From: an uncultured virus (IMG/VR IMGVR_UViG_3300037585_005926)
Taxonomy: Duplodnaviria > Heunggongvirae > Uroviricota > Caudoviricetes
Length of the DNA: 64,000 nucleotides
Reading direction: 5' to 3' (one strand)
Virus record (IMG/VR): IMGVR_UViG_3300037585_005926
Span: 1 to 64,000 of that record
Shown here: piece after piece, positions 1 to 64,000 of the stretch
How the letters are laid out: each line of letters starts with the position of its first letter
How positions within the stretch are numbered: position 1 is the stretch's first letter
The notes under the pieces: generated by a model
The model's input: the letters and a program-made list of their open reading frames with translations, nothing else
The model's database searches: none
What the model was told of the DNA's origin: nothing
Made by a program: the position numbers and the translations under genes

Positions 1-53
1 CGAAACCTATACCACCTTGAGCGTGGCCACACTCGTACCCGCAGAGGCATAGA

Positions 54-371
54 ATGGACTTACCCATTGTCGTTAGCATGAATCCAATGTTGTACACTGA
101 TCGCGCTGGTCAAAAGTGGGCGGTTTCGGGTCAGCATTGGGTTGAAGTACCGGATACTCTGACTTTGGATGAAGTTGGCAAGTATATGATCGTGGAGCAG
201 CGCGAAGCACCCCCACAACCGGCTGACGTTGTCTCCTACGAGGTTCAAGGCAGTCGCGGGAACACTTACACCGTTAGCGACAACGGAGGCACGTGGACCT
301 GCTCCTGCCCCGGTTTCGGTTGGCGACGTAAATGCAAACATGTCGAGGCTCAGAAGAATGCAAGTCGGTGA
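54..371 (+). CDS. SWIM-type zinc finger protein
   Basis: C-terminal YTV...WTCSCPGFGWRRKCKHV matches the CxC-x(n)-CxH SWIM pattern. Confidence 0.75.
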   Translation: MDLPIVVSMNPMLYTDRAGQKWAVSGQHWVEVPDTLTLDEVGKYMIVEQREAPPQPADVVSYEVQGSRGNTYTVSDNGGTWTCSCPGFGWRRKCKHVEAQKNASR

Positions 372-525
372 TTTGGTTAAGGTAGATCCCATTGGGGCAG
401 GTCTTGTGACCGATGTATATTGGGACGATGAAGAAGGTTCAGAGTTTGTACGCATCCGGTTTATGGATGGCACATGGAGCCTTGAAAACGAAGATATTGT
501 GGAGGTTGTCAATGCAAGTCGGTGA
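358..525 (+). CDS. small SH3/KOW-like beta-barrel protein (VGDLV family)
   Basis: Starts MQVGDLVKV...GLVTDV; start reassigned from 229 to ATG 358, which overlaps the upstream stop. Confidence 0.7.
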   Translation: MQVGDLVKVDPIGAGLVTDVYWDDEEGSEFVRIRFMDGTWSLENEDIVEVVNASR

Positions 526-712
526 TCTGGTTACGTATTGGTATCAACGTCCGCGCTGGCGTAAAGGCGAGTCTGTTCATGTTGGTTTGGTTATCGAGAA
601 TGGAAAGTTTACCGGCAATCGTGACGTTAAAGTTTTGTGGAAGGGTGAACCAGACCCACAAACCGAATGTAGTCAACATCTTTCACTCGTTGACGATTCC
701 TTGACAACTTAA
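512..712 (+). CDS. small SH3/KOW-like protein (VGDLV family)
   Basis: MQVGDLVTYW...VGLVIE...VKVLW; ATG 512 has the same junction sequence as ATG 358. Confidence 0.7.
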   Translation: MQVGDLVTYWYQRPRWRKGESVHVGLVIENGKFTGNRDVKVLWKGEPDPQTECSQHLSLVDDSLTT

Positions 713-761
713 ACCTTGACGATCACCCCTTCCGGTGTTATATTATATGTATAGAAAGGAG
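690..761 (+). promoter_or_regulatory. early promoter module, copy 1 (sigma70 with upstream TGAC boxes and RBS)
   Basis: TTGACG 690, TTGACA 701, -35 TTGACG 716, 17-bp spacer, TGnTATATT 736-744, then AAGGAG. Confidence 0.85.
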
Positions 762-769
762 AAAACAAA

Positions 770-883
770 ATGTTTCAAAACCGTAACGGCATGATGGCCG
801 CTCTTATTATCGCTGATCTGACCTGCTGGTCTGGTCTTATCTTCCTCGCCTTCAAGTGGGCAACCTGCACATGTGGAGTATAA
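770..883 (+). CDS. 37-aa small membrane protein
   Basis: MFQNRNGMMAALIIADLTCWSGLIFLAFKWATCTCGV directly after a strong RBS; stop abuts the next ATG; below the ORF-track cutoff. Confidence 0.7.
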   Translation: MFQNRNGMMAALIIADLTCWSGLIFLAFKWATCTCGV

Positions 884-1264
884 ATGTCTGACAAAGTATT
901 GACAATCAATTTAACAGAGCGAGAAATCGATCTGCTTCACGAATGCATCAGCACCAATATGGAAACCGTTAAACGTCGCCACGATGTAACCGGCTCGACT
1001 GCCGATCTGCTCCAAGAGCTTGGAGAGCTTTCCGATGATCTTCTTGAGCAACTCCATCGCCATGATGACGGATGGGGCGCGCCAACGACATTCATGGTAG
1101 CAGAGGACGATTTTGTTAAGCGCGGAATGAACGCGCGAGAGCAGGCAAAAATGCATAGCCGAGCAGCAGCACGCAGAAACTTTAACTTGAAGGTAGGGGA
1201 CAAGCGCCTTTCAAAGACCCAGGTACACGATGTATGGGATGCCAATGACCCTAAAAATTGGTGA
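884..1264 (+). CDS. hypothetical early protein
   Basis: 126-aa ORF coupled to the upstream gene, GGAG upstream. Confidence 0.7.
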   Translation: MSDKVLTINLTEREIDLLHECISTNMETVKRRHDVTGSTADLLQELGELSDDLLEQLHRHDDGWGAPTTFMVAEDDFVKRGMNAREQAKMHSRAAARRNFNLKVGDKRLSKTQVHDVWDANDPKNW

Positions 1265-1268
1265 GCGC

Positions 1269-1448
1269 ATGAAAGTCGGCAACTTGGTGCGAAGAAATCA
1301 TTATGGTGCATCAAGCAAAGGTTGGGGTCCGGTTGGGATCATTGTCGGCCCTGCACTATCGCTGCCGAGCGACTGGTGGATCGTTGAGTGGGCTGCTGAC
1401 GGAAAGCGCGAGACTGTAAGAAAAGAACACATCCAACTCGTTTACTGA
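1269..1448 (+). CDS. small SH3/KOW-like protein (VGDLV family)
   Basis: MKVGNLVRR...VGIIV...IVEW. Confidence 0.7.
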   Translation: MKVGNLVRRNHYGASSKGWGPVGIIVGPALSLPSDWWIVEWAADGKRETVRKEHIQLVY

Positions 1449-1515
1449 CATTTCCTTGACACAAATAGCCTTGCATTTACCTCTCAGTGGGTTATATTAT
1501 ATGTATAGAAAGGAG
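1445..1515 (+). promoter_or_regulatory. early promoter module, copy 2
   Basis: CTGACA 1445, TTGACA 1456, TTGCAT 1471, TATATT 1493; shares TTATATTATATGTATAGAAAGGA with copies 1 and 3. Confidence 0.8.
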
Positions 1516-1523
1516 AGAAATCT

Positions 1524-1709
1524 ATGATCAAAGTTGGAAATATGGTTCAAAGCAAGTACGTACTGAGTGACGGCAAAGAGGGAAATCTCGGATTGGTGAT
1601 GGAAACTCGCAATACCGCAGAAGAAGCCAGCGCGGTGGCTCATATATATTATCCAAAGACACGCACATTTGGGTGGGTTCACACTAAAGACATGAAGGTG
1701 GTAGCATGA
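1524..1709 (+). CDS. small SH3/KOW-like protein (VGDLV family)
   Basis: MIKVGNMVQ...LGLVME; strong RBS. Confidence 0.7.
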   Translation: MIKVGNMVQSKYVLSDGKEGNLGLVMETRNTAEEASAVAHIYYPKTRTFGWVHTKDMKVVA

Positions 1710-2197
1710 AAGTAAAAGCAGTAATCAAGAAGATCAAAACGCACTTCAAAAAGCAGGGCATTGATATTGATGTAGAGTATAACGGAACGCGCTGGAGTTT
1801 TCAGCACAACGGTTACGTTGGTTCATTCCTGGCTAACGGAGCGATGGCGAGCGATACGGCTGCTCAACTTGAGGCCAACGCCTGCAACTTCCACGTTCGC
1901 CGCGGCGATGACTACTCAGATATGCAGTCTGACTATTTTGCTGGCTCATTCCGTGACAACGCGAGCCAGATGATTGAGGCTCTACTTCCTAAGCCGCCAA
2001 AGTTTAAGGTTGGGCAACTGGTGAGAGGCAAGCAGAACAAGCGTGCTATGCGCCAAGGCTACGCCGGCAAGGTTGGGCTTGTAATGGATGAAGGCGGCAG
2101 CGGATACGCTCGCATCGCTTGGGTCGGCGACAACTCAAACAGTAAAAGATTCGGATACCCGACATTTCCAGAACGCGATCTTGAGTTGGCTTCTTGA
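1706..2197 (+). CDS. hypothetical early protein with C-terminal VGDLV-family domain
   Basis: KFKVGQLVRGK...VGLVMD...RIAW; ATGA overlap with the upstream gene. Confidence 0.75.
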   Translation: MKVKAVIKKIKTHFKKQGIDIDVEYNGTRWSFQHNGYVGSFLANGAMASDTAAQLEANACNFHVRRGDDYSDMQSDYFAGSFRDNASQMIEALLPKPPKFKVGQLVRGKQNKRAMRQGYAGKVGLVMDEGGSGYARIAWVGDNSNSKRFGYPTFPERDLELAS

Positions 2198-2263
2198 CAT
2201 TTCCCTGACACGATCTTGCTTGCTTTTACCTCTCAACGGGTTATATTATATGTATAGAAAGGA
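2194..2263 (+). promoter_or_regulatory. early promoter module, copy 3
   Basis: TTGACA 2194, CTGACA 2205, TTGCTT 2220, TATATT 2242, then AAAGGA. Confidence 0.8.
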
Positions 2264-2272
2264 AAGAACACT

Positions 2273-2404
2273 ATGAAACTTCGCGGAAACAACAGCCTCC
2301 ACCCTCTCGCTCTTCACTCAGTATCGCCTGAGGTGGTTCGCCTGCTGGCCAAGTTCGATGCGCTGATGCTCGCCGGCCTTATCCTCTTGTCACAAACTGT
2401 CTGA
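2273..2404 (+). CDS. 43-aa small protein with hydrophobic C-terminus
   Basis: MKLRGNNSLHPLALHSVSPEVVRLLAKFDALMLAGLILLSQTV after an RBS; stop lies inside the next promoter box. Confidence 0.55.
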   Translation: MKLRGNNSLHPLALHSVSPEVVRLLAKFDALMLAGLILLSQTV

Positions 2405-2473
2405 CATTCTCTTGACAACTTAGTTGTTGACTTAGCCCTCTATTTCTGGTATAATGGTTATACCAAACAAGGA
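2401..2473 (+). promoter_or_regulatory. early promoter module, copy 4
   Basis: CTGACA 2401, TTGACA 2412, TTGACT 2427, 17 bp, TGnTATAAT 2447-2455. Confidence 0.85.
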
Positions 2474-2482
2474 AAAAAGACT

Positions 2483-2665
2483 ATGACCTACCGACTGACT
2501 TTTGACATTACCGCCCGCAACGCCGATGCTTCGGAACTGCTCGATCGCCTGATTGAGTTTCAGAAACAACTTGTTGAGGAGATCGAAGAGGATGAGGATT
2601 GGAACGGTGACATTATCGAAAATGTAGGTGATGAAGATACGTGTTGTGTCGAGTCTGTTGACTAG
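2483..2665 (+). CDS. small acidic early protein
   Basis: 60-aa ORF after promoter and AAGGA. Confidence 0.7.
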   Translation: MTYRLTFDITARNADASELLDRLIEFQKQLVEEIEEDEDWNGDIIENVGDEDTCCVESVD

Positions 2666-2743
2666 TCCCTGACATTTCCTTGACAACTTAGTTGTTGACT
2701 CCAGCCCATTTTTAGTGTATAATATAGTATATCAAGTAAGGAG
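2658..2743 (+). promoter_or_regulatory. early promoter module, copy 5
   Basis: TTGACT 2658, CTGACA 2669, TTGACA 2680, TTGACT 2695, 17 bp, TATAAT 2718, AAGGAG 2738. Confidence 0.88.
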
Positions 2744-2751
2744 ATATATCA

Positions 2752-3132
2752 ATGCCTCAAGCAAAAACAAACGACAGCCTGACCTTCAAACCTAACCCAA
2801 TGATCTGCAACATTGAGATCGGGTCTTCACGCAAGAAAGCGTATAAGCCACAGCCAGCGCCTCCAACGCGGAAACAACTGACAGGCTGGACCGTCGAGCA
2901 GGTTGGTCCTCAAATGTGGCGCGTCTTCCGCAACTCCACAACGCAAGGCAAGCAAGCGATCATCGACTACCCAACGCAGGAAGGCGCACAAGGCTTTGCT
3001 GATGGCTGCAACGGTGAGTATAAAGTACCCACCAAGATGAGCGCGGCTAGCCTCCGCAACAAAGCCAAGGAACATCTTAGCGATGAAGAGAAGGCTGATC
3101 TTGCTGCGCTCGCTGCTGGCGAAGGCATCTAA
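2752..3132 (+). CDS. hypothetical early protein
   Basis: 126-aa ORF after promoter and AAGGAG. Confidence 0.75.
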   Translation: MPQAKTNDSLTFKPNPMICNIEIGSSRKKAYKPQPAPPTRKQLTGWTVEQVGPQMWRVFRNSTTQGKQAIIDYPTQEGAQGFADGCNGEYKVPTKMSAASLRNKAKEHLSDEEKADLAALAAGEGI

Positions 3133-3427
3133 TCACACCTAACCCGTAAAGCGCAAAGCGCGAGAGGTAAAGTAAAGAAAATGAAAACCCCCAACTCCAT
3201 AGTGCCGAGTGCTGCGACGGGCCTGTATATGTCGCAGAGTAAGATGTCCAACCCTAACCCTTGAGGTTAAAGATAATGAAGATCCGACAATAACGGCTAT
3301 AAGAGGACTAGCCACCCTCATGATAAACGCGCTGGAATAATAGGAGAGCCGCCAGCCTTATAAACATAGAAGCCAAAACAACTAAGTCGAGTAGAGCGCG
3401 ACCATAAACAAAGACTCTACATTTATT

Positions 3428-3736
3428 ATGAAACATTATGTATCCCAGACAATTCTAAAGATGATTGACGGCCGCCTTGACTTCAAAGAGGTAGTGCTGA
3501 CACGCGCCGACTCTCGATGTGATGCGGCCGGTTGCTCCGAAGCCAATGTAAGAAGAATGGCCCAGAAGATGAGAGCGATAGGAATAGAAAACCTGCACGT
3601 CAACAAGTACGAAAAGAAGCGATACAATAAACTGATCCGAGAACAGAACAAGAGGCATAAAGAAAGAAAGCTAACAGCCTCCGACTTAGCCAAGATGACT
3701 GAACAAGCCGAAGAACTGGAGAGCAAGAATGTTTAA
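3428..3736 (+). CDS. hypothetical basic protein
   Basis: 102-aa ORF on the coding strand. Confidence 0.6.
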   Translation: MKHYVSQTILKMIDGRLDFKEVVLTRADSRCDAAGCSEANVRRMAQKMRAIGIENLHVNKYEKKRYNKLIREQNKRHKERKLTASDLAKMTEQAEELESKNV

Positions 3737-3905
3737 GGCTGGAGAGTTAGTAAAAAGAAAACAAGTATCATCTAAACCCAAAGCTGTATGTGTAGTAGTG
3801 GATAAGGATGAGAATAACTATACAGTATATAATAACTCTCTTAAATGTATACAGTTAATAGCTGTACCTGTAGTAGAAGGATTGTATAGTAAAGTGGTAG
3901 TATAG
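3729..3905 (+). CDS. small SH3/KOW-like protein (VGDLV family)
   Basis: 58 aa, MFKAGELVKRK...AVCVVVD; overlaps the upstream stop; below the ORF-track cutoff. Confidence 0.6.
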   Translation: MFKAGELVKRKQVSSKPKAVCVVVDKDENNYTVYNNSLKCIQLIAVPVVEGLYSKVVV

Positions 3906-4128
3906 GTATAAAGTGGCTTATGGTGTCAGACAATTACTTAGTAATGTGGGAGAGTGTGATTGAATGTATTATATTGTGTTGTTAAATGTGTTCTGTATGT
4001 GGTTGGATCTTAGTACATAGTCACTCTATCGCCATTTGTCAAGGTGTGAGTGCATGTGACAGCAATCCTCAATGTATCCAAGGACTTACAACACCGTGTA
4101 TCACCAACGATTCCAACCACTTACGCCC

Positions 4129-4200
4129 CTCACATTTATTTGACATGCGACAGCTTGACAACCACACCCCATCGTGCTATATTATAAGCATAGGAAGGAG
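4129..4200 (+). promoter_or_regulatory. early promoter module, copy 6
   Basis: CTCACA 4129, TTGACA 4140, TTGACA 4155, 17 bp, TGnTATATT 4175-4183, AAGGAG. Confidence 0.82.
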
Positions 4201-4207
4201 AAAGACA

Positions 4208-4294
4208 ATGACCTACACAACCGAGATGAAAGTATACGATGCGCTTGGCGCTGTCATGTGGACGGCCATGCTTTACCTGCTTATGGCGGTATGA
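4208..4294 (+). CDS. 28-aa hydrophobic peptide
   Basis: MTYTTEMKVYDALGAVMWTAMLYLLMAV directly after promoter copy 6 and its RBS. Confidence 0.6.
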   Translation: MTYTTEMKVYDALGAVMWTAMLYLLMAV

Positions 4295-4379
4295 CACTAC
4301 ATACGACACACTACCCGTAGTGTCTGCCTAGTCAAATCTTTAACGGATCCCGGTGGATCTAAGGAAGGACACACTATAT

Positions 4380-4736
4380 ATGGATTCTAACACGATATTT
4401 ACAATTGCTGACGGCAGCATCAGCGTTAAGTTAGATAAGGCCGAGATAAGTATATTACATTATATCGAGGGCTGGCTACCAACATTCACAGACTGGTCAG
4501 TTGAAGAGCTAGCACTGAAGTGCGATATGTTTGCGGCCGATGCCACAGCAGCGATTGATATGCTTATCCTATATGGATTGATAGAGAACGGTGAGACTGT
4601 CAGCGACTTCGGCAGACGTGTGCAAGTAACTGCGGCAGGCGCGCGATGGTTACAGATGAATGCCGAGACAATAAGAAGTATTAACTATATGAATAATACA
4701 GAACTGTTTGTATCGTCAGAGATTGCTGAAGCGTAA
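4380..4736 (+). CDS. putative winged-helix DNA-binding protein
   Basis: SVEELALKCDM...AIDMLILYGLIE...RRVQVTAAG resembles a MarR-like wHTH; AGGAAGGA upstream. Confidence 0.5.
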   Translation: MDSNTIFTIADGSISVKLDKAEISILHYIEGWLPTFTDWSVEELALKCDMFAADATAAIDMLILYGLIENGETVSDFGRRVQVTAAGARWLQMNAETIRSINYMNNTELFVSSEIAEA

Positions 4737-4870
4737 TAGAATGTCCGCGAGACTACTACTAAATAATATACTTACAAAGGGAACTATCATCGTGTGCTTT
4801 GCTCCTGTTATCTTATACGTATACAGTAGTGTGATTAAAGACTGCGTGTGTCATATATATGCAAACAAAC

Positions 4871-4899
4871 CTGACAAATGATTTGACAAGAACTTGACA
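4871..4899 (+). repeat. three TGACA boxes without a downstream -10
   Basis: CTGACA 4871, TTGACA 4883, TTGACA 4894, followed by CCCCCTACCCCCCTACCC. Confidence 0.65.
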
Positions 4900-5035
4900 G
4901 GAGGGACCACCCCCCTACCCCCCTACCCGGGATGTATGTGCCATTGCATGCGATATGCCTGTGAGAGCGACTAAGTACCTTCTCGATCGCGCCCAAAAAT
5001 TTCCCAAATATAAACCCGGAGAATATAGCCACTAG

Positions 5036-5043
5036 CATAGTTA
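5036..5043 (+). promoter_or_regulatory. putative late promoter (TANWTA), leaderless
   Basis: CATAGTTA 4 nt before GTG 5048, no SD. Confidence 0.5.
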
Positions 5044-5047
5044 AGAC

Positions 5048-5287
5048 GTGAGCTATAGCGATTTATTCAAGCACGCACCCGAGCATCCGTTCAAGGTTGG
5101 AGACTTGGTCACATGCGCATGTCATGGGGGCCTAGCCATCATCATTGACTTGTATGACAAAGACGATGACGAGGTGTATCCTTCCATGAACATGATGCGC
5201 ATCTATTGGGTTAGGTACCCACACGACGGAGTAAAGGAAAGGATATGGGTGCATACAATAACAAAGATGAGAAAGTATACGTTTTAA
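5048..5287 (+). CDS. VGDLV-family small protein
   Basis: PFKVGDLVTC...GLAIIID...RIYW. Confidence 0.7.
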   Translation: MSYSDLFKHAPEHPFKVGDLVTCACHGGLAIIIDLYDKDDDEVYPSMNMMRIYWVRYPHDGVKERIWVHTITKMRKYTF

Positions 5288-5314
5288 TTTAAGCACGTAG
5301 CGCATATATATTAC

Positions 5315-5614
5315 ATGAGAAAAGTTGAGGCGCCGTGTGTCGATAATGATTTGCAGGTTGGGGACTTGGTGCAGTATACACCGTTCAATCCAACGCCGCA
5401 CATACACATCACATACCCAATCGATTATGGAGACTTCGGTATTATATTGGAGATAGACGTTAACTTTGAGGGAGACCTTAACGACGTTCGACGTCATTTA
5501 AAGTCGTTAGCATCCCGTACAAGGCCGATAATCTACCGTATAATGTGGTTGCGTGCAGGAATCGTACAGACAATCCCAAGAACGCATCTAAAATTGGCAT
5601 CTTCCGGAAAATGA
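5315..5614 (+). CDS. VGDLV-family small protein
   Basis: LQVGDLVQY...FGIILE...YRIMW; CATATATA 4 nt before the ATG. Confidence 0.7.
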   Translation: MRKVEAPCVDNDLQVGDLVQYTPFNPTPHIHITYPIDYGDFGIILEIDVNFEGDLNDVRRHLKSLASRTRPIIYRIMWLRAGIVQTIPRTHLKLASSGK

Positions 5615-5643
5615 ACCTAATTACAGCAGGCAGAAAATAAACC

Positions 5644-5889
5644 ATGAAAATCAGTAAACAAAGATTGCGCACAATAATCGTCGAAGAGATAACTAAATCC
5701 GATCGTAACGAGATTGAACGCATGATTAAGAAAGAACTAAAGGCGATGGTAGAGGACGAAGTTGCAAAAGCGATCAAGTCGAAGGACATCAAGGACGATA
5801 TCGGTGATATATCCAAGAAAATCTTGAAGAAGTTGTACAAAGACATGTCCGTGCACCATCCATACATAATAGATCGTATTAAAGTATAG
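5644..5889 (+). CDS. putative head-associated protein
   Basis: MKISKQRLRTIIVEEI N-terminal motif; CCTAATTA at 5616. Confidence 0.7.
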   Translation: MKISKQRLRTIIVEEITKSDRNEIERMIKKELKAMVEDEVAKAIKSKDIKDDIGDISKKILKKLYKDMSVHHPYIIDRIKV

Positions 5890-5932
5890 AGTACACTATT
5901 TAAACACTCACTGAGTGAAAAGGTTAACCTAA

Positions 5933-6184
5933 ATGATTAAAGTAAATATTATAGGCATGCTCTTGTTGGGCATTACTGCTGTGAGTACCGCTGATACTGG
6001 AAAGCTAAAAGCGCGAGACAAGATCACTTCTATTACCACACAGGATCTGGTAAAGGTGGGTGACACTGTCGACGTGAATACCGTATATGCTCCAGTAACC
6101 CAGTGCACCGCCGCCACTGCGAAAGAATCCAACCAAGTGATCAAGGATTGTGCTAATCGTCGCCCGGGCTGGTTAAAACTATAA
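5933..6184 (+). CDS. secreted hypothetical protein
   Basis: N-terminal signal-peptide-like segment; ACTATTTA at 5895. Confidence 0.6.
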   Translation: MIKVNIIGMLLLGITAVSTADTGKLKARDKITSITTQDLVKVGDTVDVNTVYAPVTQCTAATAKESNQVIKDCANRRPGWLKL

Positions 6185-6200
6185 GCCGCCTAGTTAAGGT

Positions 6201-6443
6201 GTGGACCTTAAGCCCGGTATATTCTTGTATGACGTCGATACCAAGTCTATTGGTATACTCATTCGACGATTCTGGTCCTATGAGGGAATGTACTATCCGT
6301 CATACGTGCACGGCACCCACGACCACTTTAAAGTATGGATCTGGGAGATCGTGTGGTCAAGGCCTGGCATGGAACGCATATCCGAATCGGGCTTGATTAA
6401 TCTGATTAAAGCGGACATTATAATCATCCTTAGTGATACTTAG
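6201..6443 (+). CDS. VGDLV-family small protein (divergent)
   Basis: LKPGIFLYD...IGILIR...WEIVW; CCTAGTTA 4 nt before the GTG. Confidence 0.65.
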   Translation: MDLKPGIFLYDVDTKSIGILIRRFWSYEGMYYPSYVHGTHDHFKVWIWEIVWSRPGMERISESGLINLIKADIIIILSDT

Positions 6444-6449
6444 AGATGC

Positions 6450-6725
6450 ATGGCAAACACTCTACGCGAAGAATGTGAACAAATGAAGTTAACTATTGGC
6501 GATTTAATCGTCGATACTGGCTGTGGCAATGTCGGAATCTTGGTCGACCATGTTCGGCGCATTAGTATAGAAGACGATGATGTGTATTTCTGGACCATCC
6601 ACTGGACCAAGGAGACCGGCTATGATAGTTATGCGCCTGTTGCTATACAAATGGAAGAAGAAGGCCTTAAGATATCGATTGTGGTCGGTTTGTATGATTT
6701 ATTTAGAACGAATGACCCTGAATAA
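6450..6725 (+). CDS. VGDLV-family small protein
   Basis: LTIGDLIVD...VGILVD...WTIHW. Confidence 0.7.
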   Translation: MANTLREECEQMKLTIGDLIVDTGCGNVGILVDHVRRISIEDDDVYFWTIHWTKETGYDSYAPVAIQMEEEGLKISIVVGLYDLFRTNDPE

Positions 6726-6862
6726 GAGGAAAAATTTTAGGGAAAAGTAGAAAAGAAAAATAAAAAAATTTCGACTTTACGTTGGCCGCATTGGGGGTGC
6801 GCCGGGTGCAAAATAATGTTATTTATGGCTGAAATAAATCTTGGCGTATATTTATCCTTGTA

Positions 6863-7870
6863 ATGAAGACGTTTTTACTTATGATGTTGTGCGCTATAGC
6901 CTGCCTGCAACCCGACTACGCCATTATAAAGCCCGGAGAAACAGAGACTGTCTATGTTGAAGTACCCTCTGACCCGGTAACGGTAATCCAAGAAGTTGAA
7001 GTTCCGGTGTATATTGAAGTAGAAGTGCCCGCTGAGAATGGTGAGGTGTGGGTAGACTCTTTTACCCAAGTCGGCACCATCGATGGGATTGACATTCTGT
7101 GGGTTATCGATAAGTCTGGATCGATGAACCGATTTGATGCCGCCTTGTTGGCGGGCATTGAAGCGATGATGCTAGCGCTCCCGGCGTCTGATTGGAGATT
7201 GGTAATCATAAGCGCGGATCCAACAGACTCAATTGCAAGTACAGAGTTTCCTTTGGTTCCTGGTGACGATATAACCGATGCAGAGAATATGCTTAATACT
7301 TTGCCCATGGGCCCGTGGGAAGAGGGCTTTAATTCTGTTTATGAATATATAATCAATAATCCATATTCCTCGACGTGGATGCGTCCGGATGCTGGGCTGC
7401 TCGTTGTCTTCGTCTCTGATGAAGAAGAACAAAGTTATGTTGAGTACCCATATGTATCAAATTTCTTAAGTTGGTATTCTGTACAACGCGGAGGGGCCGT
7501 GTTCATGGCCAGTATCGTTAATCAGCCGGCCGACATATCAATGTGTACGTTCCCACCAAGTCCAATTGACGTTGGTGACAGATATATGGAAGCCACATCG
7601 ATACTTGGTGGAATCGCTATTGACATATGTGACGAAGATTGGTCTCCTGGGGTGACAGATGCCACTCATTCGATTGAGCCCTATGAAAGCATCACTTTGA
7701 CTCACACCCCCGTAGTTGATTCCATTAGAGTCTTTATAGACGGCGCCTTGAGCGCCTATGGGTGGACATACTCTGCCACCGACAACACCGTCAAATTCAC
7801 GGTTGTTCCCACTGCCGGGCAACTAGTTGAGGTTGGCTATAGATATATCGAGACAGATACAGGTAGTTGA
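6863..7870 (+). CDS. vWA-domain lipoprotein (myxobacterial type, possibly CglB-like)
   Basis: Lipobox-like AIAC; MIDAS motif DILWVIDKSGSM; LLVVFVSDEEEQS. Confidence 0.8.
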   Translation: MKTFLLMMLCAIACLQPDYAIIKPGETETVYVEVPSDPVTVIQEVEVPVYIEVEVPAENGEVWVDSFTQVGTIDGIDILWVIDKSGSMNRFDAALLAGIEAMMLALPASDWRLVIISADPTDSIASTEFPLVPGDDITDAENMLNTLPMGPWEEGFNSVYEYIINNPYSSTWMRPDAGLLVVFVSDEEEQSYVEYPYVSNFLSWYSVQRGGAVFMASIVNQPADISMCTFPPSPIDVGDRYMEATSILGGIAIDICDEDWSPGVTDATHSIEPYESITLTHTPVVDSIRVFIDGALSAYGWTYSATDNTVKFTVVPTAGQLVEVGYRYIETDTGS

Positions 7871-7890
7871 ATTTAATCCTTGGAGGGATA

Positions 7891-8643
7891 ATGATGAGGT
7901 TTCTACTTTTAATAGCGGCATTTTTGTTAAATTTTAATATTAGTGCAAGTGCCAGCACAGACTCTGATGCCATAATACCGATGCCGATTGAGCAGATTAA
8001 CTCTGCCATGAGTATGGTTCAAAAAAGAGTCCGAGATGCCTCTGTCAGAGTTATGACATCAGGTGGCGGGCACGGAAGCGGCTCTTATATACAATATAAG
8101 GACATGTATTTTATTTTTACGGCTCAGCATGTTAGTGATGGTGTCCGCGGAACCAAATATCAAGTATTGAAAGGAAGTGAAAACCGTTTAGCCACTTTGG
8201 TATGGTCTGACGCCGATGCGGATATGGCTGTGCTGTTGATAGAAAAGAAATTTACAACAATCACCCCCATGAAATGGGATCCCCAAGTACGAATTGCGGA
8301 GGTGGGTACTGACATCACTTATTCTGGGTACCCTTCTAGCCATCAGCTTATGACTTTCGGTGGTACCGTCGCTGGTTATGAAGATAAACAGGGGGTAGGG
8401 CTACAAATCATATTGAACACTTACGGATGGTTCGGCTGTTCCGGCTCTGTGGTTTACTCTCCAAGTGGAGAAATCGTAGGCATTTTATATGGTGTTGACG
8501 TTGAATATTATCCTGGTATGCAGGTTCAAGAAAATTTAGTATGGGTTGTCCCGATTCAGCGTGTATCTATGAAGGTAGTACTTAAGAATGCATGCAGCAT
8601 GGTCTCAAAAATCCCTGCGAGATTACCAAAAGCCTGTAGATGA
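7891..8643 (+). CDS. secreted trypsin-like serine protease
   Basis: Signal peptide; triad motifs TAQH, DMAVL, GCSGS; GGAGG upstream. Confidence 0.85.
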   Translation: MMRFLLLIAAFLLNFNISASASTDSDAIIPMPIEQINSAMSMVQKRVRDASVRVMTSGGGHGSGSYIQYKDMYFIFTAQHVSDGVRGTKYQVLKGSENRLATLVWSDADADMAVLLIEKKFTTITPMKWDPQVRIAEVGTDITYSGYPSSHQLMTFGGTVAGYEDKQGVGLQIILNTYGWFGCSGSVVYSPSGEIVGILYGVDVEYYPGMQVQENLVWVVPIQRVSMKVVLKNACSMVSKIPARLPKACR

Positions 8644-9086
8644 CTTCGAAATGGGATACATACACTGTCTCAAACAGGGAACGGGATGCTGGAATTGTCA
8701 TTTGTATTGATAAAAACAGATTTTTAATCATTCGACGGTCGAATATTGATAAACGCGGTGGACAATGGACCATACCTGGCGGCCATATAGACGAAAAAGA
8801 CCGCAGCGTTGAGTCAGGAGCGATTAGAGAACTAAAAGAAGAGACTAACTTAGAGTGTTTTGTGGAAGATTTAATATACCTAGGTGAACCCAAGCCACAA
8901 AAATATTATTTTTTAGCAAACAGGTGGAGGGGTAAGGTAAATGTTAGCATCCCTAATCCAATTACAGGCGAAATTGAACACGATAGTTACGTGTGGGCCA
9001 CAATTGAAGAGATAAAAGACATAGCTAATAGCGAAATACCGATCTATTTATTGGAGAAAGCTTTGGAAATGTCTAAAAATGAATGA
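8640..9086 (+). CDS. NUDIX hydrolase
   Basis: Nudix box GGHIDEKDRSVESGAIRELKEETNL. Confidence 0.9.
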   Translation: MTSKWDTYTVSNRERDAGIVICIDKNRFLIIRRSNIDKRGGQWTIPGGHIDEKDRSVESGAIRELKEETNLECFVEDLIYLGEPKPQKYYFLANRWRGKVNVSIPNPITGEIEHDSYVWATIEEIKDIANSEIPIYLLEKALEMSKNE

Positions 9087-10035
9087 TCTATACGAATCTC
9101 TTGAAGAAAAGAAGCGCAAATTAACTAAAAAACCAAGTTCAGAGAAGAATTTGGGTGATTGGTTTAAGCGCAAAGGCGCCCCTGGTAAAAAAGGCGGCTG
9201 GATTGACTGTAATACTTGCCGTGATGGGAAGTGTAAACCTTGCGGACGTTCTGACGGCGAGACAAGATCAAAAAAACCACGATGTAGACCTACCCCAGGT
9301 GCTTGCAAAGGATTTAAAAATGAGGAATTGTATATGAATTTAGAGAAGATTATCCGTGAAGAGTTAGAAGCTGTTATAGCCGAGTCCCACTCGAAAGAAC
9401 ACGAAGAAGAACTCAAGACAATCGTAGGAGAACTTGAGGGCGCGTCAAAGATGCATGCCAGTCAAGCTGCCAGAATACAGAAGATTCTTGACGAGACAGA
9501 CGATGATGAGTTAAAAGAGGGCAAAAAGAACTGTGGCTGTGGCCAAGATCCTTGTAAAACATATGGTGTGCAAGAAAACACTGACCTTAAAACTCTTGAT
9601 GAAGAGGAAGGAAAAAAAGACGCATGCTACCACAAAGTAAAAGCGAACTCAAAAGAGTGGCCTTCTGCCTATGCATCTGGTAGGTTGGTTCAATGTCGCA
9701 AGGCTGGAGCCGAAAACTGGGGTAATTCTAAGAAAGAGTCTTTACGAATGATGATTGAAGACGAATTGGTTCAAGTTTTAGCTGAAAAAGCTAAAAAAGC
9801 GTGTAAACCCTCCAAAGGAAAACGCTTTGCTAAGCGTGTAGACGGCAAATGTCGCTCTTATGGGCAGAAAGGACAAGCAAAAGGCGGCGGTGACCGCATT
9901 AGACCCGGCACAAAGAAGGGTGATGCTTACTGTGCGCGCTCCGCGAAGATTAAAAAGTGTAAAAACCCCCCATGTGCCAATGCATTATCCCGTAAAAAGT
10001 GGAAATGCCGTGGTTCCAAATCAATGAAGGAATAA
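9079..10035 (+). CDS. modular Cys/Lys-rich phage protein, probably head-associated
   Basis: Several Cys-rich basic modules (DACYHKVK..WPSAYASG..VQCRK; DAYCARS..KKWKC) separated by acidic I/LxEE linkers. Confidence 0.7.
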   Translation: MNDLYESLEEKKRKLTKKPSSEKNLGDWFKRKGAPGKKGGWIDCNTCRDGKCKPCGRSDGETRSKKPRCRPTPGACKGFKNEELYMNLEKIIREELEAVIAESHSKEHEEELKTIVGELEGASKMHASQAARIQKILDETDDDELKEGKKNCGCGQDPCKTYGVQENTDLKTLDEEEGKKDACYHKVKANSKEWPSAYASGRLVQCRKAGAENWGNSKKESLRMMIEDELVQVLAEKAKKACKPSKGKRFAKRVDGKCRSYGQKGQAKGGGDRIRPGTKKGDAYCARSAKIKKCKNPPCANALSRKKWKCRGSKSMKE

Positions 10036-10040
10036 AAACT

Positions 10041-10142
10041 ATGTTTTTTATGGTAAAATATGAAAAATGCCCCAATTGTGGTATGCCATTGACAGATGAA
10101 ATGATCTGTGAATATTGTGAATGGACAAAAAATGATAAATGA
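10041..10142 (+). CDS. 33-aa micro zinc-ribbon protein
   Basis: MFFMVKYEKCPNCGMPLTDEMICEYCEWTKNDK, two CxxC pairs; AAGGA upstream. Confidence 0.5.
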   Translation: MFFMVKYEKCPNCGMPLTDEMICEYCEWTKNDK

Positions 10143-12510
10143 TGAAGAAATCCTGTTAAAAACAGCAAAATTGCTAGAAAATTTGGATATTTCCAGCAAA
10201 AAACCCGAAAAAGTGCTCCGAGAAGTCACCGAAGACGAGATGAGAGTACTAGAAGACGTCTTGGAGGACTTAGATCCAGCTAATTTGCCCCTAAATGACC
10301 TTTTCAGTGGTAAAATGCGCGCTGTTATACCATTTCCAACCACTGATCCGTCTACAGAGCTTGGAAAGTTCGCAAAATTTTTCAGATCTCAAGAATATGA
10401 CGTAGATTGGGAGAAAGGCATGGTGTATGCCGAGCGAGATTTACGCACAGCCAGCGATATCTTCAATACTTTGGGTGATCAGCCCGTCAAGAAGAAAACC
10501 AAGAAAATTCAGATGAAAATTGGCAAGCTTTTCTCTAAATTGACTGATTTAAGTCGAAGAAGAGACGTATTATACCAAAAAGTCTATGACCACTTGGCTG
10601 CTATTGATTATAAAGGACCAAATGGCAGACCAGCCAATCGTCCATACGATGCTACAAAGCAATTGCGCAAAGCTGCACTCGATGAGAAGGAATTAGAGAA
10701 TTTCGACAGGATTACTGGCCAAATTTACTTATATATCGTAAATCCGGGCGTTGCAGGGCCTGCAGGTTACGACTTAACCGATTTAGCCACTCAATACGGC
10801 GAATATTGGAAAAAGAACGCCGGATATATCAAAAAAGAGATAAATAACATCGATAATGACAAATTTTCCATTATTATCACTCGACATCCAATAGATGTGC
10901 TCAGAATGAGCGATTTTGACGAGATTACCTCTTGTCACACTCCACCTAGCCGTGCAAGTGCCTATCAATCGTACTATAAGTGCGCTGTAGCCGAGGCTCA
11001 AGGGCATGGGGCGGTTGCCTATGTGGTGGAGACAGAAGAACTGCTTACAAACACAAATACGGGCAATATAGACAGTGCAGAGCAAGAAATCCAAGAAGGT
11101 GAGATATTTGCCGACAATGCAAGATATGGAGGCGCTGGATTTGATATTGAGCCAGTTTCTAGAATTCGTGTCCGTCATGTTAGATATTATGAAGGTGATG
11201 AGCCTCCAAAGCGTTGGGACGATGGACAAGATGTTGGGATGCCGGAGAAAAAAATCTATGGTGCTGATATTCCCGGCTTAACTAATCAAGTTACTGATTG
11301 GGCAAGATCAAACCAAGAAGAAGTCATCCAAAACATGCCTAAAGAGGGTGATAAGATTGATTTAAGTAAATTTATAATTTTTGGTGGTTCTTATGAAGAT
11401 ACTGCTGACGCATCAGGCAGAGCTATTTTGATGAAGCAGTTGCTGGGTGACAAAAATATTGAATTTGCTGGTGCAATGCGCCAGAACAAAGACACCGAAA
11501 ATAATCTAGATGCAAATTTAATCGGTGATATAAAAGCAATGATGGAAGGCGAATGTGAAGATGTGACAAATTATTGGATGGAAAGATATGCTCAGACATT
11601 TCTTGATTATGAAGTGCTCGAAGACGGCGCCGATAGCGTTTATATTAAACCCACTGCTCAATTTGTTGCTAGATGGCCAATTGATGAGTGGATAAGACTG
11701 CCGAGCAATGCAGAAGAAGTTGTGTGGAACTCTGTTGATGAATTAAATGAACGAAACGGCTATGGTGATATATTTGTGCCTTCGAAACACGATACTCCCA
11801 CAATCCGCAGGATCCGCGAAGAAATACACTTATCTATTCCTATTAACTTTGAGCATCCTGAGATTTATGGTGGGAAGTACATGGTCATGTCATCCGAACT
11901 TAATGACGCCGGGCAAAATATTGATACTAAGATCGATGATGCTCGTGATGCTTGGGAAGAGATTCTTACACAGTACTTCAAGCGAGAAGGACAGATGGAG
12001 GGTGGTGCCTATATTAAACTAGCCAGAGAAATTGAAGATGGTGAGGTCTCATCTTACGAGTGGGATGTTGAGACTGACGGCGATTATGACGACTCATACG
12101 AATCTACCGCACGATACTCTCACTATTACGATCCAGAAGATTTAGGATTAGGTATGGAAGTGCTTATGAAGATTCTTGATTCTCGCGACTTTAAAATTGA
12201 ATTGAGAAAACAACTCTTAGATGCGCCAAGAAAAGAAGAGAACACACAATATTACTTACAAATGAACGCCACAACAGTGGAACACGCTGGAGAGGCTAAA
12301 TATACCGCTATATTCTCGATTAACGCCGATGAACCCAATATTATGGTTGGGTTATTCAAAGAGCTTGTAGAGGGCGAGATGGACGACGAAGACAACCTTA
12401 ACGTGGTGTTCAACAGAGTGTTGGCTCAGTTTGTCAATTCTCGCCAACCATCGCATATGCAAACAAACGAAAGTATAGTTAAAACTTGGAAAGGATTTTT
12501 AGGAAGATGA
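10132..12510 (+). CDS. large acidic hypothetical protein, probably virion-associated
   Basis: ~790-aa ORF; IIITRHPIDVLRMSDF..SCH conserved-looking core; C-terminal NESIVKTWKGFL. Confidence 0.75.
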   Translation: MINDEEILLKTAKLLENLDISSKKPEKVLREVTEDEMRVLEDVLEDLDPANLPLNDLFSGKMRAVIPFPTTDPSTELGKFAKFFRSQEYDVDWEKGMVYAERDLRTASDIFNTLGDQPVKKKTKKIQMKIGKLFSKLTDLSRRRDVLYQKVYDHLAAIDYKGPNGRPANRPYDATKQLRKAALDEKELENFDRITGQIYLYIVNPGVAGPAGYDLTDLATQYGEYWKKNAGYIKKEINNIDNDKFSIIITRHPIDVLRMSDFDEITSCHTPPSRASAYQSYYKCAVAEAQGHGAVAYVVETEELLTNTNTGNIDSAEQEIQEGEIFADNARYGGAGFDIEPVSRIRVRHVRYYEGDEPPKRWDDGQDVGMPEKKIYGADIPGLTNQVTDWARSNQEEVIQNMPKEGDKIDLSKFIIFGGSYEDTADASGRAILMKQLLGDKNIEFAGAMRQNKDTENNLDANLIGDIKAMMEGECEDVTNYWMERYAQTFLDYEVLEDGADSVYIKPTAQFVARWPIDEWIRLPSNAEEVVWNSVDELNERNGYGDIFVPSKHDTPTIRRIREEIHLSIPINFEHPEIYGGKYMVMSSELNDAGQNIDTKIDDARDAWEEILTQYFKREGQMEGGAYIKLAREIEDGEVSSYEWDVETDGDYDDSYESTARYSHYYDPEDLGLGMEVLMKILDSRDFKIELRKQLLDAPRKEENTQYYLQMNATTVEHAGEAKYTAIFSINADEPNIMVGLFKELVEGEMDDEDNLNVVFNRVLAQFVNSRQPSHMQTNESIVKTWKGFLGR

Positions 12511-12749
12511 GTAAATACCTACAAGATCCTGATTACCTTTTTAGTCTTCTTACGATTCTTGTTAAAAAAAATGGTGGCCAGATAACATTAACTGAAGAAG
12601 AAATAGCGAATGTCTCCAAGGGAGATTTAATCGGCATGTACTTCGAACCCAAAACAGGTAGTGTCATTCTTAAAGAAGTGGACCCCCAAGATATGCTTCG
12701 GGCCAAGACGCTTATTGGTGATAAAACTGACGAGACCTACGATAACTAA
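12507..12749 (+). CDS. hypothetical protein
   Basis: ATGA overlap with the upstream gene, AGGA upstream. Confidence 0.65.
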   Translation: MSKYLQDPDYLFSLLTILVKKNGGQITLTEEEIANVSKGDLIGMYFEPKTGSVILKEVDPQDMLRAKTLIGDKTDETYDN

Positions 12750-12777
12750 ACTACTTATTTGATGAGGAATATATAAA

Positions 12778-13023
12778 ATGAAGTATATAATAATCTTTCT
12801 ACTCTCCGGTGTTGCATATGCCGACGATAAAAAAGAAGAGCCCAAAGTTGTCTACAAACAACGAACAGAAATCGATTTTGAAGGTGTTGAAATTGATGGT
12901 GAGTTAGTAAAACCACAAGGATCCTTGCTTTTAGAGCGAAAACATGCTAAATTTAATCCTATGATTAAGCTACGCACGGACTTTGACGATGAAATGGACA
13001 AATCGGTGAATGAAATAAAATGA
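12778..13023 (+). CDS. CglF/GltF-like adventurous gliding motility protein homologue
   Basis: Signal peptide, then KVVYKQRTEIDFEGVEIDGELVKPQG...FNPMIKLRTDFDDEMDKS, matching from memory the IDF..IEGEL.KP.G...F..LI..R..F..E...S pattern of myxobacterial CglF. Confidence 0.7.
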   Translation: MKYIIIFLLSGVAYADDKKEEPKVVYKQRTEIDFEGVEIDGELVKPQGSLLLERKHAKFNPMIKLRTDFDDEMDKSVNEIK

Positions 13024-13046
13024 AACTCCTACTTGAAAATTGGCGA
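13019..13046 (+). repeat. 28-bp direct repeat, left copy
   Basis: AATGAAACTCCTACTTGAAAATTGGCGA, identical at 14371-14398. Confidence 0.95.
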
Positions 13047-13055
13047 TGGATGTAA

Positions 13056-14372
13056 ATGTTAACTATAGAACAGATAAGGCGCAAACAAGAAAAGTTGAAA
13101 AGGAAGTGGGCAAAAGAAGCCGAACTAGAAGATGAGAAAGAGGCCCAGCGTGTTGCTAAATTAGAAGCTGAACTTCGCGAGCAAGAAGAAATCACAACAC
13201 AGAAAAGACTTCTCACGGAGCAGCGCGAAGACGAACGCCTTCGTCAGAAACACATCCAAAGAAAACAAAAAATAGCAGACCAAAAATGGGATAAACAGTT
13301 TGATGTCTTGATGACTCAGATAAAGAATCGGCGCCAAAAGGATGATGAGCTTGAAGAAATAAGAAATATAATCCAAAATCGTGAACCCACCCTTCAGGAG
13401 CTTGATTGGGAGAGTTGGCTGGCTGTTCCCCTTAATCTAAGGCTCGCTGAATTAGATTTTGAGCGGGCGATGGAAATGTTTAAGCGCGATAACCTGATTG
13501 TAAAACGGCGTAGGGGAACGGGCGGAAGGAGAAAATCTACACGTGACGTAAATTATGTCTTAACATTTACAGGCGATACGGCTGCTGGTGCAAGATTAGA
13601 TTATGTATCAACTACGTTCAATCCTGATTCATATGATGGGGAAGGAACTGGACTTAATCGTGGATTTACTGTTTCTTATTGGGTTAAGCCACTTGAAACA
13701 ACTGGTGATGTCTTTTTTGCTTTTGGTAAAAGGTCTCAAAGTGATGGTAGATTTGAATTTGGTATTAAAAATCAAAATAAGATTAAGGTTGGTATTGGTG
13801 CAGCAGATAAAGATAACAATGATGGGTCTATCGGATTTGAAGTAGGTACTTGGTATAATTTTGTAGTAACATATGGTGGCGATGATCATGGAACCATCGG
13901 TGGTGATAGACAAGTAAGGGTATATTTAAATGGAACTGAAATATTAAAAACTGGAGCTTCTGGTGGTGGCATGGGGACAGCCAATTGGATTCCGGGTAAA
14001 CAGAATTGTGCTGTTGGCTGTGATGATCCCGTTAATGCTGCAAGCTATCTTTACTTCGGAGGTCGTAGTGCTTATCAAGATCTTGATAATCCATATAATC
14101 AGGGTTGGGCTTGTAGTCTTAGTGAAGTAGCTATCTATAATACAGAAATTGATGAAGATGGTACTTTTGCTAACGAAGTATATAATGGTGGAACTAATTA
14201 CGACCATAGTGACAATAGTGGTCTTGTAGGATATTGGAAATTTAATGAAGGCAAAGGAAATACTGTAAAAGATTATGGTCCTTATGGAAAAGACGGAACA
14301 CTAACTTCAGATGCAGACGGAGGATCAGGTATTCCAACTTGGGAAAAACGACCAAAAGGATACGGACAATAA
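13056..14372 (+). CDS. coiled-coil plus LamG/concanavalin-A-like domain protein
   Basis: Charged helical N-terminal half; FTVSYWVK, WYNFVVTY, VYLNG, LSEVAIYN, GLVGYWKFNEG motifs. Confidence 0.85.
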   Translation: MLTIEQIRRKQEKLKRKWAKEAELEDEKEAQRVAKLEAELREQEEITTQKRLLTEQREDERLRQKHIQRKQKIADQKWDKQFDVLMTQIKNRRQKDDELEEIRNIIQNREPTLQELDWESWLAVPLNLRLAELDFERAMEMFKRDNLIVKRRRGTGGRRKSTRDVNYVLTFTGDTAAGARLDYVSTTFNPDSYDGEGTGLNRGFTVSYWVKPLETTGDVFFAFGKRSQSDGRFEFGIKNQNKIKVGIGAADKDNNDGSIGFEVGTWYNFVVTYGGDDHGTIGGDRQVRVYLNGTEILKTGASGGGMGTANWIPGKQNCAVGCDDPVNAASYLYFGGRSAYQDLDNPYNQGWACSLSEVAIYNTEIDEDGTFANEVYNGGTNYDHSDNSGLVGYWKFNEGKGNTVKDYGPYGKDGTLTSDADGGSGIPTWEKRPKGYGQ

Positions 14373-14398
14373 TGAAACTCCTACTTGAAAATTGGCGA
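14371..14398 (+). repeat. 28-bp direct repeat, right copy
   Basis: Identical to 13019-13046; forms the start of the HAD gene. Confidence 0.95.
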
Positions 14399-14959
14399 GA
14401 GTACATAAACGAATCAAAACTCCGTGTGTTTGACTTTGACGACACAATTGCGAAATCAGATTCCAACATTTATATTACCACCGACACAGGTGAGAAGATT
14501 ACGATGACGCCGACAGAGTATGCTACCCACAAAGTTAACCCAGACTATGAATACAATTTTTCTGAGTTTGATGAAGTTATCAATCCGAGAGAAATTAAAC
14601 AAATCACAAATATTGTTCGCAATGCACTCAATGCTGGGACTGAAGGCAGAGAAATTGCCATCCTGACTGCCCGGGCAAGAGAAGCAGAAGGTCCAATACG
14701 TGATTATCTTGAAAGCATAGGCCTAGACACTTCAAAAATTACGTTTGAGCTTTTAGGCAGTTCAGATCCTGCTGATAAGGCTGCATGGATAGCCAACCGA
14801 ATCGAAAACGGTGCAACAGACGTTTTGTTTTTTGATGACTCTGGTAAAAACGTTGATGCTGTTGAAGCTCTCTCCGATCGCTATCCGGAGATTAAAATTA
14901 GGGCTAGAAAAGTAAAATACGCGGAAGATATTGCGGAAAATATAGTCCAAGAAAATTAA
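14372..14959 (+). CDS. HAD-superfamily phosphatase
   Basis: VFDFDDT (motif I), ILTAR (II), K (III), FFDDS (IV); N-terminal MKLLLENWREYINE. Confidence 0.85.
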   Translation: MKLLLENWREYINESKLRVFDFDDTIAKSDSNIYITTDTGEKITMTPTEYATHKVNPDYEYNFSEFDEVINPREIKQITNIVRNALNAGTEGREIAILTARAREAEGPIRDYLESIGLDTSKITFELLGSSDPADKAAWIANRIENGATDVLFFDDSGKNVDAVEALSDRYPEIKIRARKVKYAEDIAENIVQEN

Positions 14960-14982
14960 TATAAATTTGTAAGCTTTCAAAG

Positions 14983-14990
14983 ACTATTTA
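14983..14990 (+). promoter_or_regulatory. putative late promoter
   Basis: ACTATTTA upstream of GGAG and ATG 15008. Confidence 0.5.
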
Positions 14991-15007
14991 AATATGGAGA
15001 ATATGTT

Positions 15008-15334
15008 ATGCAAAATAGCAACCAGGGATGGGAAACTTATTCAAAGTTAGTTTTACAGCAATTAGAAACGATGGCTACAGGGATCGACAGCCTACGTACT
15101 GAATTGCAAGATGTAAAGAGCCAGCTTACAGAATTGAAAGCCAAAGAAGATCGAGTTCAAGATATTAAAGCATGGAAAGAAAAAATTGATGAAGTAGCTT
15201 CACCAACTCAACTGCAAATAAAGTTTGAAGAAATTGAAGAGTTAAAAGAATTTAAAACAAAAGCCATAACCGCCTTTATGGTAGTGCAGGCATTTATGGG
15301 AATTGCCGTGGCAATTGCCCTAGAAATATTTTAA
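15008..15334 (+). CDS. coiled-coil protein with C-terminal membrane anchor (possibly lysis-related)
   Basis: Heptad-rich body and hydrophobic C-terminus. Confidence 0.6.
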   Translation: MQNSNQGWETYSKLVLQQLETMATGIDSLRTELQDVKSQLTELKAKEDRVQDIKAWKEKIDEVASPTQLQIKFEEIEELKEFKTKAITAFMVVQAFMGIAVAIALEIF

Positions 15335-15423
15335 TTTTTTGTCAGATTAACAAGAATATTACAATATTGTACACGGTCCAGCGATTAGAAAAAAAACAAG
15401 TAGATGGCAGCCTAGTTACTTTA

Positions 15424-15714
15424 ATGGCGCGTGATCTCGAATTGATAAAACAAACTGCTGCTCAGATTATGAGACAGATAAAAGGTATGACTGACGAAGA
15501 TGACATACTTCTGCCTGAATATGGCATCACTGGCCCGGGTATTCTATATTGTTATGAATATGGTACGCGTGCATATATCAAAATAGACCGCGGCCAGAAG
15601 GCATATATGCTTGATGAGAATCCCAATCATTTAAATAGGGTTTTAATTTACACAAGTTGTGGTAAACTAGTAGAGATTGATTTTGATGAGTTAATTTGCA
15701 CGGAGTTTGATTGA
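15424..15714 (+). CDS. hypothetical protein
   Basis: ATG 5 nt after CCTAGTTA. Confidence 0.65.
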   Translation: MARDLELIKQTAAQIMRQIKGMTDEDDILLPEYGITGPGILYCYEYGTRAYIKIDRGQKAYMLDENPNHLNRVLIYTSCGKLVEIDFDELICTEFD

Positions 15715-15866
15715 TGCTTTTTAAATTTAATAAATTTTGGAAAACGTTATTATCCTTAATAGCTGTCTTGTTTATATACAACTTTTTTGGATTTGAAATG
15801 ACTGTTATTTCACTACTTACTCTATTGGTTGTAAACAAAACCGAAAACACTTCCCATTTGCTCTAG
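15714..15866 (+). CDS. 50-aa membrane protein
   Basis: MLFKFNKFWKTLLSLIAVLFIYNFFGFEMTVISLLTLLVV...; TGATG overlap. Confidence 0.6.
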   Translation: MLFKFNKFWKTLLSLIAVLFIYNFFGFEMTVISLLTLLVVNKTENTSHLL

Positions 15867-15894
15867 GAAATTTAAAAAATAGCCTATATATGGT

Positions 15895-16062
15895 GTGGAA
15901 GGTAAAAAGAAGACATTTATTGTGCGCAAGCACAACCCGTCGAATAATAAGGTCTCGGACGTAGGACCATTTCATAGCGAAAAAGACGCACAAGAGGCGG
16001 CCAATCTTTTTCTCAAGAAGGGTGTATGTTCGTGGATCGTACGCTATTATGACTATAAGTGA
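15895..16062 (+). CDS. 55-aa hypothetical protein
   Basis: GTG start 4 nt after CCTATATA; ...VGPFHSEKDAQEAA... Confidence 0.55.
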   Translation: MEGKKKTFIVRKHNPSNNKVSDVGPFHSEKDAQEAANLFLKKGVCSWIVRYYDYK

Positions 16063-16300
16063 CAAAAAAAAGTTCGGAGAACTGACTGGTGAGAATTTTG
16101 AAATTGGGGATATCGTTGAGTGGACCACCTGGAGTGAACAATACAATGACTGGGTTCCACAATATGGTGTGCTGCTAAGCATTGAAAACCAAATCAAGGC
16201 AAATAGAATAATTTCTGTATCTAAAGTCAAGCCGATTAACGAGCAACACGCCGAGCTAGAGTTCTTCACTTTAACACTTAAATTGGTCAATAAACTATAG
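16049..16300 (+). CDS. VGDLV-family small protein
   Basis: FEIGDIVEW...YGVLLS. Confidence 0.65.
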   Translation: MTISDKKKFGELTGENFEIGDIVEWTTWSEQYNDWVPQYGVLLSIENQIKANRIISVSKVKPINEQHAELEFFTLTLKLVNKL

Positions 16301-16370
16301 ATTTACGGTTTAACCCACCATTAAGAGAAATAAAAACTAATTACATTGTATTTTACTTGGATGTTTGTTA

Positions 16371-17234
16371 ATGATTGATACTATTGAATCACTCGTCAAG
16401 GATTTTATGCCTTTTGCACAAGAGAAGATGGGGTTTAAAAATCCCCCTAGACTATTCTTGAAGAAAGACGCGTCAAACGCTAGCGACCCACTCGGCCGTA
16501 CTGCGTTCTATGATCCGCAAGAGAATTCAGTTACACTATACATTACTAACAGGCATCCAAAAGATATTATGCGCTCTTTATCACATGAGTTGGTACATCA
16601 CACACAAAATTGTCGTGGTGATTTTAACAATATCGACGAAATGGAAGAAGGGTATGCTCAGAATGATGAGCACCTTCGGGAAATGGAGCGTGAAGCATAT
16701 GAAAAAGGAAATATGTGCTTTAGAGACTGGGAAGATAGTGTAAAATATACTATCAAATACGAACATCTACAAAAAGGAGATAAAAAGATGTCTATAAAAG
16801 ATTGGAAAAACAAAGAGGTGAGAGGTTTATTAGCAGAGGCGTGGGGATTTAAATTCAACACTCTGCAAGAGTTTGACGAGTTCAACGGTACCGGTGAGGT
16901 TCAGGAAGAAATTGCTGACGTCGACGAATCCGCTGATGCAGAAGTGCAAGAAGAAGGCGGCTCAGGTCGTGCGGATCCGGTTCGACAAAAGAGTGATCGG
17001 ATTCAGCCGGATAGGACTAGGCCAATGGAGGAATCCGAAGGCGACGATGAAGATGCGGATAAGGAAGAGTTGGACGAAGCTGAAGTTCAAGAAGAGGGCG
17101 AAATGCCTATGAAGAAGGACGCCGACGATGCTGACGGTGATGGCGACACTGAAGACGAGGTACCTGCATTCTTGAAGAAAGAACACCTTCAAGAGGCAAT
17201 TGCCAAAATGCTTCGCAAACACCTTAGAGGCTAA
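16371..17234 (+). CDS. zincin-like metallopeptidase domain with acidic C-terminal region
   Basis: RSLSHELVHHTQ (HExxH), downstream EREAY; Glu/Asp-rich tail. Confidence 0.75.
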   Translation: MIDTIESLVKDFMPFAQEKMGFKNPPRLFLKKDASNASDPLGRTAFYDPQENSVTLYITNRHPKDIMRSLSHELVHHTQNCRGDFNNIDEMEEGYAQNDEHLREMEREAYEKGNMCFRDWEDSVKYTIKYEHLQKGDKKMSIKDWKNKEVRGLLAEAWGFKFNTLQEFDEFNGTGEVQEEIADVDESADAEVQEEGGSGRADPVRQKSDRIQPDRTRPMEESEGDDEDADKEELDEAEVQEEGEMPMKKDADDADGDGDTEDEVPAFLKKEHLQEAIAKMLRKHLRG

Positions 17235-17332
17235 ACCAATGACCGGTAAGTATAAAAATTGAACTTAAGAAATCGCAATCGCGCTTTGTTAAAAAACTTT
17301 TATTACTACAATATTTTACAAAGGAACAACAC

Positions 17333-17584
17333 ATGTCATTAAATTCACAATGGAGCGATTTTCTTAATGAAAGTCTTGATGAAAAAAACATCTTTACCTA
17401 TATTCAAGGTCTCCAGGAAATAATTTCCAATCTTAAACCAAGAACTATCACTGAAAAGAGAAGACTTCAACTTGCGAAGACTCATCTACGTGAAGTCAAA
17501 AGATTTGCACGTAGAATGGAAAATGATATGTCTGTTCTACAGGAAAAATTAAATATAATAGAAGAATCCAAGGACACTGAATAA
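17333..17584 (+). CDS. putative head-associated coiled-coil protein
   Basis: MSLNSQWSDFLNE N-terminus; AAGGA upstream. Confidence 0.65.
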   Translation: MSLNSQWSDFLNESLDEKNIFTYIQGLQEIISNLKPRTITEKRRLQLAKTHLREVKRFARRMENDMSVLQEKLNIIEESKDTE

Positions 17585-19773
17585 TGGGCGGTGTAGCTGG
17601 ACATATGGCACACTTATCTGAGGATACTGATTTAACCTTTAACGAGATTGTCAGTATCCTCAGTCAGGTTGCTAATGCAGAAATTACAAATGCTACCGAA
17701 AAAGTCGATGGTCAGAATTTATTCTTAACTGTTGATTCAGCCGGAGAGATAAAGACCGCGCGGAATAGTGGAGATATTAAGAAGGGTGGGATGACCACTG
17801 ACGAATATATCAGCAAGTGGGCCGGCCACCCAGCAGAGAATGCCTTTACAAACGGTTTTAAAGCCGTCTCAGCGGCTTTGCGCAAGCTTAGCCCAGAAGA
17901 CCTAGAGGCTATCTTTGCAGACGGCCAGAGGTACGTTAATATGGAAATAATGTACCCTAACAATCCTAACATTATTTTATATTCCTCGCCCAACATCGTC
18001 TTGCATGGATTGCAATATTTTGGAAGTGAAGAAGAGTCTCCAGAAATGAGACAAATAACTAAACAGAAATTTATTAAACTAGATAATCTTATTGATGGAG
18101 CTTCCGAAAAAGTCGGAGAAGAAGAGTGGGCTGTAAATGGCCCTAAGCTTGTTGCTCTCAAGAATATTGCTGATGGTTCTGCGCTAGAAGATGTGACAAC
18201 AAAGATTGAATCATTTGCTGCACCTGTTGGCATGGAAGCCACTTTGGGCGATTATATAGAACAAGTAGTCAGAGGTTATGGCGAGCAAGTAGGCTTGCCG
18301 TCTGATATCACGGACAAATTGGTCCTGTTGATGTTGAATCCTGAAGAGGCCAAGGAGCGTGGAATTAATGTGGTTGGTCTCAAAAAAGGTCTCCCGAAAG
18401 AACTGCAGGCTACAGTTTCAAATCTTGGTTCCAAAACTAAATCTAGAAAATACATAGCCGGTGTTTTAAAGCCTCTTGAGGTTGCTATTAGCGACTTTGC
18501 CATCGAAGTACTTCGTGGAGTAAAGAGTTACTTTGTCAGCGACAATGACCAAGAGGTTGCGCGCATGAGAGCCGAACTAGAACAGTCGATTGCTTATCTT
18601 AAAAATCTTCAAGCATCTGGCGATGAAAAGATGGGCGCACTTATTGATGTTCAGTTGGCGAAACTGGGAGATATTGAAAATCTCGCTTCTTCTATGGAAG
18701 GGGTGGTATTTGAATATCCACCGGGTTCTGATAAGATTTATAAATTGACTGGTGCTTTTGCCATGGCCAATCAAATCATCGGTCGCGCGAGGCGCTCTGG
18801 GATGACTGAAGACGAAGAAGAGATAGAGTTAGATATTGTAGACGATGAATCGGATGATCCTGTAGTGGATGCCGGCTATCCCAAGACTGTAGCCATTGTT
18901 CCGGGCGCATTTAAGCCACCTCACAAGGGGCATCTAGATATGGTACGAAAGTACGCTAGTAAGGCAGATGAAGTAATCGTGTTAGTTTCTGTACCATTAA
19001 ATAACAGCCGGACTCTCCCAAATGGAAAACCAATATCTACTGATGATTCTTTACAAATTTGGAATTTATTAGCACAAGATCTTGGAAATGTCAAAATCGG
19101 ATTATACGATGACTCTGCTGTTCGTTCACCGATTAGTGCAGCATATGCAATTGCGGGATCGCCAAGTGAAAGAGAGGCGGCTTCTACAAAAGTCGAACCC
19201 AGCATATCGCCCATTCGCCCGGGGAGCAAGATTATTCTTGGTGCCAGCACTAAGGACGGTGATGCAGGGCGTTGGAAAGGGGCCGAAAAATATGTTGGTG
19301 GTGGTGAAGCCGGAGATCTTGAATTATTAAGTCCAGAAGAAACCGCGGTTGAACCATCGCAACACTCTGGGGGATATATGAAGTTATTAGCAGTGGAGGC
19401 TGAAAAAGGCTCTGACTTATATAACAATATGCCAAGCGTGAAGAAGGGGAAACCTCCCGGCCAATTCCACGCTAGTGATTTTAGATTCGTATTGGTAGAG
19501 GCCACTAAGAGCGATGTAGCTCGTAAAATGTTAGAAGACTTTGTTGGCGGAGAAAATGTCGACGCTGTATTAGGTATACTTGGTATTGGTGCTGTAGAAG
19601 AAACATCCGCTATGGGTGGTGGCGCTGTGGGAGGGTTCTCGGGCCCTTTGGGATTTACGTCGGGTAAAAAGCGCGAGAAAGCGCAGCAAGACACAATTAT
19701 CAGACAAGAAAATATTGATTTAAATATCGTTGATGAGGTTTTAAGACTAATTAGTGAAAGAGGCATTGTATAA
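17584..19773 (+). CDS. fusion of a ligase-like nucleotidyltransferase domain (KxDG) and an HxGH nucleotidyltransferase domain
   Basis: TEKVDGQN, EGVVF, YKLTG in the N-terminal half; IVPGAFKPPHKGH...HASDFR in the C-terminal half. Confidence 0.7.
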   Translation: MGGVAGHMAHLSEDTDLTFNEIVSILSQVANAEITNATEKVDGQNLFLTVDSAGEIKTARNSGDIKKGGMTTDEYISKWAGHPAENAFTNGFKAVSAALRKLSPEDLEAIFADGQRYVNMEIMYPNNPNIILYSSPNIVLHGLQYFGSEEESPEMRQITKQKFIKLDNLIDGASEKVGEEEWAVNGPKLVALKNIADGSALEDVTTKIESFAAPVGMEATLGDYIEQVVRGYGEQVGLPSDITDKLVLLMLNPEEAKERGINVVGLKKGLPKELQATVSNLGSKTKSRKYIAGVLKPLEVAISDFAIEVLRGVKSYFVSDNDQEVARMRAELEQSIAYLKNLQASGDEKMGALIDVQLAKLGDIENLASSMEGVVFEYPPGSDKIYKLTGAFAMANQIIGRARRSGMTEDEEEIELDIVDDESDDPVVDAGYPKTVAIVPGAFKPPHKGHLDMVRKYASKADEVIVLVSVPLNNSRTLPNGKPISTDDSLQIWNLLAQDLGNVKIGLYDDSAVRSPISAAYAIAGSPSEREAASTKVEPSISPIRPGSKIILGASTKDGDAGRWKGAEKYVGGGEAGDLELLSPEETAVEPSQHSGGYMKLLAVEAEKGSDLYNNMPSVKKGKPPGQFHASDFRFVLVEATKSDVARKMLEDFVGGENVDAVLGILGIGAVEETSAMGGGAVGGFSGPLGFTSGKKREKAQQDTIIRQENIDLNIVDEVLRLISERGIV

Positions 19774-20528
19774 TGAACCAAGAAGAGAAAGTTCTCAGAG
19801 AGAACATAAGACGTTTGATAAGACACGTCAAGCAAAAAAAGCTAAATGAAGAAAATGATTTAAGAGTTGTCATCCAACAGATGATGGACCTAGAATTAAG
19901 TGAAGGCCAAACTCCAGATGTAGATCCTGCTCCTAATAAATCGACCGGCATCAACGTTTTAGAAGAACTCCTTAAGAAGATTATACCAATTATTGAGACA
20001 GATTACAAGTCTTTGACAACAAATTCTGATCAAAGACAGTCTTATCGCGCGCATGTATTGAATGCTGTTGATAATTCTCTGACACCTGCAAGAATAAATA
20101 ATCAAGCTGGTGAGGCCGCTGAGGCTTCAATAGAAGAGATAGAGATCAATGTTGGCGGTAATGAGCCAGACGATAAGTTTATTGATATTAGGACTGATGC
20201 AGAAAAAGCATCCGAAGAGCCTGAAGAAGAAGATCCTCTTGATGGATTCGGTACCGGTGTTGAAGGCGATGAAACTGGTCGCAATATGGCTTATCAAAGT
20301 TACAAGAAAATTGAAACTTCTATTCTTGATTCTTATGAATTGCTGTCGGACCCTGAAGATCAAGAACTGTTTTATGATTACCTTATCGCAAATTTAAAAC
20401 TTTACTTTGAGAAGTTTGAAGAAGAACTGGCGAACCAAGTCGAAGAGCCCACAAATCAGGCTTACGACATGGCCAAGCAAAGTCAGGGTGGTGATCCTGG
20501 CGAAGAAGATATCGAACTGGAGTTATAA
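19773..20528 (+). CDS. acidic hypothetical protein, probably head-associated
   Basis: LRENIRRLI / LNEE motifs; TAATG overlap. Confidence 0.7.
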   Translation: MNQEEKVLRENIRRLIRHVKQKKLNEENDLRVVIQQMMDLELSEGQTPDVDPAPNKSTGINVLEELLKKIIPIIETDYKSLTTNSDQRQSYRAHVLNAVDNSLTPARINNQAGEAAEASIEEIEINVGGNEPDDKFIDIRTDAEKASEEPEEEDPLDGFGTGVEGDETGRNMAYQSYKKIETSILDSYELLSDPEDQELFYDYLIANLKLYFEKFEEELANQVEEPTNQAYDMAKQSQGGDPGEEDIELEL

Positions 20529-20755
20529 TGAGTTTATTAGACGACCTAATAGAAAATATTAGAAAAGCTGATGGCAATACCGATGCCAAAATTGATGAAG
20601 AGTTTCAGTCGAAGGCTTTTGAGACGATGAAGCCGCTGGACCGGTCAACGAAAGCTTTCGAAGCAAAAGCTTCGGCACTACAAAATGCTACTGGCATGGC
20701 TGAAGCAATCGAAACGTATGTTAAAGATTACCTTGCGTCGAAGGGCATTGAATAA
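20528..20755 (+). CDS. hypothetical protein
   Basis: GGAG upstream; TAATG overlap. Confidence 0.65.
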   Translation: MSLLDDLIENIRKADGNTDAKIDEEFQSKAFETMKPLDRSTKAFEAKASALQNATGMAEAIETYVKDYLASKGIE

Positions 20756-20774
20756 AAAACTTTGACTTTTTTAC

Positions 20775-20803
20775 TTGACAAGATCTGAGTTATTGCTTAT
20801 ACT
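20775..20803 (+). promoter_or_regulatory. sigma70-type promoter
   Basis: TTGACA-17 bp-TATACT. Confidence 0.75.
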
Positions 20804-20851
20804 GACAATGTGTTCTGCTTGATAGTATGATAGAATTGCTTGATTGAATTA

Positions 20852-21208
20852 ATGAAAGAACAAACAAAGAATATTACAACTAGATCTAAAAGTATTATAA
20901 AATTACTTAAAGAACAAAATAAATTAAATGATCAAGCGCTAGTATCAATCAACAGTCTAACACTTGAAGATCTAATAGCAGTTAAGTTTGAATTAGCATC
21001 CAGGCACCTTAATAATAGGTTATATGGATTTGATATCTGGAGAGGTTTACCTAATATAATCAAGGAGGCTTCTCTCAAATTTGCTATTTCAGCTACCAAC
21101 TCAAAGATAGATGCGGCCAGATTTTTGGGATTAACGTATTTAGAATTTCTAAATATAAGTAAGAAGTTTCAAATTAATGATTTCTTCGATAATTCAAAAA
21201 CAAGGTAA
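20852..21208 (+). CDS. putative Fis-type HTH DNA-binding protein
   Basis: C-terminal NSKIDAARFLGLTYLEF resembles a Fis-like HTH. Confidence 0.55.
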   Translation: MKEQTKNITTRSKSIIKLLKEQNKLNDQALVSINSLTLEDLIAVKFELASRHLNNRLYGFDIWRGLPNIIKEASLKFAISATNSKIDAARFLGLTYLEFLNISKKFQINDFFDNSKTR

Positions 21209-21215
21209 CACTAAA

Positions 21216-21794
21216 ATGATATATTTATTACTTCTCTTGGCATGCGGTGCTGATTTAAAGGTGGGGGACCATGATATTGATCCCGAACTTATAGAAGAAG
21301 AGGTACCTCCGCTGGGTATTTCTGTAGATGATGACTGTAGCCAAGAAGCAATTGGTGAAAAAGCATGTAACATCGTACTACTTGATCAAAATAGTGAAGT
21401 TTGGCAGCTATATAAACAAGAAGATAAGGTGGTAGTATTAGATTTTAGTACCAGTTGGTGTCCACCTTGCCAAGCCGCCGGCTACAAGACACAATCCTTG
21501 CAGGATGAGTACAATGGTGAGGTTGTTGTGACCACCATATTGATTGATGGATATGAAGCCGGTATACCAGCAACCAGCACTGATGTTGAAGAGTGGGCTG
21601 ACACTCACAATATTACTTCTGCTCCAGTGCTTCAAGGCTCGCGAGAAATGATGTTTGACAGTCAGGGAATTAATGGTTATGCTATAGGAGCATTCCCTAC
21701 CTATATTTATCTAGATCGTGATGGTTTAATATACCTAGGACATTCAGGGTATAGCGAAGAATACGTCAAACAAACTATCGAGGAAATATTATAA
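21216..21794 (+). CDS. TlpA/redoxin-family thiol-disulfide lipoprotein
   Basis: Lipobox LLLLAC; VVVLDFSTSWCPPC; FPTYIYLD. Confidence 0.85.
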   Translation: MIYLLLLLACGADLKVGDHDIDPELIEEEVPPLGISVDDDCSQEAIGEKACNIVLLDQNSEVWQLYKQEDKVVVLDFSTSWCPPCQAAGYKTQSLQDEYNGEVVVTTILIDGYEAGIPATSTDVEEWADTHNITSAPVLQGSREMMFDSQGINGYAIGAFPTYIYLDRDGLIYLGHSGYSEEYVKQTIEEIL

Positions 21795-22030
21795 TGTGGA
21801 GAGTATACAAGTGGAATGGTCATTATATCATGGGTGACTTAATCAGTAAGCACTCATCTGAGTCTGCGGCCATGCGTGCTGCAACCAAGAATATTAATTT
21901 TGCAAGTACAGAAAAACACAAAAGCAAAACAGAAATTACCATATGGCTTGATAATGAAAACCACACTCCAGTTGGGGTTATAATAAAGAAACAAAGAAAA
22001 AAAGGGGATGCCACGGCTTCGACAGAGTAA
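21794..22030 (+). CDS. hypothetical protein
   Basis: 78 aa; 3' end overlaps the tmRNA 5' end. Confidence 0.6.
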   Translation: MWRVYKWNGHYIMGDLISKHSSESAAMRAATKNINFASTEKHKSKTEITIWLDNENHTPVGVIIKKQRKKGDATASTE

Positions 22031-22339
22031 GAAAGAAAAATAGTGCAAGCAGGTAAGATACAACCTCAATCGTTCAAAAACAATAATTGCTAATAACAAT
22101 AACCACTTCGAATCTGTCCGCTTAGCGGCTTAATCGGGAGGCCGATTAGAGCCTTCTTTCCAATCTAATCAAACAACAGATAAGTTGCGAAAATCAAAAC
22201 CATCTATCGCCACAAGACGGTAAGCGATAGATTATAGCCGTCTACCCATTCAGTTAGGGGATATAAAAACTGATAAGCTTGTGAATGACTACAATTGGAC
22301 TTATTCTGGACGCGGGTTCGACTCCCGCCGTCTCCACCA
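22004..22339 (+). ncRNA. ssrA: tmRNA
   Basis: 5' GGGGATG...TTCGAC; 3' GACGCGGGTTCGACTCCCGCCGTCTCCACCA; G3-U acceptor pair; tag ORF 22089-22133 ANNNNHFESVRLAA*; pseudoknot ATCTATCGC/GCGATAGAT with AGACGG/CCGTCT. Confidence 0.95.
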
Positions 22340-22353
22340 TATAAAGGAAAAAT

Positions 22354-22557
22354 ATGTTTATATTTGACTGGTTTAGAAAAAAAGAGAGTATTAAAGATAC
22401 CATAGAACCTACATTTGATTTCAAAGACAATTTAGAGATTGCTTTGTGGGATATCAAAGAAAAATACGATCTTGAAACTGAAGAAGTAGAAAAGACCGTT
22501 TTTGAAAAAAGAAATAACATTAATTACATGAACGATCATATAAAAAACAAAAAGTAA
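22354..22557 (+). CDS. hypothetical protein
   Basis: AAGGA upstream, 67 aa. Confidence 0.6.
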   Translation: MFIFDWFRKKESIKDTIEPTFDFKDNLEIALWDIKEKYDLETEEVEKTVFEKRNNINYMNDHIKNKK

Positions 22558-22570
22558 AATAAATACTTAT

Positions 22571-23059
22571 ATGAAGATATCGATAGCATTTTATAAAGGT
22601 AAAGGCGGCCGTCTTCATAACATCATAAGATGGTGGACTAAAAGCATATACAGTCATGCAGAGTTAATACTACCAGACCAAACTTGGATCAGCATCAGCC
22701 CACTCTATAACTCTAAAATAGAAAGTAAAAGAAAGTTATTAGTAGATAACCTACAGTGGGATTTTGTGCCCTTAGATATTGATAGTGAACAGTTGCAGAC
22801 AATATTAGACTTTTTTAAAGAGACAGAGGGGTGTGGTTATGACTGGGTAGGCATGCTGCTTTCTCAATTTCTACCCTTCCATATAAAGAGAAAAGGAAAA
22901 TGGTACTGTAGTGAGTGGATAGCATATGCCCTCAGGATTGCGTGCGTTGTTGACTGGAAGATTATTAAAATCTATGACAGAGCAGATTTATCGCCGGGCG
23001 TTCTACATAACATTGTCGAGAAAGTAAACAGTGATAAAGCTAAGAAAATACAAAGTTGA
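22571..23059 (+). CDS. permuted papain-like (NlpC/P60, YiiX-like) hydrolase
   Basis: YSHAEL...GYDW...KWYCSEWIA, with His before Cys. Confidence 0.75.
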   Translation: MKISIAFYKGKGGRLHNIIRWWTKSIYSHAELILPDQTWISISPLYNSKIESKRKLLVDNLQWDFVPLDIDSEQLQTILDFFKETEGCGYDWVGMLLSQFLPFHIKRKGKWYCSEWIAYALRIACVVDWKIIKIYDRADLSPGVLHNIVEKVNSDKAKKIQS

Positions 23060-23240
23060 TGAGTGGGTCATTTATGATCCATTTCCTATGGATAAAACCC
23101 AAAGCGGCTATGGCCAGCGCGCTGTTATTTTGAGTATTTGTGAACAAGGTGACTTTTATGATTACAGAATATACGTTGAAAAGACGGGCAAATTCAAGTC
23201 AGTTAAAGAAGAGTCCTTATTCTCTTTAAAAGAAGATTAA
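23031..23240 (+). CDS. VGDLV-family-like small protein
   Basis: KYKVDEWVIY...RAVILS...YRIY. Confidence 0.55.
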   Translation: MIKLRKYKVDEWVIYDPFPMDKTQSGYGQRAVILSICEQGDFYDYRIYVEKTGKFKSVKEESLFSLKED

Positions 23241-23292
23241 AATTTGTGTTATACTCAGAAAGAAAGAATGTTAGTATAACTCCGGAGTAACA

Positions 23293-24084
23293 ATGCACAA
23301 TTTAGTTTTATTTGACGTAGATGGAACGCTTACTGAATCTAGGCGCCCAATAAAAACAAAAATGCTTAAAGCGCTGAGGGCGCTAGCACGGCATGCCGAG
23401 ATTGGATTCCTAACTGGTAGCGGCCTGGAATACATCAAGGAACAACTTTGGCCGGCCCTCAATGATCCGATAATTAAAAAGAATTGCCACTTGCTCCCCT
23501 GTAATGGTACAGAATACTTAATAACAGAAGGCGATGAAGAGATAATTTTTAATCAACTCTCGAAAGAAAATATGGAAGAATACCTAACTCCTGAGAAGAT
23601 GCATATTCTGATGAGGCTATTATGTGAGCTACAGGATGATATAGCCCATCAATATGAGATTCCTTTAACCGGAAACTTTATAAACAATCGGTTTTCAATG
23701 GTCAACTGGTGTCCTATCGGTAGAAACGCTAACCAAGAACAGCGCGCCTTTTTTGAAAATTTGGATAATGAAGACAGCCTTCGAAGCACTTATATTAAAA
23801 AATTAAAATATGATATCGAGCGATGTGACATTGATGTAACGGTGAAGCTGGGCGGAGATACTTCTTTTGATATCTATCCAACTGGGTGGGATAAAACGTT
23901 TGCGCTGAAACACTTCGATAACCCAGATTGGAACTTTTGGTTTGTAGGAGATCGTTGCTATCCAAATGGTAACGATTACGAGATATTTACACATTTAGCG
24001 CATACTGGCCGCGCCTTTGAAACAAGCGGCCCAGCCGAAACATTAGAGATAATAGATTTTTACATTTTAAGAGATTTACTTTAA
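23293..24084 (+). CDS. HAD-IIB phosphomannomutase (eukaryote-type PMM family)
   Basis: LFDVDGTLT, NWCPIGRNA, GGDTSFDIYPTGWDKT, FVGDRCYPNGNDYEI. Confidence 0.88.
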   Translation: MHNLVLFDVDGTLTESRRPIKTKMLKALRALARHAEIGFLTGSGLEYIKEQLWPALNDPIIKKNCHLLPCNGTEYLITEGDEEIIFNQLSKENMEEYLTPEKMHILMRLLCELQDDIAHQYEIPLTGNFINNRFSMVNWCPIGRNANQEQRAFFENLDNEDSLRSTYIKKLKYDIERCDIDVTVKLGGDTSFDIYPTGWDKTFALKHFDNPDWNFWFVGDRCYPNGNDYEIFTHLAHTGRAFETSGPAETLEIIDFYILRDLL

Positions 24085-24096
24085 GGAGAAAACAAA

Positions 24097-24576
24097 ATGA
24101 ATGAAGAAAAGAAAAAAACAGTTATGGTATCCGGCGGATTTGATCCGGTACATGTTGGACACATCCGAATGATTAGAGACGCAGCACAACACGGAGATGT
24201 GATTGTTGTGGCAAACTCTGATAACTGGTTACATAGAAAGAAGGGCTTTGTTTTTATGGAGTTTGAAAAGCGTTCTGAAATTCTTAGCGCAATAAAGGGT
24301 GTTATTATTGTTGACTCAGTAGACGATACCGATGGCACTGTCTGTGAAGCAATTCGCCGCCATGCTCCGGACTACTTTGCTAATGGCGGCGATCGTGGGA
24401 AAACCAATACGCCGGAACAGTCAGTTTGCGAAGAAATGGGAGTGGAACTCCTGTGGGGAGTAGGTGGAGATTACAAGGCCGACGCTTCTTCTAACCTTGT
24501 TAACCGGTTCCGAAAAGAACAAGAAAAACAACAACCTGCTCAACAAAGGAACACTATTAAGCACTCCAGCCGATAG
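24097..24576 (+). CDS. cytidylyltransferase/adenylyltransferase (TagD/RfaE-II-like)
   Basis: VSGGFDPVHVGH, ANSD, FANGGDR. Confidence 0.88.
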   Translation: MNEEKKKTVMVSGGFDPVHVGHIRMIRDAAQHGDVIVVANSDNWLHRKKGFVFMEFEKRSEILSAIKGVIIVDSVDDTDGTVCEAIRRHAPDYFANGGDRGKTNTPEQSVCEEMGVELLWGVGGDYKADASSNLVNRFRKEQEKQQPAQQRNTIKHSSR

Positions 24577-24633
24577 CCAATGCTTGACAAGTGCGATAGA
24601 ACTAGTTAAATTCAGTAATAGGATTTTTTATTC

Positions 24634-25170
24634 TTGGACCCTGCAATATCAAATACTAAAACTTTGAAGTTGGATTCTTCTTATAGGCCTCTTGAGATTG
24701 TAGAGGCTACGGAGGCTCTGGTATTGTGCTTAATAGGTAAGGCCTATGCAATAGAGAATCACACTCAAGAGATAAGGTCGATATCGGAAACGTTTAGGCT
24801 ACCAGCCGTTATAGTGCTGACAAGATATGTTAAATTTAAGTTTAAAACAATGACTTGTAAACGCAATAACATAATTTGGAGAGACAACAACAAATGTCAA
24901 TACTGTGCTAAAGATTTCGAGAACGACTCTTTAACCATTGACCATGTGATACCGAAAAGTAAGGGTGGTAAGGATAGCTGGCTCAACTTAGTTGCAGCGT
25001 GTAAAAAATGTAATCAGAAAAAAGGTGCGAACACTCCAACACAGGCCGGGATGAAGCTAATCAGAGAACCGTTTAAACCTCAAACTAACGTTCTTCGGAC
25101 CATCGGCAAAGAAGAAATAAGCAATCTTTGGACAGATTACTTGTGGGATAAAAAGAATGATACGCAATGA
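24634..25170 (+). CDS. HNH endonuclease
   Basis: RD..KCQYC, LTIDHVIPKSKGG, NLVAACKKCNQKKG. Confidence 0.92.
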   Translation: MDPAISNTKTLKLDSSYRPLEIVEATEALVLCLIGKAYAIENHTQEIRSISETFRLPAVIVLTRYVKFKFKTMTCKRNNIIWRDNNKCQYCAKDFENDSLTIDHVIPKSKGGKDSWLNLVAACKKCNQKKGANTPTQAGMKLIREPFKPQTNVLRTIGKEEISNLWTDYLWDKKNDTQ

Positions 25171-25411
25171 AGAGCCAATAATCTGCTATTTTTCAGAAAA
25201 AGGTCATAACAACTTTTATTATGCCAGCGCCAACAGAGGAATAATAAAACAAAATTGTTTTTATGAATTATTGCCATGGGTTGCTACTGATAAAACTCTT
25301 GTTGCGGTAAAAATAAAAAATAAATGCGTATTACCATTGACAATCGATGAAAATAATGTTAAAGATATAATATCAAGCAACAATAATATTGTTGTTTGGA
25401 TTGAAAAGTAA
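25157..25411 (+). CDS. hypothetical protein
   Basis: 84-aa ORF overlapping the upstream gene. Confidence 0.55.
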   Translation: MIRNEEPIICYFSEKGHNNFYYASANRGIIKQNCFYELLPWVATDKTLVAVKIKNKCVLPLTIDENNVKDIISSNNNIVVWIEK

Positions 25412-25415
25412 CAAT

Positions 25416-25492
25416 TGCCCCTTAGCTCAGTTGGTTAGAGCATCTGACTGTTAATCAGAGGGTCCGCAGTTCAAGTCTGCGAGGGGCAGCCA
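25416..25492 (+). tRNA. tRNA-Asn(GTT)
   Basis: TGCCCCT/AGGGGCA acceptor, TCTGA-CTGTTAA-TCAGA anticodon arm, CGCAG-TTCAAGT-CTGCG, encoded CCA. Confidence 0.95.
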
Positions 25493-25517
25493 TCTTGACT
25501 AACTAAAAGGAGAAAAA

Positions 25518-25991
25518 ATGTCAATTATTCAAAAACTACAATCACTCAACCTATCACCAGATACGGTAGTAAATCTAAGCTATAGCGAGGGCACAGACGT
25601 TTTCGTTCATAATGAAACGGAAGTGGAAGACGCCTTGTCAGAGACAGATGTGGTTAGCACTTTTGCTGACCTAATCGCAACCCGCGGCCTGCGTGTCTCA
25701 CAACAGTATGGGGGCAGCATTATTGAGCAACTTCGCGCTGACGATCTTCTTGATAACTACGAACGCGACGGTGATTTTGCAACTTTCCTGGCGGATGTAC
25801 TTGAAGAAAACTTCTATGAGTATGATTTCATTGAATCTTCAACTGAAAAGTACGACCATAAAAGAGGCTTTTGCACCTTAAGTGCTAACGTAAAAGTTCC
25901 ACTTTCAGACATTATTGAACACAGCCCCTATTTGGGAAGCTGGGAAGTTTCAGTAAAGACCGACAACGGGACTTTGACCATAGAGGCTTAG
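25518..25991 (+). CDS. acidic hypothetical protein
   Basis: AAGGAG upstream, 157 aa. Confidence 0.75.
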   Translation: MSIIQKLQSLNLSPDTVVNLSYSEGTDVFVHNETEVEDALSETDVVSTFADLIATRGLRVSQQYGGSIIEQLRADDLLDNYERDGDFATFLADVLEENFYEYDFIESSTEKYDHKRGFCTLSANVKVPLSDIIEHSPYLGSWEVSVKTDNGTLTIEA

Positions 25992-26040
25992 AGATAAGCA
26001 AAAGGTTGGCGGCTTGCCTATATGTTGAAAGCCGCACTAA

Positions 26041-26116
26041 TGGGGTGTAGTTCAATTGGCAGAACGCCGGACTGTTAATCCGGAGGTTATTGGTTCAAAT
26101 CCAGTCGCCCCAGCCA
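26041..26116 (+). tRNA. tRNA-Asn(GTT), second divergent copy
   Basis: TGGGGTG/CGCCCCA, CCGGA-CTGTTAA-TCCGG, ATTGG-TTCAAAT-CCAGT, CCA. Confidence 0.93.
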
Positions 26117-26119
26117 TTT

Positions 26120-26194
<75 letters not shown>

Positions 26195-26221
26195 TTTTAT
26201 ATTCTGCCCATATATACTATT

Positions 26222-26389
26222 GTGGGCCTTAATAGAAAACTTGAAATAGCGGCAGAAATGACAGTACTAGCCATAGCAATGTTTCTAGCTGCATTTTTCT
26301 GTTTTCGAGTGCTTTTGCTACCAAAAGCCACCACGGGTGCAATAGATAAAATTTATGAAGCCGAAGAAATCATATCAGAAAAACGATAA
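26222..26389 (+). CDS. small membrane protein
   Basis: GTG 5 nt after CATATATA; hydrophobic VLAIAMFLAAFFCFRVLLL. Confidence 0.55.
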   Translation: MGLNRKLEIAAEMTVLAIAMFLAAFFCFRVLLLPKATTGAIDKIYEAEEIISEKR

Positions 26390-26609
26390 AGTACTTGTTA
26401 AATCTTTCACAGGCAAAAATGTTTGTGTAACTTTAAGAAAAAGATATATTGCCTTGCAATCTGAACTTAAGCTCGGAGTTGACGGCTGGAATGCTCAAAT
26501 AACTCTTAAAAAAGAAGTTGATAAATTGCGTAAGCACGGGGTACCATATGAAAAGGGCTCCAAGCCAATGGTCTTTGTAGCCGATTGGCAAATCATCAAA
26601 AAGTATTGA
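26355..26609 (+). CDS. hypothetical basic protein
   Basis: 84-aa ORF. Confidence 0.6.
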   Translation: MKPKKSYQKNDKVLVKSFTGKNVCVTLRKRYIALQSELKLGVDGWNAQITLKKEVDKLRKHGVPYEKGSKPMVFVADWQIIKKY

Positions 26610-26634
26610 CAGCTTGGTCTTGACCGGTTATAAT
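26606..26634 (+). promoter_or_regulatory. consensus sigma70 promoter for uvdE
   Basis: TTGACA-17 bp-TATAAT. Confidence 0.85.
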
Positions 26635-26661
26635 GTATATGTACTTGTAGGAGGGTATAAC

Positions 26662-27594
26662 ATGAACCATTTAGGCTACGCCTGTATCAACCAGGGCTTT
26701 TCCACGCTGCCAAAGTCGCAGCGCATCACAACTAACCGTACTATGATCAAGCGCACATATCACGATCGCGGTATTGAGTACGCTTCCGAGCTTGCTCTGC
26801 AAAATCTCCGCGATTTGCACACTATTCTTGAGTGGAATCTTGCCAACGATATTTACTTTTATCGGCTTTCTTCCGATATTGTTCCTTGGGCTTCCGAGTA
26901 TGACCTTGTAGACATGCCTAATTTCGGCGCTATACACGCCGCGGCACTGAGGGCGGGCAACTTTGCCCGCAAGCACGGAATGCGTCTCACATCGCATCCT
27001 GGGCCGTTTAACAAGCTAGCATCACCCAAGGAGCGTGTATATCAACTCACCAAGACTGATTTGTCGGTTCACGGTGACTTATTTGACCTTATCGGTTTGC
27101 CTCGCACTCCGTACGCCAAGCTCAATATTCATGTCGGTGCTGCCTATGGGGACAAGCCGTTCGCTCTCGACAACTTCTGTCGCAACTTCGAACGTTTGCC
27201 TGACAATGTGCGCTCACGCCTTACTGTCGAGAACGATGACAAAGCTTCGTTGTACTCTACCAAGGAGTTGTATGACGGTGTTTACAAGCGCATCGGTATT
27301 CCGATTGTATTTGACTATCACCACCACATGCTTCATCCCGGCGGTCAGTCCGAGCAAGAAGCACTTGAACTTGCCTTATCTACGTGGGGTGATATCAAGC
27401 CAGTTGTTCATTATGCAGAATCTCGCTCGCTTGAGCACGGCAATCCCAAGATCAAACCACAAGCACATTCTGACCTTGTATACAATACTCTTAATGACTA
27501 TGGCCACAAATTCGATATTATGATTGAAGCCAAGCACAAAGAGTTGGCGCTCTTAAAATATCGTCAGAATCTACAGACTTTGGCGGCAAAGTAA
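26662..27594 (+). CDS. uvdE: UV DNA damage repair endonuclease
   Basis: LGYACIN, FYRLSS, RLTSHPG, NIHVG, VENDD, FDYHHH, HSD, DIMIEAKHKE; AGGAGG upstream. Confidence 0.95.
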   Translation: MNHLGYACINQGFSTLPKSQRITTNRTMIKRTYHDRGIEYASELALQNLRDLHTILEWNLANDIYFYRLSSDIVPWASEYDLVDMPNFGAIHAAALRAGNFARKHGMRLTSHPGPFNKLASPKERVYQLTKTDLSVHGDLFDLIGLPRTPYAKLNIHVGAAYGDKPFALDNFCRNFERLPDNVRSRLTVENDDKASLYSTKELYDGVYKRIGIPIVFDYHHHMLHPGGQSEQEALELALSTWGDIKPVVHYAESRSLEHGNPKIKPQAHSDLVYNTLNDYGHKFDIMIEAKHKELALLKYRQNLQTLAAK

Positions 27595-27602
27595 ACGTAT
27601 TG

Positions 27603-27610
27603 ACTATTTA
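27603..27610 (+). promoter_or_regulatory. putative late promoter
   Basis: ACTATTTA upstream of phoH. Confidence 0.5.
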
Positions 27611-27631
27611 CTCTGACACCATAGGGGTAAA

Positions 27632-28966
27632 ATGGCTAAAAAAAATTATGTTCTCGACACCAGTGTATTACTAACTGATGCTAACGCGATATTTAAGTTT
27701 GACAATCATGATATATTTCTTCCACTGAAAGTCTTGGAAGAAGTCGACGGACACAAGAAGCGACAAGACTCAGTTGGCTCTAACGCTAGACAGTTCATAC
27801 GTTTCATGGACGAGTTTAGAGCTAAGGGTTCTCTTCAGAAAGGCGTTAGAATAGATAAAGGTTTAGGTATACTTAAGGTCGTCTCTTATAGCGATCTTAA
27901 GGATATAATATTTCCACCTGATCTCGATATTCGGCTGCCTGACCACACTATCATAGCCACAGCGAAATCAATTCAGTCTGTATATGAGAGAAAGAAAACT
28001 ATTGTTGTCAGTCGCGACATCAATATGCGAGTTATTTGCGACTCCATAGGTCTTGATGCTGAGGATTACATTTCCGAAAAAGCAGTTAAGTCTTCGGAAG
28101 AGCTATACACAGGGTTTGTAATCCACGCAGTAGATGATCAAGTAATCGATCGGTACTACTCCGGAGAAGATATATACATCTCAGAAGATGAAACAGAATA
28201 TGTGTGGTGCCCAAATCAATATGTCATGATGGTATCTAATGCTAATGAGAAGAAATCCGCATTAGCGCGCTTTAAAGACCACTTCACGCCATTGCAAAAG
28301 GTAATCCATAAGAGTATCCCCGATTGGAACATAGACGCAAGGAACAAGGAACAGGCCTTCGCAATCGATATGCTGTTGGATCCTAACATTAAGATTGTTT
28401 CTTTGATTGGTCGTGCTGGGTCAGGAAAGACACTCATGGCTATCGCAGCAGGACTACAACAGACCATCGGCCTCCGAGCCGAAAACAATCACTATTCACG
28501 CCTCATTGTATCCAGGCCGGTGCAGCCTCTTGGCAAGGATATCGGGTTTTTGCCGGGTACTATGGAAGAAAAAATGCTCCCATGGCTGATGCCGATTCAA
28601 GACAATCTTAAGTTTTTGATGGGCGACAGAACTTCACTTGAGATGTACATGGAAAAAGGCAAGATTGAGTTGGAAGCCTTAACTTATATTCGCGGCCGCT
28701 CCATTGCAAACGCCTTTATCGTTATTGATGAAGCTCAAAACTTAACAAAGCATGAAATAAAAACGATTATTACACGCATCGGAGAAGGAACAAAAATTGT
28801 ATTGACTGGTGATATTGAACAAATTGATAACGTATATGTAAACGAGACATCAAATGGTCTTGCACATGCTGTGGAGAAGTTTAAAGAGTTCCCAATCGCT
28901 GGACACGTTACGTTTAGAAAGGGCGAACGCTCTGAATTGGCAACGTTGGCATCAAAGGTTCTGTAG
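27632..28966 (+). CDS. phoH: PhoH-family ATPase with N-terminal PIN domain
   Basis: YVLDTSVL (PIN), GRAGSGKT, IGFLPG, YIRGRS, IDEAQN, GDIEQID. Confidence 0.93.
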   Translation: MAKKNYVLDTSVLLTDANAIFKFDNHDIFLPLKVLEEVDGHKKRQDSVGSNARQFIRFMDEFRAKGSLQKGVRIDKGLGILKVVSYSDLKDIIFPPDLDIRLPDHTIIATAKSIQSVYERKKTIVVSRDINMRVICDSIGLDAEDYISEKAVKSSEELYTGFVIHAVDDQVIDRYYSGEDIYISEDETEYVWCPNQYVMMVSNANEKKSALARFKDHFTPLQKVIHKSIPDWNIDARNKEQAFAIDMLLDPNIKIVSLIGRAGSGKTLMAIAAGLQQTIGLRAENNHYSRLIVSRPVQPLGKDIGFLPGTMEEKMLPWLMPIQDNLKFLMGDRTSLEMYMEKGKIELEALTYIRGRSIANAFIVIDEAQNLTKHEIKTIITRIGEGTKIVLTGDIEQIDNVYVNETSNGLAHAVEKFKEFPIAGHVTFRKGERSELATLASKVL

Positions 28967-28976
28967 ACAAAAGAGA

Positions 28977-29005
28977 TTTACAAAGTGATAGTCTCGTGTT
29001 ATATT
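28977..29005 (+). promoter_or_regulatory. sigma70-type promoter
   Basis: TTTACA-17 bp-TATATT with extended -10 TG. Confidence 0.6.
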
Positions 29006-29042
29006 CTATTTAATAGGGTAAGCCGGAGAAGAAGGACGAGCT

Positions 29043-29819
29043 ATGAATTTTGAAAATCTTGGAAAAACTTATGAAAAACAAAAATATTGTATAATAAATA
29101 ATTTCACAAACTTTGACGAAAAACAAATTTTAGAATACTATGATACCTGCAGATATGGCACCATTAGTGATCTCACCGGCGGCCCGTATGCGCATGTGCC
29201 CGGGCTCCGTACGCTTCGCCCTCCCGGTGATATGGGGCCGTTCTATGAAGTAAGATTGGGTGGAGCAGAACATAATACAGACGATAATGCGATATCAAAG
29301 CTTTTTAGAGAACTATGTTTAATTCGAACAAAAGTTTTATACTATGCTTCAAATCCCCTTATAATGAAGACATTTTCATTTCTTTCTGGCCGGTCAGAAA
29401 CGACATGCTCATTAGAAGTCGCAAATTCCATTACCGAAGCTGAATGGAAAGACCTAACAATGGAAATAATGAAAACATATCAAGGTTGGTCGAGATTTAT
29501 GCACTATGATTTAGAGCACCATTGCTTGTTCAAACATGTTGATTCTGCTGATGATATAATAGCTATATTATTGCTATCACGCCCCGGATATGATTATACA
29601 GGCGGCTTATTTATGGAACATCCAGTGACAAAAGAAATAACATGTGTGGACTCACTTATGTCAAAAAACGATTTATTGATAATTGATGGTAACTATTATA
29701 AACATTGGGTTGAACAAAAGCCTATAACTACGAAATCGCGTTTTTCATATTTTATAAATATGAACCCGTGCTCAATACAAGGAGCTAAAATTTTCTCGGA
29801 GGTCTTAGAAGAAAAATGA
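29043..29819 (+). CDS. 2OG-Fe(II) oxygenase-like protein
   Basis: KHVD, DYTGGL, DLLII...KHWVE, RFS (HxD...H...RxS). Confidence 0.7.
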   Translation: MNFENLGKTYEKQKYCIINNFTNFDEKQILEYYDTCRYGTISDLTGGPYAHVPGLRTLRPPGDMGPFYEVRLGGAEHNTDDNAISKLFRELCLIRTKVLYYASNPLIMKTFSFLSGRSETTCSLEVANSITEAEWKDLTMEIMKTYQGWSRFMHYDLEHHCLFKHVDSADDIIAILLLSRPGYDYTGGLFMEHPVTKEITCVDSLMSKNDLLIIDGNYYKHWVEQKPITTKSRFSYFINMNPCSIQGAKIFSEVLEEK

Positions 29820-29896
29820 CAGCAACAGAGACACAAGATTTTATTGACGAAGATATTACAGATCACGCCGCCGGCAGTGATCCATACATGAAATAA
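29816..29896 (+). CDS. possible 26-aa acidic peptide
   Basis: ATGA overlap; MTATETQDFIDEDITDHAAGSDPYMK. Confidence 0.3.
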   Translation: MTATETQDFIDEDITDHAAGSDPYMK

Positions 29897-29937
29897 GATG
29901 ATTATGACAACAGAATTTTAAAAAAATAGGAGTTAAA

Positions 29938-30234
29938 ATGTCTGAAAAAAAACCAAGTGCGGTAGCACAAACTGAAGAGCAAATACACACAAATCCTATG
30001 CTATCTATGATAGTAGAAAAGGATTCCGAACTGAAAGATTACCTTGTCGAATTCGCCGGCAAGAAGTTTGACAAAGAAGAGGTCACAGTTAACATGATTG
30101 CAGAAGTCATGGCAATGGACTTCCCAGAATTTATGTATCCGCTTGCAGAAGAAAACTTTCTTCTTGGATATAAACAGGGGTTAGATGATGCTGAAACATT
30201 ATATAATAGAAAAACAGAACAATCTGAAGAATAA
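29938..30234 (+). CDS. hypothetical protein
   Basis: AGGAG upstream. Confidence 0.75.
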   Translation: MSEKKPSAVAQTEEQIHTNPMLSMIVEKDSELKDYLVEFAGKKFDKEEVTVNMIAEVMAMDFPEFMYPLAEENFLLGYKQGLDDAETLYNRKTEQSEE

Positions 30235-30877
30235 AACTGTGGATTTTTACACCCCAACGGGCCTCCATGTCTTTTTTCAGCATCCGGTTGAAAATATTGA
30301 TGTTGAAAAGGTTATTAGTCAAGTAGAGGATACGATACCTCACCATCTTTTGAGTGAGGTAGAAATGATTATATTTGGCTGGTTTGACGAGTTTGAAGAA
30401 CGCTCGATAAACGCCTTCTACAATGACAACGCTCTTTACATCTCACATCTTCAAGAAGATGAGAAAGATTTGTTTGACGATATTGTGCACGAGATCTCCC
30501 ACTCTCTAGAAAGCCCCTATGGATATCAGATATACGCAGATGATAAAATAAAAGATGAGTTTTTGCGCAAGCGTATACACCTTCATGATATCTTGTGGAA
30601 ATCTGGTTACCGCGCACCAAAGGCATTCTTTATGGACACAGAATATAACGAAGAATTCGATATGTTTCTATACGAAAAAATAGGATATGATAAATTGTCT
30701 GTGTTTGTACAGGGTCTATTTCTAAATCCATATGCTGCCACCTCGTTAAGGGAGTATTTTGCCACAGGATTTACTGAGTTCTTTGTAGAGTCAGAGCACG
30801 CCTTCATGGAAAAGGTCAGCCCGGCCCTATATCAGAAACTAATAAAGATGCAGAACCCTATTGAATTTGACATGTAA
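30185..30877 (+). CDS. zincin-like HExxH protein
   Basis: INAFY...IVHEISH...YAATSLREYFA. Confidence 0.65.
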   Translation: MMLKHYIIEKQNNLKNKTVDFYTPTGLHVFFQHPVENIDVEKVISQVEDTIPHHLLSEVEMIIFGWFDEFEERSINAFYNDNALYISHLQEDEKDLFDDIVHEISHSLESPYGYQIYADDKIKDEFLRKRIHLHDILWKSGYRAPKAFFMDTEYNEEFDMFLYEKIGYDKLSVFVQGLFLNPYAATSLREYFATGFTEFFVESEHAFMEKVSPALYQKLIKMQNPIEFDM

Positions 30878-30895
30878 CCTGCAACAGGTTATAAT
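30867..30895 (+). promoter_or_regulatory. consensus sigma70 promoter with palindromic spacer
   Basis: TTGACA-17 bp-TATAAT; TAACCTG-CAA-CAGGTTA at 30875-30891. Confidence 0.85.
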
Positions 30896-30916
30896 ATAAA
30901 AGCAATAGGAGCACAT

Positions 30917-31687
30917 ATGCCACATATATCATATTCTGAATTAAAAGATTGGAAATTCTGTCCATTTTATCACAAGTTAACGCGAGTTGACAAGATTGAC
31001 GGATTCAAAGGCAACGAATACACAGCGTTCGGTACTGCAATGCACTCTGTTTGCGAAAAAACACTCTTGCAAGAAGAGATTAACGAAGAATTCTTTGTTC
31101 AAGAATTAAAGAAGAATATATCTGATCTTGACGAGGACATAGAAATAAACAAAAAACTAGTTGTTGACATGTTCGGCCAAGGTAAACGAATTATTCCAGA
31201 GATAGAGGCCGCGCTCAATCAATACTTCGAAGAGTATGAAGTATTAGCAGTAGAATTACCTCTCTTTGAACCAATCGTGGGAGAAGAAGAATACCAGTTC
31301 AAGGGTTATATCGACGCAGTGGTCACTACCCCTGATGGTAAAGTACATATTTTTGATTGGAAAACATGTTCTTGGGGTTGGGATATGAAAAAAAGAAGTG
31401 ACCCAATCATTGCATATCAACTCACACTATATAAAAACTATTTTTGCCAAAAGATGGACGTAGACCCAAAAAATGTTGAAACACACTTCGCACTTCTTAA
31501 GAGAACCGCCAAAAAAGAGAATGTAGAATTCTTCAGAGTTACCAGCGGCCCGAGAAAAACTGAAAATGCCCTTAAACTTTTGAACACAGCGTTGTACAAT
31601 ATAAAAAATAAGCGCCATATTAAAAACCGCCTCTCTTGCACCGGCGGATATGGTTGCAAGTTTTATAAGACAGAACACTGTCCCTAA
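30917..31687 (+). CDS. PD-(D/E)XK nuclease (RecB/Cas4-like exonuclease)
   Basis: ISYSE...CP, FGTAMH, FKGYID, IFDWKT, QLTLY, C-terminal Cys cluster. Confidence 0.88.
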   Translation: MPHISYSELKDWKFCPFYHKLTRVDKIDGFKGNEYTAFGTAMHSVCEKTLLQEEINEEFFVQELKKNISDLDEDIEINKKLVVDMFGQGKRIIPEIEAALNQYFEEYEVLAVELPLFEPIVGEEEYQFKGYIDAVVTTPDGKVHIFDWKTCSWGWDMKKRSDPIIAYQLTLYKNYFCQKMDVDPKNVETHFALLKRTAKKENVEFFRVTSGPRKTENALKLLNTALYNIKNKRHIKNRLSCTGGYGCKFYKTEHCP

Positions 31688-31701
31688 GGAAATATAAAAA
31701 T

Positions 31702-32988
31702 ATGCAAAAGAAAAAGATTTTGGTTATTGCTGACCACCCACTTTCACCTTCTGGTGTTGGTACTCAAACAAAATACATGATTGAGGCCCTCCTCAAGACA
31801 CAAAGATACAAGTTTGTCTGCCTAGGTGGCGCCATGAAGCACGCTGACTACAATGCCGTCAACGTAGAACCATATGGTACAGACTGGACAATCTACCCTG
31901 TCGATGGGTATGGTAATCATGAGATTATTAGATCGGTACTACAAAAAGAAAAGCCAGACTTGCTTTGGTTTATGACCGATCCTCGTTTTTACGAATGGTT
32001 GTGGGAGATTGAAAATGAGGTCCGCGCAAACTTGCCGATGGTATATTACCATGTGTGGGATAACTTTCCCGCGCCACACTTTAATGGAAAATGGTATCGG
32101 TCTAATGACCACGTTGCATGCATTTCAAAAGTAACACATGAGATTGTCAAAGAGGTGGCACCGCAGGTCAAGTCTTCTTATATGCCACACGCCGTTAATC
32201 CAAGTATTTTTAAACCTTCGGTAACTTCTGAAGAAAAGATTGAAGTTACAAAAATAAGAGAAAATATTCTTGCCGCTTCAAAAGAAAAATTTGATAACCC
32301 TAAGAAGAAGATATTCTTTTGGAACAGCCGCAACGCTAGAAGAAAGCAAAGCGGCACACTTATTTGGTGGTTTAAGGAACTCTTAGATGAGGTGGGTCAT
32401 GATAAGGCCGTACTTCTGATGCATACAGACCCTAGAGACCCACACGGTCAGGACTTACCACACATAATTGAGCATCTGGGTGTTGCAGACGGACAAGTTT
32501 TGATTTCTTCTAACAAGGTAGCCCCCGAGGGCTTAGCCGCAATGTATGGCGCATCTGATTTTACTATTGGTATTAGCGATGCAGAGGGCTTTGGCTTGTC
32601 GACTTTGGAATCACTTAGTTGTGGTACTCCAATCATAGTCAATATGACAGGCGGCCTACAGGAGCAGGTAACAGACGGTAAAAATTGGTTTGGCTGGGGG
32701 ATACAGCCGTGCAGCAAGGCAATTATTGGTTCGCTCCAAGTGCCTTACATCTATGAGGATCGTATATCACAAGAAGACTTTAACAAGGTTATGAAAAAGG
32801 CCCTTGCACTATCTGGGCCTAAATACAAAAAAATGGCAGAGATGGGCCTACAACATGTTAAGGACAACTATAACTTTGAGGATTACGAAAAGAACTGGAC
32901 CAGCCTTATTGATGAAGTTATCGAAGAAAATGGCTCCTGGGAAACAAGAAAAAATTATGAACGTTGGAATCTAATGGAGGTTTTATAA
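31702..32988 (+). CDS. GT-B (GT4-like) glycosyltransferase
   Basis: SGVG, RNARRK, AEGFGLSTLESLSCGTP. Confidence 0.9.
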   Translation: MQKKKILVIADHPLSPSGVGTQTKYMIEALLKTQRYKFVCLGGAMKHADYNAVNVEPYGTDWTIYPVDGYGNHEIIRSVLQKEKPDLLWFMTDPRFYEWLWEIENEVRANLPMVYYHVWDNFPAPHFNGKWYRSNDHVACISKVTHEIVKEVAPQVKSSYMPHAVNPSIFKPSVTSEEKIEVTKIRENILAASKEKFDNPKKKIFFWNSRNARRKQSGTLIWWFKELLDEVGHDKAVLLMHTDPRDPHGQDLPHIIEHLGVADGQVLISSNKVAPEGLAAMYGASDFTIGISDAEGFGLSTLESLSCGTPIIVNMTGGLQEQVTDGKNWFGWGIQPCSKAIIGSLQVPYIYEDRISQEDFNKVMKKALALSGPKYKKMAEMGLQHVKDNYNFEDYEKNWTSLIDEVIEENGSWETRKNYERWNLMEVL

Positions 32989-34235
32989 TGAAAAAAGTAT
33001 TATTAAGGGGCCCCGTATTAACGCGCTCCGGCTATGGCGAACAAGCTCGATTTGCACTTAGAGCATTACGCAGCAGGGAAGACGTGTTTGACATCTATAT
33101 CAACCCCATACAATGGGGAGGAACTAGCTGGTTAAGCGACATTACAGAAGAGCGTACATGGATTGATCAAATTATTGAAAAAACCATTCACTATACCCAA
33201 CACAGCGGCAAATTTGATTACTCAGTACAGGTTACAATACCAAACGAGTTTGAAAAGCTCGCTGATGTCAATGTTGGCTATACCGCTGGAATAGAAACAA
33301 CAAGAGTCTCTCATGAATGGATTCATGAAGCAAATCAGATGGATCGAGTAATCGTTGTTTCAACGCACTCTCGCGATGTATTCGAAGATACTACCTACGA
33401 CGCTCATTATGAACAAACCGGTGAACAGTTTACCCTTAGAACAACCTCCCCAATCGCAGCAGTAAATTATCCTGTAAAAGAATATGAGGATATGAAACCA
33501 TTAGCGCTTGATTTGACAACGGAGAAAAACTTTGTATGTGTCGCGCAGATGGGCCCCCGAAAGAACCTTGACAATACAGTGGCCTGGTTCGTGGAAGAGT
33601 TTTTCAATGATGAAGACGTGGGCCTGATAGTCAAAACAAATTATGCTAAAAATAGTTTAGTTGACAAAGAGGTCTGCCATGGCCGTTTGTTGAATATTCT
33701 ATCGACATATCCGGATAGAAAATGCAAGGTGTATCTTTTACACGGCGATATGACGGATAAAGAAATGCATGAGATCTACCTCCATCCTAAGGTGGTAGCT
33801 GCAGTTTCGTTTACTCATGGTGAAGGCTTTGGCCTCCCTCTTTTTGAAGCAGCATATATGGGTATTCCTGTCGTAGCCACCGGTTGGTCCGGCCAGCTAG
33901 ATTTTCTTTGCGATAAATCTAGAAAAGAATATTTTTATAATGTATCTTTTGATATTCAACCCATTCCTGACAATGTAGTGTGGGATGGTGTTTTGATTAA
34001 AGATTCAATGTGGGCATATCCCCGAAAAGAATCAGCGCAAAAGCAGATGCGCGCATGTCTTAACGACATCAAGGACAATCAAGGCATCGATGCTCAAGAA
34101 TATGCCAAACAATTGAGAGAAAGATTTAGTGAAGAAAGTTTGTATAAAGATTTTATAAATGCAATGGGTATAACTGAAGACGATTTTGATGTTGAAAACT
34201 GGCTAGACAATTTAGGACTTGAAGAAATAGAGTAG
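32988..34235 (+). CDS. GT-B (GT4-like) glycosyltransferase
   Basis: SGYG, PRKN, HGEGFGLPLFEAA..GIPVVATGWSG. Confidence 0.9.
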   Translation: MKKVLLRGPVLTRSGYGEQARFALRALRSREDVFDIYINPIQWGGTSWLSDITEERTWIDQIIEKTIHYTQHSGKFDYSVQVTIPNEFEKLADVNVGYTAGIETTRVSHEWIHEANQMDRVIVVSTHSRDVFEDTTYDAHYEQTGEQFTLRTTSPIAAVNYPVKEYEDMKPLALDLTTEKNFVCVAQMGPRKNLDNTVAWFVEEFFNDEDVGLIVKTNYAKNSLVDKEVCHGRLLNILSTYPDRKCKVYLLHGDMTDKEMHEIYLHPKVVAAVSFTHGEGFGLPLFEAAYMGIPVVATGWSGQLDFLCDKSRKEYFYNVSFDIQPIPDNVVWDGVLIKDSMWAYPRKESAQKQMRACLNDIKDNQGIDAQEYAKQLRERFSEESLYKDFINAMGITEDDFDVENWLDNLGLEEIE

Positions 34236-34243
34236 TGAGTTAG

Positions 34244-35080
34244 ATGAAAATAGTATTCATAGCCGACGCTTTTGCGGAACAAGTGCTTGGCGGCGGCGAA
34301 CTAAATAACGAAGAATTACTCAAGATGTTGGCACAAGATGGCCACGACGTATTAAAAATTAATAGTCATAAAGTTACAATAGAGTTTATTGACAGACATA
34401 TAGAATCGAAGTTTATCATTGCAAACTTTGCGAATCTAAAACCTGCCCTCAGGGATAAGATCTGTGACACAGTGTATATTATATACGAACACGATCATAA
34501 ATATTTGAATACAAGAAACCCGGGTGAGTATCCGGGATTTAAAGCACCGAAAGAAGAAATAGTCAATATAGAACTGTATAAAAATGCCCGAGCAGTTCTG
34601 TGTCAATCACAGTTTCATTTGGAAATAATAAAAATGAACACTGAGCTTGATAATCTGGTTAATTTAAGCGGTAATCTTTGGTCACTGCGCTCACTTGACT
34701 TAATGAAAGCAATGGCTGAAAAGCCGAAGTCTGAGTGTTGCTCAATTATGCAATCAAACATTATACATAAAAACACCCGTGAGGCTATTATGTATTGTAA
34801 ACATAAAAAAATGCCGTATAAATTGGTTTCTAGTAAAAATTATGAGTCTTTTTTGGATCAGTTGAGTGAAAACAAAACTTTATTATTCTTACCAAAAACC
34901 CCGGAAACACTCTCACGAGTTGTAGTTGAAGCAAGAATGATGGGAATGAGCGTCATCGTTAATAAAATGATTGGAGCGACTCGGGAGCCTTGGTATGAAC
35001 TAAAAGGCAAAGATCTGATTGAATATATGCGCGTAAAAAGAAAAATGATAAAAGACGTAGTTTTGGAGGAGTTATCATGA
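34244..35080 (+). CDS. glycosyltransferase-like protein
   Basis: GGGEL N-terminus; PETLSRVVVEARMMG. Confidence 0.75.
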   Translation: MKIVFIADAFAEQVLGGGELNNEELLKMLAQDGHDVLKINSHKVTIEFIDRHIESKFIIANFANLKPALRDKICDTVYIIYEHDHKYLNTRNPGEYPGFKAPKEEIVNIELYKNARAVLCQSQFHLEIIKMNTELDNLVNLSGNLWSLRSLDLMKAMAEKPKSECCSIMQSNIIHKNTREAIMYCKHKKMPYKLVSSKNYESFLDQLSENKTLLFLPKTPETLSRVVVEARMMGMSVIVNKMIGATREPWYELKGKDLIEYMRVKRKMIKDVVLEELS

Positions 35081-35994
35081 AAATTTATATATGTGATTAT
35101 GAAACACACGCCGGCAAATGGATCTATCAAGGATATCAAAAGGCCTGGAGTTCTCTTGGTTATAAGGTAGTTAAGTGCGGTCCGGGAACAGGGGCGCCGA
35201 ACCCAGAACCCAATGAAAAGTATATGGTGATGGTGACAGATTATGATATATCAGATAGAAATATTAATATTTTAGAAAATAGCCACAAGTCATTCTTATT
35301 TGTACAACCAAGCAGGTTCCCTGAGCCTTGGGCCGGCCACCCAAACTTTACGTCGCAACAAGCCCCACAAACAAGTAAAAAAATAAATCAAATGGATAAT
35401 GTATATCCTTGGACGTTCGCCAATACTTCCGGGAGCGATTTTTATCCTCTATGGGATGGGAAAATAAACACGATACCATTGGCCTTTGATTCAATAAGTT
35501 ACAATCCCACTGAAGTGGATAAGTATAAACAGTTTGACATTAGTTTTGTGGGAGGTTGGGCTGACAACGGGTTTAATGAAAAAAGAAAGATAATGATGAA
35601 AACCTTTGCTGCGTTTAAGGACTCTGGCTTGAAGTGCGGGTTCTTCATAAATAAAAACCTTTCTCACCAGCAGGAATGTGATCTGTTAGCGAACAGTAAA
35701 ATGACGATTAATGTACACGACGCATATCAAAGAACACTCGGTACCGATACCAACGAAAGAACTTTTAAGTCGCTTGGCCTTAACGGCCTAATGATTTCAG
35801 ATACAATTAAACAGCTAAACGATATGTTCCCTAGTGTCCGGACAACCCTTGAGCCTTCTGAAATGGTCACTATTGCTAAAGAAGTTCTTTCACTTTCAGA
35901 AAGCGAAATTGGCAATATAAAAGAAGTTAATCGAGAAAACATTTTGAAAAATCATTGCTATGTTAACCGGGTTCGGACATTTCTAGACCTATGA
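35077..35994 (+). CDS. glycosyltransferase (CgeB/YkvP-like)
   Basis: DISFVGG, SKMTINVH, NERTF, HCYVNRV. Confidence 0.8.
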   Translation: MKIYICDYETHAGKWIYQGYQKAWSSLGYKVVKCGPGTGAPNPEPNEKYMVMVTDYDISDRNINILENSHKSFLFVQPSRFPEPWAGHPNFTSQQAPQTSKKINQMDNVYPWTFANTSGSDFYPLWDGKINTIPLAFDSISYNPTEVDKYKQFDISFVGGWADNGFNEKRKIMMKTFAAFKDSGLKCGFFINKNLSHQQECDLLANSKMTINVHDAYQRTLGTDTNERTFKSLGLNGLMISDTIKQLNDMFPSVRTTLEPSEMVTIAKEVLSLSESEIGNIKEVNRENILKNHCYVNRVRTFLDL

Positions 35995-36896
35995 AGATAG
36001 TCCTTGTAACTAACAAGACATACAGAGGCCACCTCGACGGCGGCTGGTGGTATTTTTATTTGCCATTGCTTGAAATGGGTCATGAAGTCTATTTTTTTGA
36101 CACAGTAGATCCGGTTGAAAAAGATTTTAAGAAGGTAGTGGAAACGCTGAAGCCAGATTTAATATTTTGTATGTTAACCGGCGATTTTAATATTGCCCCT
36201 AGGGAGCCATGGTCCCAAATAAAACAAGAGACGGACAGCGGCCGCACAAGAACATTCAATTGGTTTTGTGATGATACTTGGAGATACTACGACTTCTCTA
36301 AAAAAGTATGCCAGTATTTCAATATATGTTCAACACCTGAGCCGGATTATATAAAGAAATATGAAAGAGCCGGCTATAGCAATATTGTTTTGGGTACCTG
36401 GCATTCCAACATAAGTTTGTACCCAAAGTTAAGCTACCAAGATAAAGACATAGAAGTATCTTTTATTGGCGCCTTGAATGGCCTGCGGAAGAATTTCTTT
36501 GAACAGCACAAAGATCTACCAATTGACATTTTTTCTAATATTTCGCAAGAAGAGATGTATTTAACACACGCAAGAAGCAAAATAGCAATTAACTTAAGCA
36601 TTAATGAAAATGATCCGCAAAAGAAGACACAAATGAAACAAAGGATGTTTGAGATCCCCGCGGCCAAGACACTCCTGCTGACTGAACACCACCCAGGGAT
36701 AGAGCATTTTTTTGAGATTGACAAAGAAATAATAACATTTAAGAGCAATAGGGAGTTTGAAGATAAGATTAAGTTTTTGAATTCTAAGCCTAAGATAGCA
36801 GAAGCAATCGCCCTCTCCGGCTTTAAAAGATATATCACAGAACATGAATCAAAGATCAGGCTCACCAAAGTGTTACAGCAGGTTATGGCCCTATAA
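35991..36896 (+). CDS. glycosyltransferase (CgeB/YkvP-like)
   Basis: WFCDD, VSFIG, SKIAINLS, KQRMFEIPA. Confidence 0.82.
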   Translation: MKIVLVTNKTYRGHLDGGWWYFYLPLLEMGHEVYFFDTVDPVEKDFKKVVETLKPDLIFCMLTGDFNIAPREPWSQIKQETDSGRTRTFNWFCDDTWRYYDFSKKVCQYFNICSTPEPDYIKKYERAGYSNIVLGTWHSNISLYPKLSYQDKDIEVSFIGALNGLRKNFFEQHKDLPIDIFSNISQEEMYLTHARSKIAINLSINENDPQKKTQMKQRMFEIPAAKTLLLTEHHPGIEHFFEIDKEIITFKSNREFEDKIKFLNSKPKIAEAIALSGFKRYITEHESKIRLTKVLQQVMAL

Positions 36897-36906
36897 GCCA
36901 GCTTAC

Positions 36907-36934
36907 TTGACAAAAAGCCAATACGTGATATAAT
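36907..36934 (+). promoter_or_regulatory. sigma70-type promoter within the glycan locus
   Basis: TTGACA-16 bp-TATAAT with extended -10 TG. Confidence 0.7.
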
Positions 36935-36958
36935 GATAGCTCACACCGTATCAACAAA

Positions 36959-37690
36959 ATGAAAATAGATATAATAATTCCGTGCTACAATGCAGAAAAG
37001 TGGATAGAGAAAAGCATTAAGAGTGCCTTATCACAAACATATAAGAACATTCAAGTCATTGTAATTGATAATGAAAGCAGCGACAACAGTTACAAAGTAA
37101 TCCAAGAAGTCCATGGCCACCATCCGGAAATAATCATAGGGACTGTACCCAATATTTATCCTTACGGCTGGACTGAGCCGGTGGAAAAAGCTCTAAGTCT
37201 TTGTAATGGTGATTATTTCACCATCTTGGGCGCGGATGATTACATCGATCCCGAATACATTGAGAAAATTGTCAAGATAATATCGAAAGCCCCAGACAAA
37301 ATAAAGATTTTACAAAGCCCCCTCATAGGAATCGATTCTGACAAAGGCATAACTTTAGAGGAAATAAAACACTCATATAACAGCTTGGGCCAATTTAAAC
37401 AAATGTTGTTTGAAAAGTGCCCAGTGACGACGCCCACAGTTGTATACAAGAGAGAACTTCATGATAGTGGTATATTACGATGGGACTCAGAAACTTGCTC
37501 TGGCGCAGCAGATTATGATTTATATTTCAATATAGCAGACAACGGCATTTTCATATATCCTTATCCCAAGTGGATCGGATATTATTACCGATGGCACTCA
37601 GATCAGGCAACTTGGGGCATGCATAAACAAACAACAAAATATGATTTGCTAATAAAACAAAAATGGATGGAAAAGTGGAAGAATGGATAA
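36959..37690 (+). CDS. GT2 glycosyltransferase
   Basis: IIIPCYNAE, SALSQTY, VIDNESSD, ILGADD, ADYDL. Confidence 0.92.
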   Translation: MKIDIIIPCYNAEKWIEKSIKSALSQTYKNIQVIVIDNESSDNSYKVIQEVHGHHPEIIIGTVPNIYPYGWTEPVEKALSLCNGDYFTILGADDYIDPEYIEKIVKIISKAPDKIKILQSPLIGIDSDKGITLEEIKHSYNSLGQFKQMLFEKCPVTTPTVVYKRELHDSGILRWDSETCSGAADYDLYFNIADNGIFIYPYPKWIGYYYRWHSDQATWGMHKQTTKYDLLIKQKWMEKWKNG

Positions 37691-39467
37691 CAAAATAAGA
37701 TTGGTCGACTATATCGCAGACAGAGTACACCAATTGGGAGTAAAACACGTTTACACTCTTACCGGTGGCGGCGCAATGTTCCTTAACGACTCTGTAAAGA
37801 AGCATGAAAAACTGCTCTCTGTTTGCAATCACCACGAACAAGCGAGCGCCATGGCTGCTGTAGCACATGCTAAATATACTAATGGGTTTTCGGTGGTGAT
37901 ACCAACCACAGGTTGTGGCAGTACAAACTGTATTACCGGTCTATTAGATGCATGGCAGGATAACTTGCCCTGTATATTTATTTCAGGTCAGGTCAACAAA
38001 GACCAAACTTGCTTTAGTTCAACTGCGAATATTCGTCAGTTCGGAGTTCAAGAGGCAAACATTGTAGAAATAGTTAAATCAATCACAAAGTATGCAGTTA
38101 TGGTTGAGGCTCCGGAGGACATCGCATATCACCTCGACAAGGCCTTTCACCTGGCTTCTACGGGACGCCGCGGCCCTGTCTGGATAGATGTCCCGCTGGA
38201 CGTTCAAGGGGCCTTTATAAACCCCTCTGAGCTTAAAAGGTATATTCCCGACGACAAGACGCTTTCTCCCGATTTAAACAATCTTAGGGAAATGCTAGAA
38301 AAAGCCACTCGGCCCGTAATATTAGCAGGAAATGGCGTGAGGTTAGCCGGCGCCTCAAAAGAAATAAAAACGTTCGCTGAAAAGCACAACATCCCAGTAG
38401 TCACTACCTTTCTGTCAGCCGATTTGTTGCCATCGGAACATGAATTGAACATAGGCAGAGTTGGCATTAAGGGCAATCGAGCAGCAAACTTTGTAGTGCA
38501 AAATTCTGATTTCTTATTGTCGATTGGTTGTAGACTAAGCGTGCCCTCTACCGGCTACAAATATGAATACTTTGCGAGAGAGGCCAATATCGCAGTTGTG
38601 GATATAGATCCGGAAGAGCACAAAAAAGACACTATTAAAATTGACTTGTTTGTGGAAATGGATGCCAAAGACTTTATGCTGAAGTTTGAAACAGAATATC
38701 GCTCAACTCAAGCATGGATAGATACATGTTCGAAATGGAAATCTACATGGCCTGTCTTTTTGCCGGAACACGAAGACGATGAGGATGGTATTAGTATGTA
38801 CCGATTCATGAAAACACTGTCTATAACACTTCCTGCAAATTCTAGCGTAGTCGGAGATGCTGGCTCTGCATATTATGTGCCGTGCCAGGCGCTTCAAATC
38901 AAAGACGGTCAACGCCTGATTACACCTGGAGCCCAAGCAGAAATGGGCTTTACATTGCCGGCCTGTATTGGGCTGTCTTTTGCTATGGAGAATCCTTGCA
39001 TAGCGGGGATTACTGGCGACGGCTCTTTTCAGACAAACATACAGGAATTGCAAACTATTGTACAATATAATCTTCCGGTTAAGATATTTGTGTGGAACAA
39101 TGATGGCTACCTTTCAATCAGAACCACACAGAGAAAGTATTTTGAAGATCGATTCGTGGGTACTGACAAAGATAGCGGGGTCTCATTTCCCGATACTCAA
39201 AAAATTGCGGCCGCATATGGGATAAAATACTTTTCTATGTCAAACAATATGGAGCTTGATGCCCAAATGCAGGAGATAATAGATTTTGATGGTCCCGTTA
39301 TTTGTGAAGTGATGTGTAAAAAGTGGGACAAAGTACTGCCCACAATCGGTGCAAAAAAATTAGATAGCGGACAATTAGTATCCCAACCACTAGAAAACAT
39401 GTTTCCTTTCTTGACAGAAGAGGAATTACGTGTTAATATGTTAGTACATTCAATAGAGGAGAAATAA
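37683..39467 (+). CDS. thiamine-diphosphate-dependent enzyme (acetolactate synthase-like, YerE-type)
   Basis: HHEQAS, FISGQV, GPVWIDVPLD, TPP motif GDGSFQTNIQEL...WNN. Confidence 0.88.
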   Translation: MDNKIRLVDYIADRVHQLGVKHVYTLTGGGAMFLNDSVKKHEKLLSVCNHHEQASAMAAVAHAKYTNGFSVVIPTTGCGSTNCITGLLDAWQDNLPCIFISGQVNKDQTCFSSTANIRQFGVQEANIVEIVKSITKYAVMVEAPEDIAYHLDKAFHLASTGRRGPVWIDVPLDVQGAFINPSELKRYIPDDKTLSPDLNNLREMLEKATRPVILAGNGVRLAGASKEIKTFAEKHNIPVVTTFLSADLLPSEHELNIGRVGIKGNRAANFVVQNSDFLLSIGCRLSVPSTGYKYEYFAREANIAVVDIDPEEHKKDTIKIDLFVEMDAKDFMLKFETEYRSTQAWIDTCSKWKSTWPVFLPEHEDDEDGISMYRFMKTLSITLPANSSVVGDAGSAYYVPCQALQIKDGQRLITPGAQAEMGFTLPACIGLSFAMENPCIAGITGDGSFQTNIQELQTIVQYNLPVKIFVWNNDGYLSIRTTQRKYFEDRFVGTDKDSGVSFPDTQKIAAAYGIKYFSMSNNMELDAQMQEIIDFDGPVICEVMCKKWDKVLPTIGAKKLDSGQLVSQPLENMFPFLTEEELRVNMLVHSIEEK

Positions 39468-39468
39468 C

Positions 39469-40401
39469 ATGAGTGCAAATGATAAAAACAAAGTTACAAT
39501 TTTAAGATTACGTCGACAAAAGAGAGAAAAAACACCAACAGTGATAACCACTGCTTATGACTACCCACAAGCAAGAATCGCTGATGGTGCGGGTGTAGAC
39601 TGCATTTTGGTGGGTGATTCATTAGGGATGACCACTCTAGGATACAAGACTACAATCCCCGTAACAATGGATGATATGATTAGACACTCTGAGGCAGTTT
39701 CCAAAGGCGCCAAGAATGCGTTCTTGATCGGAGATATGCCTTATATGTCTTACCAAGTATCCAACGAAGAAGCGGTGCGAAATGCAGGCCGCTTTGTTAT
39801 TGCCGGCATGGATTGTGTAAAGGTTGAGGGCGCTATGATTGAGCGCATTAAGGCCATCGCGGATTCCGGCATCATGGTGATGAGCCACCTGGGCCTCACT
39901 CCTCACACTAGAGCGAAGCTCGGGGGTTATCGAGTTCAAGGTAAAACAGCCAAACAAACGGAGATTATCCTACAACAGGCCCTTGATTTGCAAGAGGCTG
40001 GTTGCTCTTTTCTACTGCTAGAGGGCATGCCACGCGAGTCTGCTGAAATTATTGCCAAAGAACTTAAGATCCCTGTTTATGGGATTGGCGCTGGTGATAA
40101 GGTAGATGGTCAATTGGTAATCTTTCATGACTTGATGGGCCTCTTTTGGGAGTTCAAATCTAAGTTTGTTAAGAGGTATTGTGAAGCTGGCCAAATTATG
40201 CAGAATGCCCTGAAGGAATATGCAGCCGAAGTTCGGTCTGGGAACTTCCCGGCAGAAGAAAACTTTTACGCCATCAAAGAAGAAGAGCTAGAGAGACTTC
40301 TCGGCGGAGGCAACTGGAAGCACGATCAAGTATTGTATGAGACAGACCAAGGGTTTCCCACTAACCATAGTGCAACACCAAACACGGTAACTAAGAAGTA
40401 A
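39469..40401 (+). CDS. panB: ketopantoate hydroxymethyltransferase-family protein
   Basis: TAYDY, ILVGDSLG, IGDMPYMSY, VKVEG, HLGLTP, GGYRVQGK, GIGAG..VDGQ. Confidence 0.92.
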   Translation: MSANDKNKVTILRLRRQKREKTPTVITTAYDYPQARIADGAGVDCILVGDSLGMTTLGYKTTIPVTMDDMIRHSEAVSKGAKNAFLIGDMPYMSYQVSNEEAVRNAGRFVIAGMDCVKVEGAMIERIKAIADSGIMVMSHLGLTPHTRAKLGGYRVQGKTAKQTEIILQQALDLQEAGCSFLLLEGMPRESAEIIAKELKIPVYGIGAGDKVDGQLVIFHDLMGLFWEFKSKFVKRYCEAGQIMQNALKEYAAEVRSGNFPAEENFYAIKEEELERLLGGGNWKHDQVLYETDQGFPTNHSATPNTVTKK

Positions 40402-40421
40402 TAGCCCGGAGCACCATCTAG

Positions 40422-41273
40422 ATGAATATCTTATTAACAGGTGGTAATGGGTTTCTTGCGAAAGAGCTAAAGCACTATTTTCTAAATAACACAGCCTTGG
40501 ATTGCAAACTCCTTGTAACCGACAGAACTACCCTTAACGTCACCGATTACGAGAGCGTTAGGGGTTTTTTTGAGAACAATGTAGTAGACGTTGTCATACA
40601 TACCGCGGTAAAAGGTGGCAAACGATTAGATACGCAGACGGTTGATGACATTATCGATAATATCTTGATGTTCAAAAACTTGAGTTATTTTTCTGATCAG
40701 TTTAAAATAATGTTCAATTTTGGATCCGGCGCAGAGTTTAATCGCATGAACTCTATTGATTGTGCGACTGAAGAATCGGTGAGTGCATCATTACCTACCG
40801 ATTATTATGGATTATCTAAGAATATTATCGCCCGAAAAATAGCAAAAATGAATAGTAATATTTATAACTTACGCTTATTTGGGTGTTTTGGGCAACACGA
40901 AGAACCGCAAAGATTGTTTCGCTCTTGTTATAACAATTTCAAACTAAATCAAAGCGCGCTAATAACATGTGACAGGTACATGGACTATTTTTACGCTCAA
41001 GACGTAGGCCGAGTAATCGAGCATATTATCGAAAAACATGATATGAGTCTGCCAAGAGACATAAATCTATGTTACTCAGAGAAACACACCTTGAGCGAAC
41101 ACGCACAGGTGATTAAAGATTTGACAAACGCAAAGTCGCAGGTTATAATAGAACAGAAAGAATTGGGCAAATCCTATACGGGTAAGGCACACGTGCTCGA
41201 TTCGCTAAACATTGACCTGATGGGTCTGAATAAAGGAGTAAAAGAATGTCTGAAAAGTTGGAACAAATTATAG
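40422..41273 (+). CDS. NAD-dependent epimerase/reductase (extended SDR)
   Basis: LLTGGNGFLA, FGSGAEF, YGLSK, LRLFGCFG. Confidence 0.88.
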   Translation: MNILLTGGNGFLAKELKHYFLNNTALDCKLLVTDRTTLNVTDYESVRGFFENNVVDVVIHTAVKGGKRLDTQTVDDIIDNILMFKNLSYFSDQFKIMFNFGSGAEFNRMNSIDCATEESVSASLPTDYYGLSKNIIARKIAKMNSNIYNLRLFGCFGQHEEPQRLFRSCYNNFKLNQSALITCDRYMDYFYAQDVGRVIEHIIEKHDMSLPRDINLCYSEKHTLSEHAQVIKDLTNAKSQVIIEQKELGKSYTGKAHVLDSLNIDLMGLNKGVKECLKSWNKL

Positions 41274-42583
41274 AGTTGGTGTCTGATTACATTTCTGAGA
41301 AGCACGAAAATGAAACGTGGACCCCTGGCGAAGACTGGGTAGCATACTCGGGCCCGGTTTTTGATGAAAAAGAATACATCGCCGCTGTACGCCAAATACT
41401 AGATGGTTGGATGATTTTTGGCAAGAACGCAAGAGAGTTTGAGTTAAAGTTTCCGTCTAAGCTTGGAAAACTCTACGGATCCTTAACTAACTCAGGTTCA
41501 TCGGCAAACTTGCTGATGGTAGCCGCTACTAAATCGCGACGATTCCCAAAACAATTAAAGGACGGAGACAAGATTATTACCCCAGTTGTTTGTTTTCCGA
41601 CAACCATTAATCCTATTATACAAAACAACCTTGTACCAGTGTTTGTAGACGTTGAGCTTCCAAGTGTAAACTTGGACCTGGATAGAGTAGAAGAAGTCCT
41701 TGAGAGCGACCCTGACATTAAGGGGATAATGTTTGCACACGTGTTGGGTAACCCGCCTGACATGGACAGATTGATGGCTCTCGTAGAAAAATACGATTTG
41801 GTATTTCTAGAAGATGCATGCGATGCTTTGGGATCTTACTACGACGGTAAGAAGTTGGGCTCCTATGGAGACATGTCAACATGCTCTTTCTTCCCAGCCC
41901 ACCATATGACGATGGGAGAGGGAGGTTTCATTGCAACTAACAGTCAGAAGACACGTACGGCATTGGCTAGTATCCGAGACTGGGGGCGCGCTTGTTACTG
42001 CAACTCAATGAAACCAGGCAACGTCACAAGCGAAACAGCGTGTGGTAACAGATTTAAAAACTGGTTGCCCGGCCTCAAAGATGCTGTGTACGATCACCGC
42101 TATGTTTTCGATGAAATAGGTTACAACCTTAAACCACTAGATTTGCAGGCTGCAATGGGCCTACAGCAGCTTGAAAAACTTCCAATGTTAGATGCTGCTC
42201 GGAGAGAAAACTGGGCCAAGCTACGGGCCATATTTGAGCCTTATGCACAATACTTTCATATGCCGGAGGCTACCGAAAAGTCAGACCCGTGTTGGTTTGC
42301 CTTTCTGTTGACAATCAAGGAAGGTGCCCCTTTCTCTCGTTCGGATATAGTAAACCATCTTGAGGGTCTTAAAATTCAAACACGTTCTTACTTCTCAGGC
42401 AACATCTTGGCTCACCCGGGCTACGTTCACCTTGCTGAAGAATATGGTGATATGTATGAAACCTTCCCTAACGCCCAATTGATTACGACAAACTCGTTCT
42501 TTTTAGGAACCTATGTAGGCCTCACCGGCGAGAAACTTGAATATATTAAGGAAGCAGTTGATGGCTTCTTTGAGAATTTGTAA
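41246..42583 (+). CDS. rfbH: CDP-4-keto-6-deoxy-D-glucose 3-dehydrase (RfbH/DdhC-like)
   Basis: NSGSSANL, FPTTINP, AHVLGNP, EDACDALG, SFFPAHHMTMGEGG (His in place of Lys), RDWGRACYC...C. Confidence 0.88.
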   Translation: MSEKLEQIIELVSDYISEKHENETWTPGEDWVAYSGPVFDEKEYIAAVRQILDGWMIFGKNAREFELKFPSKLGKLYGSLTNSGSSANLLMVAATKSRRFPKQLKDGDKIITPVVCFPTTINPIIQNNLVPVFVDVELPSVNLDLDRVEEVLESDPDIKGIMFAHVLGNPPDMDRLMALVEKYDLVFLEDACDALGSYYDGKKLGSYGDMSTCSFFPAHHMTMGEGGFIATNSQKTRTALASIRDWGRACYCNSMKPGNVTSETACGNRFKNWLPGLKDAVYDHRYVFDEIGYNLKPLDLQAAMGLQQLEKLPMLDAARRENWAKLRAIFEPYAQYFHMPEATEKSDPCWFAFLLTIKEGAPFSRSDIVNHLEGLKIQTRSYFSGNILAHPGYVHLAEEYGDMYETFPNAQLITTNSFFLGTYVGLTGEKLEYIKEAVDGFFENL

Positions 42584-43533
42584 TGAAACTCGTTTATGTC
42601 ACCGGCTGCCTGGGGTTTATTGGCTCGTATGTAACACGTAAATGCCTTGACAGGGGCTGGAAAGTGTATGGAGTAGACAAGTGCACGTATGTAGCCAACA
42701 CTTCACTGCTAAAAAGCTTCGAAGCTAACCCCAACTTTACTTTCATCAAAGAGGATATAAAAGATCTTCAGCATCTGTATGACTGTGATTACGTTATTAA
42801 TACGGCCGCAGAATCTCATGTAGGAAATAGCATCATTGATTCGCAAGAGTTTATTGATAGTAACATTGTGGGTGTTCGCAACTTGTTGGACTTGATTCGC
42901 AACAAGCCCGTCAATTGCAATAGACGGCCGGTATTTTTTCACTTCAGCACTGACGAAGTATATGGGGATATTGAAAGCGGTGAACATACAGAACAAGATA
43001 TTTTACACCCAAGCAATCCATATTCAGCGGCAAAAGCTTGTTCTGATATGCTTATCTTAGCGTGGGCCCGAACATATGGCGTCGAGTACATTCTGCTACG
43101 TCCAACCAATAACTATGGAATAGGGCAGTACCCAGAGAAACTGATACCACTTTCTGTAAAGAATCTAATGCGAAATAGAAAGATTAGACTTCATAACGCC
43201 GGAACGCCAGTGAGAAACTGGTTGCATGCTGATGATACAGCAGAAGCTGTTATGACCATCATAGACTCAGGTAACACGAACGAAATCTATAATGTTGCCG
43301 GCGGCTTTGAGCAAAAGAACATAGATACAATATTAAAAGTTATTGACAACTTCTTTGAAGAAGATTATAATTGGGAAGAACATGTTGATTTTTCTTATTC
43401 TCGCGAAGGTCAAGATGTACGATATGCCTTGAACGATGACAAACTACGGGCCCTAGGTTGGACCGCCAAAAGAGACTTTAACAAAGAAATTTACGATATT
43501 GTTCAATATTATAAAAAGAATTTCATATGGTAG
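42583..43533 (+). CDS. NDP-glucose 4,6-dehydratase (RmlB-like)
   Basis: TGCLGFIG, AAESHV, STDEVYG, PYSAAK, NNYG..QYPEKLIP. Confidence 0.9.
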   Translation: MKLVYVTGCLGFIGSYVTRKCLDRGWKVYGVDKCTYVANTSLLKSFEANPNFTFIKEDIKDLQHLYDCDYVINTAAESHVGNSIIDSQEFIDSNIVGVRNLLDLIRNKPVNCNRRPVFFHFSTDEVYGDIESGEHTEQDILHPSNPYSAAKACSDMLILAWARTYGVEYILLRPTNNYGIGQYPEKLIPLSVKNLMRNRKIRLHNAGTPVRNWLHADDTAEAVMTIIDSGNTNEIYNVAGGFEQKNIDTILKVIDNFFEEDYNWEEHVDFSYSREGQDVRYALNDDKLRALGWTAKRDFNKEIYDIVQYYKKNFIW

Positions 43534-43536
43534 AAT

Positions 43537-44532
43537 ATGATACACACAGGAGTAGAAAGAATGCCCAAATGGTATGAACCCACTAGCGATAATATTATTG
43601 GTATTCCCCTCGCCGAAAACGCTCCGGAATGGCAATGCTCATCTGGGACCCCCGAATTGCAACTAGCTGATCTTGGCCGACGAGCGGATTACCTTGTAAG
43701 CGAGTTTAAGGATTACGTGAAAGACCCAGAGTTGGAAAAATTGATTTCAGGAAAGCGCTTGGCATTCATTGGGCCCGCTCCAAGTTTAGATGGCCTGGGT
43801 CTTGGTGAATTGTTCGACTCATATGATTTGGTAGTTCGCATCAATACTGCCTATCACATGCCAGAGCAGCTTTGGGAAGACTACGGGAAGAGGACAGATA
43901 TACTAGTAAACTGCTTAAACTTTAACAAAATCAGAGCTTTGCAAGAAAACATGGACTTCACAAAATCTGTGAAGTATCTTATACAGCCACAGCTTTCAAT
44001 GTGGGACATCAAAAAAGCCGAAAAGATTATCCACGAATGGGGCGCCCCATTTCATAACGTGTGTGATGGTTATTTGTTTAAGGTTAACAAGGAAATAGGC
44101 ACAACCACTAACACTGGTTTGCTGGGGGTGATAACTCTCTTGAACTATAATATAAAAGAGTTGTATATTGGAGGATTCACCTTTTTTGATATGGGTTCAA
44201 AGAGTGGAGAATACTACAACAAAGCACACCTCTCTCAAACAATCAAATATGACCCAGTTCAAGTAGTTGATAATAAACTCACCAGCGCCTCGTTAAGGTT
44301 AGATGACCTGCACTTGCAGGAGCCTCAAATATTGTATTTTGGTAAAATATTGCGAAAATATTATGGAACCAAGATCCAGGTGGATGAGTATCTAAGACAA
44401 AATTTCAATTTATGGATAGACGGCGCCGTCGACGGCATCTCTGATAAAGGCGTTAAAAAACTTTTTCAACTTGATAGACAATTAAAACTAAACAACAATT
44501 TAACCATTTGTAAATGGGAAGGAAAAATATAA
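43537..44532 (+). CDS. GT29/sialyltransferase-like glycosyltransferase
   Basis: IGPAPSL...DSYDLVVRIN...YGKRTD resembles sialyl L-motif; TTNTGL; LYIGGFTFF. Confidence 0.6.
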   Translation: MIHTGVERMPKWYEPTSDNIIGIPLAENAPEWQCSSGTPELQLADLGRRADYLVSEFKDYVKDPELEKLISGKRLAFIGPAPSLDGLGLGELFDSYDLVVRINTAYHMPEQLWEDYGKRTDILVNCLNFNKIRALQENMDFTKSVKYLIQPQLSMWDIKKAEKIIHEWGAPFHNVCDGYLFKVNKEIGTTTNTGLLGVITLLNYNIKELYIGGFTFFDMGSKSGEYYNKAHLSQTIKYDPVQVVDNKLTSASLRLDDLHLQEPQILYFGKILRKYYGTKIQVDEYLRQNFNLWIDGAVDGISDKGVKKLFQLDRQLKLNNNLTICKWEGKI

Positions 44533-45668
44533 TGAAAGTAGTAGCAATGATACCTGCCCGTTTTGGCAGCAAAAGAATCCCAAAAAAGAATATACGCTTG
44601 TTAAATGGAATCCCATTGATAAGTTATATTATTAGAGCCGCCAAAGAGGCAAAATGCTTCGATGAAATATACGTTAACTCAGAGTCAGATATTTTGGGAG
44701 AGATTGCAGAAAAAGAAGGCGTAAGTTTTTATAAACGCCCCGCGGAACTTTCAACCGACAGCGCAACAAACGATGAGTTCACACAAGACTTTATGAACAA
44801 TGTAGAGTGTGATGTATTGGTACAACTTTTACCTACATCACCGTTCATAAAAGCACGCGACATACTAAAATTTACCGCCACTATGCTCGGCACGGAGGCC
44901 GACACACTTGTATCAGTTACCGATCAACAGATAGAGTGCATATATAATCGACAGCCAGTCAACTTTGACCAAAAGAAGATCTCCCCACCGTCGCAGGATG
45001 TGACGCCGGTACAACCTTATGCATGCGGCATGATGGGTTGGAAAACCTCCAACTATCTTGCGAATATGGATAAGTACAATTGTGGTTATCACGGTGGTGA
45101 CGGCGATATACACTTCTATACTGTTTCGGGCTTTGCGACAGTTGACGTTGACAACGAAGAAGATTTTCAATTAGCGGAAGTAATTGCCCGAGCAATATCA
45201 AAAGAAGCATATGCACCTCAATTTTATGGCGAAACGCATTCGGAAGTTGATGTTCCTTCAATCTTGCTTAAGGACGGAGTTAAAAATAATAATTTACATG
45301 ACACCAACAAAGAAATAGTCAATATCAACGAGATACGTTCTTCGTTCAAGTCAACAAAGTCGTGGAGTCACCGAGTTGTAAATACGGAAAACAACAGCGC
45401 GACCTTGATCCACCAACAGCCGGGCCAAGGAAATCGAAGGCACTATCACCCAGATTGGAACGAGTGGTGGTATATCGTCGATGGAGAGTGGGAGTGGGAA
45501 ATCGACGGAGTTAAGAAAATTGTCAAAAAAGATGATATTGTTTTTATACCCAAGGGTATAATACACAGAATAGAGGCCACCGGTGACAAGCCTGCAATTC
45601 GCCTAGCTATCAGCCGGGAAGATGTGGCACATGTATATCCAGATGGAGAGCATACAAATGAAAGATAA
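44532..45668 (+). CDS. acylneuraminate-type cytidylyltransferase fused to a cupin domain
   Basis: IPARFGSKRIPKKN, LLPTSPF, VDVDNEEDF; C-terminal HYHP..EWWYIVDG...IPKGIIH. Confidence 0.85.
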   Translation: MKVVAMIPARFGSKRIPKKNIRLLNGIPLISYIIRAAKEAKCFDEIYVNSESDILGEIAEKEGVSFYKRPAELSTDSATNDEFTQDFMNNVECDVLVQLLPTSPFIKARDILKFTATMLGTEADTLVSVTDQQIECIYNRQPVNFDQKKISPPSQDVTPVQPYACGMMGWKTSNYLANMDKYNCGYHGGDGDIHFYTVSGFATVDVDNEEDFQLAEVIARAISKEAYAPQFYGETHSEVDVPSILLKDGVKNNNLHDTNKEIVNINEIRSSFKSTKSWSHRVVNTENNSATLIHQQPGQGNRRHYHPDWNEWWYIVDGEWEWEIDGVKKIVKKDDIVFIPKGIIHRIEATGDKPAIRLAISREDVAHVYPDGEHTNER

Positions 45669-46557
45669 TGTACTTTTGAATGAAACAATGTTTGTCATAG
45701 GTTCGGGCCCGAGCTTGAACGCTATCGATATCAAAAAATTAGAGGGTCTTCATACTATTTCCTTGAATCGGCAGTATATTGCCTATGAAGACTGGGGCTT
45801 TTGGCCAAAATACCACGCTTGTATCGATATACGATTGATAAATACTATTTACGAATCAGATCTTCTTCCAATGATGTTAAGCCCGGAATGCGAAATTGAG
45901 AGATTTTTCATCTATGGCTGCAGCAATCTTGAAGTCCCGGAGGACGTCGCTGCACACTATAACATTCAAGCAGGGGCGCTTCCGGAAAAGCTCATATGGA
46001 TACCGGCGGTTGGTAGTACATTCCGGACCCCCGCTCAGCGCACCAAGACTATTCCGAAGCTAGAAACATGCTATGTAGACCCAGAGCTAGCGCGGGAAAG
46101 ACTGAGCACACATCTTCGGGATCCAAATGATCCGTATTCATGCTTAGAGCACTTTGGTATCTCCGGAGCCTGGTCAGTAACATTAGCTCGCAGCTTGGGG
46201 TATAAAAGAGTTGTCGTCTTGGGCATCGATGCCAACTACGTTCCCCGTGTCGAATCAATTAGTGCTGGAAGAGACCTCAACCACTTTCACAAAAATTATT
46301 TTGATGTAGATACTTTTGTATATCAAGTTAACTTCGGGCCGGCCACCGGCTACTTAGAACCATGGAAAATAATGGCCACCGGCACTGGCCTCAATGACCA
46401 GCCCGTTTCTTGCGGATCGCCAGATGCGGCCCATGTTTGCGCCGATGAGACCATTGAGGTAATTTCATCTTCGCCAGGCTCACCTATTAATGAGTGGTTT
46501 GAATATATTGATTTTAATAAATTGTTGGAAAGCTATGAGGCAGAAGATGAATATTGA
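45658..46557 (+). CDS. Maf/DUF115-like or GT-A-like transferase
   Basis: IGSGPSL, SLNR, YHACID, VVVLGIDANY, NHFHKNYF. Confidence 0.55.
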   Translation: MKDNVLLNETMFVIGSGPSLNAIDIKKLEGLHTISLNRQYIAYEDWGFWPKYHACIDIRLINTIYESDLLPMMLSPECEIERFFIYGCSNLEVPEDVAAHYNIQAGALPEKLIWIPAVGSTFRTPAQRTKTIPKLETCYVDPELARERLSTHLRDPNDPYSCLEHFGISGAWSVTLARSLGYKRVVVLGIDANYVPRVESISAGRDLNHFHKNYFDVDTFVYQVNFGPATGYLEPWKIMATGTGLNDQPVSCGSPDAAHVCADETIEVISSSPGSPINEWFEYIDFNKLLESYEAEDEY

Positions 46558-47269
46558 TTTTGCAAACCAAAATGTGCTGGTAACTGGTGGTACCCGCGGA
46601 ATAGGTAATCAAATTGCAAACGATTTCGCCAATTTAGGTGCACACGTTTTGATTACTGGCACGAAAAAACCAAAACAAAAGATACACCAAAACATACAAT
46701 TTGTTTCTGCGAATTTTCTGGATAACACTTCAACCGAAAACTTTATTAAAGAGATCTCTGAACAAACATTTGATGTCTGCGTTAACAATGCTGGCATTAA
46801 CAAGATTGATCCACTCTGCGAGGTCAAAGAGCAAGACTGGAATGACGTAATGAAAGTCAACCTCACAGCACCATTTTTGATACAGCAGGCTGTATGCAAG
46901 AACATGCTCAACCAGAGCTACGGAAAGATAGTCAATATCTCCTCTATATGGGGCACAGTCAGCATTCCGCACCGCGCCAGTTACTCTGCCAGCAAGTTCG
47001 GTCTACGAGGCCTCACGGCAGCCTCAGCGGCCGAACTGGCTCAACATAACATTTTGATCAACACTGTCTCGCCGGGGTTCACATTAACTGACCTGACCAA
47101 ACAAATCTTGGGTGAACAGGGTATTGAAGACTTGACAAAACAGATTCCAATGCGACGAATGGCTGAGGTGGATGAAATATCGAGAGTTGTACTGTTCATG
47201 TGCAGCAAACTCAATACATATATTTCTGGCCAGAATATCATTGTAGACGGCGGATTTGTAAATGTGTGA
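46547..47269 (+). CDS. short-chain dehydrogenase/reductase
   Basis: TGGTRGIG, VNNAG, NISS, YSASK, VSPG. Confidence 0.92.
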   Translation: MNIDFANQNVLVTGGTRGIGNQIANDFANLGAHVLITGTKKPKQKIHQNIQFVSANFLDNTSTENFIKEISEQTFDVCVNNAGINKIDPLCEVKEQDWNDVMKVNLTAPFLIQQAVCKNMLNQSYGKIVNISSIWGTVSIPHRASYSASKFGLRGLTAASAAELAQHNILINTVSPGFTLTDLTKQILGEQGIEDLTKQIPMRRMAEVDEISRVVLFMCSKLNTYISGQNIIVDGGFVNV

Positions 47270-48323
47270 CATCGAAACTATTGAAATTAAATCTTATAGA
47301 AGAAAATATAAAGTTATGTTTCAACAACTGTCGGAGAGCCTAGTTGAGAATGTTAAGGAAAAGTCTTTTTTGATAATCGATTCAAACGTAGACAAATACT
47401 TTCCCCTGTTTCGTTCAAGATTTGATGAACACAACATATTTGTTGTCGAAGCAAATGAACAAAATAAGACCTTGCAAACCTGCACGGCCCTTGTCGAAAG
47501 ACTTGTATCCCAGGGTTTTAAAAGAAATCATAAACTTATTGCTGTGGGCGGCGGTGTTGTCCAAGACATAACAGCGTTTACAGCATCAGTTCTATATCGT
47601 GGTGTTGAATGGAGATTCTTTCCCACGACTCTGTTGGCTCAAGCAGATAGCTGCATAGGCAGCAAGACATCCATCAACTTGGGCGAAACAAAGAACTTAT
47701 TAGGCACGTTTTATCCACCAGCGGAGATCTATTGTTGCCCTGAGTTTTTAGAAACGTTGCATGAGGACGACATCAAATCTGGCATCGGCGAGATATTCCA
47801 TTATTATTTAACAGCAGATAGCAACATGTCGAAAGAACTAGCAGAATCGTATGAATCGGTCATTAAACATCCGGCCCTCCGCTGCGCCAAGCACATTAGA
47901 GAAAGCCTCTCCATTAAAAAGAGAATGATTGAAAAGGATGAGTTTGATGAAGGCGAGAGAAAGATATTCAATTACGGTCACACTTTTGGTCACGCTATAG
48001 AAGCGATTAGTAGATACGAAGTAAGTCATGGCAATGCTGTTACATTAGGAATGGATATTGCTAACTATATTTCGTTGAAAAAAGGACTTATAGAGCAGGC
48101 CACATACGAACACCTGTTCGGGATGATTAAAAAAAATATACCAGACTATCGTTTAACCGAAGATAGGCTTCAAGACTATTTTACTTTTTTGTCAAAAGAC
48201 AAGAAGAACATTGACAATTCTTTAGTTTGTATATTACCATATGGGATCGGAGACATGAGAACAACTGCAATAGATGATATTGACAGTGTAAAAGATATAA
48301 TAAGAGAGTATTTTAACAAATGA
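47262..48323 (+). CDS. 3-dehydroquinate synthase-like sugar phosphate cyclase
   Basis: AVGGGVVQD, PTTLLAQADSCIGSK, NYGHTFGHAIE, HGNAV. Confidence 0.85.
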   Translation: MCDIETIEIKSYRRKYKVMFQQLSESLVENVKEKSFLIIDSNVDKYFPLFRSRFDEHNIFVVEANEQNKTLQTCTALVERLVSQGFKRNHKLIAVGGGVVQDITAFTASVLYRGVEWRFFPTTLLAQADSCIGSKTSINLGETKNLLGTFYPPAEIYCCPEFLETLHEDDIKSGIGEIFHYYLTADSNMSKELAESYESVIKHPALRCAKHIRESLSIKKRMIEKDEFDEGERKIFNYGHTFGHAIEAISRYEVSHGNAVTLGMDIANYISLKKGLIEQATYEHLFGMIKKNIPDYRLTEDRLQDYFTFLSKDKKNIDNSLVCILPYGIGDMRTTAIDDIDSVKDIIREYFNK

Positions 48324-49486
48324 GAAGTATAGCCCGTAGTAGTAAATTTGATATTAAGGTTGATTTTTCAAAAAGTCACGAATCTTATCTATTTGATAAA
48401 AACACCGATAGGGAGCTTTTAGATTTTTTTGGCATGTATGCGTCATTGCCTCTTGGTTACAATCACCCGATTTTCAAGTCAGATGAATTTATAGAAGAAT
48501 ACTTACGTGTAGCCAGTTTTAAAATAAATAACTGTGAGTTCACCTCCGACGAAACGCTGGAGTTTGACAGGGACTTTAAGCGATACGCTGGGGTCGACAT
48601 TTTTGAACATTTCCACTATTCTTGCACCGGTGCGCTAGCCGTTGAAGCGGCAATTAAAACATGCATAGATTATAAGCGCCACACAAGCCCATTGATCTTA
48701 TCGTTCGATAACAGTTTCCATGGAATCAATAGTTACGGAGGCTTTGTGACCTCTCGATTTCCTGGCGCCGATACGCGCTTGGATGGATATCCATCTGTCT
48801 TTTCTAAAAAGATTCCCTGCAATCTAGAGAATGTTGAAGAAGAAATGCGCACTGGTAAAATAACTTGTGTATTAGTCGAACCAATTCAATGTAGCGCTGG
48901 AGATATCTATCATGATAACCAATTCTTTAATGGTTTGCGTACTCTTTGCAATGTATATGACGTCCCACTAGTGTTTGATGAGATACAGATTGGTTTTGGT
49001 GGCACAGGCAAAGTGTGGTACTTCCAGCATCTTGATATAGTGCCTGACATCGTTATCTTTGGAAAGAAGACACAGTTGTCGGGAATCATGGCACAAGAAA
49101 AATACGGAGAAATATTTAATCCAAAGAACAGTATCAGATTAGAGGTGACATGGGACGGCGATGTGGCCGATATGGTAAGGTGTAAATACATCATGAAGGC
49201 ATATGAAAAAAACAATATACTGGACAATGTCAACAAGCAGAGTAAGGCCATAATGGGCGGGTTGTCCGACATAGAGGAGATACTAAATTTGAGAAATTGT
49301 GGATTAATTATAGGATTTGATTTGCCAAACTCTCAAAAGCGTGATATAGTAGTAGACAAGTTGTATAAAAACGGCTTAATTTGCAACAAAACCGGTCAAA
49401 AATCTGTTAGATTTAGACCAAATTTGAATGTAAATGAAAAAGAAATAGACCATGCGTTACAAATTATAAAGGAAACAATAAAGTAA
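48320..49486 (+). CDS. class III PLP aminotransferase
   Basis: LGYNHP, GALAVEAAIK, SFHG, VEPIQ, FDEIQIGFG, FGKK. Confidence 0.88.
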   Translation: MRSIARSSKFDIKVDFSKSHESYLFDKNTDRELLDFFGMYASLPLGYNHPIFKSDEFIEEYLRVASFKINNCEFTSDETLEFDRDFKRYAGVDIFEHFHYSCTGALAVEAAIKTCIDYKRHTSPLILSFDNSFHGINSYGGFVTSRFPGADTRLDGYPSVFSKKIPCNLENVEEEMRTGKITCVLVEPIQCSAGDIYHDNQFFNGLRTLCNVYDVPLVFDEIQIGFGGTGKVWYFQHLDIVPDIVIFGKKTQLSGIMAQEKYGEIFNPKNSIRLEVTWDGDVADMVRCKYIMKAYEKNNILDNVNKQSKAIMGGLSDIEEILNLRNCGLIIGFDLPNSQKRDIVVDKLYKNGLICNKTGQKSVRFRPNLNVNEKEIDHALQIIKETIK

Positions 49487-50095
49487 ATGTTAATTAATTT
49501 TGAGAATATTGAAGAAAAATGCCACACGGCAGCCTCATCGGCTGAGTATGCGATACTCGCCGAGAAAGTGAGCAAAGTAAAAAAGATCTTTTTGATTGGA
49601 AATGGTGGCTTGCACTACGTAGCGAGCCATATGGCGACCGATTTATCGCGACTGATACCGGATAAGGCTGTATATTCATTTGATAGTGTCGGGTTTATCA
49701 CATCCAACGCCAACGATCATGGGTATGACAAGATCTTTATTAGATGGCTAGAAACTATTGCCAATGGTGTTGAAAGACCGGAGGAGTGCTTAATTATAGG
49801 ACTCTCTTGTTCGGGCAATTCGGGCAATGTTATCGATGCCCTACATTGGGCTGACGATACTGGCTATGAGACATTTATGGTTAGCGGTCAAACGTCTGAT
49901 GTTTTGCGCAAAGGCGTGGATGAATTATCCCTTGATTGTGAATTTTTCCACACTGTCGAAGTAATGTGTCTAATGATATTCTATGATCTTATTCACCGTA
50001 CAGGCAATCACTGTCCGTCTATTCGACAAGAAAAAGACAGACTGACAGACTCCCCTCTTCGCAAATCGAAGGAGGAAAATTGGGAACCCCTATAG
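49487..50095 (+). CDS. SIS-domain sugar isomerase (GmhA-like)
   Basis: IGNGG...ASHMATD, ANDHGY, GLSCSGNS. Confidence 0.8.
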   Translation: MLINFENIEEKCHTAASSAEYAILAEKVSKVKKIFLIGNGGLHYVASHMATDLSRLIPDKAVYSFDSVGFITSNANDHGYDKIFIRWLETIANGVERPEECLIIGLSCSGNSGNVIDALHWADDTGYETFMVSGQTSDVLRKGVDELSLDCEFFHTVEVMCLMIFYDLIHRTGNHCPSIRQEKDRLTDSPLRKSKEENWEPL

Positions 50096-51195
50096 ACAAG
50101 ATTTGCTGTGTTATATACCATACAGGAGAGATGTATAAGAAAATAGCATCCAATGCAGTCAACAGCTTTAAGAAATATCACCCAGATATACAACTATTTG
50201 AGGTGACAGATGACAACATTAGTGATTACCATTTTTCTAAAAACATAAACTTTTCTATTGATGGCATCGAAACCGAAATAGATATCGGCGCAAGAAAATT
50301 TTTCATCGCCGCTGAACTAATGAAGCTTCGCGGTTACAAGAAAGTTATCTGTTTAGGTGCTGACACCATAACGACCGCAAGACTCACGGAGTTTATAGAA
50401 ACACCCGCGGGAATAGCTGTTACCAGTGACTATCCTGACGCAAATGCTTTTCCTTGGGAACACAACGGAAACATGGTTTTGGGGCAGCCGGCTTGTATTA
50501 ATAAAGATCCAAATGCTGCAGGGACCCCAATAGCAGATTTTCATAAAATATACGAAGAGTCTTACAAGAACAATACCTTAGTCGCAGATGTCGCCTATGT
50601 TAATGCAGACGTTGTCTGTTTCAACTCACAAGAAATATTAGAGGAAGTATGTAAAATATGGTATAAATATCGGGCCATAACATTGATCCCAAAATATAGA
50701 TTCCGACTGGCACATGAAGTTGGTGCGTACGACCTTGATATGCCCCAATCAGAGATAAATCTTATTAGAAGTAAGCTGTCAGAAATCAAATCACCGAATG
50801 CTTGGGATCCGACATCCCAGACTGCGATGGTGACTCGGTACCATTATCTTTCGGAACAAGCCGCGTTAAACATCTTCGTTGCACCACACACGCAGCAGCC
50901 CGGGGTCATTCAATTTGTTGACCTGCCTGTTCTTAAAAAAGGAGTTTGTTATAATGTTCGTAGCAAGGGCACCGTAAGTCACTCTAACAAGAATTTAAAA
51001 GATTTTTATGTTAAAGATGGTCATCTATTTAATCACACCCACAATCAAATAAAGGTTTGGCATTACTGTGCGTCTCTATCTTCGAGTCCCAAGGGATTTG
51101 AGGGCACCCTAAAAGAGATAAATGATTCTTTTAGCGATGAGGTAAAACAATATTTTGCTAATGAATGCAACTGTGAGAATTACTTTAATGTATAA
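50080..51195 (+). CDS. putative GT-A (GT8-like) glycosyltransferase
   Basis: AVNSFKKYHPD, VICLGAD, YVNADV, EQAALN, HYC; GGAGG upstream of TTG. Confidence 0.55.
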   Translation: MGTPIDKICCVIYHTGEMYKKIASNAVNSFKKYHPDIQLFEVTDDNISDYHFSKNINFSIDGIETEIDIGARKFFIAAELMKLRGYKKVICLGADTITTARLTEFIETPAGIAVTSDYPDANAFPWEHNGNMVLGQPACINKDPNAAGTPIADFHKIYEESYKNNTLVADVAYVNADVVCFNSQEILEEVCKIWYKYRAITLIPKYRFRLAHEVGAYDLDMPQSEINLIRSKLSEIKSPNAWDPTSQTAMVTRYHYLSEQAALNIFVAPHTQQPGVIQFVDLPVLKKGVCYNVRSKGTVSHSNKNLKDFYVKDGHLFNHTHNQIKVWHYCASLSSSPKGFEGTLKEINDSFSDEVKQYFANECNCENYFNV

Positions 51196-52096
51196 CAACG
51201 TGCTAGTAACTGGCGGATCGGGATTCTTGGGAAAAAGGTTATCTATAGTCAGACCACAATGGACATACCTGTCATCGAAAGACTGCGATCTCACCAGTAC
51301 AACCCAAGTTAAAGAACTATATGGGGATCTTAAACCAGACGCAGTTCTTCATCTCGCTGCCCGCGTCGGTGGAATAAAAGATAATATTAAAAACCAGGCT
51401 GAGTTTTTCTATAATAATACGATGATGAACACAAACATAATCAATGAAGCTTATGAAGCAGGCATTGAGCGTGTTCTCTCATCCTTGAGCACTTGCGCCT
51501 TCCCAGAAGATATAGCAGCCTTCCCATTTACTGAGAGAGACTTTTTTAATGGACCGCCGACCGAGACAAACTTTTCATATGGAATGACAAAAAGAATGCT
51601 CCAGGTTGGTAGTCGGGCGTATAGAAATCAGTGTGGAATGAACTATTCTACATTCTGTCCGTCTAATCTTTATGGGCCAGACGATCATTTTGGAAAGGAA
51701 TCGTCACACTTTGTAGCAGCCTTGATTCACAAGGTATACACAGCCACAGAGGGCTCTGAAATAGATTTGTGGGGCACCGGCCTACCGATGAGGCAACAAC
51801 TGTATGTGGACGATTTATGTGCCATTCTGCCTGTACTCCTAGAGGTACACAATACAGAAGTCCCACTGATTGTAGCACCGAAAGAAAACTTATCCATATT
51901 AGAGATGGCTAGAACTTTGGTTGAACAAGCCGGCAAAAATGTGAGATTATCTTTTAATGGAAACATGGACGGCCAATTTCGAAAAGATGGGAACAACGAA
52001 GAACTGATGAAACTAATCGGCTCTTTCAATTTTACAACTTTTAAGGAAGGTGTGACCAAAACTTATAAATGGTATTCGGAGAATCAAAATGAGTAA
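51188..52096 (+). CDS. fcl: GDP-L-fucose synthase
   Basis: [46 protein letters not shown]. Confidence 0.88.
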
Positions 52097-53081
52097 CAAA
52101 CAAAAAACAGCTTTAGTAACAGGTGTAACGGGTCAAGATGGTTCTTATCTCGTAGATCTGTTATTGGAAAAAGGATATAACGTGGTGGGAGTAAAGAGAA
52201 GAACTTCCCTCATTAGCACCGACCGCATCGATCACATTTTTAATGATGTAGATAAGATACAGAACTTCACGCTAGCATACGGAAACATGATCGATGCCGG
52301 CAATATGTATCGATTACTAAATCAGTACAAGCCAGATGAGATTTATAATCTTGCAGCCCAGTCACACGTCAGGGTTTCCTTTGACACACCGGAAGAAACA
52401 TCAGATATCGTTGCCATGGGTACCTTGCGTTTGCTTGAGGCCGTGCGCTCTGTCTGTCCGGAATCTAGATTTTATCAAGCCTCATCGTCTGAGATGTTTG
52501 GAGACAATCCCGAAAATCCACAAAGCGAGACAACACGATTGATGCCGGCAAGCCCCTACGCTTGCGCAAAAGTGTTCGCACACAACTTGTGTCGCAATTA
52601 TCGCGAGAGTTATGGCATGCACATTTCCAGCGGCATTTTGTTCAATCATGAATCTCCCAGAAGAGGAGAGACCTTTGTTACACGTAAGATAACAAAGGCT
52701 GCAGCAAACATTAGGCTTGGCCGCCAAGACAAGCTTTACCTAGGAAATTTAGATGCTAAGCGCGATTGGGGGTTTGCTGGAGACTACGTGGACGCCATGT
52801 GGCGTATGACACAACAAGATACCCCTGATGACTATGTTGTGGCAACAGGCGAGACACACACTGTAAAAGAGTTTTTACATGAGGTGTTTGATTACGCCGG
52901 CCTCAATGTGGATGAACACGTGGAAATAGACACAAGACTATACCGACCACATGAAGTGCCATTGTTATTGGGTGATCCATCTAAGGCGAAAGAAAAGCTG
53001 GACTGGGAACCAACAATCAGATTTAAAGGCCTCGCAAGAATGATGTACGACGCCGATCTCAAGAGCCTCGCTAAATCATAA
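52089..53081 (+). CDS. gmd: GDP-mannose 4,6-dehydratase
   Basis: [47 protein letters not shown]. Confidence 0.95.
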
Positions 53082-53082
53082 T

Positions 53083-53310
53083 ATGCGTATTGGCTCACTT
53101 ATACAATGGCAAGAGCCCTACAACGATGATCCGAGCCTTATTAAAGACGCCGGCCTGGGTATAGTTATGAAGATAAAAGAACACGTATACAGCCCAGGAA
53201 GCTCAACAGGCTTCTGTGAGGAGCTAAAATATACTGTTTTTGACGTATACAGAAACAAATTTAATGATATAATAACATTAAGCGAAGATTATATATCGCT
53301 AAAGGAATAA
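53083..53310 (+). CDS. VGDLV-family small protein
   Basis: MRIGSLIQW...LGIVMK. Confidence 0.6.
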   Translation: MRIGSLIQWQEPYNDDPSLIKDAGLGIVMKIKEHVYSPGSSTGFCEELKYTVFDVYRNKFNDIITLSEDYISLKE

Positions 53311-53312
53311 AA

Positions 53313-53519
53313 ATGCAATTATCAAACCAAGCACTCGGTGCTATCATGATGGCTCTTCAAGAATCGCTACTTAATGAATTGGACATTGTCCCGATTTTAA
53401 GTGGCTTTAAGCTTTTTGAAACCGATGAGGGACTCATTGTTGAAAACCCGCCTACGGTGCGTGTCTCTGACAATGCAGAAATCTCCAACCAAGATTTAGA
53501 AGAAATGGCGAAGCGATAG
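53313..53519 (+). CDS. hypothetical protein
   Basis: AAGGA upstream. Confidence 0.7.
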   Translation: MQLSNQALGAIMMALQESLLNELDIVPILSGFKLFETDEGLIVENPPTVRVSDNAEISNQDLEEMAKR

Positions 53520-53785
53520 TGCCGATATTCAAGTATAACTGCGGGAACTGTAATGAGACAGTCACAGTTATGCATGCTTCGGGCGCCTATATCACCGATT
53601 GTGACAAGTGTGAAACAGAAAATAGTCTGACTAGATTACTGAACAAGCCTTTCATCAACAAGAAAGTGAAAAATAATGACACCGAAAATACCGGTGAACT
53701 TACAAAAAAGTATATTGAAGATAATAGAGATATTTTGGAACAACAAAAGAAAGAAATAAAGAATAGAACGTATGACAAGTCTTGA
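53519..53785 (+). CDS. FmdB-family zinc ribbon protein
   Basis: MPIFKYNCGNC...CDKC...LTRL. Confidence 0.8.
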   Translation: MPIFKYNCGNCNETVTVMHASGAYITDCDKCETENSLTRLLNKPFINKKVKNNDTENTGELTKKYIEDNRDILEQQKKEIKNRTYDKS

Positions 53786-54104
53786 AGTAACATTATCTAT
53801 TATACTTTTTATATCGTTGGTGTTTAGCACCGGCGTAGTATTATATGCGAGAGCGGCCATTGTCAAGCTTCTAAGCATCTCTGAGGAGATGCATGATCTT
53901 AAAGAAATGGTTGATGCTCTTGCTGCACACCTTGAAGGTGTATATGAGCTTGAAATGTTCTATGGTGACGAAACTCTCGGTGCCCTAATGGAACATGCAA
54001 GGTCCTTCAATAAACAGTTGGAGACCTTCGAATATATTTATGGACTAATAGAAGAAGATGCAGAAGATACAGAAACCCCCGCCGACGAAGAAGAAACGTC
54101 GTAA
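53772..54104 (+). CDS. membrane-anchored hypothetical protein
   Basis: N-terminal hydrophobic helix, acidic tail. Confidence 0.65.
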   Translation: MTSLEVTLSIILFISLVFSTGVVLYARAAIVKLLSISEEMHDLKEMVDALAAHLEGVYELEMFYGDETLGALMEHARSFNKQLETFEYIYGLIEEDAEDTETPADEEETS

Positions 54105-54771
54105 GAAGAATCACTACTTTACAAAAGATCATGAGAATGCCATTATTAGGTATTCTAATACTGAATGTATAAGAGAGCGAACAGATTTATATGTCAATTG
54201 GATTGGCCCAGCTTTTAACGAAATGGTTGATAAGATTGTCTTTACTTATAAATTTACAAATTTGCCAAACATCGACTCGCTAAGAGACGAGTGTAAAATT
54301 TGGCTGATGACAATATTGGACAAGTACGATCCCTCTAAGGGGTCGAAAGCTTTTTCTTACTTTTCAGTTATAACTAAAAACTGGTTTATTCACAAAGTAA
54401 AGAAGCAACAGCGCAAGAATAAAACAGAGGTAAACTTTGACAATCTTGCCAAGAATTATGAAGAGCAATATCTGTCAACAAATGAATCTTATGTAACCGA
54501 ACGGGAAGAAAACGAGTTTTGGAATCATTTTTATAAAGAACTAAAATCGTGGGACGCTTCTCAGATGAAAGAAAATGATTTGAAAGTGTATCAGGCGATA
54601 GTCGTTCTTTTCGATTCAAAAGAAGATATACAAATTTTTAATAAAAAAGCTATTTATCTGTACCTGCGTGAAATCACTGGCTTAAACACTAAGCAAATAG
54701 TGAATTCACTAAAGAAGTTTAAGAAAAAGTATTACTTCTTTACACAGAACTGGAACAATGGTGCATTATGA
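54058..54771 (+). CDS. phage late-transcription sigma factor (T4 gp55-like)
   Basis: NHYFTK, DSLRDEC, LDKYDPSKGSKAFSYFSVITKNWFI (sigma region 2 only). Confidence 0.75.
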   Translation: MQKIQKPPPTKKKRRKKNHYFTKDHENAIIRYSNTECIRERTDLYVNWIGPAFNEMVDKIVFTYKFTNLPNIDSLRDECKIWLMTILDKYDPSKGSKAFSYFSVITKNWFIHKVKKQQRKNKTEVNFDNLAKNYEEQYLSTNESYVTEREENEFWNHFYKELKSWDASQMKENDLKVYQAIVVLFDSKEDIQIFNKKAIYLYLREITGLNTKQIVNSLKKFKKKYYFFTQNWNNGAL

Positions 54772-55067
54772 AAAACAACGACATAGATTCATTAGTAAAT
54801 GAAGCGTTAGGTAACATAAGAGACGATCGCAAAGCTGCCCGCGAATTTTTAAATGAGATCGCGAATAAAATTGTGACTGAGCCAGATCAGAATAAATACC
54901 TAAGCCCAGTAGCAGCAAAGCATATAGAGACGATGCAGCGGTCAAACGAGCAGCTTGTTAAAATTATTTCTATTCAAAAGAAAGATCAAGTGGCATCGTT
55001 TGAACTGTCCGATGAAGACAAAGACAGCATATTCAATTTGATTCAGGGTGAACCTGCAGATGTCTAA
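54768..55067 (+). CDS. hypothetical protein
   Basis: ATGA overlap with the sigma gene. Confidence 0.7.
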   Translation: MKNNDIDSLVNEALGNIRDDRKAAREFLNEIANKIVTEPDQNKYLSPVAAKHIETMQRSNEQLVKIISIQKKDQVASFELSDEDKDSIFNLIQGEPADV

Positions 55068-56190
55068 CGAACTTTTACCGTTTGAGGCACTTACGATCCG
55101 CGGAGGCATTATCGAAACGGTCGCCGCGGCAACCAGAAAGGGCGCCATAAAAAGTGACGTTTACGAGGGCAAGGATCAGTTTATCGCAGTTATCTTAAGC
55201 GAACTCACACCAACCGGATTCACTGACAAAGAAGTGGCTGGAACGTCCGGCACAACTGCCCCGGATAGTATTGCCGGCGACAAAGGTGCCATTTACGGAT
55301 TTAAGGTGAGAATCATATCGGCAGACTCGCCTCACGCTTTTTTGCCCGAACCGTGCCAGGACAGTAAAAATGAGCAGATAAACTCGATGATCAAAAATAT
55401 GCATACAACAGCGCTCAGTCGCGAGTCAAACTATGCGCCGGGCCAAGAAGTTTACGTGCAGTTGGAGAAAGTAGATTTTTCGTACAACTTAGATAGTTGT
55501 TGGATTATCGGCCCATCCAACTCTGGTACCTTGTCAAAACAAGGGACTAACCTAGACTGTCTGACCTCTAAGGATGCCTTTGGCAATAAGAGAATTACTG
55601 AATACAATATAGAACTCTCAAAAGAAGGCAAAGTGGGCGGCCCATCCACAGCCGCAGATATAAACGCAGCTTATCCAGCCGCCGCAGCAGTCCCTGGCTT
55701 GGCAGAAAAAATCGTGCAAGTAGCAAACAGCGTAGGTATTCCAGATCCTGGCTGGTTAGCTAACTTGATTAACTTTGAGAGCGGATTCGACGAGACCAAA
55801 CAAAACGAGCGCGGCAGTGATTGTTGGGGACTTATTCAATTTTGCCGTACCTCCGGCGCCAAAGAAGTTGGAGCTATTTGGAAGGCCGGCGAGAGACCGC
55901 CTGACGATTTTTTGAATAACGGCCCAGTCGCACAGATGGATTATGTGGAGAAATATCTTCTCGGAGCTAAAGGAGAATATAAGACGATACAAGATGTATA
56001 TGCAAGAGTGTTTTTCCCAATTTCTATGAAACATGGAGATGACTTTAGCATTTACGAATGGTACGTGGAAAACAAGGGTCAAGCCGCGGCCGATAGATAC
56101 CTACGTCAAAATCCCGGGATTGTCTACAAGGGCGATTACATAGGTAAAGCAAACGGCAAGGCAAAACTTCCCACAAGGTTGTCTTCATAA
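55060..56190 (+). CDS. baseplate hub-like protein with C-terminal lysozyme-like (lytic transglycosylase) domain
   Basis: LINFESGF, WGLIQF, QMDYVEKYL; N-terminus could be OB-fold-like. Confidence 0.7.
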   Translation: MSNELLPFEALTIRGGIIETVAAATRKGAIKSDVYEGKDQFIAVILSELTPTGFTDKEVAGTSGTTAPDSIAGDKGAIYGFKVRIISADSPHAFLPEPCQDSKNEQINSMIKNMHTTALSRESNYAPGQEVYVQLEKVDFSYNLDSCWIIGPSNSGTLSKQGTNLDCLTSKDAFGNKRITEYNIELSKEGKVGGPSTAADINAAYPAAAAVPGLAEKIVQVANSVGIPDPGWLANLINFESGFDETKQNERGSDCWGLIQFCRTSGAKEVGAIWKAGERPPDDFLNNGPVAQMDYVEKYLLGAKGEYKTIQDVYARVFFPISMKHGDDFSIYEWYVENKGQAAADRYLRQNPGIVYKGDYIGKANGKAKLPTRLSS

Positions 56191-56235
56191 ATAACCTAAA
56201 GCACGACTGAGCACACGGAATAAACAGGAAAGTAG

Positions 56236-57231
56236 ATGAAAAAAATATATGATAATAAGCGCAACCGCAAAGACGGTGGTCTTGGTGATGCAACAACACA
56301 AGAAAAGGCTGACGCTGGATTAGGATATACTTATTCTAGCAATGGGCTATTTCATACAGCAATACCTCTGCGGACGTTATCCTACAAATCAGCCCCCAAC
56401 GAACAGGTTATCAACCAAGCCGGTTCATACATTGTTTTAGGAACAGACCGTCCTGATAGTGCAGCATCTGGTTATGGCGCCATTGGTTCCAACATTGCAA
56501 ACTCTATTGACTTGGTTGTCGGAAGAATGTCAAGCGCGAATGGTGGCGACGGCCCTCCCGGCCAAGGAGAGGGTACCGCACAGACTGACAACTCATTTTT
56601 TGCTGACGCCGCAAGAATACATATAAGCCAACTGACCGATATTGATAAAAACTTTGGGCTCGCTAGCGGATTTGCAGATCCCAATCGCGGCCGATCGGGC
56701 ATCGGCTTAAAAGCAGATGCAATTAGAGTCATTGGCCGAGAGGGTGTCAAAATAATAACAGGAGAGGCTGATAGCGTCGAGGGCTACGCATTATCCGGAG
56801 AGACAAACTCTTTAGGCGGCAAGATTGTCAAGCAGGCCCCACAGATTGATTTAGTGGCTGGCAATATCAACAGCAGCTATATTACATTTGGCGGGATCCT
56901 CCACCCACTTGAAAACATCAATAACTTACAGCCAGCCGTCCGCGGAGAACTCGCTCGTGATGCTTTTATTGAACTCAGTGACATTCTTGGCGATCTATGG
57001 TCATCATTGTATGTCACGTCATTAGTACAAGTAATATTCAATGCTATTTTAGGCATCTCTTTTATGGAGCCATGGCGCGCCGGCGCCTCGTCTGCAATAG
57101 TCTCAGCGCAGTTGAACTGGGTTATGAATACGATGTATCATGTTAGAATCAACAAAGACAACTGGGAGTTTAATTACTGCAATCCCGGCGGTTATAAGTA
57201 TATCTGTAGCAGAAACGTTAACATAACGTAA
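56236..57231 (+). CDS. putative baseplate spike/hub protein
   Basis: Beta-strand repeats (YIVLG, SIDLVVG, IGLKADAIRVIGREGVKI); lies between the lysozyme and gp25-like genes; ATAAATA at 56187. Confidence 0.55.
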   Translation: MKKIYDNKRNRKDGGLGDATTQEKADAGLGYTYSSNGLFHTAIPLRTLSYKSAPNEQVINQAGSYIVLGTDRPDSAASGYGAIGSNIANSIDLVVGRMSSANGGDGPPGQGEGTAQTDNSFFADAARIHISQLTDIDKNFGLASGFADPNRGRSGIGLKADAIRVIGREGVKIITGEADSVEGYALSGETNSLGGKIVKQAPQIDLVAGNINSSYITFGGILHPLENINNLQPAVRGELARDAFIELSDILGDLWSSLYVTSLVQVIFNAILGISFMEPWRAGASSAIVSAQLNWVMNTMYHVRINKDNWEFNYCNPGGYKYICSRNVNIT

Positions 57232-57244
57232 AGGAAATAGTGGT

Positions 57245-60200
57245 ATGGCTAAAAGTCGTGTAGATAAAACAATGGTTCCGATACCGGAAAGAATGCCCAA
57301 AGATGGCACCTCTCCGTATCTAAAATTTCAAGATAAGAACGGAGATGGCTTACCGGATGTCTGTGACGTTTCGGTATCTCCTGGAAAAGTATGCTTGGAC
57401 TGTGTCCCCAACCCGTACGCGATCAACAGTAACTGGCGTGACCGCAGCCAGACGGATCCTATACTAAACGAGAAGAATTGTAAATACCAAATCACCTTTG
57501 TGACACCAGAAACCACAACTGGATACACAGAAGGTATGACTGACGAGGAAGCTGACGAGGCTCTGAAAGAAAAGTTCGAGAAGTACGGCCGCGATGCGAT
57601 TCAAATGATGCTAGAAGAGTTTCAAAAAGATGATTCTTTTGCAACTGTAGAGAACGTGCTCAAGGTAACAGAGTTTACTGACTTTCATTTAGAACCACGG
57701 CAAGGTTCACGATTGAAGCTTCTCTATTCAGTGGACTTCTCAACAGTGTTTGGGCTCCCCGAGATACAACTTGATGACGGCGAGCCAGAAGAAGTAGAAA
57801 AAGACGATATAAAGGTCAAGTTTACTACGGCCGAAATGACGCCCATGAATATCAGAGTCAGAAAGGGACTCAATTTATACAACAGATATTTGAAAGTGTT
57901 TACGGGAACGCAAGGCGGCCATCTAAAGTTTAAAAAAGACGACAGGTATTTTGACCTTTCGGATTACGGAGATGATGGTCTTTTTGGGACATCAGCGCTT
58001 GGAACACTGTACAGCGACTTAGACTCATGGCTTAGCAGCCGCGGCTTCACGATGTCAGTAAGTTTTTGGGACCTGTTCAGTTCAGACGAGCTTATGACTA
58101 AGCTGGTAATGGTCTTTGATGGCAATTACAACATTAAAAAAATGCAAGTATATACTGAGGGCTGCGGTGATCGGCCGGCTGCTACATATAAAAAGAATCG
58201 ATTAAGATCTTTACGCCGGCGAGGTAGCTGGAAAGACAAGACCGCAGTGGCATATTTCGCAAGAATGCAAGAAATGGACAGAGGCTTCAAGGCCCGACGC
58301 CCCAAGCCATGGATTGAGTTTCTCGAAGAGTTTACTTACCCTGAAATATATGCGTGGCAGCCTGAAGGCGATATAGGAGAACCTACAACATCAGCTTGTA
58401 TCCAGAACAATCTTGAGAATGAGTTTAAAGACTTGGGTCAGGATATCTTTGACGAAGTTTTCTCTATTGGAGATGCTGTTGCAAAGGCCTTCCATGATAA
58501 TCTGTGTCGCCTGGATCCAGACGAAGTAAAGAGAGATCTTGGAGAAATGGGCCTAAACCAGGGCGCCCCAGGCCTCTCGAATCCTCATAATATGCAAAGT
58601 AATGCGCGCATGCAGGCCTATTACAGGATTGACGAAAAAGATCCAATTTTTGTAAACATGTGCAAGAGAGCCATAATGTATAAGGGCTTCGGCGGAATGG
58701 GTATGGGCTCTCTAGATCAATTATACAAACATGGCCTCGGTCCTCTTAAATATTGTGGTCTGTATGATCTTATGTTCGAAGCGATTGAGTGCTTATTTAA
58801 AGGATTGACTTTGGCTGAAGCACTCGGCCGAATAATATTAACTGCTCTCAAGGCAATGGGAGTTCGAGATTTTGGAGTACTGTTTGTTGGCTTACCTCCT
58901 GAAAAACGCGCTGAACTCGATGCACTTGTCAAAAAGAATTTAAAATCTGGAAAAACGTTTGAAGCACTCGATGATAAATCGCCACGCGCTGAAGATGCAC
59001 CATTTTTTGGTGAAGTGAACTTTGTAAAACCGTGGGAAGACGAAGCATTTGTTGAGCACCAAGAAAAAACGAGTAGGCCCGACGCATTCGGTGCCCAGGT
59101 GCCTTCCAAGAATAAAGATATTAGCAATTACGACCCCACTGTACAGCGCCGCACTCTGGGCCAGCAACTAGCCGGCCCGTCTGCACAACAGAAGTCACAG
59201 CTAGATTCCCAGAAAGTGTTTGATGCATACATCCTCGCGCTAATCGAAGTGTATGAGGATAACTACCTAGCACTCCTCGACCATATGAGCGGCTTCCCGG
59301 GAGCGCAGTTGATTGCCGCTGTCATCGCACTGCTTGATTGTCCGCAGCCACCTTTATTTAATCCAGGTATTATGGACTTTGTCAAGAGTTTAGGCATGCC
59401 CTTCTGCAGAAATCAAGTTGATATTACTTCGATTAGAATGGAGAATCCATTTAGAATGTGGCCAAAGCTAGCTGATATTCTTGGGCTTCTTTTCTTCTTG
59501 CTAAAACAGGCTTTCTGGGCTCTTCTGGCAAAAATTCTTCTAGCAATTCTTGGCAAGATTTGTGAGATTATTGGTAACGCAATTTGCAAGGCTCTGGAAA
59601 CCGTAGGGGAAGTTGTAGCTGCGCTGCCCAGCGCTATCGCCGGCCGCACAAACTTGTTTGATGTCATTAGGGACACGATCTGTGGCCCCACTGTTAGCAA
59701 CGAACAAGTGGAGAACACAGTTGTTGAGATCGTGAACCAACTGGGTGTTGGTGGTGCTGCGCTAGCAGACCGCGATAGGGCGATTAGCTTCTTTGCAGAT
59801 TCAATGAACGCTATGACCAGACAGGAGGCGTTTGAAGCTATGCTCGATGGCCCATCCGCCATGGCGCTGGATATCATAGATGGCATTGTGGAGCACGATT
59901 ACCCAGAGTATCGCGAAGCTCTGCCAAACAAGTCATCGATATCTAAGTTTTACAAAAACGTAGGCCTATTGATGCCGGCAGAGTCAAGAAACGAGCTAAG
60001 GGATATATTGGAAGCCTTCCCAGAAGAACTAAATGCGCCAGTTAATCCTTCAATGTGTTCGACGCCAGAAGAGTTAGAATTATTCAATGAGAAGCGTTGT
60101 TCGTTATTGGAAGGACGCATGTCTCCGGCACAGTGTGAGGCACTCAACATGAGCGCCAAAGCGCAATTGTTAGAAGACCTAGACGATATTGGAAAGGTCA

Positions 60201-63200
60201 TACATGAGGGGATACCAAACATAGTAGAAGCCAACATGCCACCGTTCTTTTCTGATCCCGGCTGTGACAATGGCCTGATGCCGATTGAGCCAGAGCCTGC
60301 AAAAATAGTTGCAACGACTGCCCTTAAGGGAGAGATGGATAAAATCAAGCTTGCATATACTGAAGATATGCTTGGTGAAGGTGCATTCTTTTATCAACAA
60401 AAGAACTGGGGCCTCCTTAACATGGTACTCTCGGATACTTACGGAAATCCTTGGACTGTTCACCAAGACAAGGTCGCGTCCGGCGCACGCTGGGTCGACT
60501 ACTACGGAGAATTCTCTGAAAACGAGTTGACACCAGCGCCATCGGTCCCCGCTAATCCGTTTATGTTACCAGTATGGATGGTGCAACTCATAGTATGGAT
60601 TACAATACTACCGCTAGAAGTAGTAATCAACTTTATGATTGGACTGTTTGCCGGTGAAGCCCGCGGCGCATATCCGCAATATGTTGCTGGCTGGCTCCGC
60701 GGACAGTTTTTGCCCGAAACCACACCATATCAAACCCAAGGAACTTCCACAAGTGTGTCCAAACCAAACGGCACCTACATCGCAGATTTGCGGGGCCCCA
60801 TGGGAGAAATTGGGTTTAACAGCACAAACGACAAAAGAAAGACAAAGCGGTGGAGCAAATCTTTCAGTGATTTAGGATTTGTTGGATTTCTGTGGGATAC
60901 AGATGTTGAATTGGTGGACATGCCAAACCATGGCTATAATGCTGCCCACAGAGTGGACTTCGAAAATGACAGAGTAGTAATTACTCGTAAAGCCAGAAAA
61001 GATACAGCAGATGTCACTCTTAAATTTAAAGATAACGCTAAGGGCTACCGCGCTCGCGGCAGGTCTGACGAGGACTGGGCCTACGGCTTCAACCTCCGCG
61101 CATACTACTCAGATTTAATCAAGAAAGACGGCGCGTATGTAAACCGTCCGGACGATAATACCAGAGTGTCAGTCATTTCCATGGTTAATATGGCTGCAGA
61201 AACAGCCGCTTCGGCACTTGAGTTGGTTCCAGAAGAGGATCGCCCGGGGATGTTTGAAGATGAGCCCGCCATAATTAAAGATAGAAGATATGAGTTTCTT
61301 TCTGTAGACAACGGCCTTGACAACATAGACCTTATAAACTTTCCCGAGTTAGCAAAAACATTTGAGGGATACAAAAGTTATTCACCACCCGTTGCCGCTT
61401 TGCATGATTTAACCAATGGCGCCTTGTCAATTGATGCAGCAAGGGGTTTATATAACCGGGTTAATAAAGGCTTCTACAACACGTTTGCTGGAGAAATAGG
61501 AAACAATGACAAAGGTTGGCTCTTTGGCGCTGTTGCTGATCCGCTCACACGCTCAGACTTTGATTTAGGGGTCATATTGGACGCAGACTTGGCACGCGAT
61601 AACGATGACTACGGCGTAGGCGACTTTGTATCAGTGTATAAACTAAAAGTAAGAGATGACGACGGCGATCTTAACTTCGTCAGCAGCGAGGACGGAATTC
61701 TAGGAATCAGCAGAAATGAATATGATAATCTTGATAATCCTGAGAACACCAGAGTGTTCTATCTGGATCCTGGCAAGTATGGGGGAAGCTACATGTTCCC
61801 GCCTGTTTATACAAAGCCACTGCCTAACTCAGGCTGGACTGGCATGGTTGACCTGCTGTTCCCAGAAAGAAGCCCGTGTGACCCCAAGACTGACGGTATT
61901 GCTAACTTCTCGCAAATCAGTCAAATGATTGACACATACTATCCAAGAATCCCCGAAGACAAGAGGTTGCTGGGCGATGAAGACTGTATCTTAGAGGTAC
62001 CCTTTAATCGAATTTTAACCCGTCCATCAAAGGCTGCAATCCGCGGACTGGTCATGGCCGGCATCAAGACTTTTGCCAGTACTGGATTTGTAAAATCGAT
62101 AGCAACGTTTACAAAGTTTGCTCCTGACTTTGAGCACAACTACAGTAAGATATATGCAGGGTACATTGTGGAAGCTATGAAAGAGGCCATGATGTCAACA
62201 GGAGGCAATTTCCTCAATCCGTTTAACGATACAGAGTTCTGGTATGCCTATCTTGAACAGGCAGTGCAGATGTACTCAGATCGTCTAGACGATGAACTAG
62301 ACGAAACCTTTACGGCCAGCAACTGTCCTCAATCGGTCCAAGAAGCATTAGAAAAAATTAATAATATGCAATCAGGCTATAAGTACCCATTTGACTTCGA
62401 TGACTACAACAGCGAAGATTATGGCACCTTTGAATCCATGAAGAGCTTCAGAGAGAGTAAGAATCTAGAAGCAGTAAAGAAAGTTGAAAGCGAAGCCAAG
62501 ATTGTAATGCAAGAGTTGGTGTTAGAACAGCTTAAACTTCTTTCAGAGGTATTTACCAAGAATTGCTCCAGAGCAGGTTTCGATCCAGCAATCACAAATA
62601 TGAATTATTATTTCTTCAACAATTTTTGTAATGGTGGCGAAGGCCTACAGCTTCACGGCGAGTTCGTAGAGAAGCCTGCCGCGGGCTCCCTGCCATCTGA
62701 GGGAACCAATCTATATACGACCGGTGACATGTTGGCTCTTCCGAGCGGCATACCATATGTTGGAGAATATCATGTGCATAAAGATGTTGATGGTACCAGT
62801 ATCTACATGGCCGGCGCTGAACATTCTGAATTAGAAGAGCATGACAGGCTCATTCCCTTTGCCAATGTCATGGAAGTGTTTACAAAACAGAAAATAGATG
62901 GAATGGTGTCTGAAAGTCTATTGGGAGACATTGGCTCAAGCATCGGCGAAAAAACTTTCTATCTGAAAAAATATGTAAGCGTTGCCGGCGCCTCCATGAC
63001 GTCTGCAGCAGCAGAGGCGCAGATTCGCGGTAAAGGAAGCGGAAACTTATCGGATTATTACCCGGGCACACTAGAGCTTGTGCAGCCGCCTATACGCGGT
63101 AATGGTCGTGACCATGTGGGGACTGCCCCAGCGATTGGAATAACTGGTAATATTGGTGTCCAATATGTTTTAGAATTTGGTATTGCCGCCGGCGATTCTG

Positions 63201-63889
63201 TTGGTTCTCCAATCCCAATTGCAGAAGCAAGAATCGATGCCCTAGATCTGCCAGTGTCACAGTTTAAGGGGATTTCACCAAATAGCAAACTCTTACTCTG
63301 CTTGCTTAACAATCTTCAAGATGATACTAACTTCAGGCTCACGCTTGATTATATCTTCCCAATGAAGAAGGCGCTCTCAATGCTGGCGATTTATAACGAC
63401 CTAGGGCTCTTGCCCTCTGTGGGCGAATTAACAGTCGAAAAGGGAGATATGACTTCATCTTCCGAAAAAGAAAAACCTGGCGGCAGAATAACTGGCGCGG
63501 CCCTTGAGACTGTGACTTCGGCTGACGGTACTGAACACCAGAAGCTATCACTTAACTCAGCCTGGACAGCCGGCTGGGCATCTGAAGATGATAGAAACGG
63601 GTTCCTTAGTAGCTTCGGCTATCTAGATTGGGATGAATGGGATAAGCAGCCGCTTAGAAACACCACAAGAACAATCAAAGATATCTTCAAGATCTATTAT
63701 CGCGATCGTAAGTTTAATGTCCTAGAATCCTCGGGCCCCTCAATAGTGGATCAATTTACTGCCGGCATTGTAGAAAGATTTAGATTCAACCCAGCAATGA
63801 AGATTCTGCCTTGGTTCCAAAAATCTCAAGTCCGCGGAAATATATTTAACGCAGATGGCGCCGAGTGTTCCAAGAAAAATTCAAGTTGA
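57245..63889 (+). CDS. 2214-aa putative virion structural protein
   Basis: Very long ORF in the baseplate cluster; DKNGDGLPD Ca-binding-like motif; two hydrophobic segments. Confidence 0.7.
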   Translation: MAKSRVDKTMVPIPERMPKDGTSPYLKFQDKNGDGLPDVCDVSVSPGKVCLDCVPNPYAINSNWRDRSQTDPILNEKNCKYQITFVTPETTTGYTEGMTDEEADEALKEKFEKYGRDAIQMMLEEFQKDDSFATVENVLKVTEFTDFHLEPRQGSRLKLLYSVDFSTVFGLPEIQLDDGEPEEVEKDDIKVKFTTAEMTPMNIRVRKGLNLYNRYLKVFTGTQGGHLKFKKDDRYFDLSDYGDDGLFGTSALGTLYSDLDSWLSSRGFTMSVSFWDLFSSDELMTKLVMVFDGNYNIKKMQVYTEGCGDRPAATYKKNRLRSLRRRGSWKDKTAVAYFARMQEMDRGFKARRPKPWIEFLEEFTYPEIYAWQPEGDIGEPTTSACIQNNLENEFKDLGQDIFDEVFSIGDAVAKAFHDNLCRLDPDEVKRDLGEMGLNQGAPGLSNPHNMQSNARMQAYYRIDEKDPIFVNMCKRAIMYKGFGGMGMGSLDQLYKHGLGPLKYCGLYDLMFEAIECLFKGLTLAEALGRIILTALKAMGVRDFGVLFVGLPPEKRAELDALVKKNLKSGKTFEALDDKSPRAEDAPFFGEVNFVKPWEDEAFVEHQEKTSRPDAFGAQVPSKNKDISNYDPTVQRRTLGQQLAGPSAQQKSQLDSQKVFDAYILALIEVYEDNYLALLDHMSGFPGAQLIAAVIALLDCPQPPLFNPGIMDFVKSLGMPFCRNQVDITSIRMENPFRMWPKLADILGLLFFLLKQAFWALLAKILLAILGKICEIIGNAICKALETVGEVVAALPSAIAGRTNLFDVIRDTICGPTVSNEQVENTVVEIVNQLGVGGAALADRDRAISFFADSMNAMTRQEAFEAMLDGPSAMALDIIDGIVEHDYPEYREALPNKSSISKFYKNVGLLMPAESRNELRDILEAFPEELNAPVNPSMCSTPEELELFNEKRCSLLEGRMSPAQCEALNMSAKAQLLEDLDDIGKVIHEGIPNIVEANMPPFFSDPGCDNGLMPIEPEPAKIVATTALKGEMDKIKLAYTEDMLGEGAFFYQQKNWGLLNMVLSDTYGNPWTVHQDKVASGARWVDYYGEFSENELTPAPSVPANPFMLPVWMVQLIVWITILPLEVVINFMIGLFAGEARGAYPQYVAGWLRGQFLPETTPYQTQGTSTSVSKPNGTYIADLRGPMGEIGFNSTNDKRKTKRWSKSFSDLGFVGFLWDTDVELVDMPNHGYNAAHRVDFENDRVVITRKARKDTADVTLKFKDNAKGYRARGRSDEDWAYGFNLRAYYSDLIKKDGAYVNRPDDNTRVSVISMVNMAAETAASALELVPEEDRPGMFEDEPAIIKDRRYEFLSVDNGLDNIDLINFPELAKTFEGYKSYSPPVAALHDLTNGALSIDAARGLYNRVNKGFYNTFAGEIGNNDKGWLFGAVADPLTRSDFDLGVILDADLARDNDDYGVGDFVSVYKLKVRDDDGDLNFVSSEDGILGISRNEYDNLDNPENTRVFYLDPGKYGGSYMFPPVYTKPLPNSGWTGMVDLLFPERSPCDPKTDGIANFSQISQMIDTYYPRIPEDKRLLGDEDCILEVPFNRILTRPSKAAIRGLVMAGIKTFASTGFVKSIATFTKFAPDFEHNYSKIYAGYIVEAMKEAMMSTGGNFLNPFNDTEFWYAYLEQAVQMYSDRLDDELDETFTASNCPQSVQEALEKINNMQSGYKYPFDFDDYNSEDYGTFESMKSFRESKNLEAVKKVESEAKIVMQELVLEQLKLLSEVFTKNCSRAGFDPAITNMNYYFFNNFCNGGEGLQLHGEFVEKPAAGSLPSEGTNLYTTGDMLALPSGIPYVGEYHVHKDVDGTSIYMAGAEHSELEEHDRLIPFANVMEVFTKQKIDGMVSESLLGDIGSSIGEKTFYLKKYVSVAGASMTSAAAEAQIRGKGSGNLSDYYPGTLELVQPPIRGNGRDHVGTAPAIGITGNIGVQYVLEFGIAAGDSVGSPIPIAEARIDALDLPVSQFKGISPNSKLLLCLLNNLQDDTNFRLTLDYIFPMKKALSMLAIYNDLGLLPSVGELTVEKGDMTSSSEKEKPGGRITGAALETVTSADGTEHQKLSLNSAWTAGWASEDDRNGFLSSFGYLDWDEWDKQPLRNTTRTIKDIFKIYYRDRKFNVLESSGPSIVDQFTAGIVERFRFNPAMKILPWFQKSQVRGNIFNADGAECSKKNSS

Positions 63890-63930
63890 TTAAATAAGTT
63901 TAAGTGCTAAATACTTAATAAAGGAAAAAC

Positions 63931-64000
63931 ATGTCATCCCTCTCAGTTAAATTGCCGATTGCCAGAGATTCTGGTGATGGCTTTGAAATGATCAAAAGTT
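63931..64000 (+). CDS. partial gene, possibly gp25/GPW baseplate wedge
   Basis: MSSLSVKLPIARDSGDGFEMIKS after AAGGA and a TANWTA motif; truncated by the window edge. Confidence 0.4.
   Translation, partial: MSSLSVKLPIARDSGDGFEMIKS

Follow-up and report, generated by a model that had tools for sequence, protein, structure and literature searches.

A GltF/CglF-like protein encoded in a variable slot of T4-like marine phages

The stretch of DNA analysed here, called the window throughout, is the first 64 kb of the IMG/VR virus record IMGVR_UViG_3300037585_005926, which is linear, 77,655 bp long and 42% complete according to CheckV. Its plus strand carries, at 12778..13023, a gene of 81 codons plus a stop, taken from the list of open reading frames, whose product a preliminary description had likened to the gliding-motility protein CglF/GltF. 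Both the reading frame and the protein sequence quoted in that description are real, and the ribosome-binding site that it reported is present as the Shine-Dalgarno sequence GAGGA at 12764..12768 (+), 9 nt 5' of the ATG. An 87-aa ORF lies upstream, with its stop codon at 12747-12749. The viral homologues have 34 distinct upstream regions, most of which contain a GGAGG- or GAGGA-type site at comparable spacing. Residues 1-15 (12778..12822, +) form a predicted type I signal peptide, in which K2 is followed by a hydrophobic stretch (residues 3-12) and by A13-Y14-A15, after which cleavage would expose D16. A13 and A15 are kept in at least 91% of the phage homologues and of the cellular homologues alike. 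Read from its sequence, the protein falls within the size and export class of GltF/CglF (about 80-90 aa, type I signal peptide). Myxococcus xanthus GltF, which is CglF (MXAN_4868), has 89 aa and is listed as signal-peptide positive in Table 1 of PMC3169522, and the text on CglF in PMC3325183 gives it a type I signal sequence.

The late-type motif that had been reported upstream of the gene did not survive inspection. The sole candidate, TATATAAA at 12770-12777, sits between the ribosome-binding site and the ATG, and because of this position it is unable to act as the promoter of the gltF-like gene; it is not conserved across the 34 distinct regions upstream of the viral homologues. TATAAATA, the T4 late promoter consensus, occurs three times in the window against 4.5 expected, with no occurrence near the gltF-like gene. 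Since this consensus is not enriched, the lineage may use a different late motif. Scans for sigma-70 promoters and for terminators gave results at chance level. Two oligo-dT marine RNA runs contain small shares (0.12 and 0.05), and their contigs cover parts of an 800-aa gene and, from a relative, about 100 bases of the 3' end of the gltF-like gene; as DNA carry-over is a possible source, we do not take these matches as expression.

Nearly all long ORFs of the window lie on the same strand, and those with PHROG matches encode PhoH, an HNH endonuclease, an exonuclease, a baseplate hub, a baseplate wedge and a gp55-like late sigma factor (54058-54771; a weak match to phrog_234, E 2.4e-5). The gltF-like gene shares a viral genome with virion and late-transcription genes, as in T4-like myoviruses. 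ARAGORN found three tRNAs and a tmRNA in the window. Near-identical DNA is present in 22 public runs from 16 studies, and the related complete phage genomes measure 187-203 kb, one of them with direct terminal repeats. The cultured-phage collection gave no match, either by megablast of 10 kb or by tblastn of the 81-aa protein. The window thus belongs to a T4-like marine phage with a genome of roughly 190 kb.

Several other features of this phage were recorded in passing. A small tRNA cluster (Asn-GTT twice and Gly-GCC; 25416-26194) closely follows an HNH endonuclease gene (24634-25170). A block of sugar and glycan genes extends over about 21 kb (31702-53081) and comprises two glycosyltransferases, a GtrB-like protein, four nucleotide-sugar epimerase-like proteins, two aminotransferases, a FabG-like reductase and a sialyltransferase-like match; this gene content suggests that the phage remodels surface glycans. 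Giant ORFs encode 2214 aa at 57245-63889 of the window and at least 3316 aa at 3707-13654 of L002, where the end of the contig is reached. Neither has a PHROG match; they flank the baseplate wedge gene, with the baseplate hub gene upstream, and they may be fibre or host-recognition proteins.

The proposed identity of the small protein was examined with NF033764, the NCBIfam profile for CglF (adventurous gliding motility). Residues 13-80 align with positions 15-88 of the 88 in the profile at 53.9 bits (E 1.4e-14), a match far beyond chance, which spans the full length of the protein and takes in both a strand block and a C-terminal helix. NF033764 is an equivalog with a curated cut-off of 90 bits, which the phage protein does not reach. 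A profile search had been put forward as the check on the original claim; its outcome is a significant full-length match with a score below the equivalog cut-off, so that homology is upheld and equivalence is not. The cut-off appears to be tuned to near relatives of Myxococcus. Positional orthologues in cellular glt clusters likewise stay below it (55.5-59.9 bits), and of 150 listed family representatives the 75 that were scanned include none at 90 bits or more, the maximum being 72.7, although 61 of the 65 short and 8 of the 10 long ones scanned do match the profile. Nor does the phage gene lie between gltE and gltG as in a glt cluster. Because both the curated score and the gene context fail, we file the 81-aa protein as a phage-borne homologue and not as an equivalog; as far as sequence can tell, it is a true homologue of CglF/GltF. 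Searches of Pfam and PHROGs gave no match for it, and the best hit among PDB sequences was not significant (E 0.14).

The family to which this protein belongs is large. In a collection clustered at 90%, 996 proteins match at E <=0.001, and each of the 120 listed is at least 78% identical; after clustering at 50%, 686 representatives match. Several marine sources are represented among the near homologues. The short members are built to a common plan, namely a signal peptide, an acidic linker and the pattern (V)YK.(R/K)TEIDFEGV.V.GELVKPQG..L.(D/E)RK.A.FNP(L/M)I.LR.DF..EM..SV.E.K.

Cellular relatives were collected by a degenerate-pattern scan with one genome per species; it found 159, of which the 80 best loci were retained. 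Neighbouring genes were then sought by tblastn with the genes around the homologue of locus L053. At least one flanking glt-like gene is present in 79 of these best 80 of 159 loci, the exception (L091) being a 4.4-kb contig, and a gltG-like gene is present in 74. The closest relatives are up to 77% identical and have a gltE-like gene on one side and a gltG-like gene on the other, within gltC-D-E-F-G-H clusters. Loci L053 and L050 encode, in this order, a GltC-like protein, a TPR protein of 945-1039 aa in the gltD position, a TPR protein of 497-514 aa in the gltE position, the GltF-like protein, a GltG-like protein and a CglE/gltH-like protein. The protein in the gltE position of L050 has a lipoprotein-type N-terminus, and the GltG-like proteins of both loci have an FHA domain, a membrane segment and an AgmX/PglI TonB-like C-terminus that matches tonB_Cterm. 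In genome G033 two OMP_myx_plus barrels stand 5' of gltC, so that the run is legible as A-B-C-D-E-F-G-H, and a TolQ-like gene is found still farther upstream.

Because of this gene order, and of the description of gltF and nfsA-H given in parts of PMC3169522, we classify the cellular genes, on sequence and synteny, as positional gltF orthologues of a Glt/Nfs-type machine that may serve gliding, coat assembly or another process. The account of M. xanthus in PMC3169522 has GltF required for gliding and recruited to focal adhesions: gltF is needed for the localisation of GltD in clusters, and GltF is present at the focal adhesion clusters. In the survey given there, gltF was found in Myxococcales and Bdellovibrionales only. 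The same source describes nfsA-H, which acts in sporulation of M. xanthus, as a contiguous set and as the closest paralogues of Glt. The marine clusters, with two barrels and then gltC, D, E, F, G and H in a single run, resemble nfsA-H in gene order, a likeness that leaves them either Glt-type or Nfs-type. By the A-to-H naming, GltF would have a counterpart in NfsF.

Many of the genomes G008-G032, which are kin of the candidate host discussed below, carry a second, more distant GltF-like gene, 36-49% identical to the phage protein, which may belong to another Glt/Nfs-type cluster. The naming of the cellular records as 'Myxococcota' follows depositor labels. Among the best 80 of 159 loci, 22 are labelled Myxococcota or Myxococcales, 16 Deltaproteobacteria, one Oligoflexia and 19 enterobacterial, the remainder having generic or other labels. 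The 19 enterobacterial MAG records (Enterobacterales, Enterobacteriaceae or Klebsiella pneumoniae; L047, L057, L058, L060, L061 and 14 further loci) have a GC content of 0.57-0.70 and a myxobacterial-type glt gene order. They are probably mislabelled deposits, because neither their GC content nor their gene order fits an enterobacterium. A search for GltJ in the five genomes closest to the phage protein gave partial and weak matches only; the NCBIfam profile for Tgl matched TPR proteins everywhere, and that for TraA matched in none of the five genomes, nor in the control.

The published models of the machine offer a framework for reading the phage protein. The AlphaFold models presented in PMC11761067 show GltF as a largely disordered bridge, whose strand lies side by side and in parallel with one strand of GltG's TonB-like C-terminal domain, which touches GltD en route, and whose C-terminal helix (residues 133-147) inserts into a crevice of GltC. 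The discussion of the models in that paper treats this bridge role as structure prediction only, with biochemical support absent. GltF itself is placed in the periplasm or in association with the inner membrane by statements in PMC4488436 and PMC3169522. With such a location, and as a periplasmic bridge in the models of PMC11761067, the phage protein is unlikely to mask an outer-membrane receptor, as the preliminary description had proposed.

Two blocks of the phage protein may correspond to the two ends of this bridge. The strand block QRTEIDFEGVEIDGELVKP (residues 28-46; 12859..12915, +) is the putative counterpart of the GltF strand that pairs with GltG; when counted from the C-terminus in the 147-residue numbering used in PMC11761067, residues 94-111 of M. 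xanthus GltF would map to about residues 28-45 here. Nine of its 19 columns are at least 90% conserved in the phage and cellular sets alike. The C-terminal block TDFDDEMDKSVNEIK (residues 67-81; 12976..13020, +) is the candidate counterpart of the helix in the GltC crevice, and F69, M73 and K81 within it are conserved in both sets. An AlphaFold2 monomer of the phage protein is extended, with helices at 4-8 and 70-80 only (mean pLDDT 76.5, pTM 0.23), and in this extended form with a C-terminal helix it resembles the description of GltF in PMC11761067. Compared with M. xanthus GltF, the phage protein is alike in being small and exported (81 aa against 89 aa in Table 1 of PMC3169522), in conserving the strand block and the C-terminal helix, and in having its nearest cellular relatives in the gltF position; it differs in being encoded by a phage, in standing alone (none of 44 viral loci has another glt gene) and in scoring below the equivalog cut-off.

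The predicted pairing of strands recalls the TonB box and its partner, the C-terminal domain of TonB, in that the models of PMC11761067 would have a GltF strand added alongside a TonB-like strand of GltG, and the cellular GltG-like proteins do match tonB_Cterm and the AgmX/PglI C-terminal domain. Unlike the plug of an outer-membrane receptor, which bears the TonB box, GltF is a free periplasmic protein, and the best PDB match has already been seen to be insignificant. Natural fusions bear on the same contact. In the long cellular proteins P0147 and P0208 a GltF-like segment stands directly before a TonB-like C-terminal domain, which matches NF033768 at 33.4 and 31.8 bits (cut-off 40 bits) and whose C-terminus aligns with that of GltG; in the joint alignment of fusions and GltG, the GltF segment is wrongly paired with the first helix of the domain from GltG. 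This fusion and the adjacency of gltF and gltG (74 of the best 80 of 159 cellular loci) support a contact between GltF and GltG independently of the published models. P0147, P0208, P0213 and P0217 are all 636-780 aa long, and each has a VIT/VWA-type region (TIGR03788, below cut-off) in addition to its GltF-like segment and a C-terminal region.

The existence of such long proteins raises the question of whether the phage protein acts on a target outside the Glt/Nfs machine, such as a different protein that ends in a TonB-like domain or a protein of the phage itself, the GltF-like module being a general strand-plus-helix adaptor. The module is indeed found inside long multidomain proteins, of which 8 of the 10 representatives scanned match NF033764 weakly and four have the VWA-type region (TIGR03788, below cut-off), and many genomes hold the distant second copies at 36-49% identity. 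The phage copies are, however, nearest to the copy in the glt cluster, with 70-77% identity against 36-49% for the second copies, and the flanking phage genes include no Glt-related or TonB-like families. We consider another target unlikely.

Relatives of the gene were found in 44 viral loci, with 46-93% identity and on contigs of up to 316 kb. At least one neighbouring gene of the window is common to 38 of these loci, and at least three to 35. The usual order in the phages is a NUDIX gene, genes for proteins of 318 aa, 800 aa and 87 aa, the gltF-like gene, and genes for proteins of 206 aa, 108 aa, 115 aa and 289 aa. The segment between the conserved 800-aa and 206-aa genes (12511..14338, +) is a variable slot, which in the window contains the 87-aa ORF, the gltF-like gene and a LamG-domain gene directly downstream; the last of these is matched in just one of the 44 gltF-bearing viral loci. 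When viral contigs were searched with the 800-aa protein, 79 loci were kept, and the slot was fully contained in 46. The gltF-like gene occupies this slot in 16 of the 46 related loci and is missing from it in the other 30. Five larger relatives without the gene in the slot gave no match over the whole record either, and three of them are 100% complete according to CheckV. On a FastTree phylogeny of the 800-aa protein (47 rows), the presence of gltF requires at least nine changes, against a mean of 14 in shuffled data, and one of 500 shuffles was that low. The gltF-like gene is accessory and dispensable for the lineage. A virome contig (run X7, depth 105) joins position 12493 to position 13020 through 13 other letters, the shorter side being 27 letters long, and is a weak indication of a relative that lacks both the 87-aa ORF and the gltF-like gene.

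A tree of gltF (124 rows, with L027 left out as cut by a contig end) unites 41 of the 44 viral rows, that of the window among them, in a group with an unstarred SH-aLRT of 83 that adjoins the cellular locus L091, and L044 and the pair L045/L046 stand apart on long branches. The phylogeny against cellular homologues that had been suggested earlier thus unites most of the phage genes, and gltF is too short to place their sister group. For dN/dS we used the 41 phage rows without L027 and L044-L046, which represent 30 distinct core sequences and 435 pairs. The median was 0.073 and the maximum 0.262 in the 164 usable pairs, the other 271 being saturated at synonymous sites. Where the gltF-like gene is present, it is under strong purifying selection. 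The phage loci have a GC content of 0.36-0.45, the cellular loci 0.48-0.71 and the closest cellular loci 0.52-0.61. The phage-like GC of the locus and the purifying selection together indicate that the capture is old and that the gene is maintained.

These results also bear on whether the gene is only a passenger or an artefact, that is, a functionless fragment recently taken from a host, a contig of cellular origin wrongly classed as viral, or an ORF that arose by chance. Such an explanation could appeal to the linear and fragmentary record, with its CheckV completeness of 42%, and to the many relatives that lack the gene. Against it stand the selection and GC content just described, the 44 viral loci on contigs of up to 316 kb, the baseplate and late-sigma genes on the same record, and the viral-metagenome label carried by 11 of the 22 runs in which the stretch occurs; moreover, the phage neighbours of the gene are found in none of the best 80 of 159 cellular loci. 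We regard this explanation as scarcely credible. That the gene is phage-encoded, as first described, is borne out by the IMG/VR virus record, by the baseplate wedge, baseplate hub and gp55-like genes, and by the near-identical DNA in viral metagenome runs.

The host of the phage can be approached from two independent directions, which agree. Identity to the phage protein peaks at 73-77% in five kindred genomes of 3.5-4.2 Mb (G001-G004 and G007); the remaining 25 matching kin of G003 reach 66% at most, and 30 of the 31 genomes have a match overall. The second line is the tmRNA gene of the phage at 22004..22339 (+), identified by ARAGORN and by Rfam RF00023 (114.9 bits), which encodes the tag ANNNNHFESVRLAA. 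Of the five closest genomes, three yielded a tmRNA, with the tags ANNNNHFAAAAVA, ANNNNHFAATAVA and ANNNDNFAAAAVA, and the start of the phage tag, ANNNNHF, is common to two of these three (ANNNNHFAAAAVA and ANNNNHFAATAVA). Four more distant kin have the tags ANNNSHFALAA, ANDNRAFAVAA, ANNNAHFALAA and ANNNKHFALAA, and a fifth is without an ARAGORN call. Five complete phage relatives, three without gltF and two with it, all have a tmRNA, with a tag that starts ANNNN(H/Y)F or ANNNLHF; as all five of the relatives checked carry it, the tmRNA is shared regardless of the gltF state. By gltF identity and tmRNA tag, the specificity of the tag being judged within the group only, the host is probably a member of the Myxococcota. 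The GC content of the phage lies 10-20 points below that of the closest cellular loci, which weakens the assignment. The host had originally been named as a gliding predatory bacterium; Myxococcota is probable, and gliding and predation do not follow from clusters whose order is nfsA-H-like.

What the protein may do in such a host can be judged from a column-by-column comparison of 30 distinct phage with 78 distinct cellular sequences. Conservation reaches at least 90% in the phage and the cellular set alike at 23 columns, which are distributed over the strand block, a middle block and the helix. At five columns the phage sequences have residues of their own, P22, S49, E53, M62 and D70, where the cellular residue is at least 80% conserved; several of these changes are conservative (D/E, L/M, N/D and A/S). 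A possible role for the protein, which we favour with roughly even confidence, is that of a host-derived copy of gltF that docks in the Glt/Nfs-type machine of the host and sustains or supplements the host's own GltF. This reading builds on the observed homology, export signal, cellular context, phage distribution, purifying selection and host links; the docking, and the direction in which it would act, we infer. A protein that substitutes for or supplements GltF is the most likely choice, since the conservation of the two contact blocks resembles that in host proteins.

The same homology and export would apply equally to a dominant-negative linker, which would occupy the sites on GltC, on GltG or on both, and would leave the machine uncoupled or frozen. 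Movement might then be stopped, assembly prevented, or a TonB-like energised route of entry of other phages shut, which would amount to superinfection exclusion. The five phage-specific substitutions at sites that are so well conserved in cells could be the marks of such an inhibitor, and the patchy, accessory occurrence of the gene, with at least nine gains or losses on the 800-aa tree and absence from three complete relatives, is like that of many exclusion genes. On the other hand, a one-sided blocker would be free to lose one of its contact blocks, and both are retained despite saturation of the synonymous sites; several of the substitutions, as noted, are conservative; and PADLOC recognised no exclusion or defence family in any of four proteins (the 81-aa protein and three neighbours). 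The retained blocks lean against a one-sided decoy, and their conservation, as read from the alignment, would fit a working substitute or a competitive inhibitor alike. A dominant-negative role seems to us doubtful but worth entertaining.

Under the favoured reading, in which the phage protein sustains or supplements host GltF, it would be exported through Sec and its signal peptide would be cut after A15. The mature chain of 66 residues, largely unfolded, would dock into the host machine as modelled for native GltF. The partner of its strand block would be the TonB-like C-terminal domain of GltG, the middle block would pass along GltD, and the C-terminal helix would enter the crevice of GltC. 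The coupling of the motor to the outer membrane could in this way be kept working, or be set by the phage, during the failure of host gene expression.

Cyanophages carry psbA, which encodes D1, as a phage-borne copy of a labile subunit of a host machine. The two cases are alike in that a single host-derived subunit is found in marine T4-like phages, is under purifying selection and is thought to sustain a host machine; they are unlike in that the target here would be a structural envelope machine and not metabolism, and in that the sustaining role of the GltF-like protein is our proposal.

The favoured reading can be carried further, to a phage that steers the surface conveyor of its host. The Nfs machine spreads the spore coat. 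By supplying its own GltF, the phage might keep an Agl/Glt- or Nfs-type motor coupled after shut-off and use it to spread a phage glycan coat, made by the sugar island of about 21 kb, that would block further adsorption. We think this extension distinctly improbable. If it were true, this would be the first known virus to carry, and to steer, a structural component of the focal-adhesion or gliding machinery of bacteria.

Full-text searches of the literature found no paper on a phage-encoded GltF or CglF, and the main text of a 2026 preprint on viruses of myxobacteria (10.64898/2026.09.14.751636) mentions neither name. New in this work are the host link through the tmRNA tag, the patchy distribution, with the gene missing from some complete genomes, the comparison of phage with cellular proteins column by column, and the argument from fusions. 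An exported and well-preserved phage GltF is a pointer to marine myxobacterial hosts, and it suggests a phage that places a part of its own in the host machine. If this is true, it would be, as far as the literature searched shows, the first virus with a structural part of a Glt/Nfs-type envelope machine, and the surface motility or coat assembly of bacteria would be subject to phage action from inside the cell. The marine Myxococcota would be identified as host for a widespread lineage of uncultured ocean phages with genomes of roughly 190 kb, and the diverged but strongly selected phage variant would provide a natural probe of the model in which GltF bridges GltC and GltG.

Follow-up and report, generated by a model that had tools for sequence, protein, structure and literature searches.

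The presence of a panB gene inside a run of deoxysugar genes of an uncultured marine virus raises the question of what PanB does there. The window analyzed here is a stretch of 64,000 nucleotides (positions 1 to 64,000 of IMG/VR record IMGVR_UViG_3300037585_005926, an ocean virus of the Caudoviricetes), and its initial annotation had proposed a yersiniose-type pathway in which PanB hydroxymethylates the acetyl branch or the keto-sugar itself. This paper describes a comparison of the locus with 80 related viral loci and 80 loci from cellular genome collections. The reading that we favor, at a probability of roughly 60%, is that the virus encodes the synthesis of an acyl-branched 3,6-dideoxyhexose and that PanB there takes the part of the pyruvate aldolase of the erwiniose, caryophyllose, and gastriose pathways.

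Five genes on the + strand occupy positions 37683-43533. A YerE/JanthE-like ThDP carboligase of 594 amino acids (37683..39467; three TPP domains) is followed by PanB (39469..40401; 310 amino acids; PF02548, 332 bits), an extended SDR (40422..41273; 283 amino acids; PF01370 (Epimerase) and the N-terminal part of RmlD_sub_bind), an E1/RfbH/DdhC-type PMP-dependent 3-dehydrase (41246..42583; 445 amino acids; NF011936, 473.6 vs a cut-off of 423), and an NDP-hexose 4,6-dehydratase (42583..43533; 316 amino acids; PF16363 (GDP_Man_Dehyd), 191.7 bits, with an Epimerase match). The tight packing that had been described was found for all five genes, with gaps and overlaps of 1 to 28 nt: the ThDP gene and panB are 1 nt apart and panB and the SDR gene 20 nt, while the dehydrase gene shares 28 nt with the SDR gene and 1 nt with the 4,6-dehydratase gene. 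A family-2 glycosyltransferase gene (GT2; 36959..37690, +; PF00535, 91.9 bits), whose 3' end runs 8 nt into the ThDP gene, lies directly 5' of that gene in syntenic loci. It is preceded by a block on the + strand (31702..36896) of two GT4-like genes (31702-32988 and 32964-34235) and two Glyco_trans_1_2-like genes (35077-35994 and 35991-36896), assigned by Pfam, with a 278-amino-acid ORF without assigned family among them (34244-35080, +). Many related viral loci (e.g., L002, L005, L008, L012, L014, L015, and L021-L026) show this block in synteny with the cassette, and the glycosyltransferases of the block are likely the users of the sugar. Glycosyltransferase flanks, as annotated earlier, were thus recovered upstream; downstream, a 331-amino-acid ORF (43537..44532, +) is a possible glycosyltransferase with a weak GT29-like match (PF00777, E 2.9e-4, 20.7 bits, below the cut-off of 23) and no NCBIfam or PHROG match. 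The same island holds a second unexplained pathway (44514-50095) with genes for an AroB-like cyclase, a class-III aminotransferase, a SIS protein, a FabG-like SDR, and a cytidylyltransferase-cupin fusion.

The 3-dehydrase carries the motif FFPAHHMT, in which a His occupies the position of the aminotransferase Lys. Against the Yersinia E1 structures 3bcx/3bb8 it scores 347 bits; its AHH motif aligns with the E1 His and, as judged by eye, the CxC and additional Cys in the region of the E1 cluster are kept. A DegT-family ORF was present in 68 of the 80 viral loci, and each of these 68 had one or more in which His takes the place of the Lys (His in 70 and Lys in 1 of 71 ORFs). The 4,6-dehydratase scored 295.5 with TIGR01181 (below the cut-off of 365.1) vs 73.6 with TIGR02622 (CDP-glucose type), scores that place it nearer to dTDP-glucose than to CDP-glucose 4,6-dehydratases. 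The SDR, whose gene comes after panB in most loci (layout ThDP-PanB-SDR), displays the Rossmann motif GGNGF and a YxxxK motif (YYGLSK) and has no close relative among solved structures (best match 23.5 bits); we propose that it acts in the role of YerF/ErwF and would reduce the branch carbonyl to a carbinol.

The best solved relative of the ThDP enzyme is JanthE (8rph; 432.6 bits), a YerE-like ketone-accepting enzyme (PMC12188165 and PMC12247030), followed by PpYerE (5ahk; 235.9) and plant acetolactate synthase (ALS; ~223). The score with the ALS equivalog TIGR00118 is below its cut-off (363.7 vs 538.35). The catalytic Glu (HEQ) and the ThDP motif GDG...NN are visible in the translation, and the enzyme is probably dependent on FAD besides ThDP. 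In the alternative gene layout (PanB-ThDP-dehydrase) the ThDP enzyme likewise matches JanthE (303.7 bits) and PpYerE (272.4 bits), and the dehydrase is ColD-like (179 bits to 2gms).

PanB of the window resembles housekeeping PanB in scoring above both the family and the equivalog cut-off of NCBIfam (TIGR00222, 288.7 vs 207.55; NF001452, 320.6 vs 272), in matching E. coli KPHMT (1m3u) over residues 9-266 with 198 bits, and in its active site. The six catalytic residues (D50, D89, K118, E120, H140, and E185) are invariant in viral (71/71 and 12/12) and cellular (76/76) sequences, and all 2-oxoacid- and metal-binding residues are kept. The positions equivalent to E. coli I202, I212, and V214, for which PMC7610986 describes a side-chain pocket role, are I, L, and I in all viral and most cellular sequences, so that the pocket matches that of the housekeeping relatives. 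Cellular PanBs are 46-59% identical to that of the window. The PanBs of ThDP-linked viral loci form a clade of their own (84 rows; SH-aLRT 97) in which gene layouts are intermixed. Within the main viral clade identity is 72-97%, and fixed changes lie beside the catalytic His: S139, H146 (Q in 76/76 cellular sequences), T147, R148, and K150. The clade also has W227, S231 (P in 74/76 cellular sequences), and a C-terminal extension of ~40 amino acids with a conserved WK. Judged by these positions, the main viral clade is not a plain housekeeping copy, and its fixed changes could point to a new substrate, even a sugar-bound one.

A second, cellular-like PanB lineage was detected in three loci (L165, L167, and L168). 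It is 46-48% identical, clusters together with 70 PanBs of cellular origin (branch support 96), and has cellular residues at the signature positions of the viral clade, in cassettes that are syntenic with that of the window (ThDP enzyme 61-68% and dehydrase 68-70% identical). On this synteny and phylogeny, the cellular-like lineage has replaced the main viral PanB in situ.

The viral PanBs directly adjoin a ThDP gene in 77 of the 80 viral loci (ThDP gene first in 46, panB first in 31); of the other three, one has a ThDP gene nearby and two (L071 and L073) are at or near contig ends. Clustering of the PanBs at 90% identity gave 35 clusters, 34 with an adjacent ThDP gene and one with a ThDP gene near. 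The pairing was found in only 3 of the 80 cellular-collection loci (L082, L084, and L085), a set of the nearest loci by peptide patterns rather than a balanced sample of PanB diversity, and two of these three (L082 and L084) carry a viral-clade PanB. PanB-ThDP pairing exceeds chance, and the gene adjacency is conserved among these viral loci; no published description of the pairing was found. A reverse search from the ThDP enzyme yielded 33 loci, of which 21 have PanB, four are cut at the end of the ThDP gene, and eight lack PanB; the ThDP enzymes of these eight are only 36-43% identical, and seven of them form one separate clade. Moreover, the window PanB is 91% identical to those of two loci (L003 and L004) with ColD-like dehydrases and ThDP enzymes only ~32% identical to that of the window. 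ThDP lineage co-varies with dehydrase type (type I with E1-like dehydrases in 28/28 loci, the panB-first type with ColD-like dehydrases in 15/15), whereas one PanB clade serves E1-type, ColD-type, and a third type of dehydrase. From this distribution, the substrate of PanB appears independent of the sugar scaffold.

None of panC, panE, ilvC, and ilvD was found within the window, as had been noted before, and panC, ApbA_C, ILVD_EDD_N, and KARI_C were found in 0 of 4 viral records, i.e., the window's own 77.7-kb record, which has a single PanB, and three relatives (two of the four at least 90% complete). Together with the ThDP adjacency and the sugar cassette context, this sustains the earlier view that PanB does not serve pantothenate synthesis. 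Fer2 (E3-type reductase) and NTP_transferase were also found in 0 of these 4 records, so that the steps before branching would depend on host functions.

The proposed pathway begins with a host-supplied NDP-hexose, which enzymes of the 4,6-dehydratase and E1-type PMP dehydrase classes, both represented in the cassette, would convert to NDP-3,6-dideoxy-4-hexulose. PanB would move the one-carbon unit of methylene-THF to C3 of a free 2-oxoacid, thereby forming the donor: 4-hydroxy-2-oxobutanoate from pyruvate, 4-hydroxy-3-methyl-2-oxobutanoate from 2-oxobutanoate, or ketopantoate from 2-oxoisovalerate. The ThDP enzyme would decarboxylate this product and add the hydroxyacyl anion to the C4 ketone to give a tertiary alcohol with a 3-hydroxyacyl branch, after which the SDR would reduce the branch carbonyl and the neighboring glycosyltransferases would transfer the sugar to a glycan of the virus or its host. 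The predicted product is NDP-3,6-dideoxy-4-C-(1,3-dihydroxypropyl)-hexose, or its 2-methyl or 2,2-dimethyl homologue; to our knowledge, a sugar of this type has not been described. We infer the steps beyond enzyme-class assignment from sequence. As to the acid, the unchanged PanB pocket would favor 2-oxoisovalerate, but the resulting ketopantoate would be severely hindered as a ThDP donor. Pyruvate would fit the ThDP precedent, but E. coli PanB makes poor use of pyruvate with methylene-THF. With formaldehyde, pyruvate and other 2-oxoacids are substrates of E. coli KPHMT (PMC10127515).

By analogy with ErwI and ErwE, PanB most likely makes a hydroxymethylated 2-oxoacid donor before branching, given its kept residues and pocket, the single clade across scaffolds, and the in situ replacement. 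The order envisaged in the initial annotation, in which the ThDP enzyme attaches an acetyl branch from pyruvate, as YerE does, PanB adds a hydroxymethyl group from methylene-THF to the methyl carbon of that sugar-bound branch or to C3/C5 of the keto-sugar, and the SDR acts last, is collinear with the gene order ThDP-PanB-SDR; the added basic residues R148 and K150 and the C-terminal extension could serve a larger, phosphate-bearing substrate, and a 4-C-acetyl sugar might in principle bind the metal through its alpha-hydroxyketone, much as a 2-oxoacid does. In addition, PanB-less cassettes with the same ThDP-SDR-dehydrase core exist, so that PanB is an added step, and genomics does not fix where in the pathway it acts. 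Recognition of a specific NDP-sugar is, however, hard to reconcile with 91%-identical PanBs beside differing dehydrase types and ~32%-identical ThDP enzymes, and PanB retains all ligands of the 2-oxoacid and the metal as well as the small pocket for the side chain. The slot also accommodates a cellular-like PanB without the clade signatures, and in the only precedent put to the test, ligation follows assembly of the side chain, and ErwE rejects pyruvate (PMC9306805). We regard this order as unlikely, while its frame of 4,6-dehydratase, PMP 3-dehydrase, YerE-like carboligase, and reductase stands, and the product is still probably an undescribed branched sugar.

Two further explanations were considered. 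ALS and PanB stand at the two ends of the route from pyruvate to ketopantoate, and the pair might be ordinary auxiliary metabolic genes that direct host carbon to 2-oxoisovalerate, pantoate, and CoA, with an incidental position in the glycan island. PanB does exceed the equivalog cut-offs, and PMC8940887 reads a viral 'pantoate transferase', the most abundant vitamin gene of this kind in its oxygen-minimum-zone survey, as a vitamin B5/CoA gene. This is nonetheless most improbable, as the ThDP enzyme is far nearer to JanthE than to ALS, the remaining pantothenate and valine genes are absent from the four records, the pair is translationally packed between GT2 and the SDR/3-dehydrase/4,6-dehydratase set, and its ThDP lineage tracks the type of dehydrase; a His-type 3-dehydrase occurs in every locus with a DegT-family gene, and the few ThDP-paired cellular-collection loci mostly carry viral-clade PanB. 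Alternatively, PanB and the ThDP enzyme may build a non-sugar moiety, e.g., a hydroxylated acyl or acyloin group O- or N-linked to the glycan, or the ThDP acceptor may be other than a 4-keto sugar. Assignment of the acceptor is a proposal, the island holds the second pathway, and AroB-like and FabG-like genes also occur near the PanB-less ThDP genes of L186 and L187. We hold this to be very unlikely, since the 3-dehydrase (68/68 loci with a DegT-family gene) and usually the 4,6-dehydratase accompany the pair, and since the co-variation of ThDP and dehydrase lineages suggests that, as with YerE, the acceptor is a 3,6-dideoxy-4-keto sugar.

The CDP-yersiniose A pathway of Yersinia pseudotuberculosis comprises a 4,6-dehydratase, E1/DdhC with E3/DdhD, YerE, and YerF. 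The viral cassette shares its core of 4,6-dehydratase, E1-type PMP 3-dehydrase, ThDP carboligase, and reductase, but has PanB inserted, lacks an E3 reductase and a nucleotidyltransferase, and encodes a 4,6-dehydratase nearer to the dTDP-glucose than to the CDP-glucose type and, in the comparison with solved structures, a ThDP enzyme nearer to JanthE than to PpYerE. Both ThDP-enzyme types that adjoin viral PanB have these two proteins as their best matches among solved structures; the window enzyme differs from both in belonging to a defined deoxysugar cassette, and from JanthE in its canonical GDG motif (CDG in JanthE; PMC12247030). ColD, the GDP-4-keto-6-deoxymannose 3-dehydratase of colitose synthesis, resembles the HH-motif dehydrase of the alternative layout, where the PanB-ThDP module would thus be grafted onto a ColD-type route, whereas the window itself has an E1-type dehydrase.

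A close parallel is found in the erwiniose, caryophyllose, and gastriose clusters, for which a 'unifying scheme' of acyl-branched sugars has been described (ErwI/ErwJ-ErwE-ErwF, MMAR_2331/2332, and MygI-MyGE-MygF; PMC9306805). There, too, a YerE-like ThDP gene adjoins a gene whose product extends a 2-oxoacid to a gamma-hydroxy-2-oxoacid donor, and the reductase and 3,6-dideoxy-4-keto sugar genes recur in the viral cassette. The present system differs in being carried by a virus and in replacing the pyruvate aldolase with a folate-dependent hydroxymethyltransferase (PF02548) for a one-carbon extension (CH2OH), so that the branch would be C3 (C4/C5 with methyl groups) and not among described sugars. 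In erwiniose synthesis, ErwI makes 4-hydroxy-2-oxopentanoate for ErwE, and ErwE, MMAR_2332, and MyGE all accept 4-hydroxy-2-oxobutanoate (PMC9306805), the very product expected of PanB acting on pyruvate.

The viral record that contains the window measures 77.7 kb at an estimated completeness of 42%, the window being its first 64 kb. Between approximately 30 and 53 kb all open reading frames (ORFs) of the window lie on the plus strand, and the majority of these encode sugar-nucleotide enzymes or glycosyltransferases. Five adjoining plus-strand genes encode a ThDP enzyme with TPP_enzyme_N, M and C domains (37683-39467), PanB (39469-40401), an SDR with Rossmann and YxxxK motifs directly after PanB (40422-41273), an E1/RfbH-type 3-dehydrase (41246-42583), and a 4,6-dehydratase (42583-43533). 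Their spacing from 5' to 3' is 1, 20, -28, and -1 nt, and a GT2 glycosyltransferase gene overlaps the ThDP gene by 8 nt. PanB exceeded the cut-offs of PF02548 (332.1 versus 28.7), TIGR00222 (288.7 versus 207.55), and NF001452 (320.6 versus 272), and aligned end to end with E. coli KPHMT. The dehydrase scored 473.6 against NF011936 (cut-off 423), and its AHH motif aligned to the E1 enzyme in structure 3bcx, with His in the place of the PLP-binding Lys, while the best solved relative of the SDR did not exceed 23.5 bits. On the basis of the PanB and RfbH model scores, the AHH motif, and the KPHMT alignment, the five-gene run described in the initial annotation is confirmed, including the families and the motif reported there. 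A PHROG search with 24 window ORFs gave few useful matches.

The ThDP enzyme contains the HEQ catalytic Glu and the GDG(x)26NN motif, as judged by eye from the translation. Against solved structures it scored 432.6 bits with JanthE (8rph), 235.9 with PpYerE (5ahk), and 215-224 with plant and E. coli acetolactate synthases (ALS), and its score with the ALS equivalog model TIGR00118 (363.7) remained under the cut-off of 538.35. JanthE is presented, in the accessible text of two reports, as a YerE-like carboligase for which ketones are the acceptors of 2-oxoacid donors (PMC12188165, PMC12247030). The ThDP enzyme of layout B, in which the PanB gene precedes the ThDP gene and the dehydrase is ColD-like, is also nearest to JanthE (303.7 bits) and PpYerE (272.4 bits), with ALS at 240. 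By these scores the ThDP enzyme is classified as YerE-like and not as an acetolactate synthase, with a predicted role as C4 carboligase of an NDP-sugar.

A scan of viral contigs with the window PanB recovered 89 relatives, of which 80 loci with 53-97% identity were kept. PanB lies directly beside a ThDP gene in 77 of these, in the order ThDP-PanB in 46 and PanB-ThDP in 31, and the other three comprise one locus with a ThDP gene nearby and two at or near contig ends. At the level of 35 clusters (90% PanB identity), 34 are adjacent to a ThDP gene and one is near it. The same scan over one genome per prokaryotic species also returned 80 loci, with the pairing in only three: two with PanBs inside the viral clade and 74-80% identical to that of the window (L082, L084), and a Chloroflexi MAG contig (L085) with a PanB of 59% identity and the order ThDP-PanB-dehydrase-SDR. 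The remaining 77 have no ThDP neighbor within 8 kb, although in one of them (L083) PanB is about 0.9 kb from the end of the locus. The reverse search, starting from the ThDP enzyme, yielded 33 loci, 21 with PanB, four truncated where the ThDP gene ends, and eight without PanB, counts that are not independent of those above because the two scans share several contigs. The ThDP enzymes of the eight PanB-less loci are just 36-43% identical to that of the window, and seven of them fall in a separate clade. The pairing of PanB with the ThDP enzyme is conserved and specific, and this is what the neighborhood analysis proposed in the initial annotation has brought out. AroB-like and FabG-like genes adjoin YerE-like ThDP genes without PanB in L186 (from 5140) and L187 (8846-10500), which may reflect a different donor supply in those cassettes. 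In 50,697 phage records, tblastn with PanB matched 13, all below 60% identity and with a Microcystis phage at the top (46.8%), and no cultured member of the viral PanB clade was found among these records.

The company expected of a pantothenate enzyme is missing: panC, panE (ApbA_C), ilvC, and ilvD were found in none of four viral records, i.e., the window's own record and three relatives, in line with the earlier observation that these genes are absent and the earlier suggestion that this PanB may not serve pantothenate synthesis. Virome work files viral genes annotated as 'pantoate transferase' and 'acetolactate synthase' under the auxiliary metabolic genes (AMGs) for vitamin B5 and amino acids (PMC8940887, accessible text), which corresponds to the reading of an ordinary vitamin or amino-acid AMG in the window. 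Such a role is considered highly improbable, because the ThDP enzyme is YerE-like, the pair lies within a sugar operon, and the other genes of the pathway are missing. A common gene of ocean viruses is thereby re-read, not as a vitamin gene but as one half of a putative glycan-building pair in 77 of 80 viral loci.

The catalytic site of PanB is intact. In E. coli numbering, the residues reported as strictly conserved in KPHMT are the LVGDS Asp, D84, K112, E114, H136, and E181 (PMC13488298, accessible text), and in the aligned PanBs D50, D89, K118, E120, H140, and E185 show no variation across the main clade (71/71), the sister clade (12/12), and the cellular sequences (76/76). The LVGDS motif is kept, and HLGLTPQS, IPVIGIGAG, and DGQILVMHD read HLGLTPHT, IPVYGIGAG, and DGQLVIFHD in the window PanB. 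The latter two variants are frequent in cellular PanBs as well, while the Q to H change in HLGLTPHT occurs in all 71 main-clade viral sequences, the 76 cellular ones having Q. The fixed signatures of the main clade are S139, H146 (the same change, with Q in 76/76 cellular PanBs), T147, R148, K150, W227, S231 (P in 74/76 cellular PanBs), and about 40 extra C-terminal residues that include a conserved Trp-Lys. The positions that match E. coli I202, I212, and V214, mutation of which is reported to broaden the 2-oxoacid scope of that enzyme (PMC7610986, accessible text), are I, L, and I, as in most cellular relatives. In a quick IQ-TREE phylogeny with midpoint rooting only, all viral PanBs linked to a ThDP gene fall into a single clade of 84 rows (SH-aLRT 97) in which the layouts are mixed, apart from 70 cellular PanBs, so that the phylogeny proposed earlier sets the viral enzymes off as a clade of their own.

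The partner enzymes vary together. A DegT-family ORF is present in 68 of the 80 viral loci, and every one of these 68 has such an ORF in which His replaces the PLP-binding Lys (70 His and one Lys among 71 ORFs). Three dehydrase types were distinguished, the E1-like type of the window (PAHH), a ColD-like type (179 bits to ColD/WbdK structures), and a third type (ASHV). ThDP enzymes of the window type (at least 48% identical) are paired with E1-like dehydrases in 28/28 loci, and the enzymes of the PanB-ThDP type with ColD-like dehydrases in 15/15, while the dehydrase partners of a third ThDP type are mixed. This co-variation, together with the YerE-like relatives, argues that all versions make a 3-deoxygenated 4-keto-6-deoxy sugar, and the YerE-like enzyme thus appears to co-evolve with the sugar of its cassette. 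A non-sugar acceptor is regarded as very unlikely. Genes for B12-binding radical-SAM, methyltransferase, and dTDP-sugar 3,5-epimerase-like proteins occur in layout-B cassettes (L007, 8446-9999 and 13794-14990; L085, 6014-7528), which suggests further C-methylation or epimerization of the branched sugar.

PanB itself does not follow this pattern. The window PanB is 91% identical to the PanBs of L003 and L004, two viral loci in which the ThDP enzymes are only 32% identical to that of the window and the dehydrases are ColD-like. Conversely, three loci are syntenic with the window cassette (ThDP enzyme 61-68% and dehydrase 68-70% identical) but carry in the same slot a PanB of 46-48% identity that groups with cellular PanBs (branch support 96). 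This second-lineage PanB (approximate ORFs L165, 7388-8323; L167, 7779-8714; L168, 7779-8714) has the cellular residues at the clade signature positions, a 27-residue insertion of its own, and the motifs GDMPQG for GDMPYM and GDSGGM for GDSLGM. Since a cellular-like enzyme occupies the syntenic slot, the cassette appears to need a PanB, and not the features of the viral clade. Moreover, the window PanB and its close relatives are far more conserved than their ThDP and dehydrase partners. This fits a common small-metabolite substrate, since divergence along with the sugar would be expected of an enzyme that recognizes the NDP-sugar.

These observations bear directly on the reaction order proposed in the initial annotation, in which the ThDP enzyme adds an acetyl branch and PanB subsequently acts on the sugar. 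Three features fit that order, namely the ThDP-PanB-SDR arrangement of the genes, the signatures of the viral clade, which include two additional basic residues, and the cassettes that lack PanB; the constancy of PanB across divergent ThDP enzymes and dehydrases, and the second PanB lineage in its slot, speak against it and make it unlikely. There is, to our knowledge, no account of a folate-dependent reaction that C-hydroxymethylates an NDP-sugar. It is somewhat more doubtful still that PanB is a nucleotide-sugar enzyme that, with methylene-tetrahydrofolate, hydroxymethylates the acetyl branch on the sugar or a carbon adjacent to the 4-keto group; in that case the C-terminal extension and the clade-specific basic residues near the catalytic His would represent adaptations to a larger substrate.

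The preferred reading places PanB before the ligation, in the supply of the donor. PanB is a metal-dependent enzyme that enolizes 2-oxoacids, and this property, together with the precedent of erwiniose, led to the donor-first mechanism. E. coli KPHMT is reported to add formaldehyde to pyruvate and other 2-oxoacids (PMC10127515, accessible text). In erwiniose formation, as far as described in the accessible text of PMC9306805, the aldolase ErwI, whose gene adjoins that of the YerE homologue ErwE, forms 4-hydroxy-2-oxopentanoate, which ErwE ligates while refusing pyruvate; 4-hydroxy-2-oxobutanoate is also accepted by ErwE, MMAR_2332, and MyGE. Profiles of Pfam and NCBIfam detected no aldolase family in the viral cassette, where PanB sits in that place, and by analogy PanB would be the functional counterpart of the donor-making aldolase of acyl-branched sugar clusters. 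In the proposed pathway PanB would form a hydroxymethylated 2-oxoacid from pyruvate, 2-oxobutanoate, or 2-oxoisovalerate, the ThDP enzyme would add this product to C4 of a 3,6-dideoxy-4-hexulose on a presumed nucleotide carrier, the SDR would then reduce the branch carbonyl, and the flanking glycosyltransferases would use the resulting sugar on a putative acceptor glycan.

The start of the pathway must lean on the host, since the four viral records encode no NTP_transferase-family nucleotidyltransferase and no Fer2 domain that could represent an E3 (DdhD/AscD) partner of the dehydrase, the latter also being absent from Pfam scans of the window ORFs. The dehydrase would require a reductase of the host; some E1-like enzymes draw on general cellular reductases.

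The three related records measure 148-186 kb, two of them being at least 90% complete, and all three carry the T4 capsid protein gp23 (three of the four records tested). A cyanophage origin was dropped because psbA is absent from all four. The presence of gp23 and the lack of psbA indicate that the relatives of the window are large T4-like phages of marine hosts. Besides these, a sister clade of PanBs (L069-L081 except L076; records G004-G008), 282 aa in length and 53-56% identical, has the layout PanB-ThDP-SDR(-)-dehydrase-4,6-dehydratase. Its records have 2-8 NCLDV-type capsid matches each (5/5 tested), which places the module also in giant viruses of eukaryotes; the name of one contig bears a giant-virus MAG label. 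Occurrence of the module in two unrelated virus groups points to strong selection to display or alter an unusual sugar. Two short contigs with viral-clade PanBs come from cellular collections, one from a Prochlorococcus single cell (L082) and one from a Pelagibacter-labelled MAG (L083), the PanB of the latter being identical to that of viral locus L020. Both probably represent viral DNA binned as cellular, and provide possible hints of the host.

DNA nearly identical to the cassette was encountered in marine and viral metagenomes: among the 21 runs listed (12 studies), four of which may be the source sample, 13 hold at least half of the sampled words. Moreover, two metatranscriptome runs of one study contain matching contigs of 150-240 nt with 0-9 differences (nine in run X18 and five in run X20), which land on the GT2 gene, the ThDP gene, the PanB/SDR junction, the dehydrase, and the 4,6-dehydratase. 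As contigs from RNA libraries may include carried-over DNA and do not by themselves demonstrate transcription, they give a weak hint of cassette expression. Short RNA-library contigs of very high depth (131 and 202) cover 33 nt at the 3' end of panB (40371-40403); these run into unlike sequence on both sides and are thus probably derived from other DNA.

Directly downstream of the cassette, a second putative sugar pathway (44514-50095) includes a cytidylyltransferase (CTP_transf_3)-cupin fusion (44514-45668), an unknown 311-aa ORF, a FabG-like SDR, a class-III aminotransferase, a GmhA-like SIS protein, and a sugar-phosphate cyclase that is related to AroB and exceeds the cut-off of TIGR04425 (423.1 versus 400); it could represent a cyclitol or heptose-derived route. 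A GDP-mannose 4,6-dehydratase (442 bits), a GDP-fucose-synthase-like SDR, and a eukaryotic-type phosphomannomutase, at 51155-53081 and 23293-24084, look like a separate GDP-6-deoxyhexose route. An ORF of 2,214 aa without Pfam or PHROG match (57245-63889) comes after one that weakly matches a baseplate-hub/peptidase PHROG (55048-56190), and may encode a structural fibre and hence a possible target of glycosylation. Elsewhere in the window, a UV-damage endonuclease UvdE (194 bits) adjoins a 444-aa PIN-PhoH fusion (26614-28966), and an HNH endonuclease is encoded at 24634-25170.

No paper that connects PanB with enzymes of the YerE type or with sugar pathways of viruses was encountered in a literature search that covered few subscription journals. 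The donor-first reading predicts an undescribed family of C-branched deoxysugars with a 1,3-dihydroxypropyl-type branch. What would be new is an acyl-branched-sugar scheme that differs from the one published for erwiniose (PMC9306805), and would extend it, in that a C1 transferase dependent on folate takes the role of the aldolase in the viral cassette, so that the donor would arise by C1 transfer rather than by an aldol reaction.
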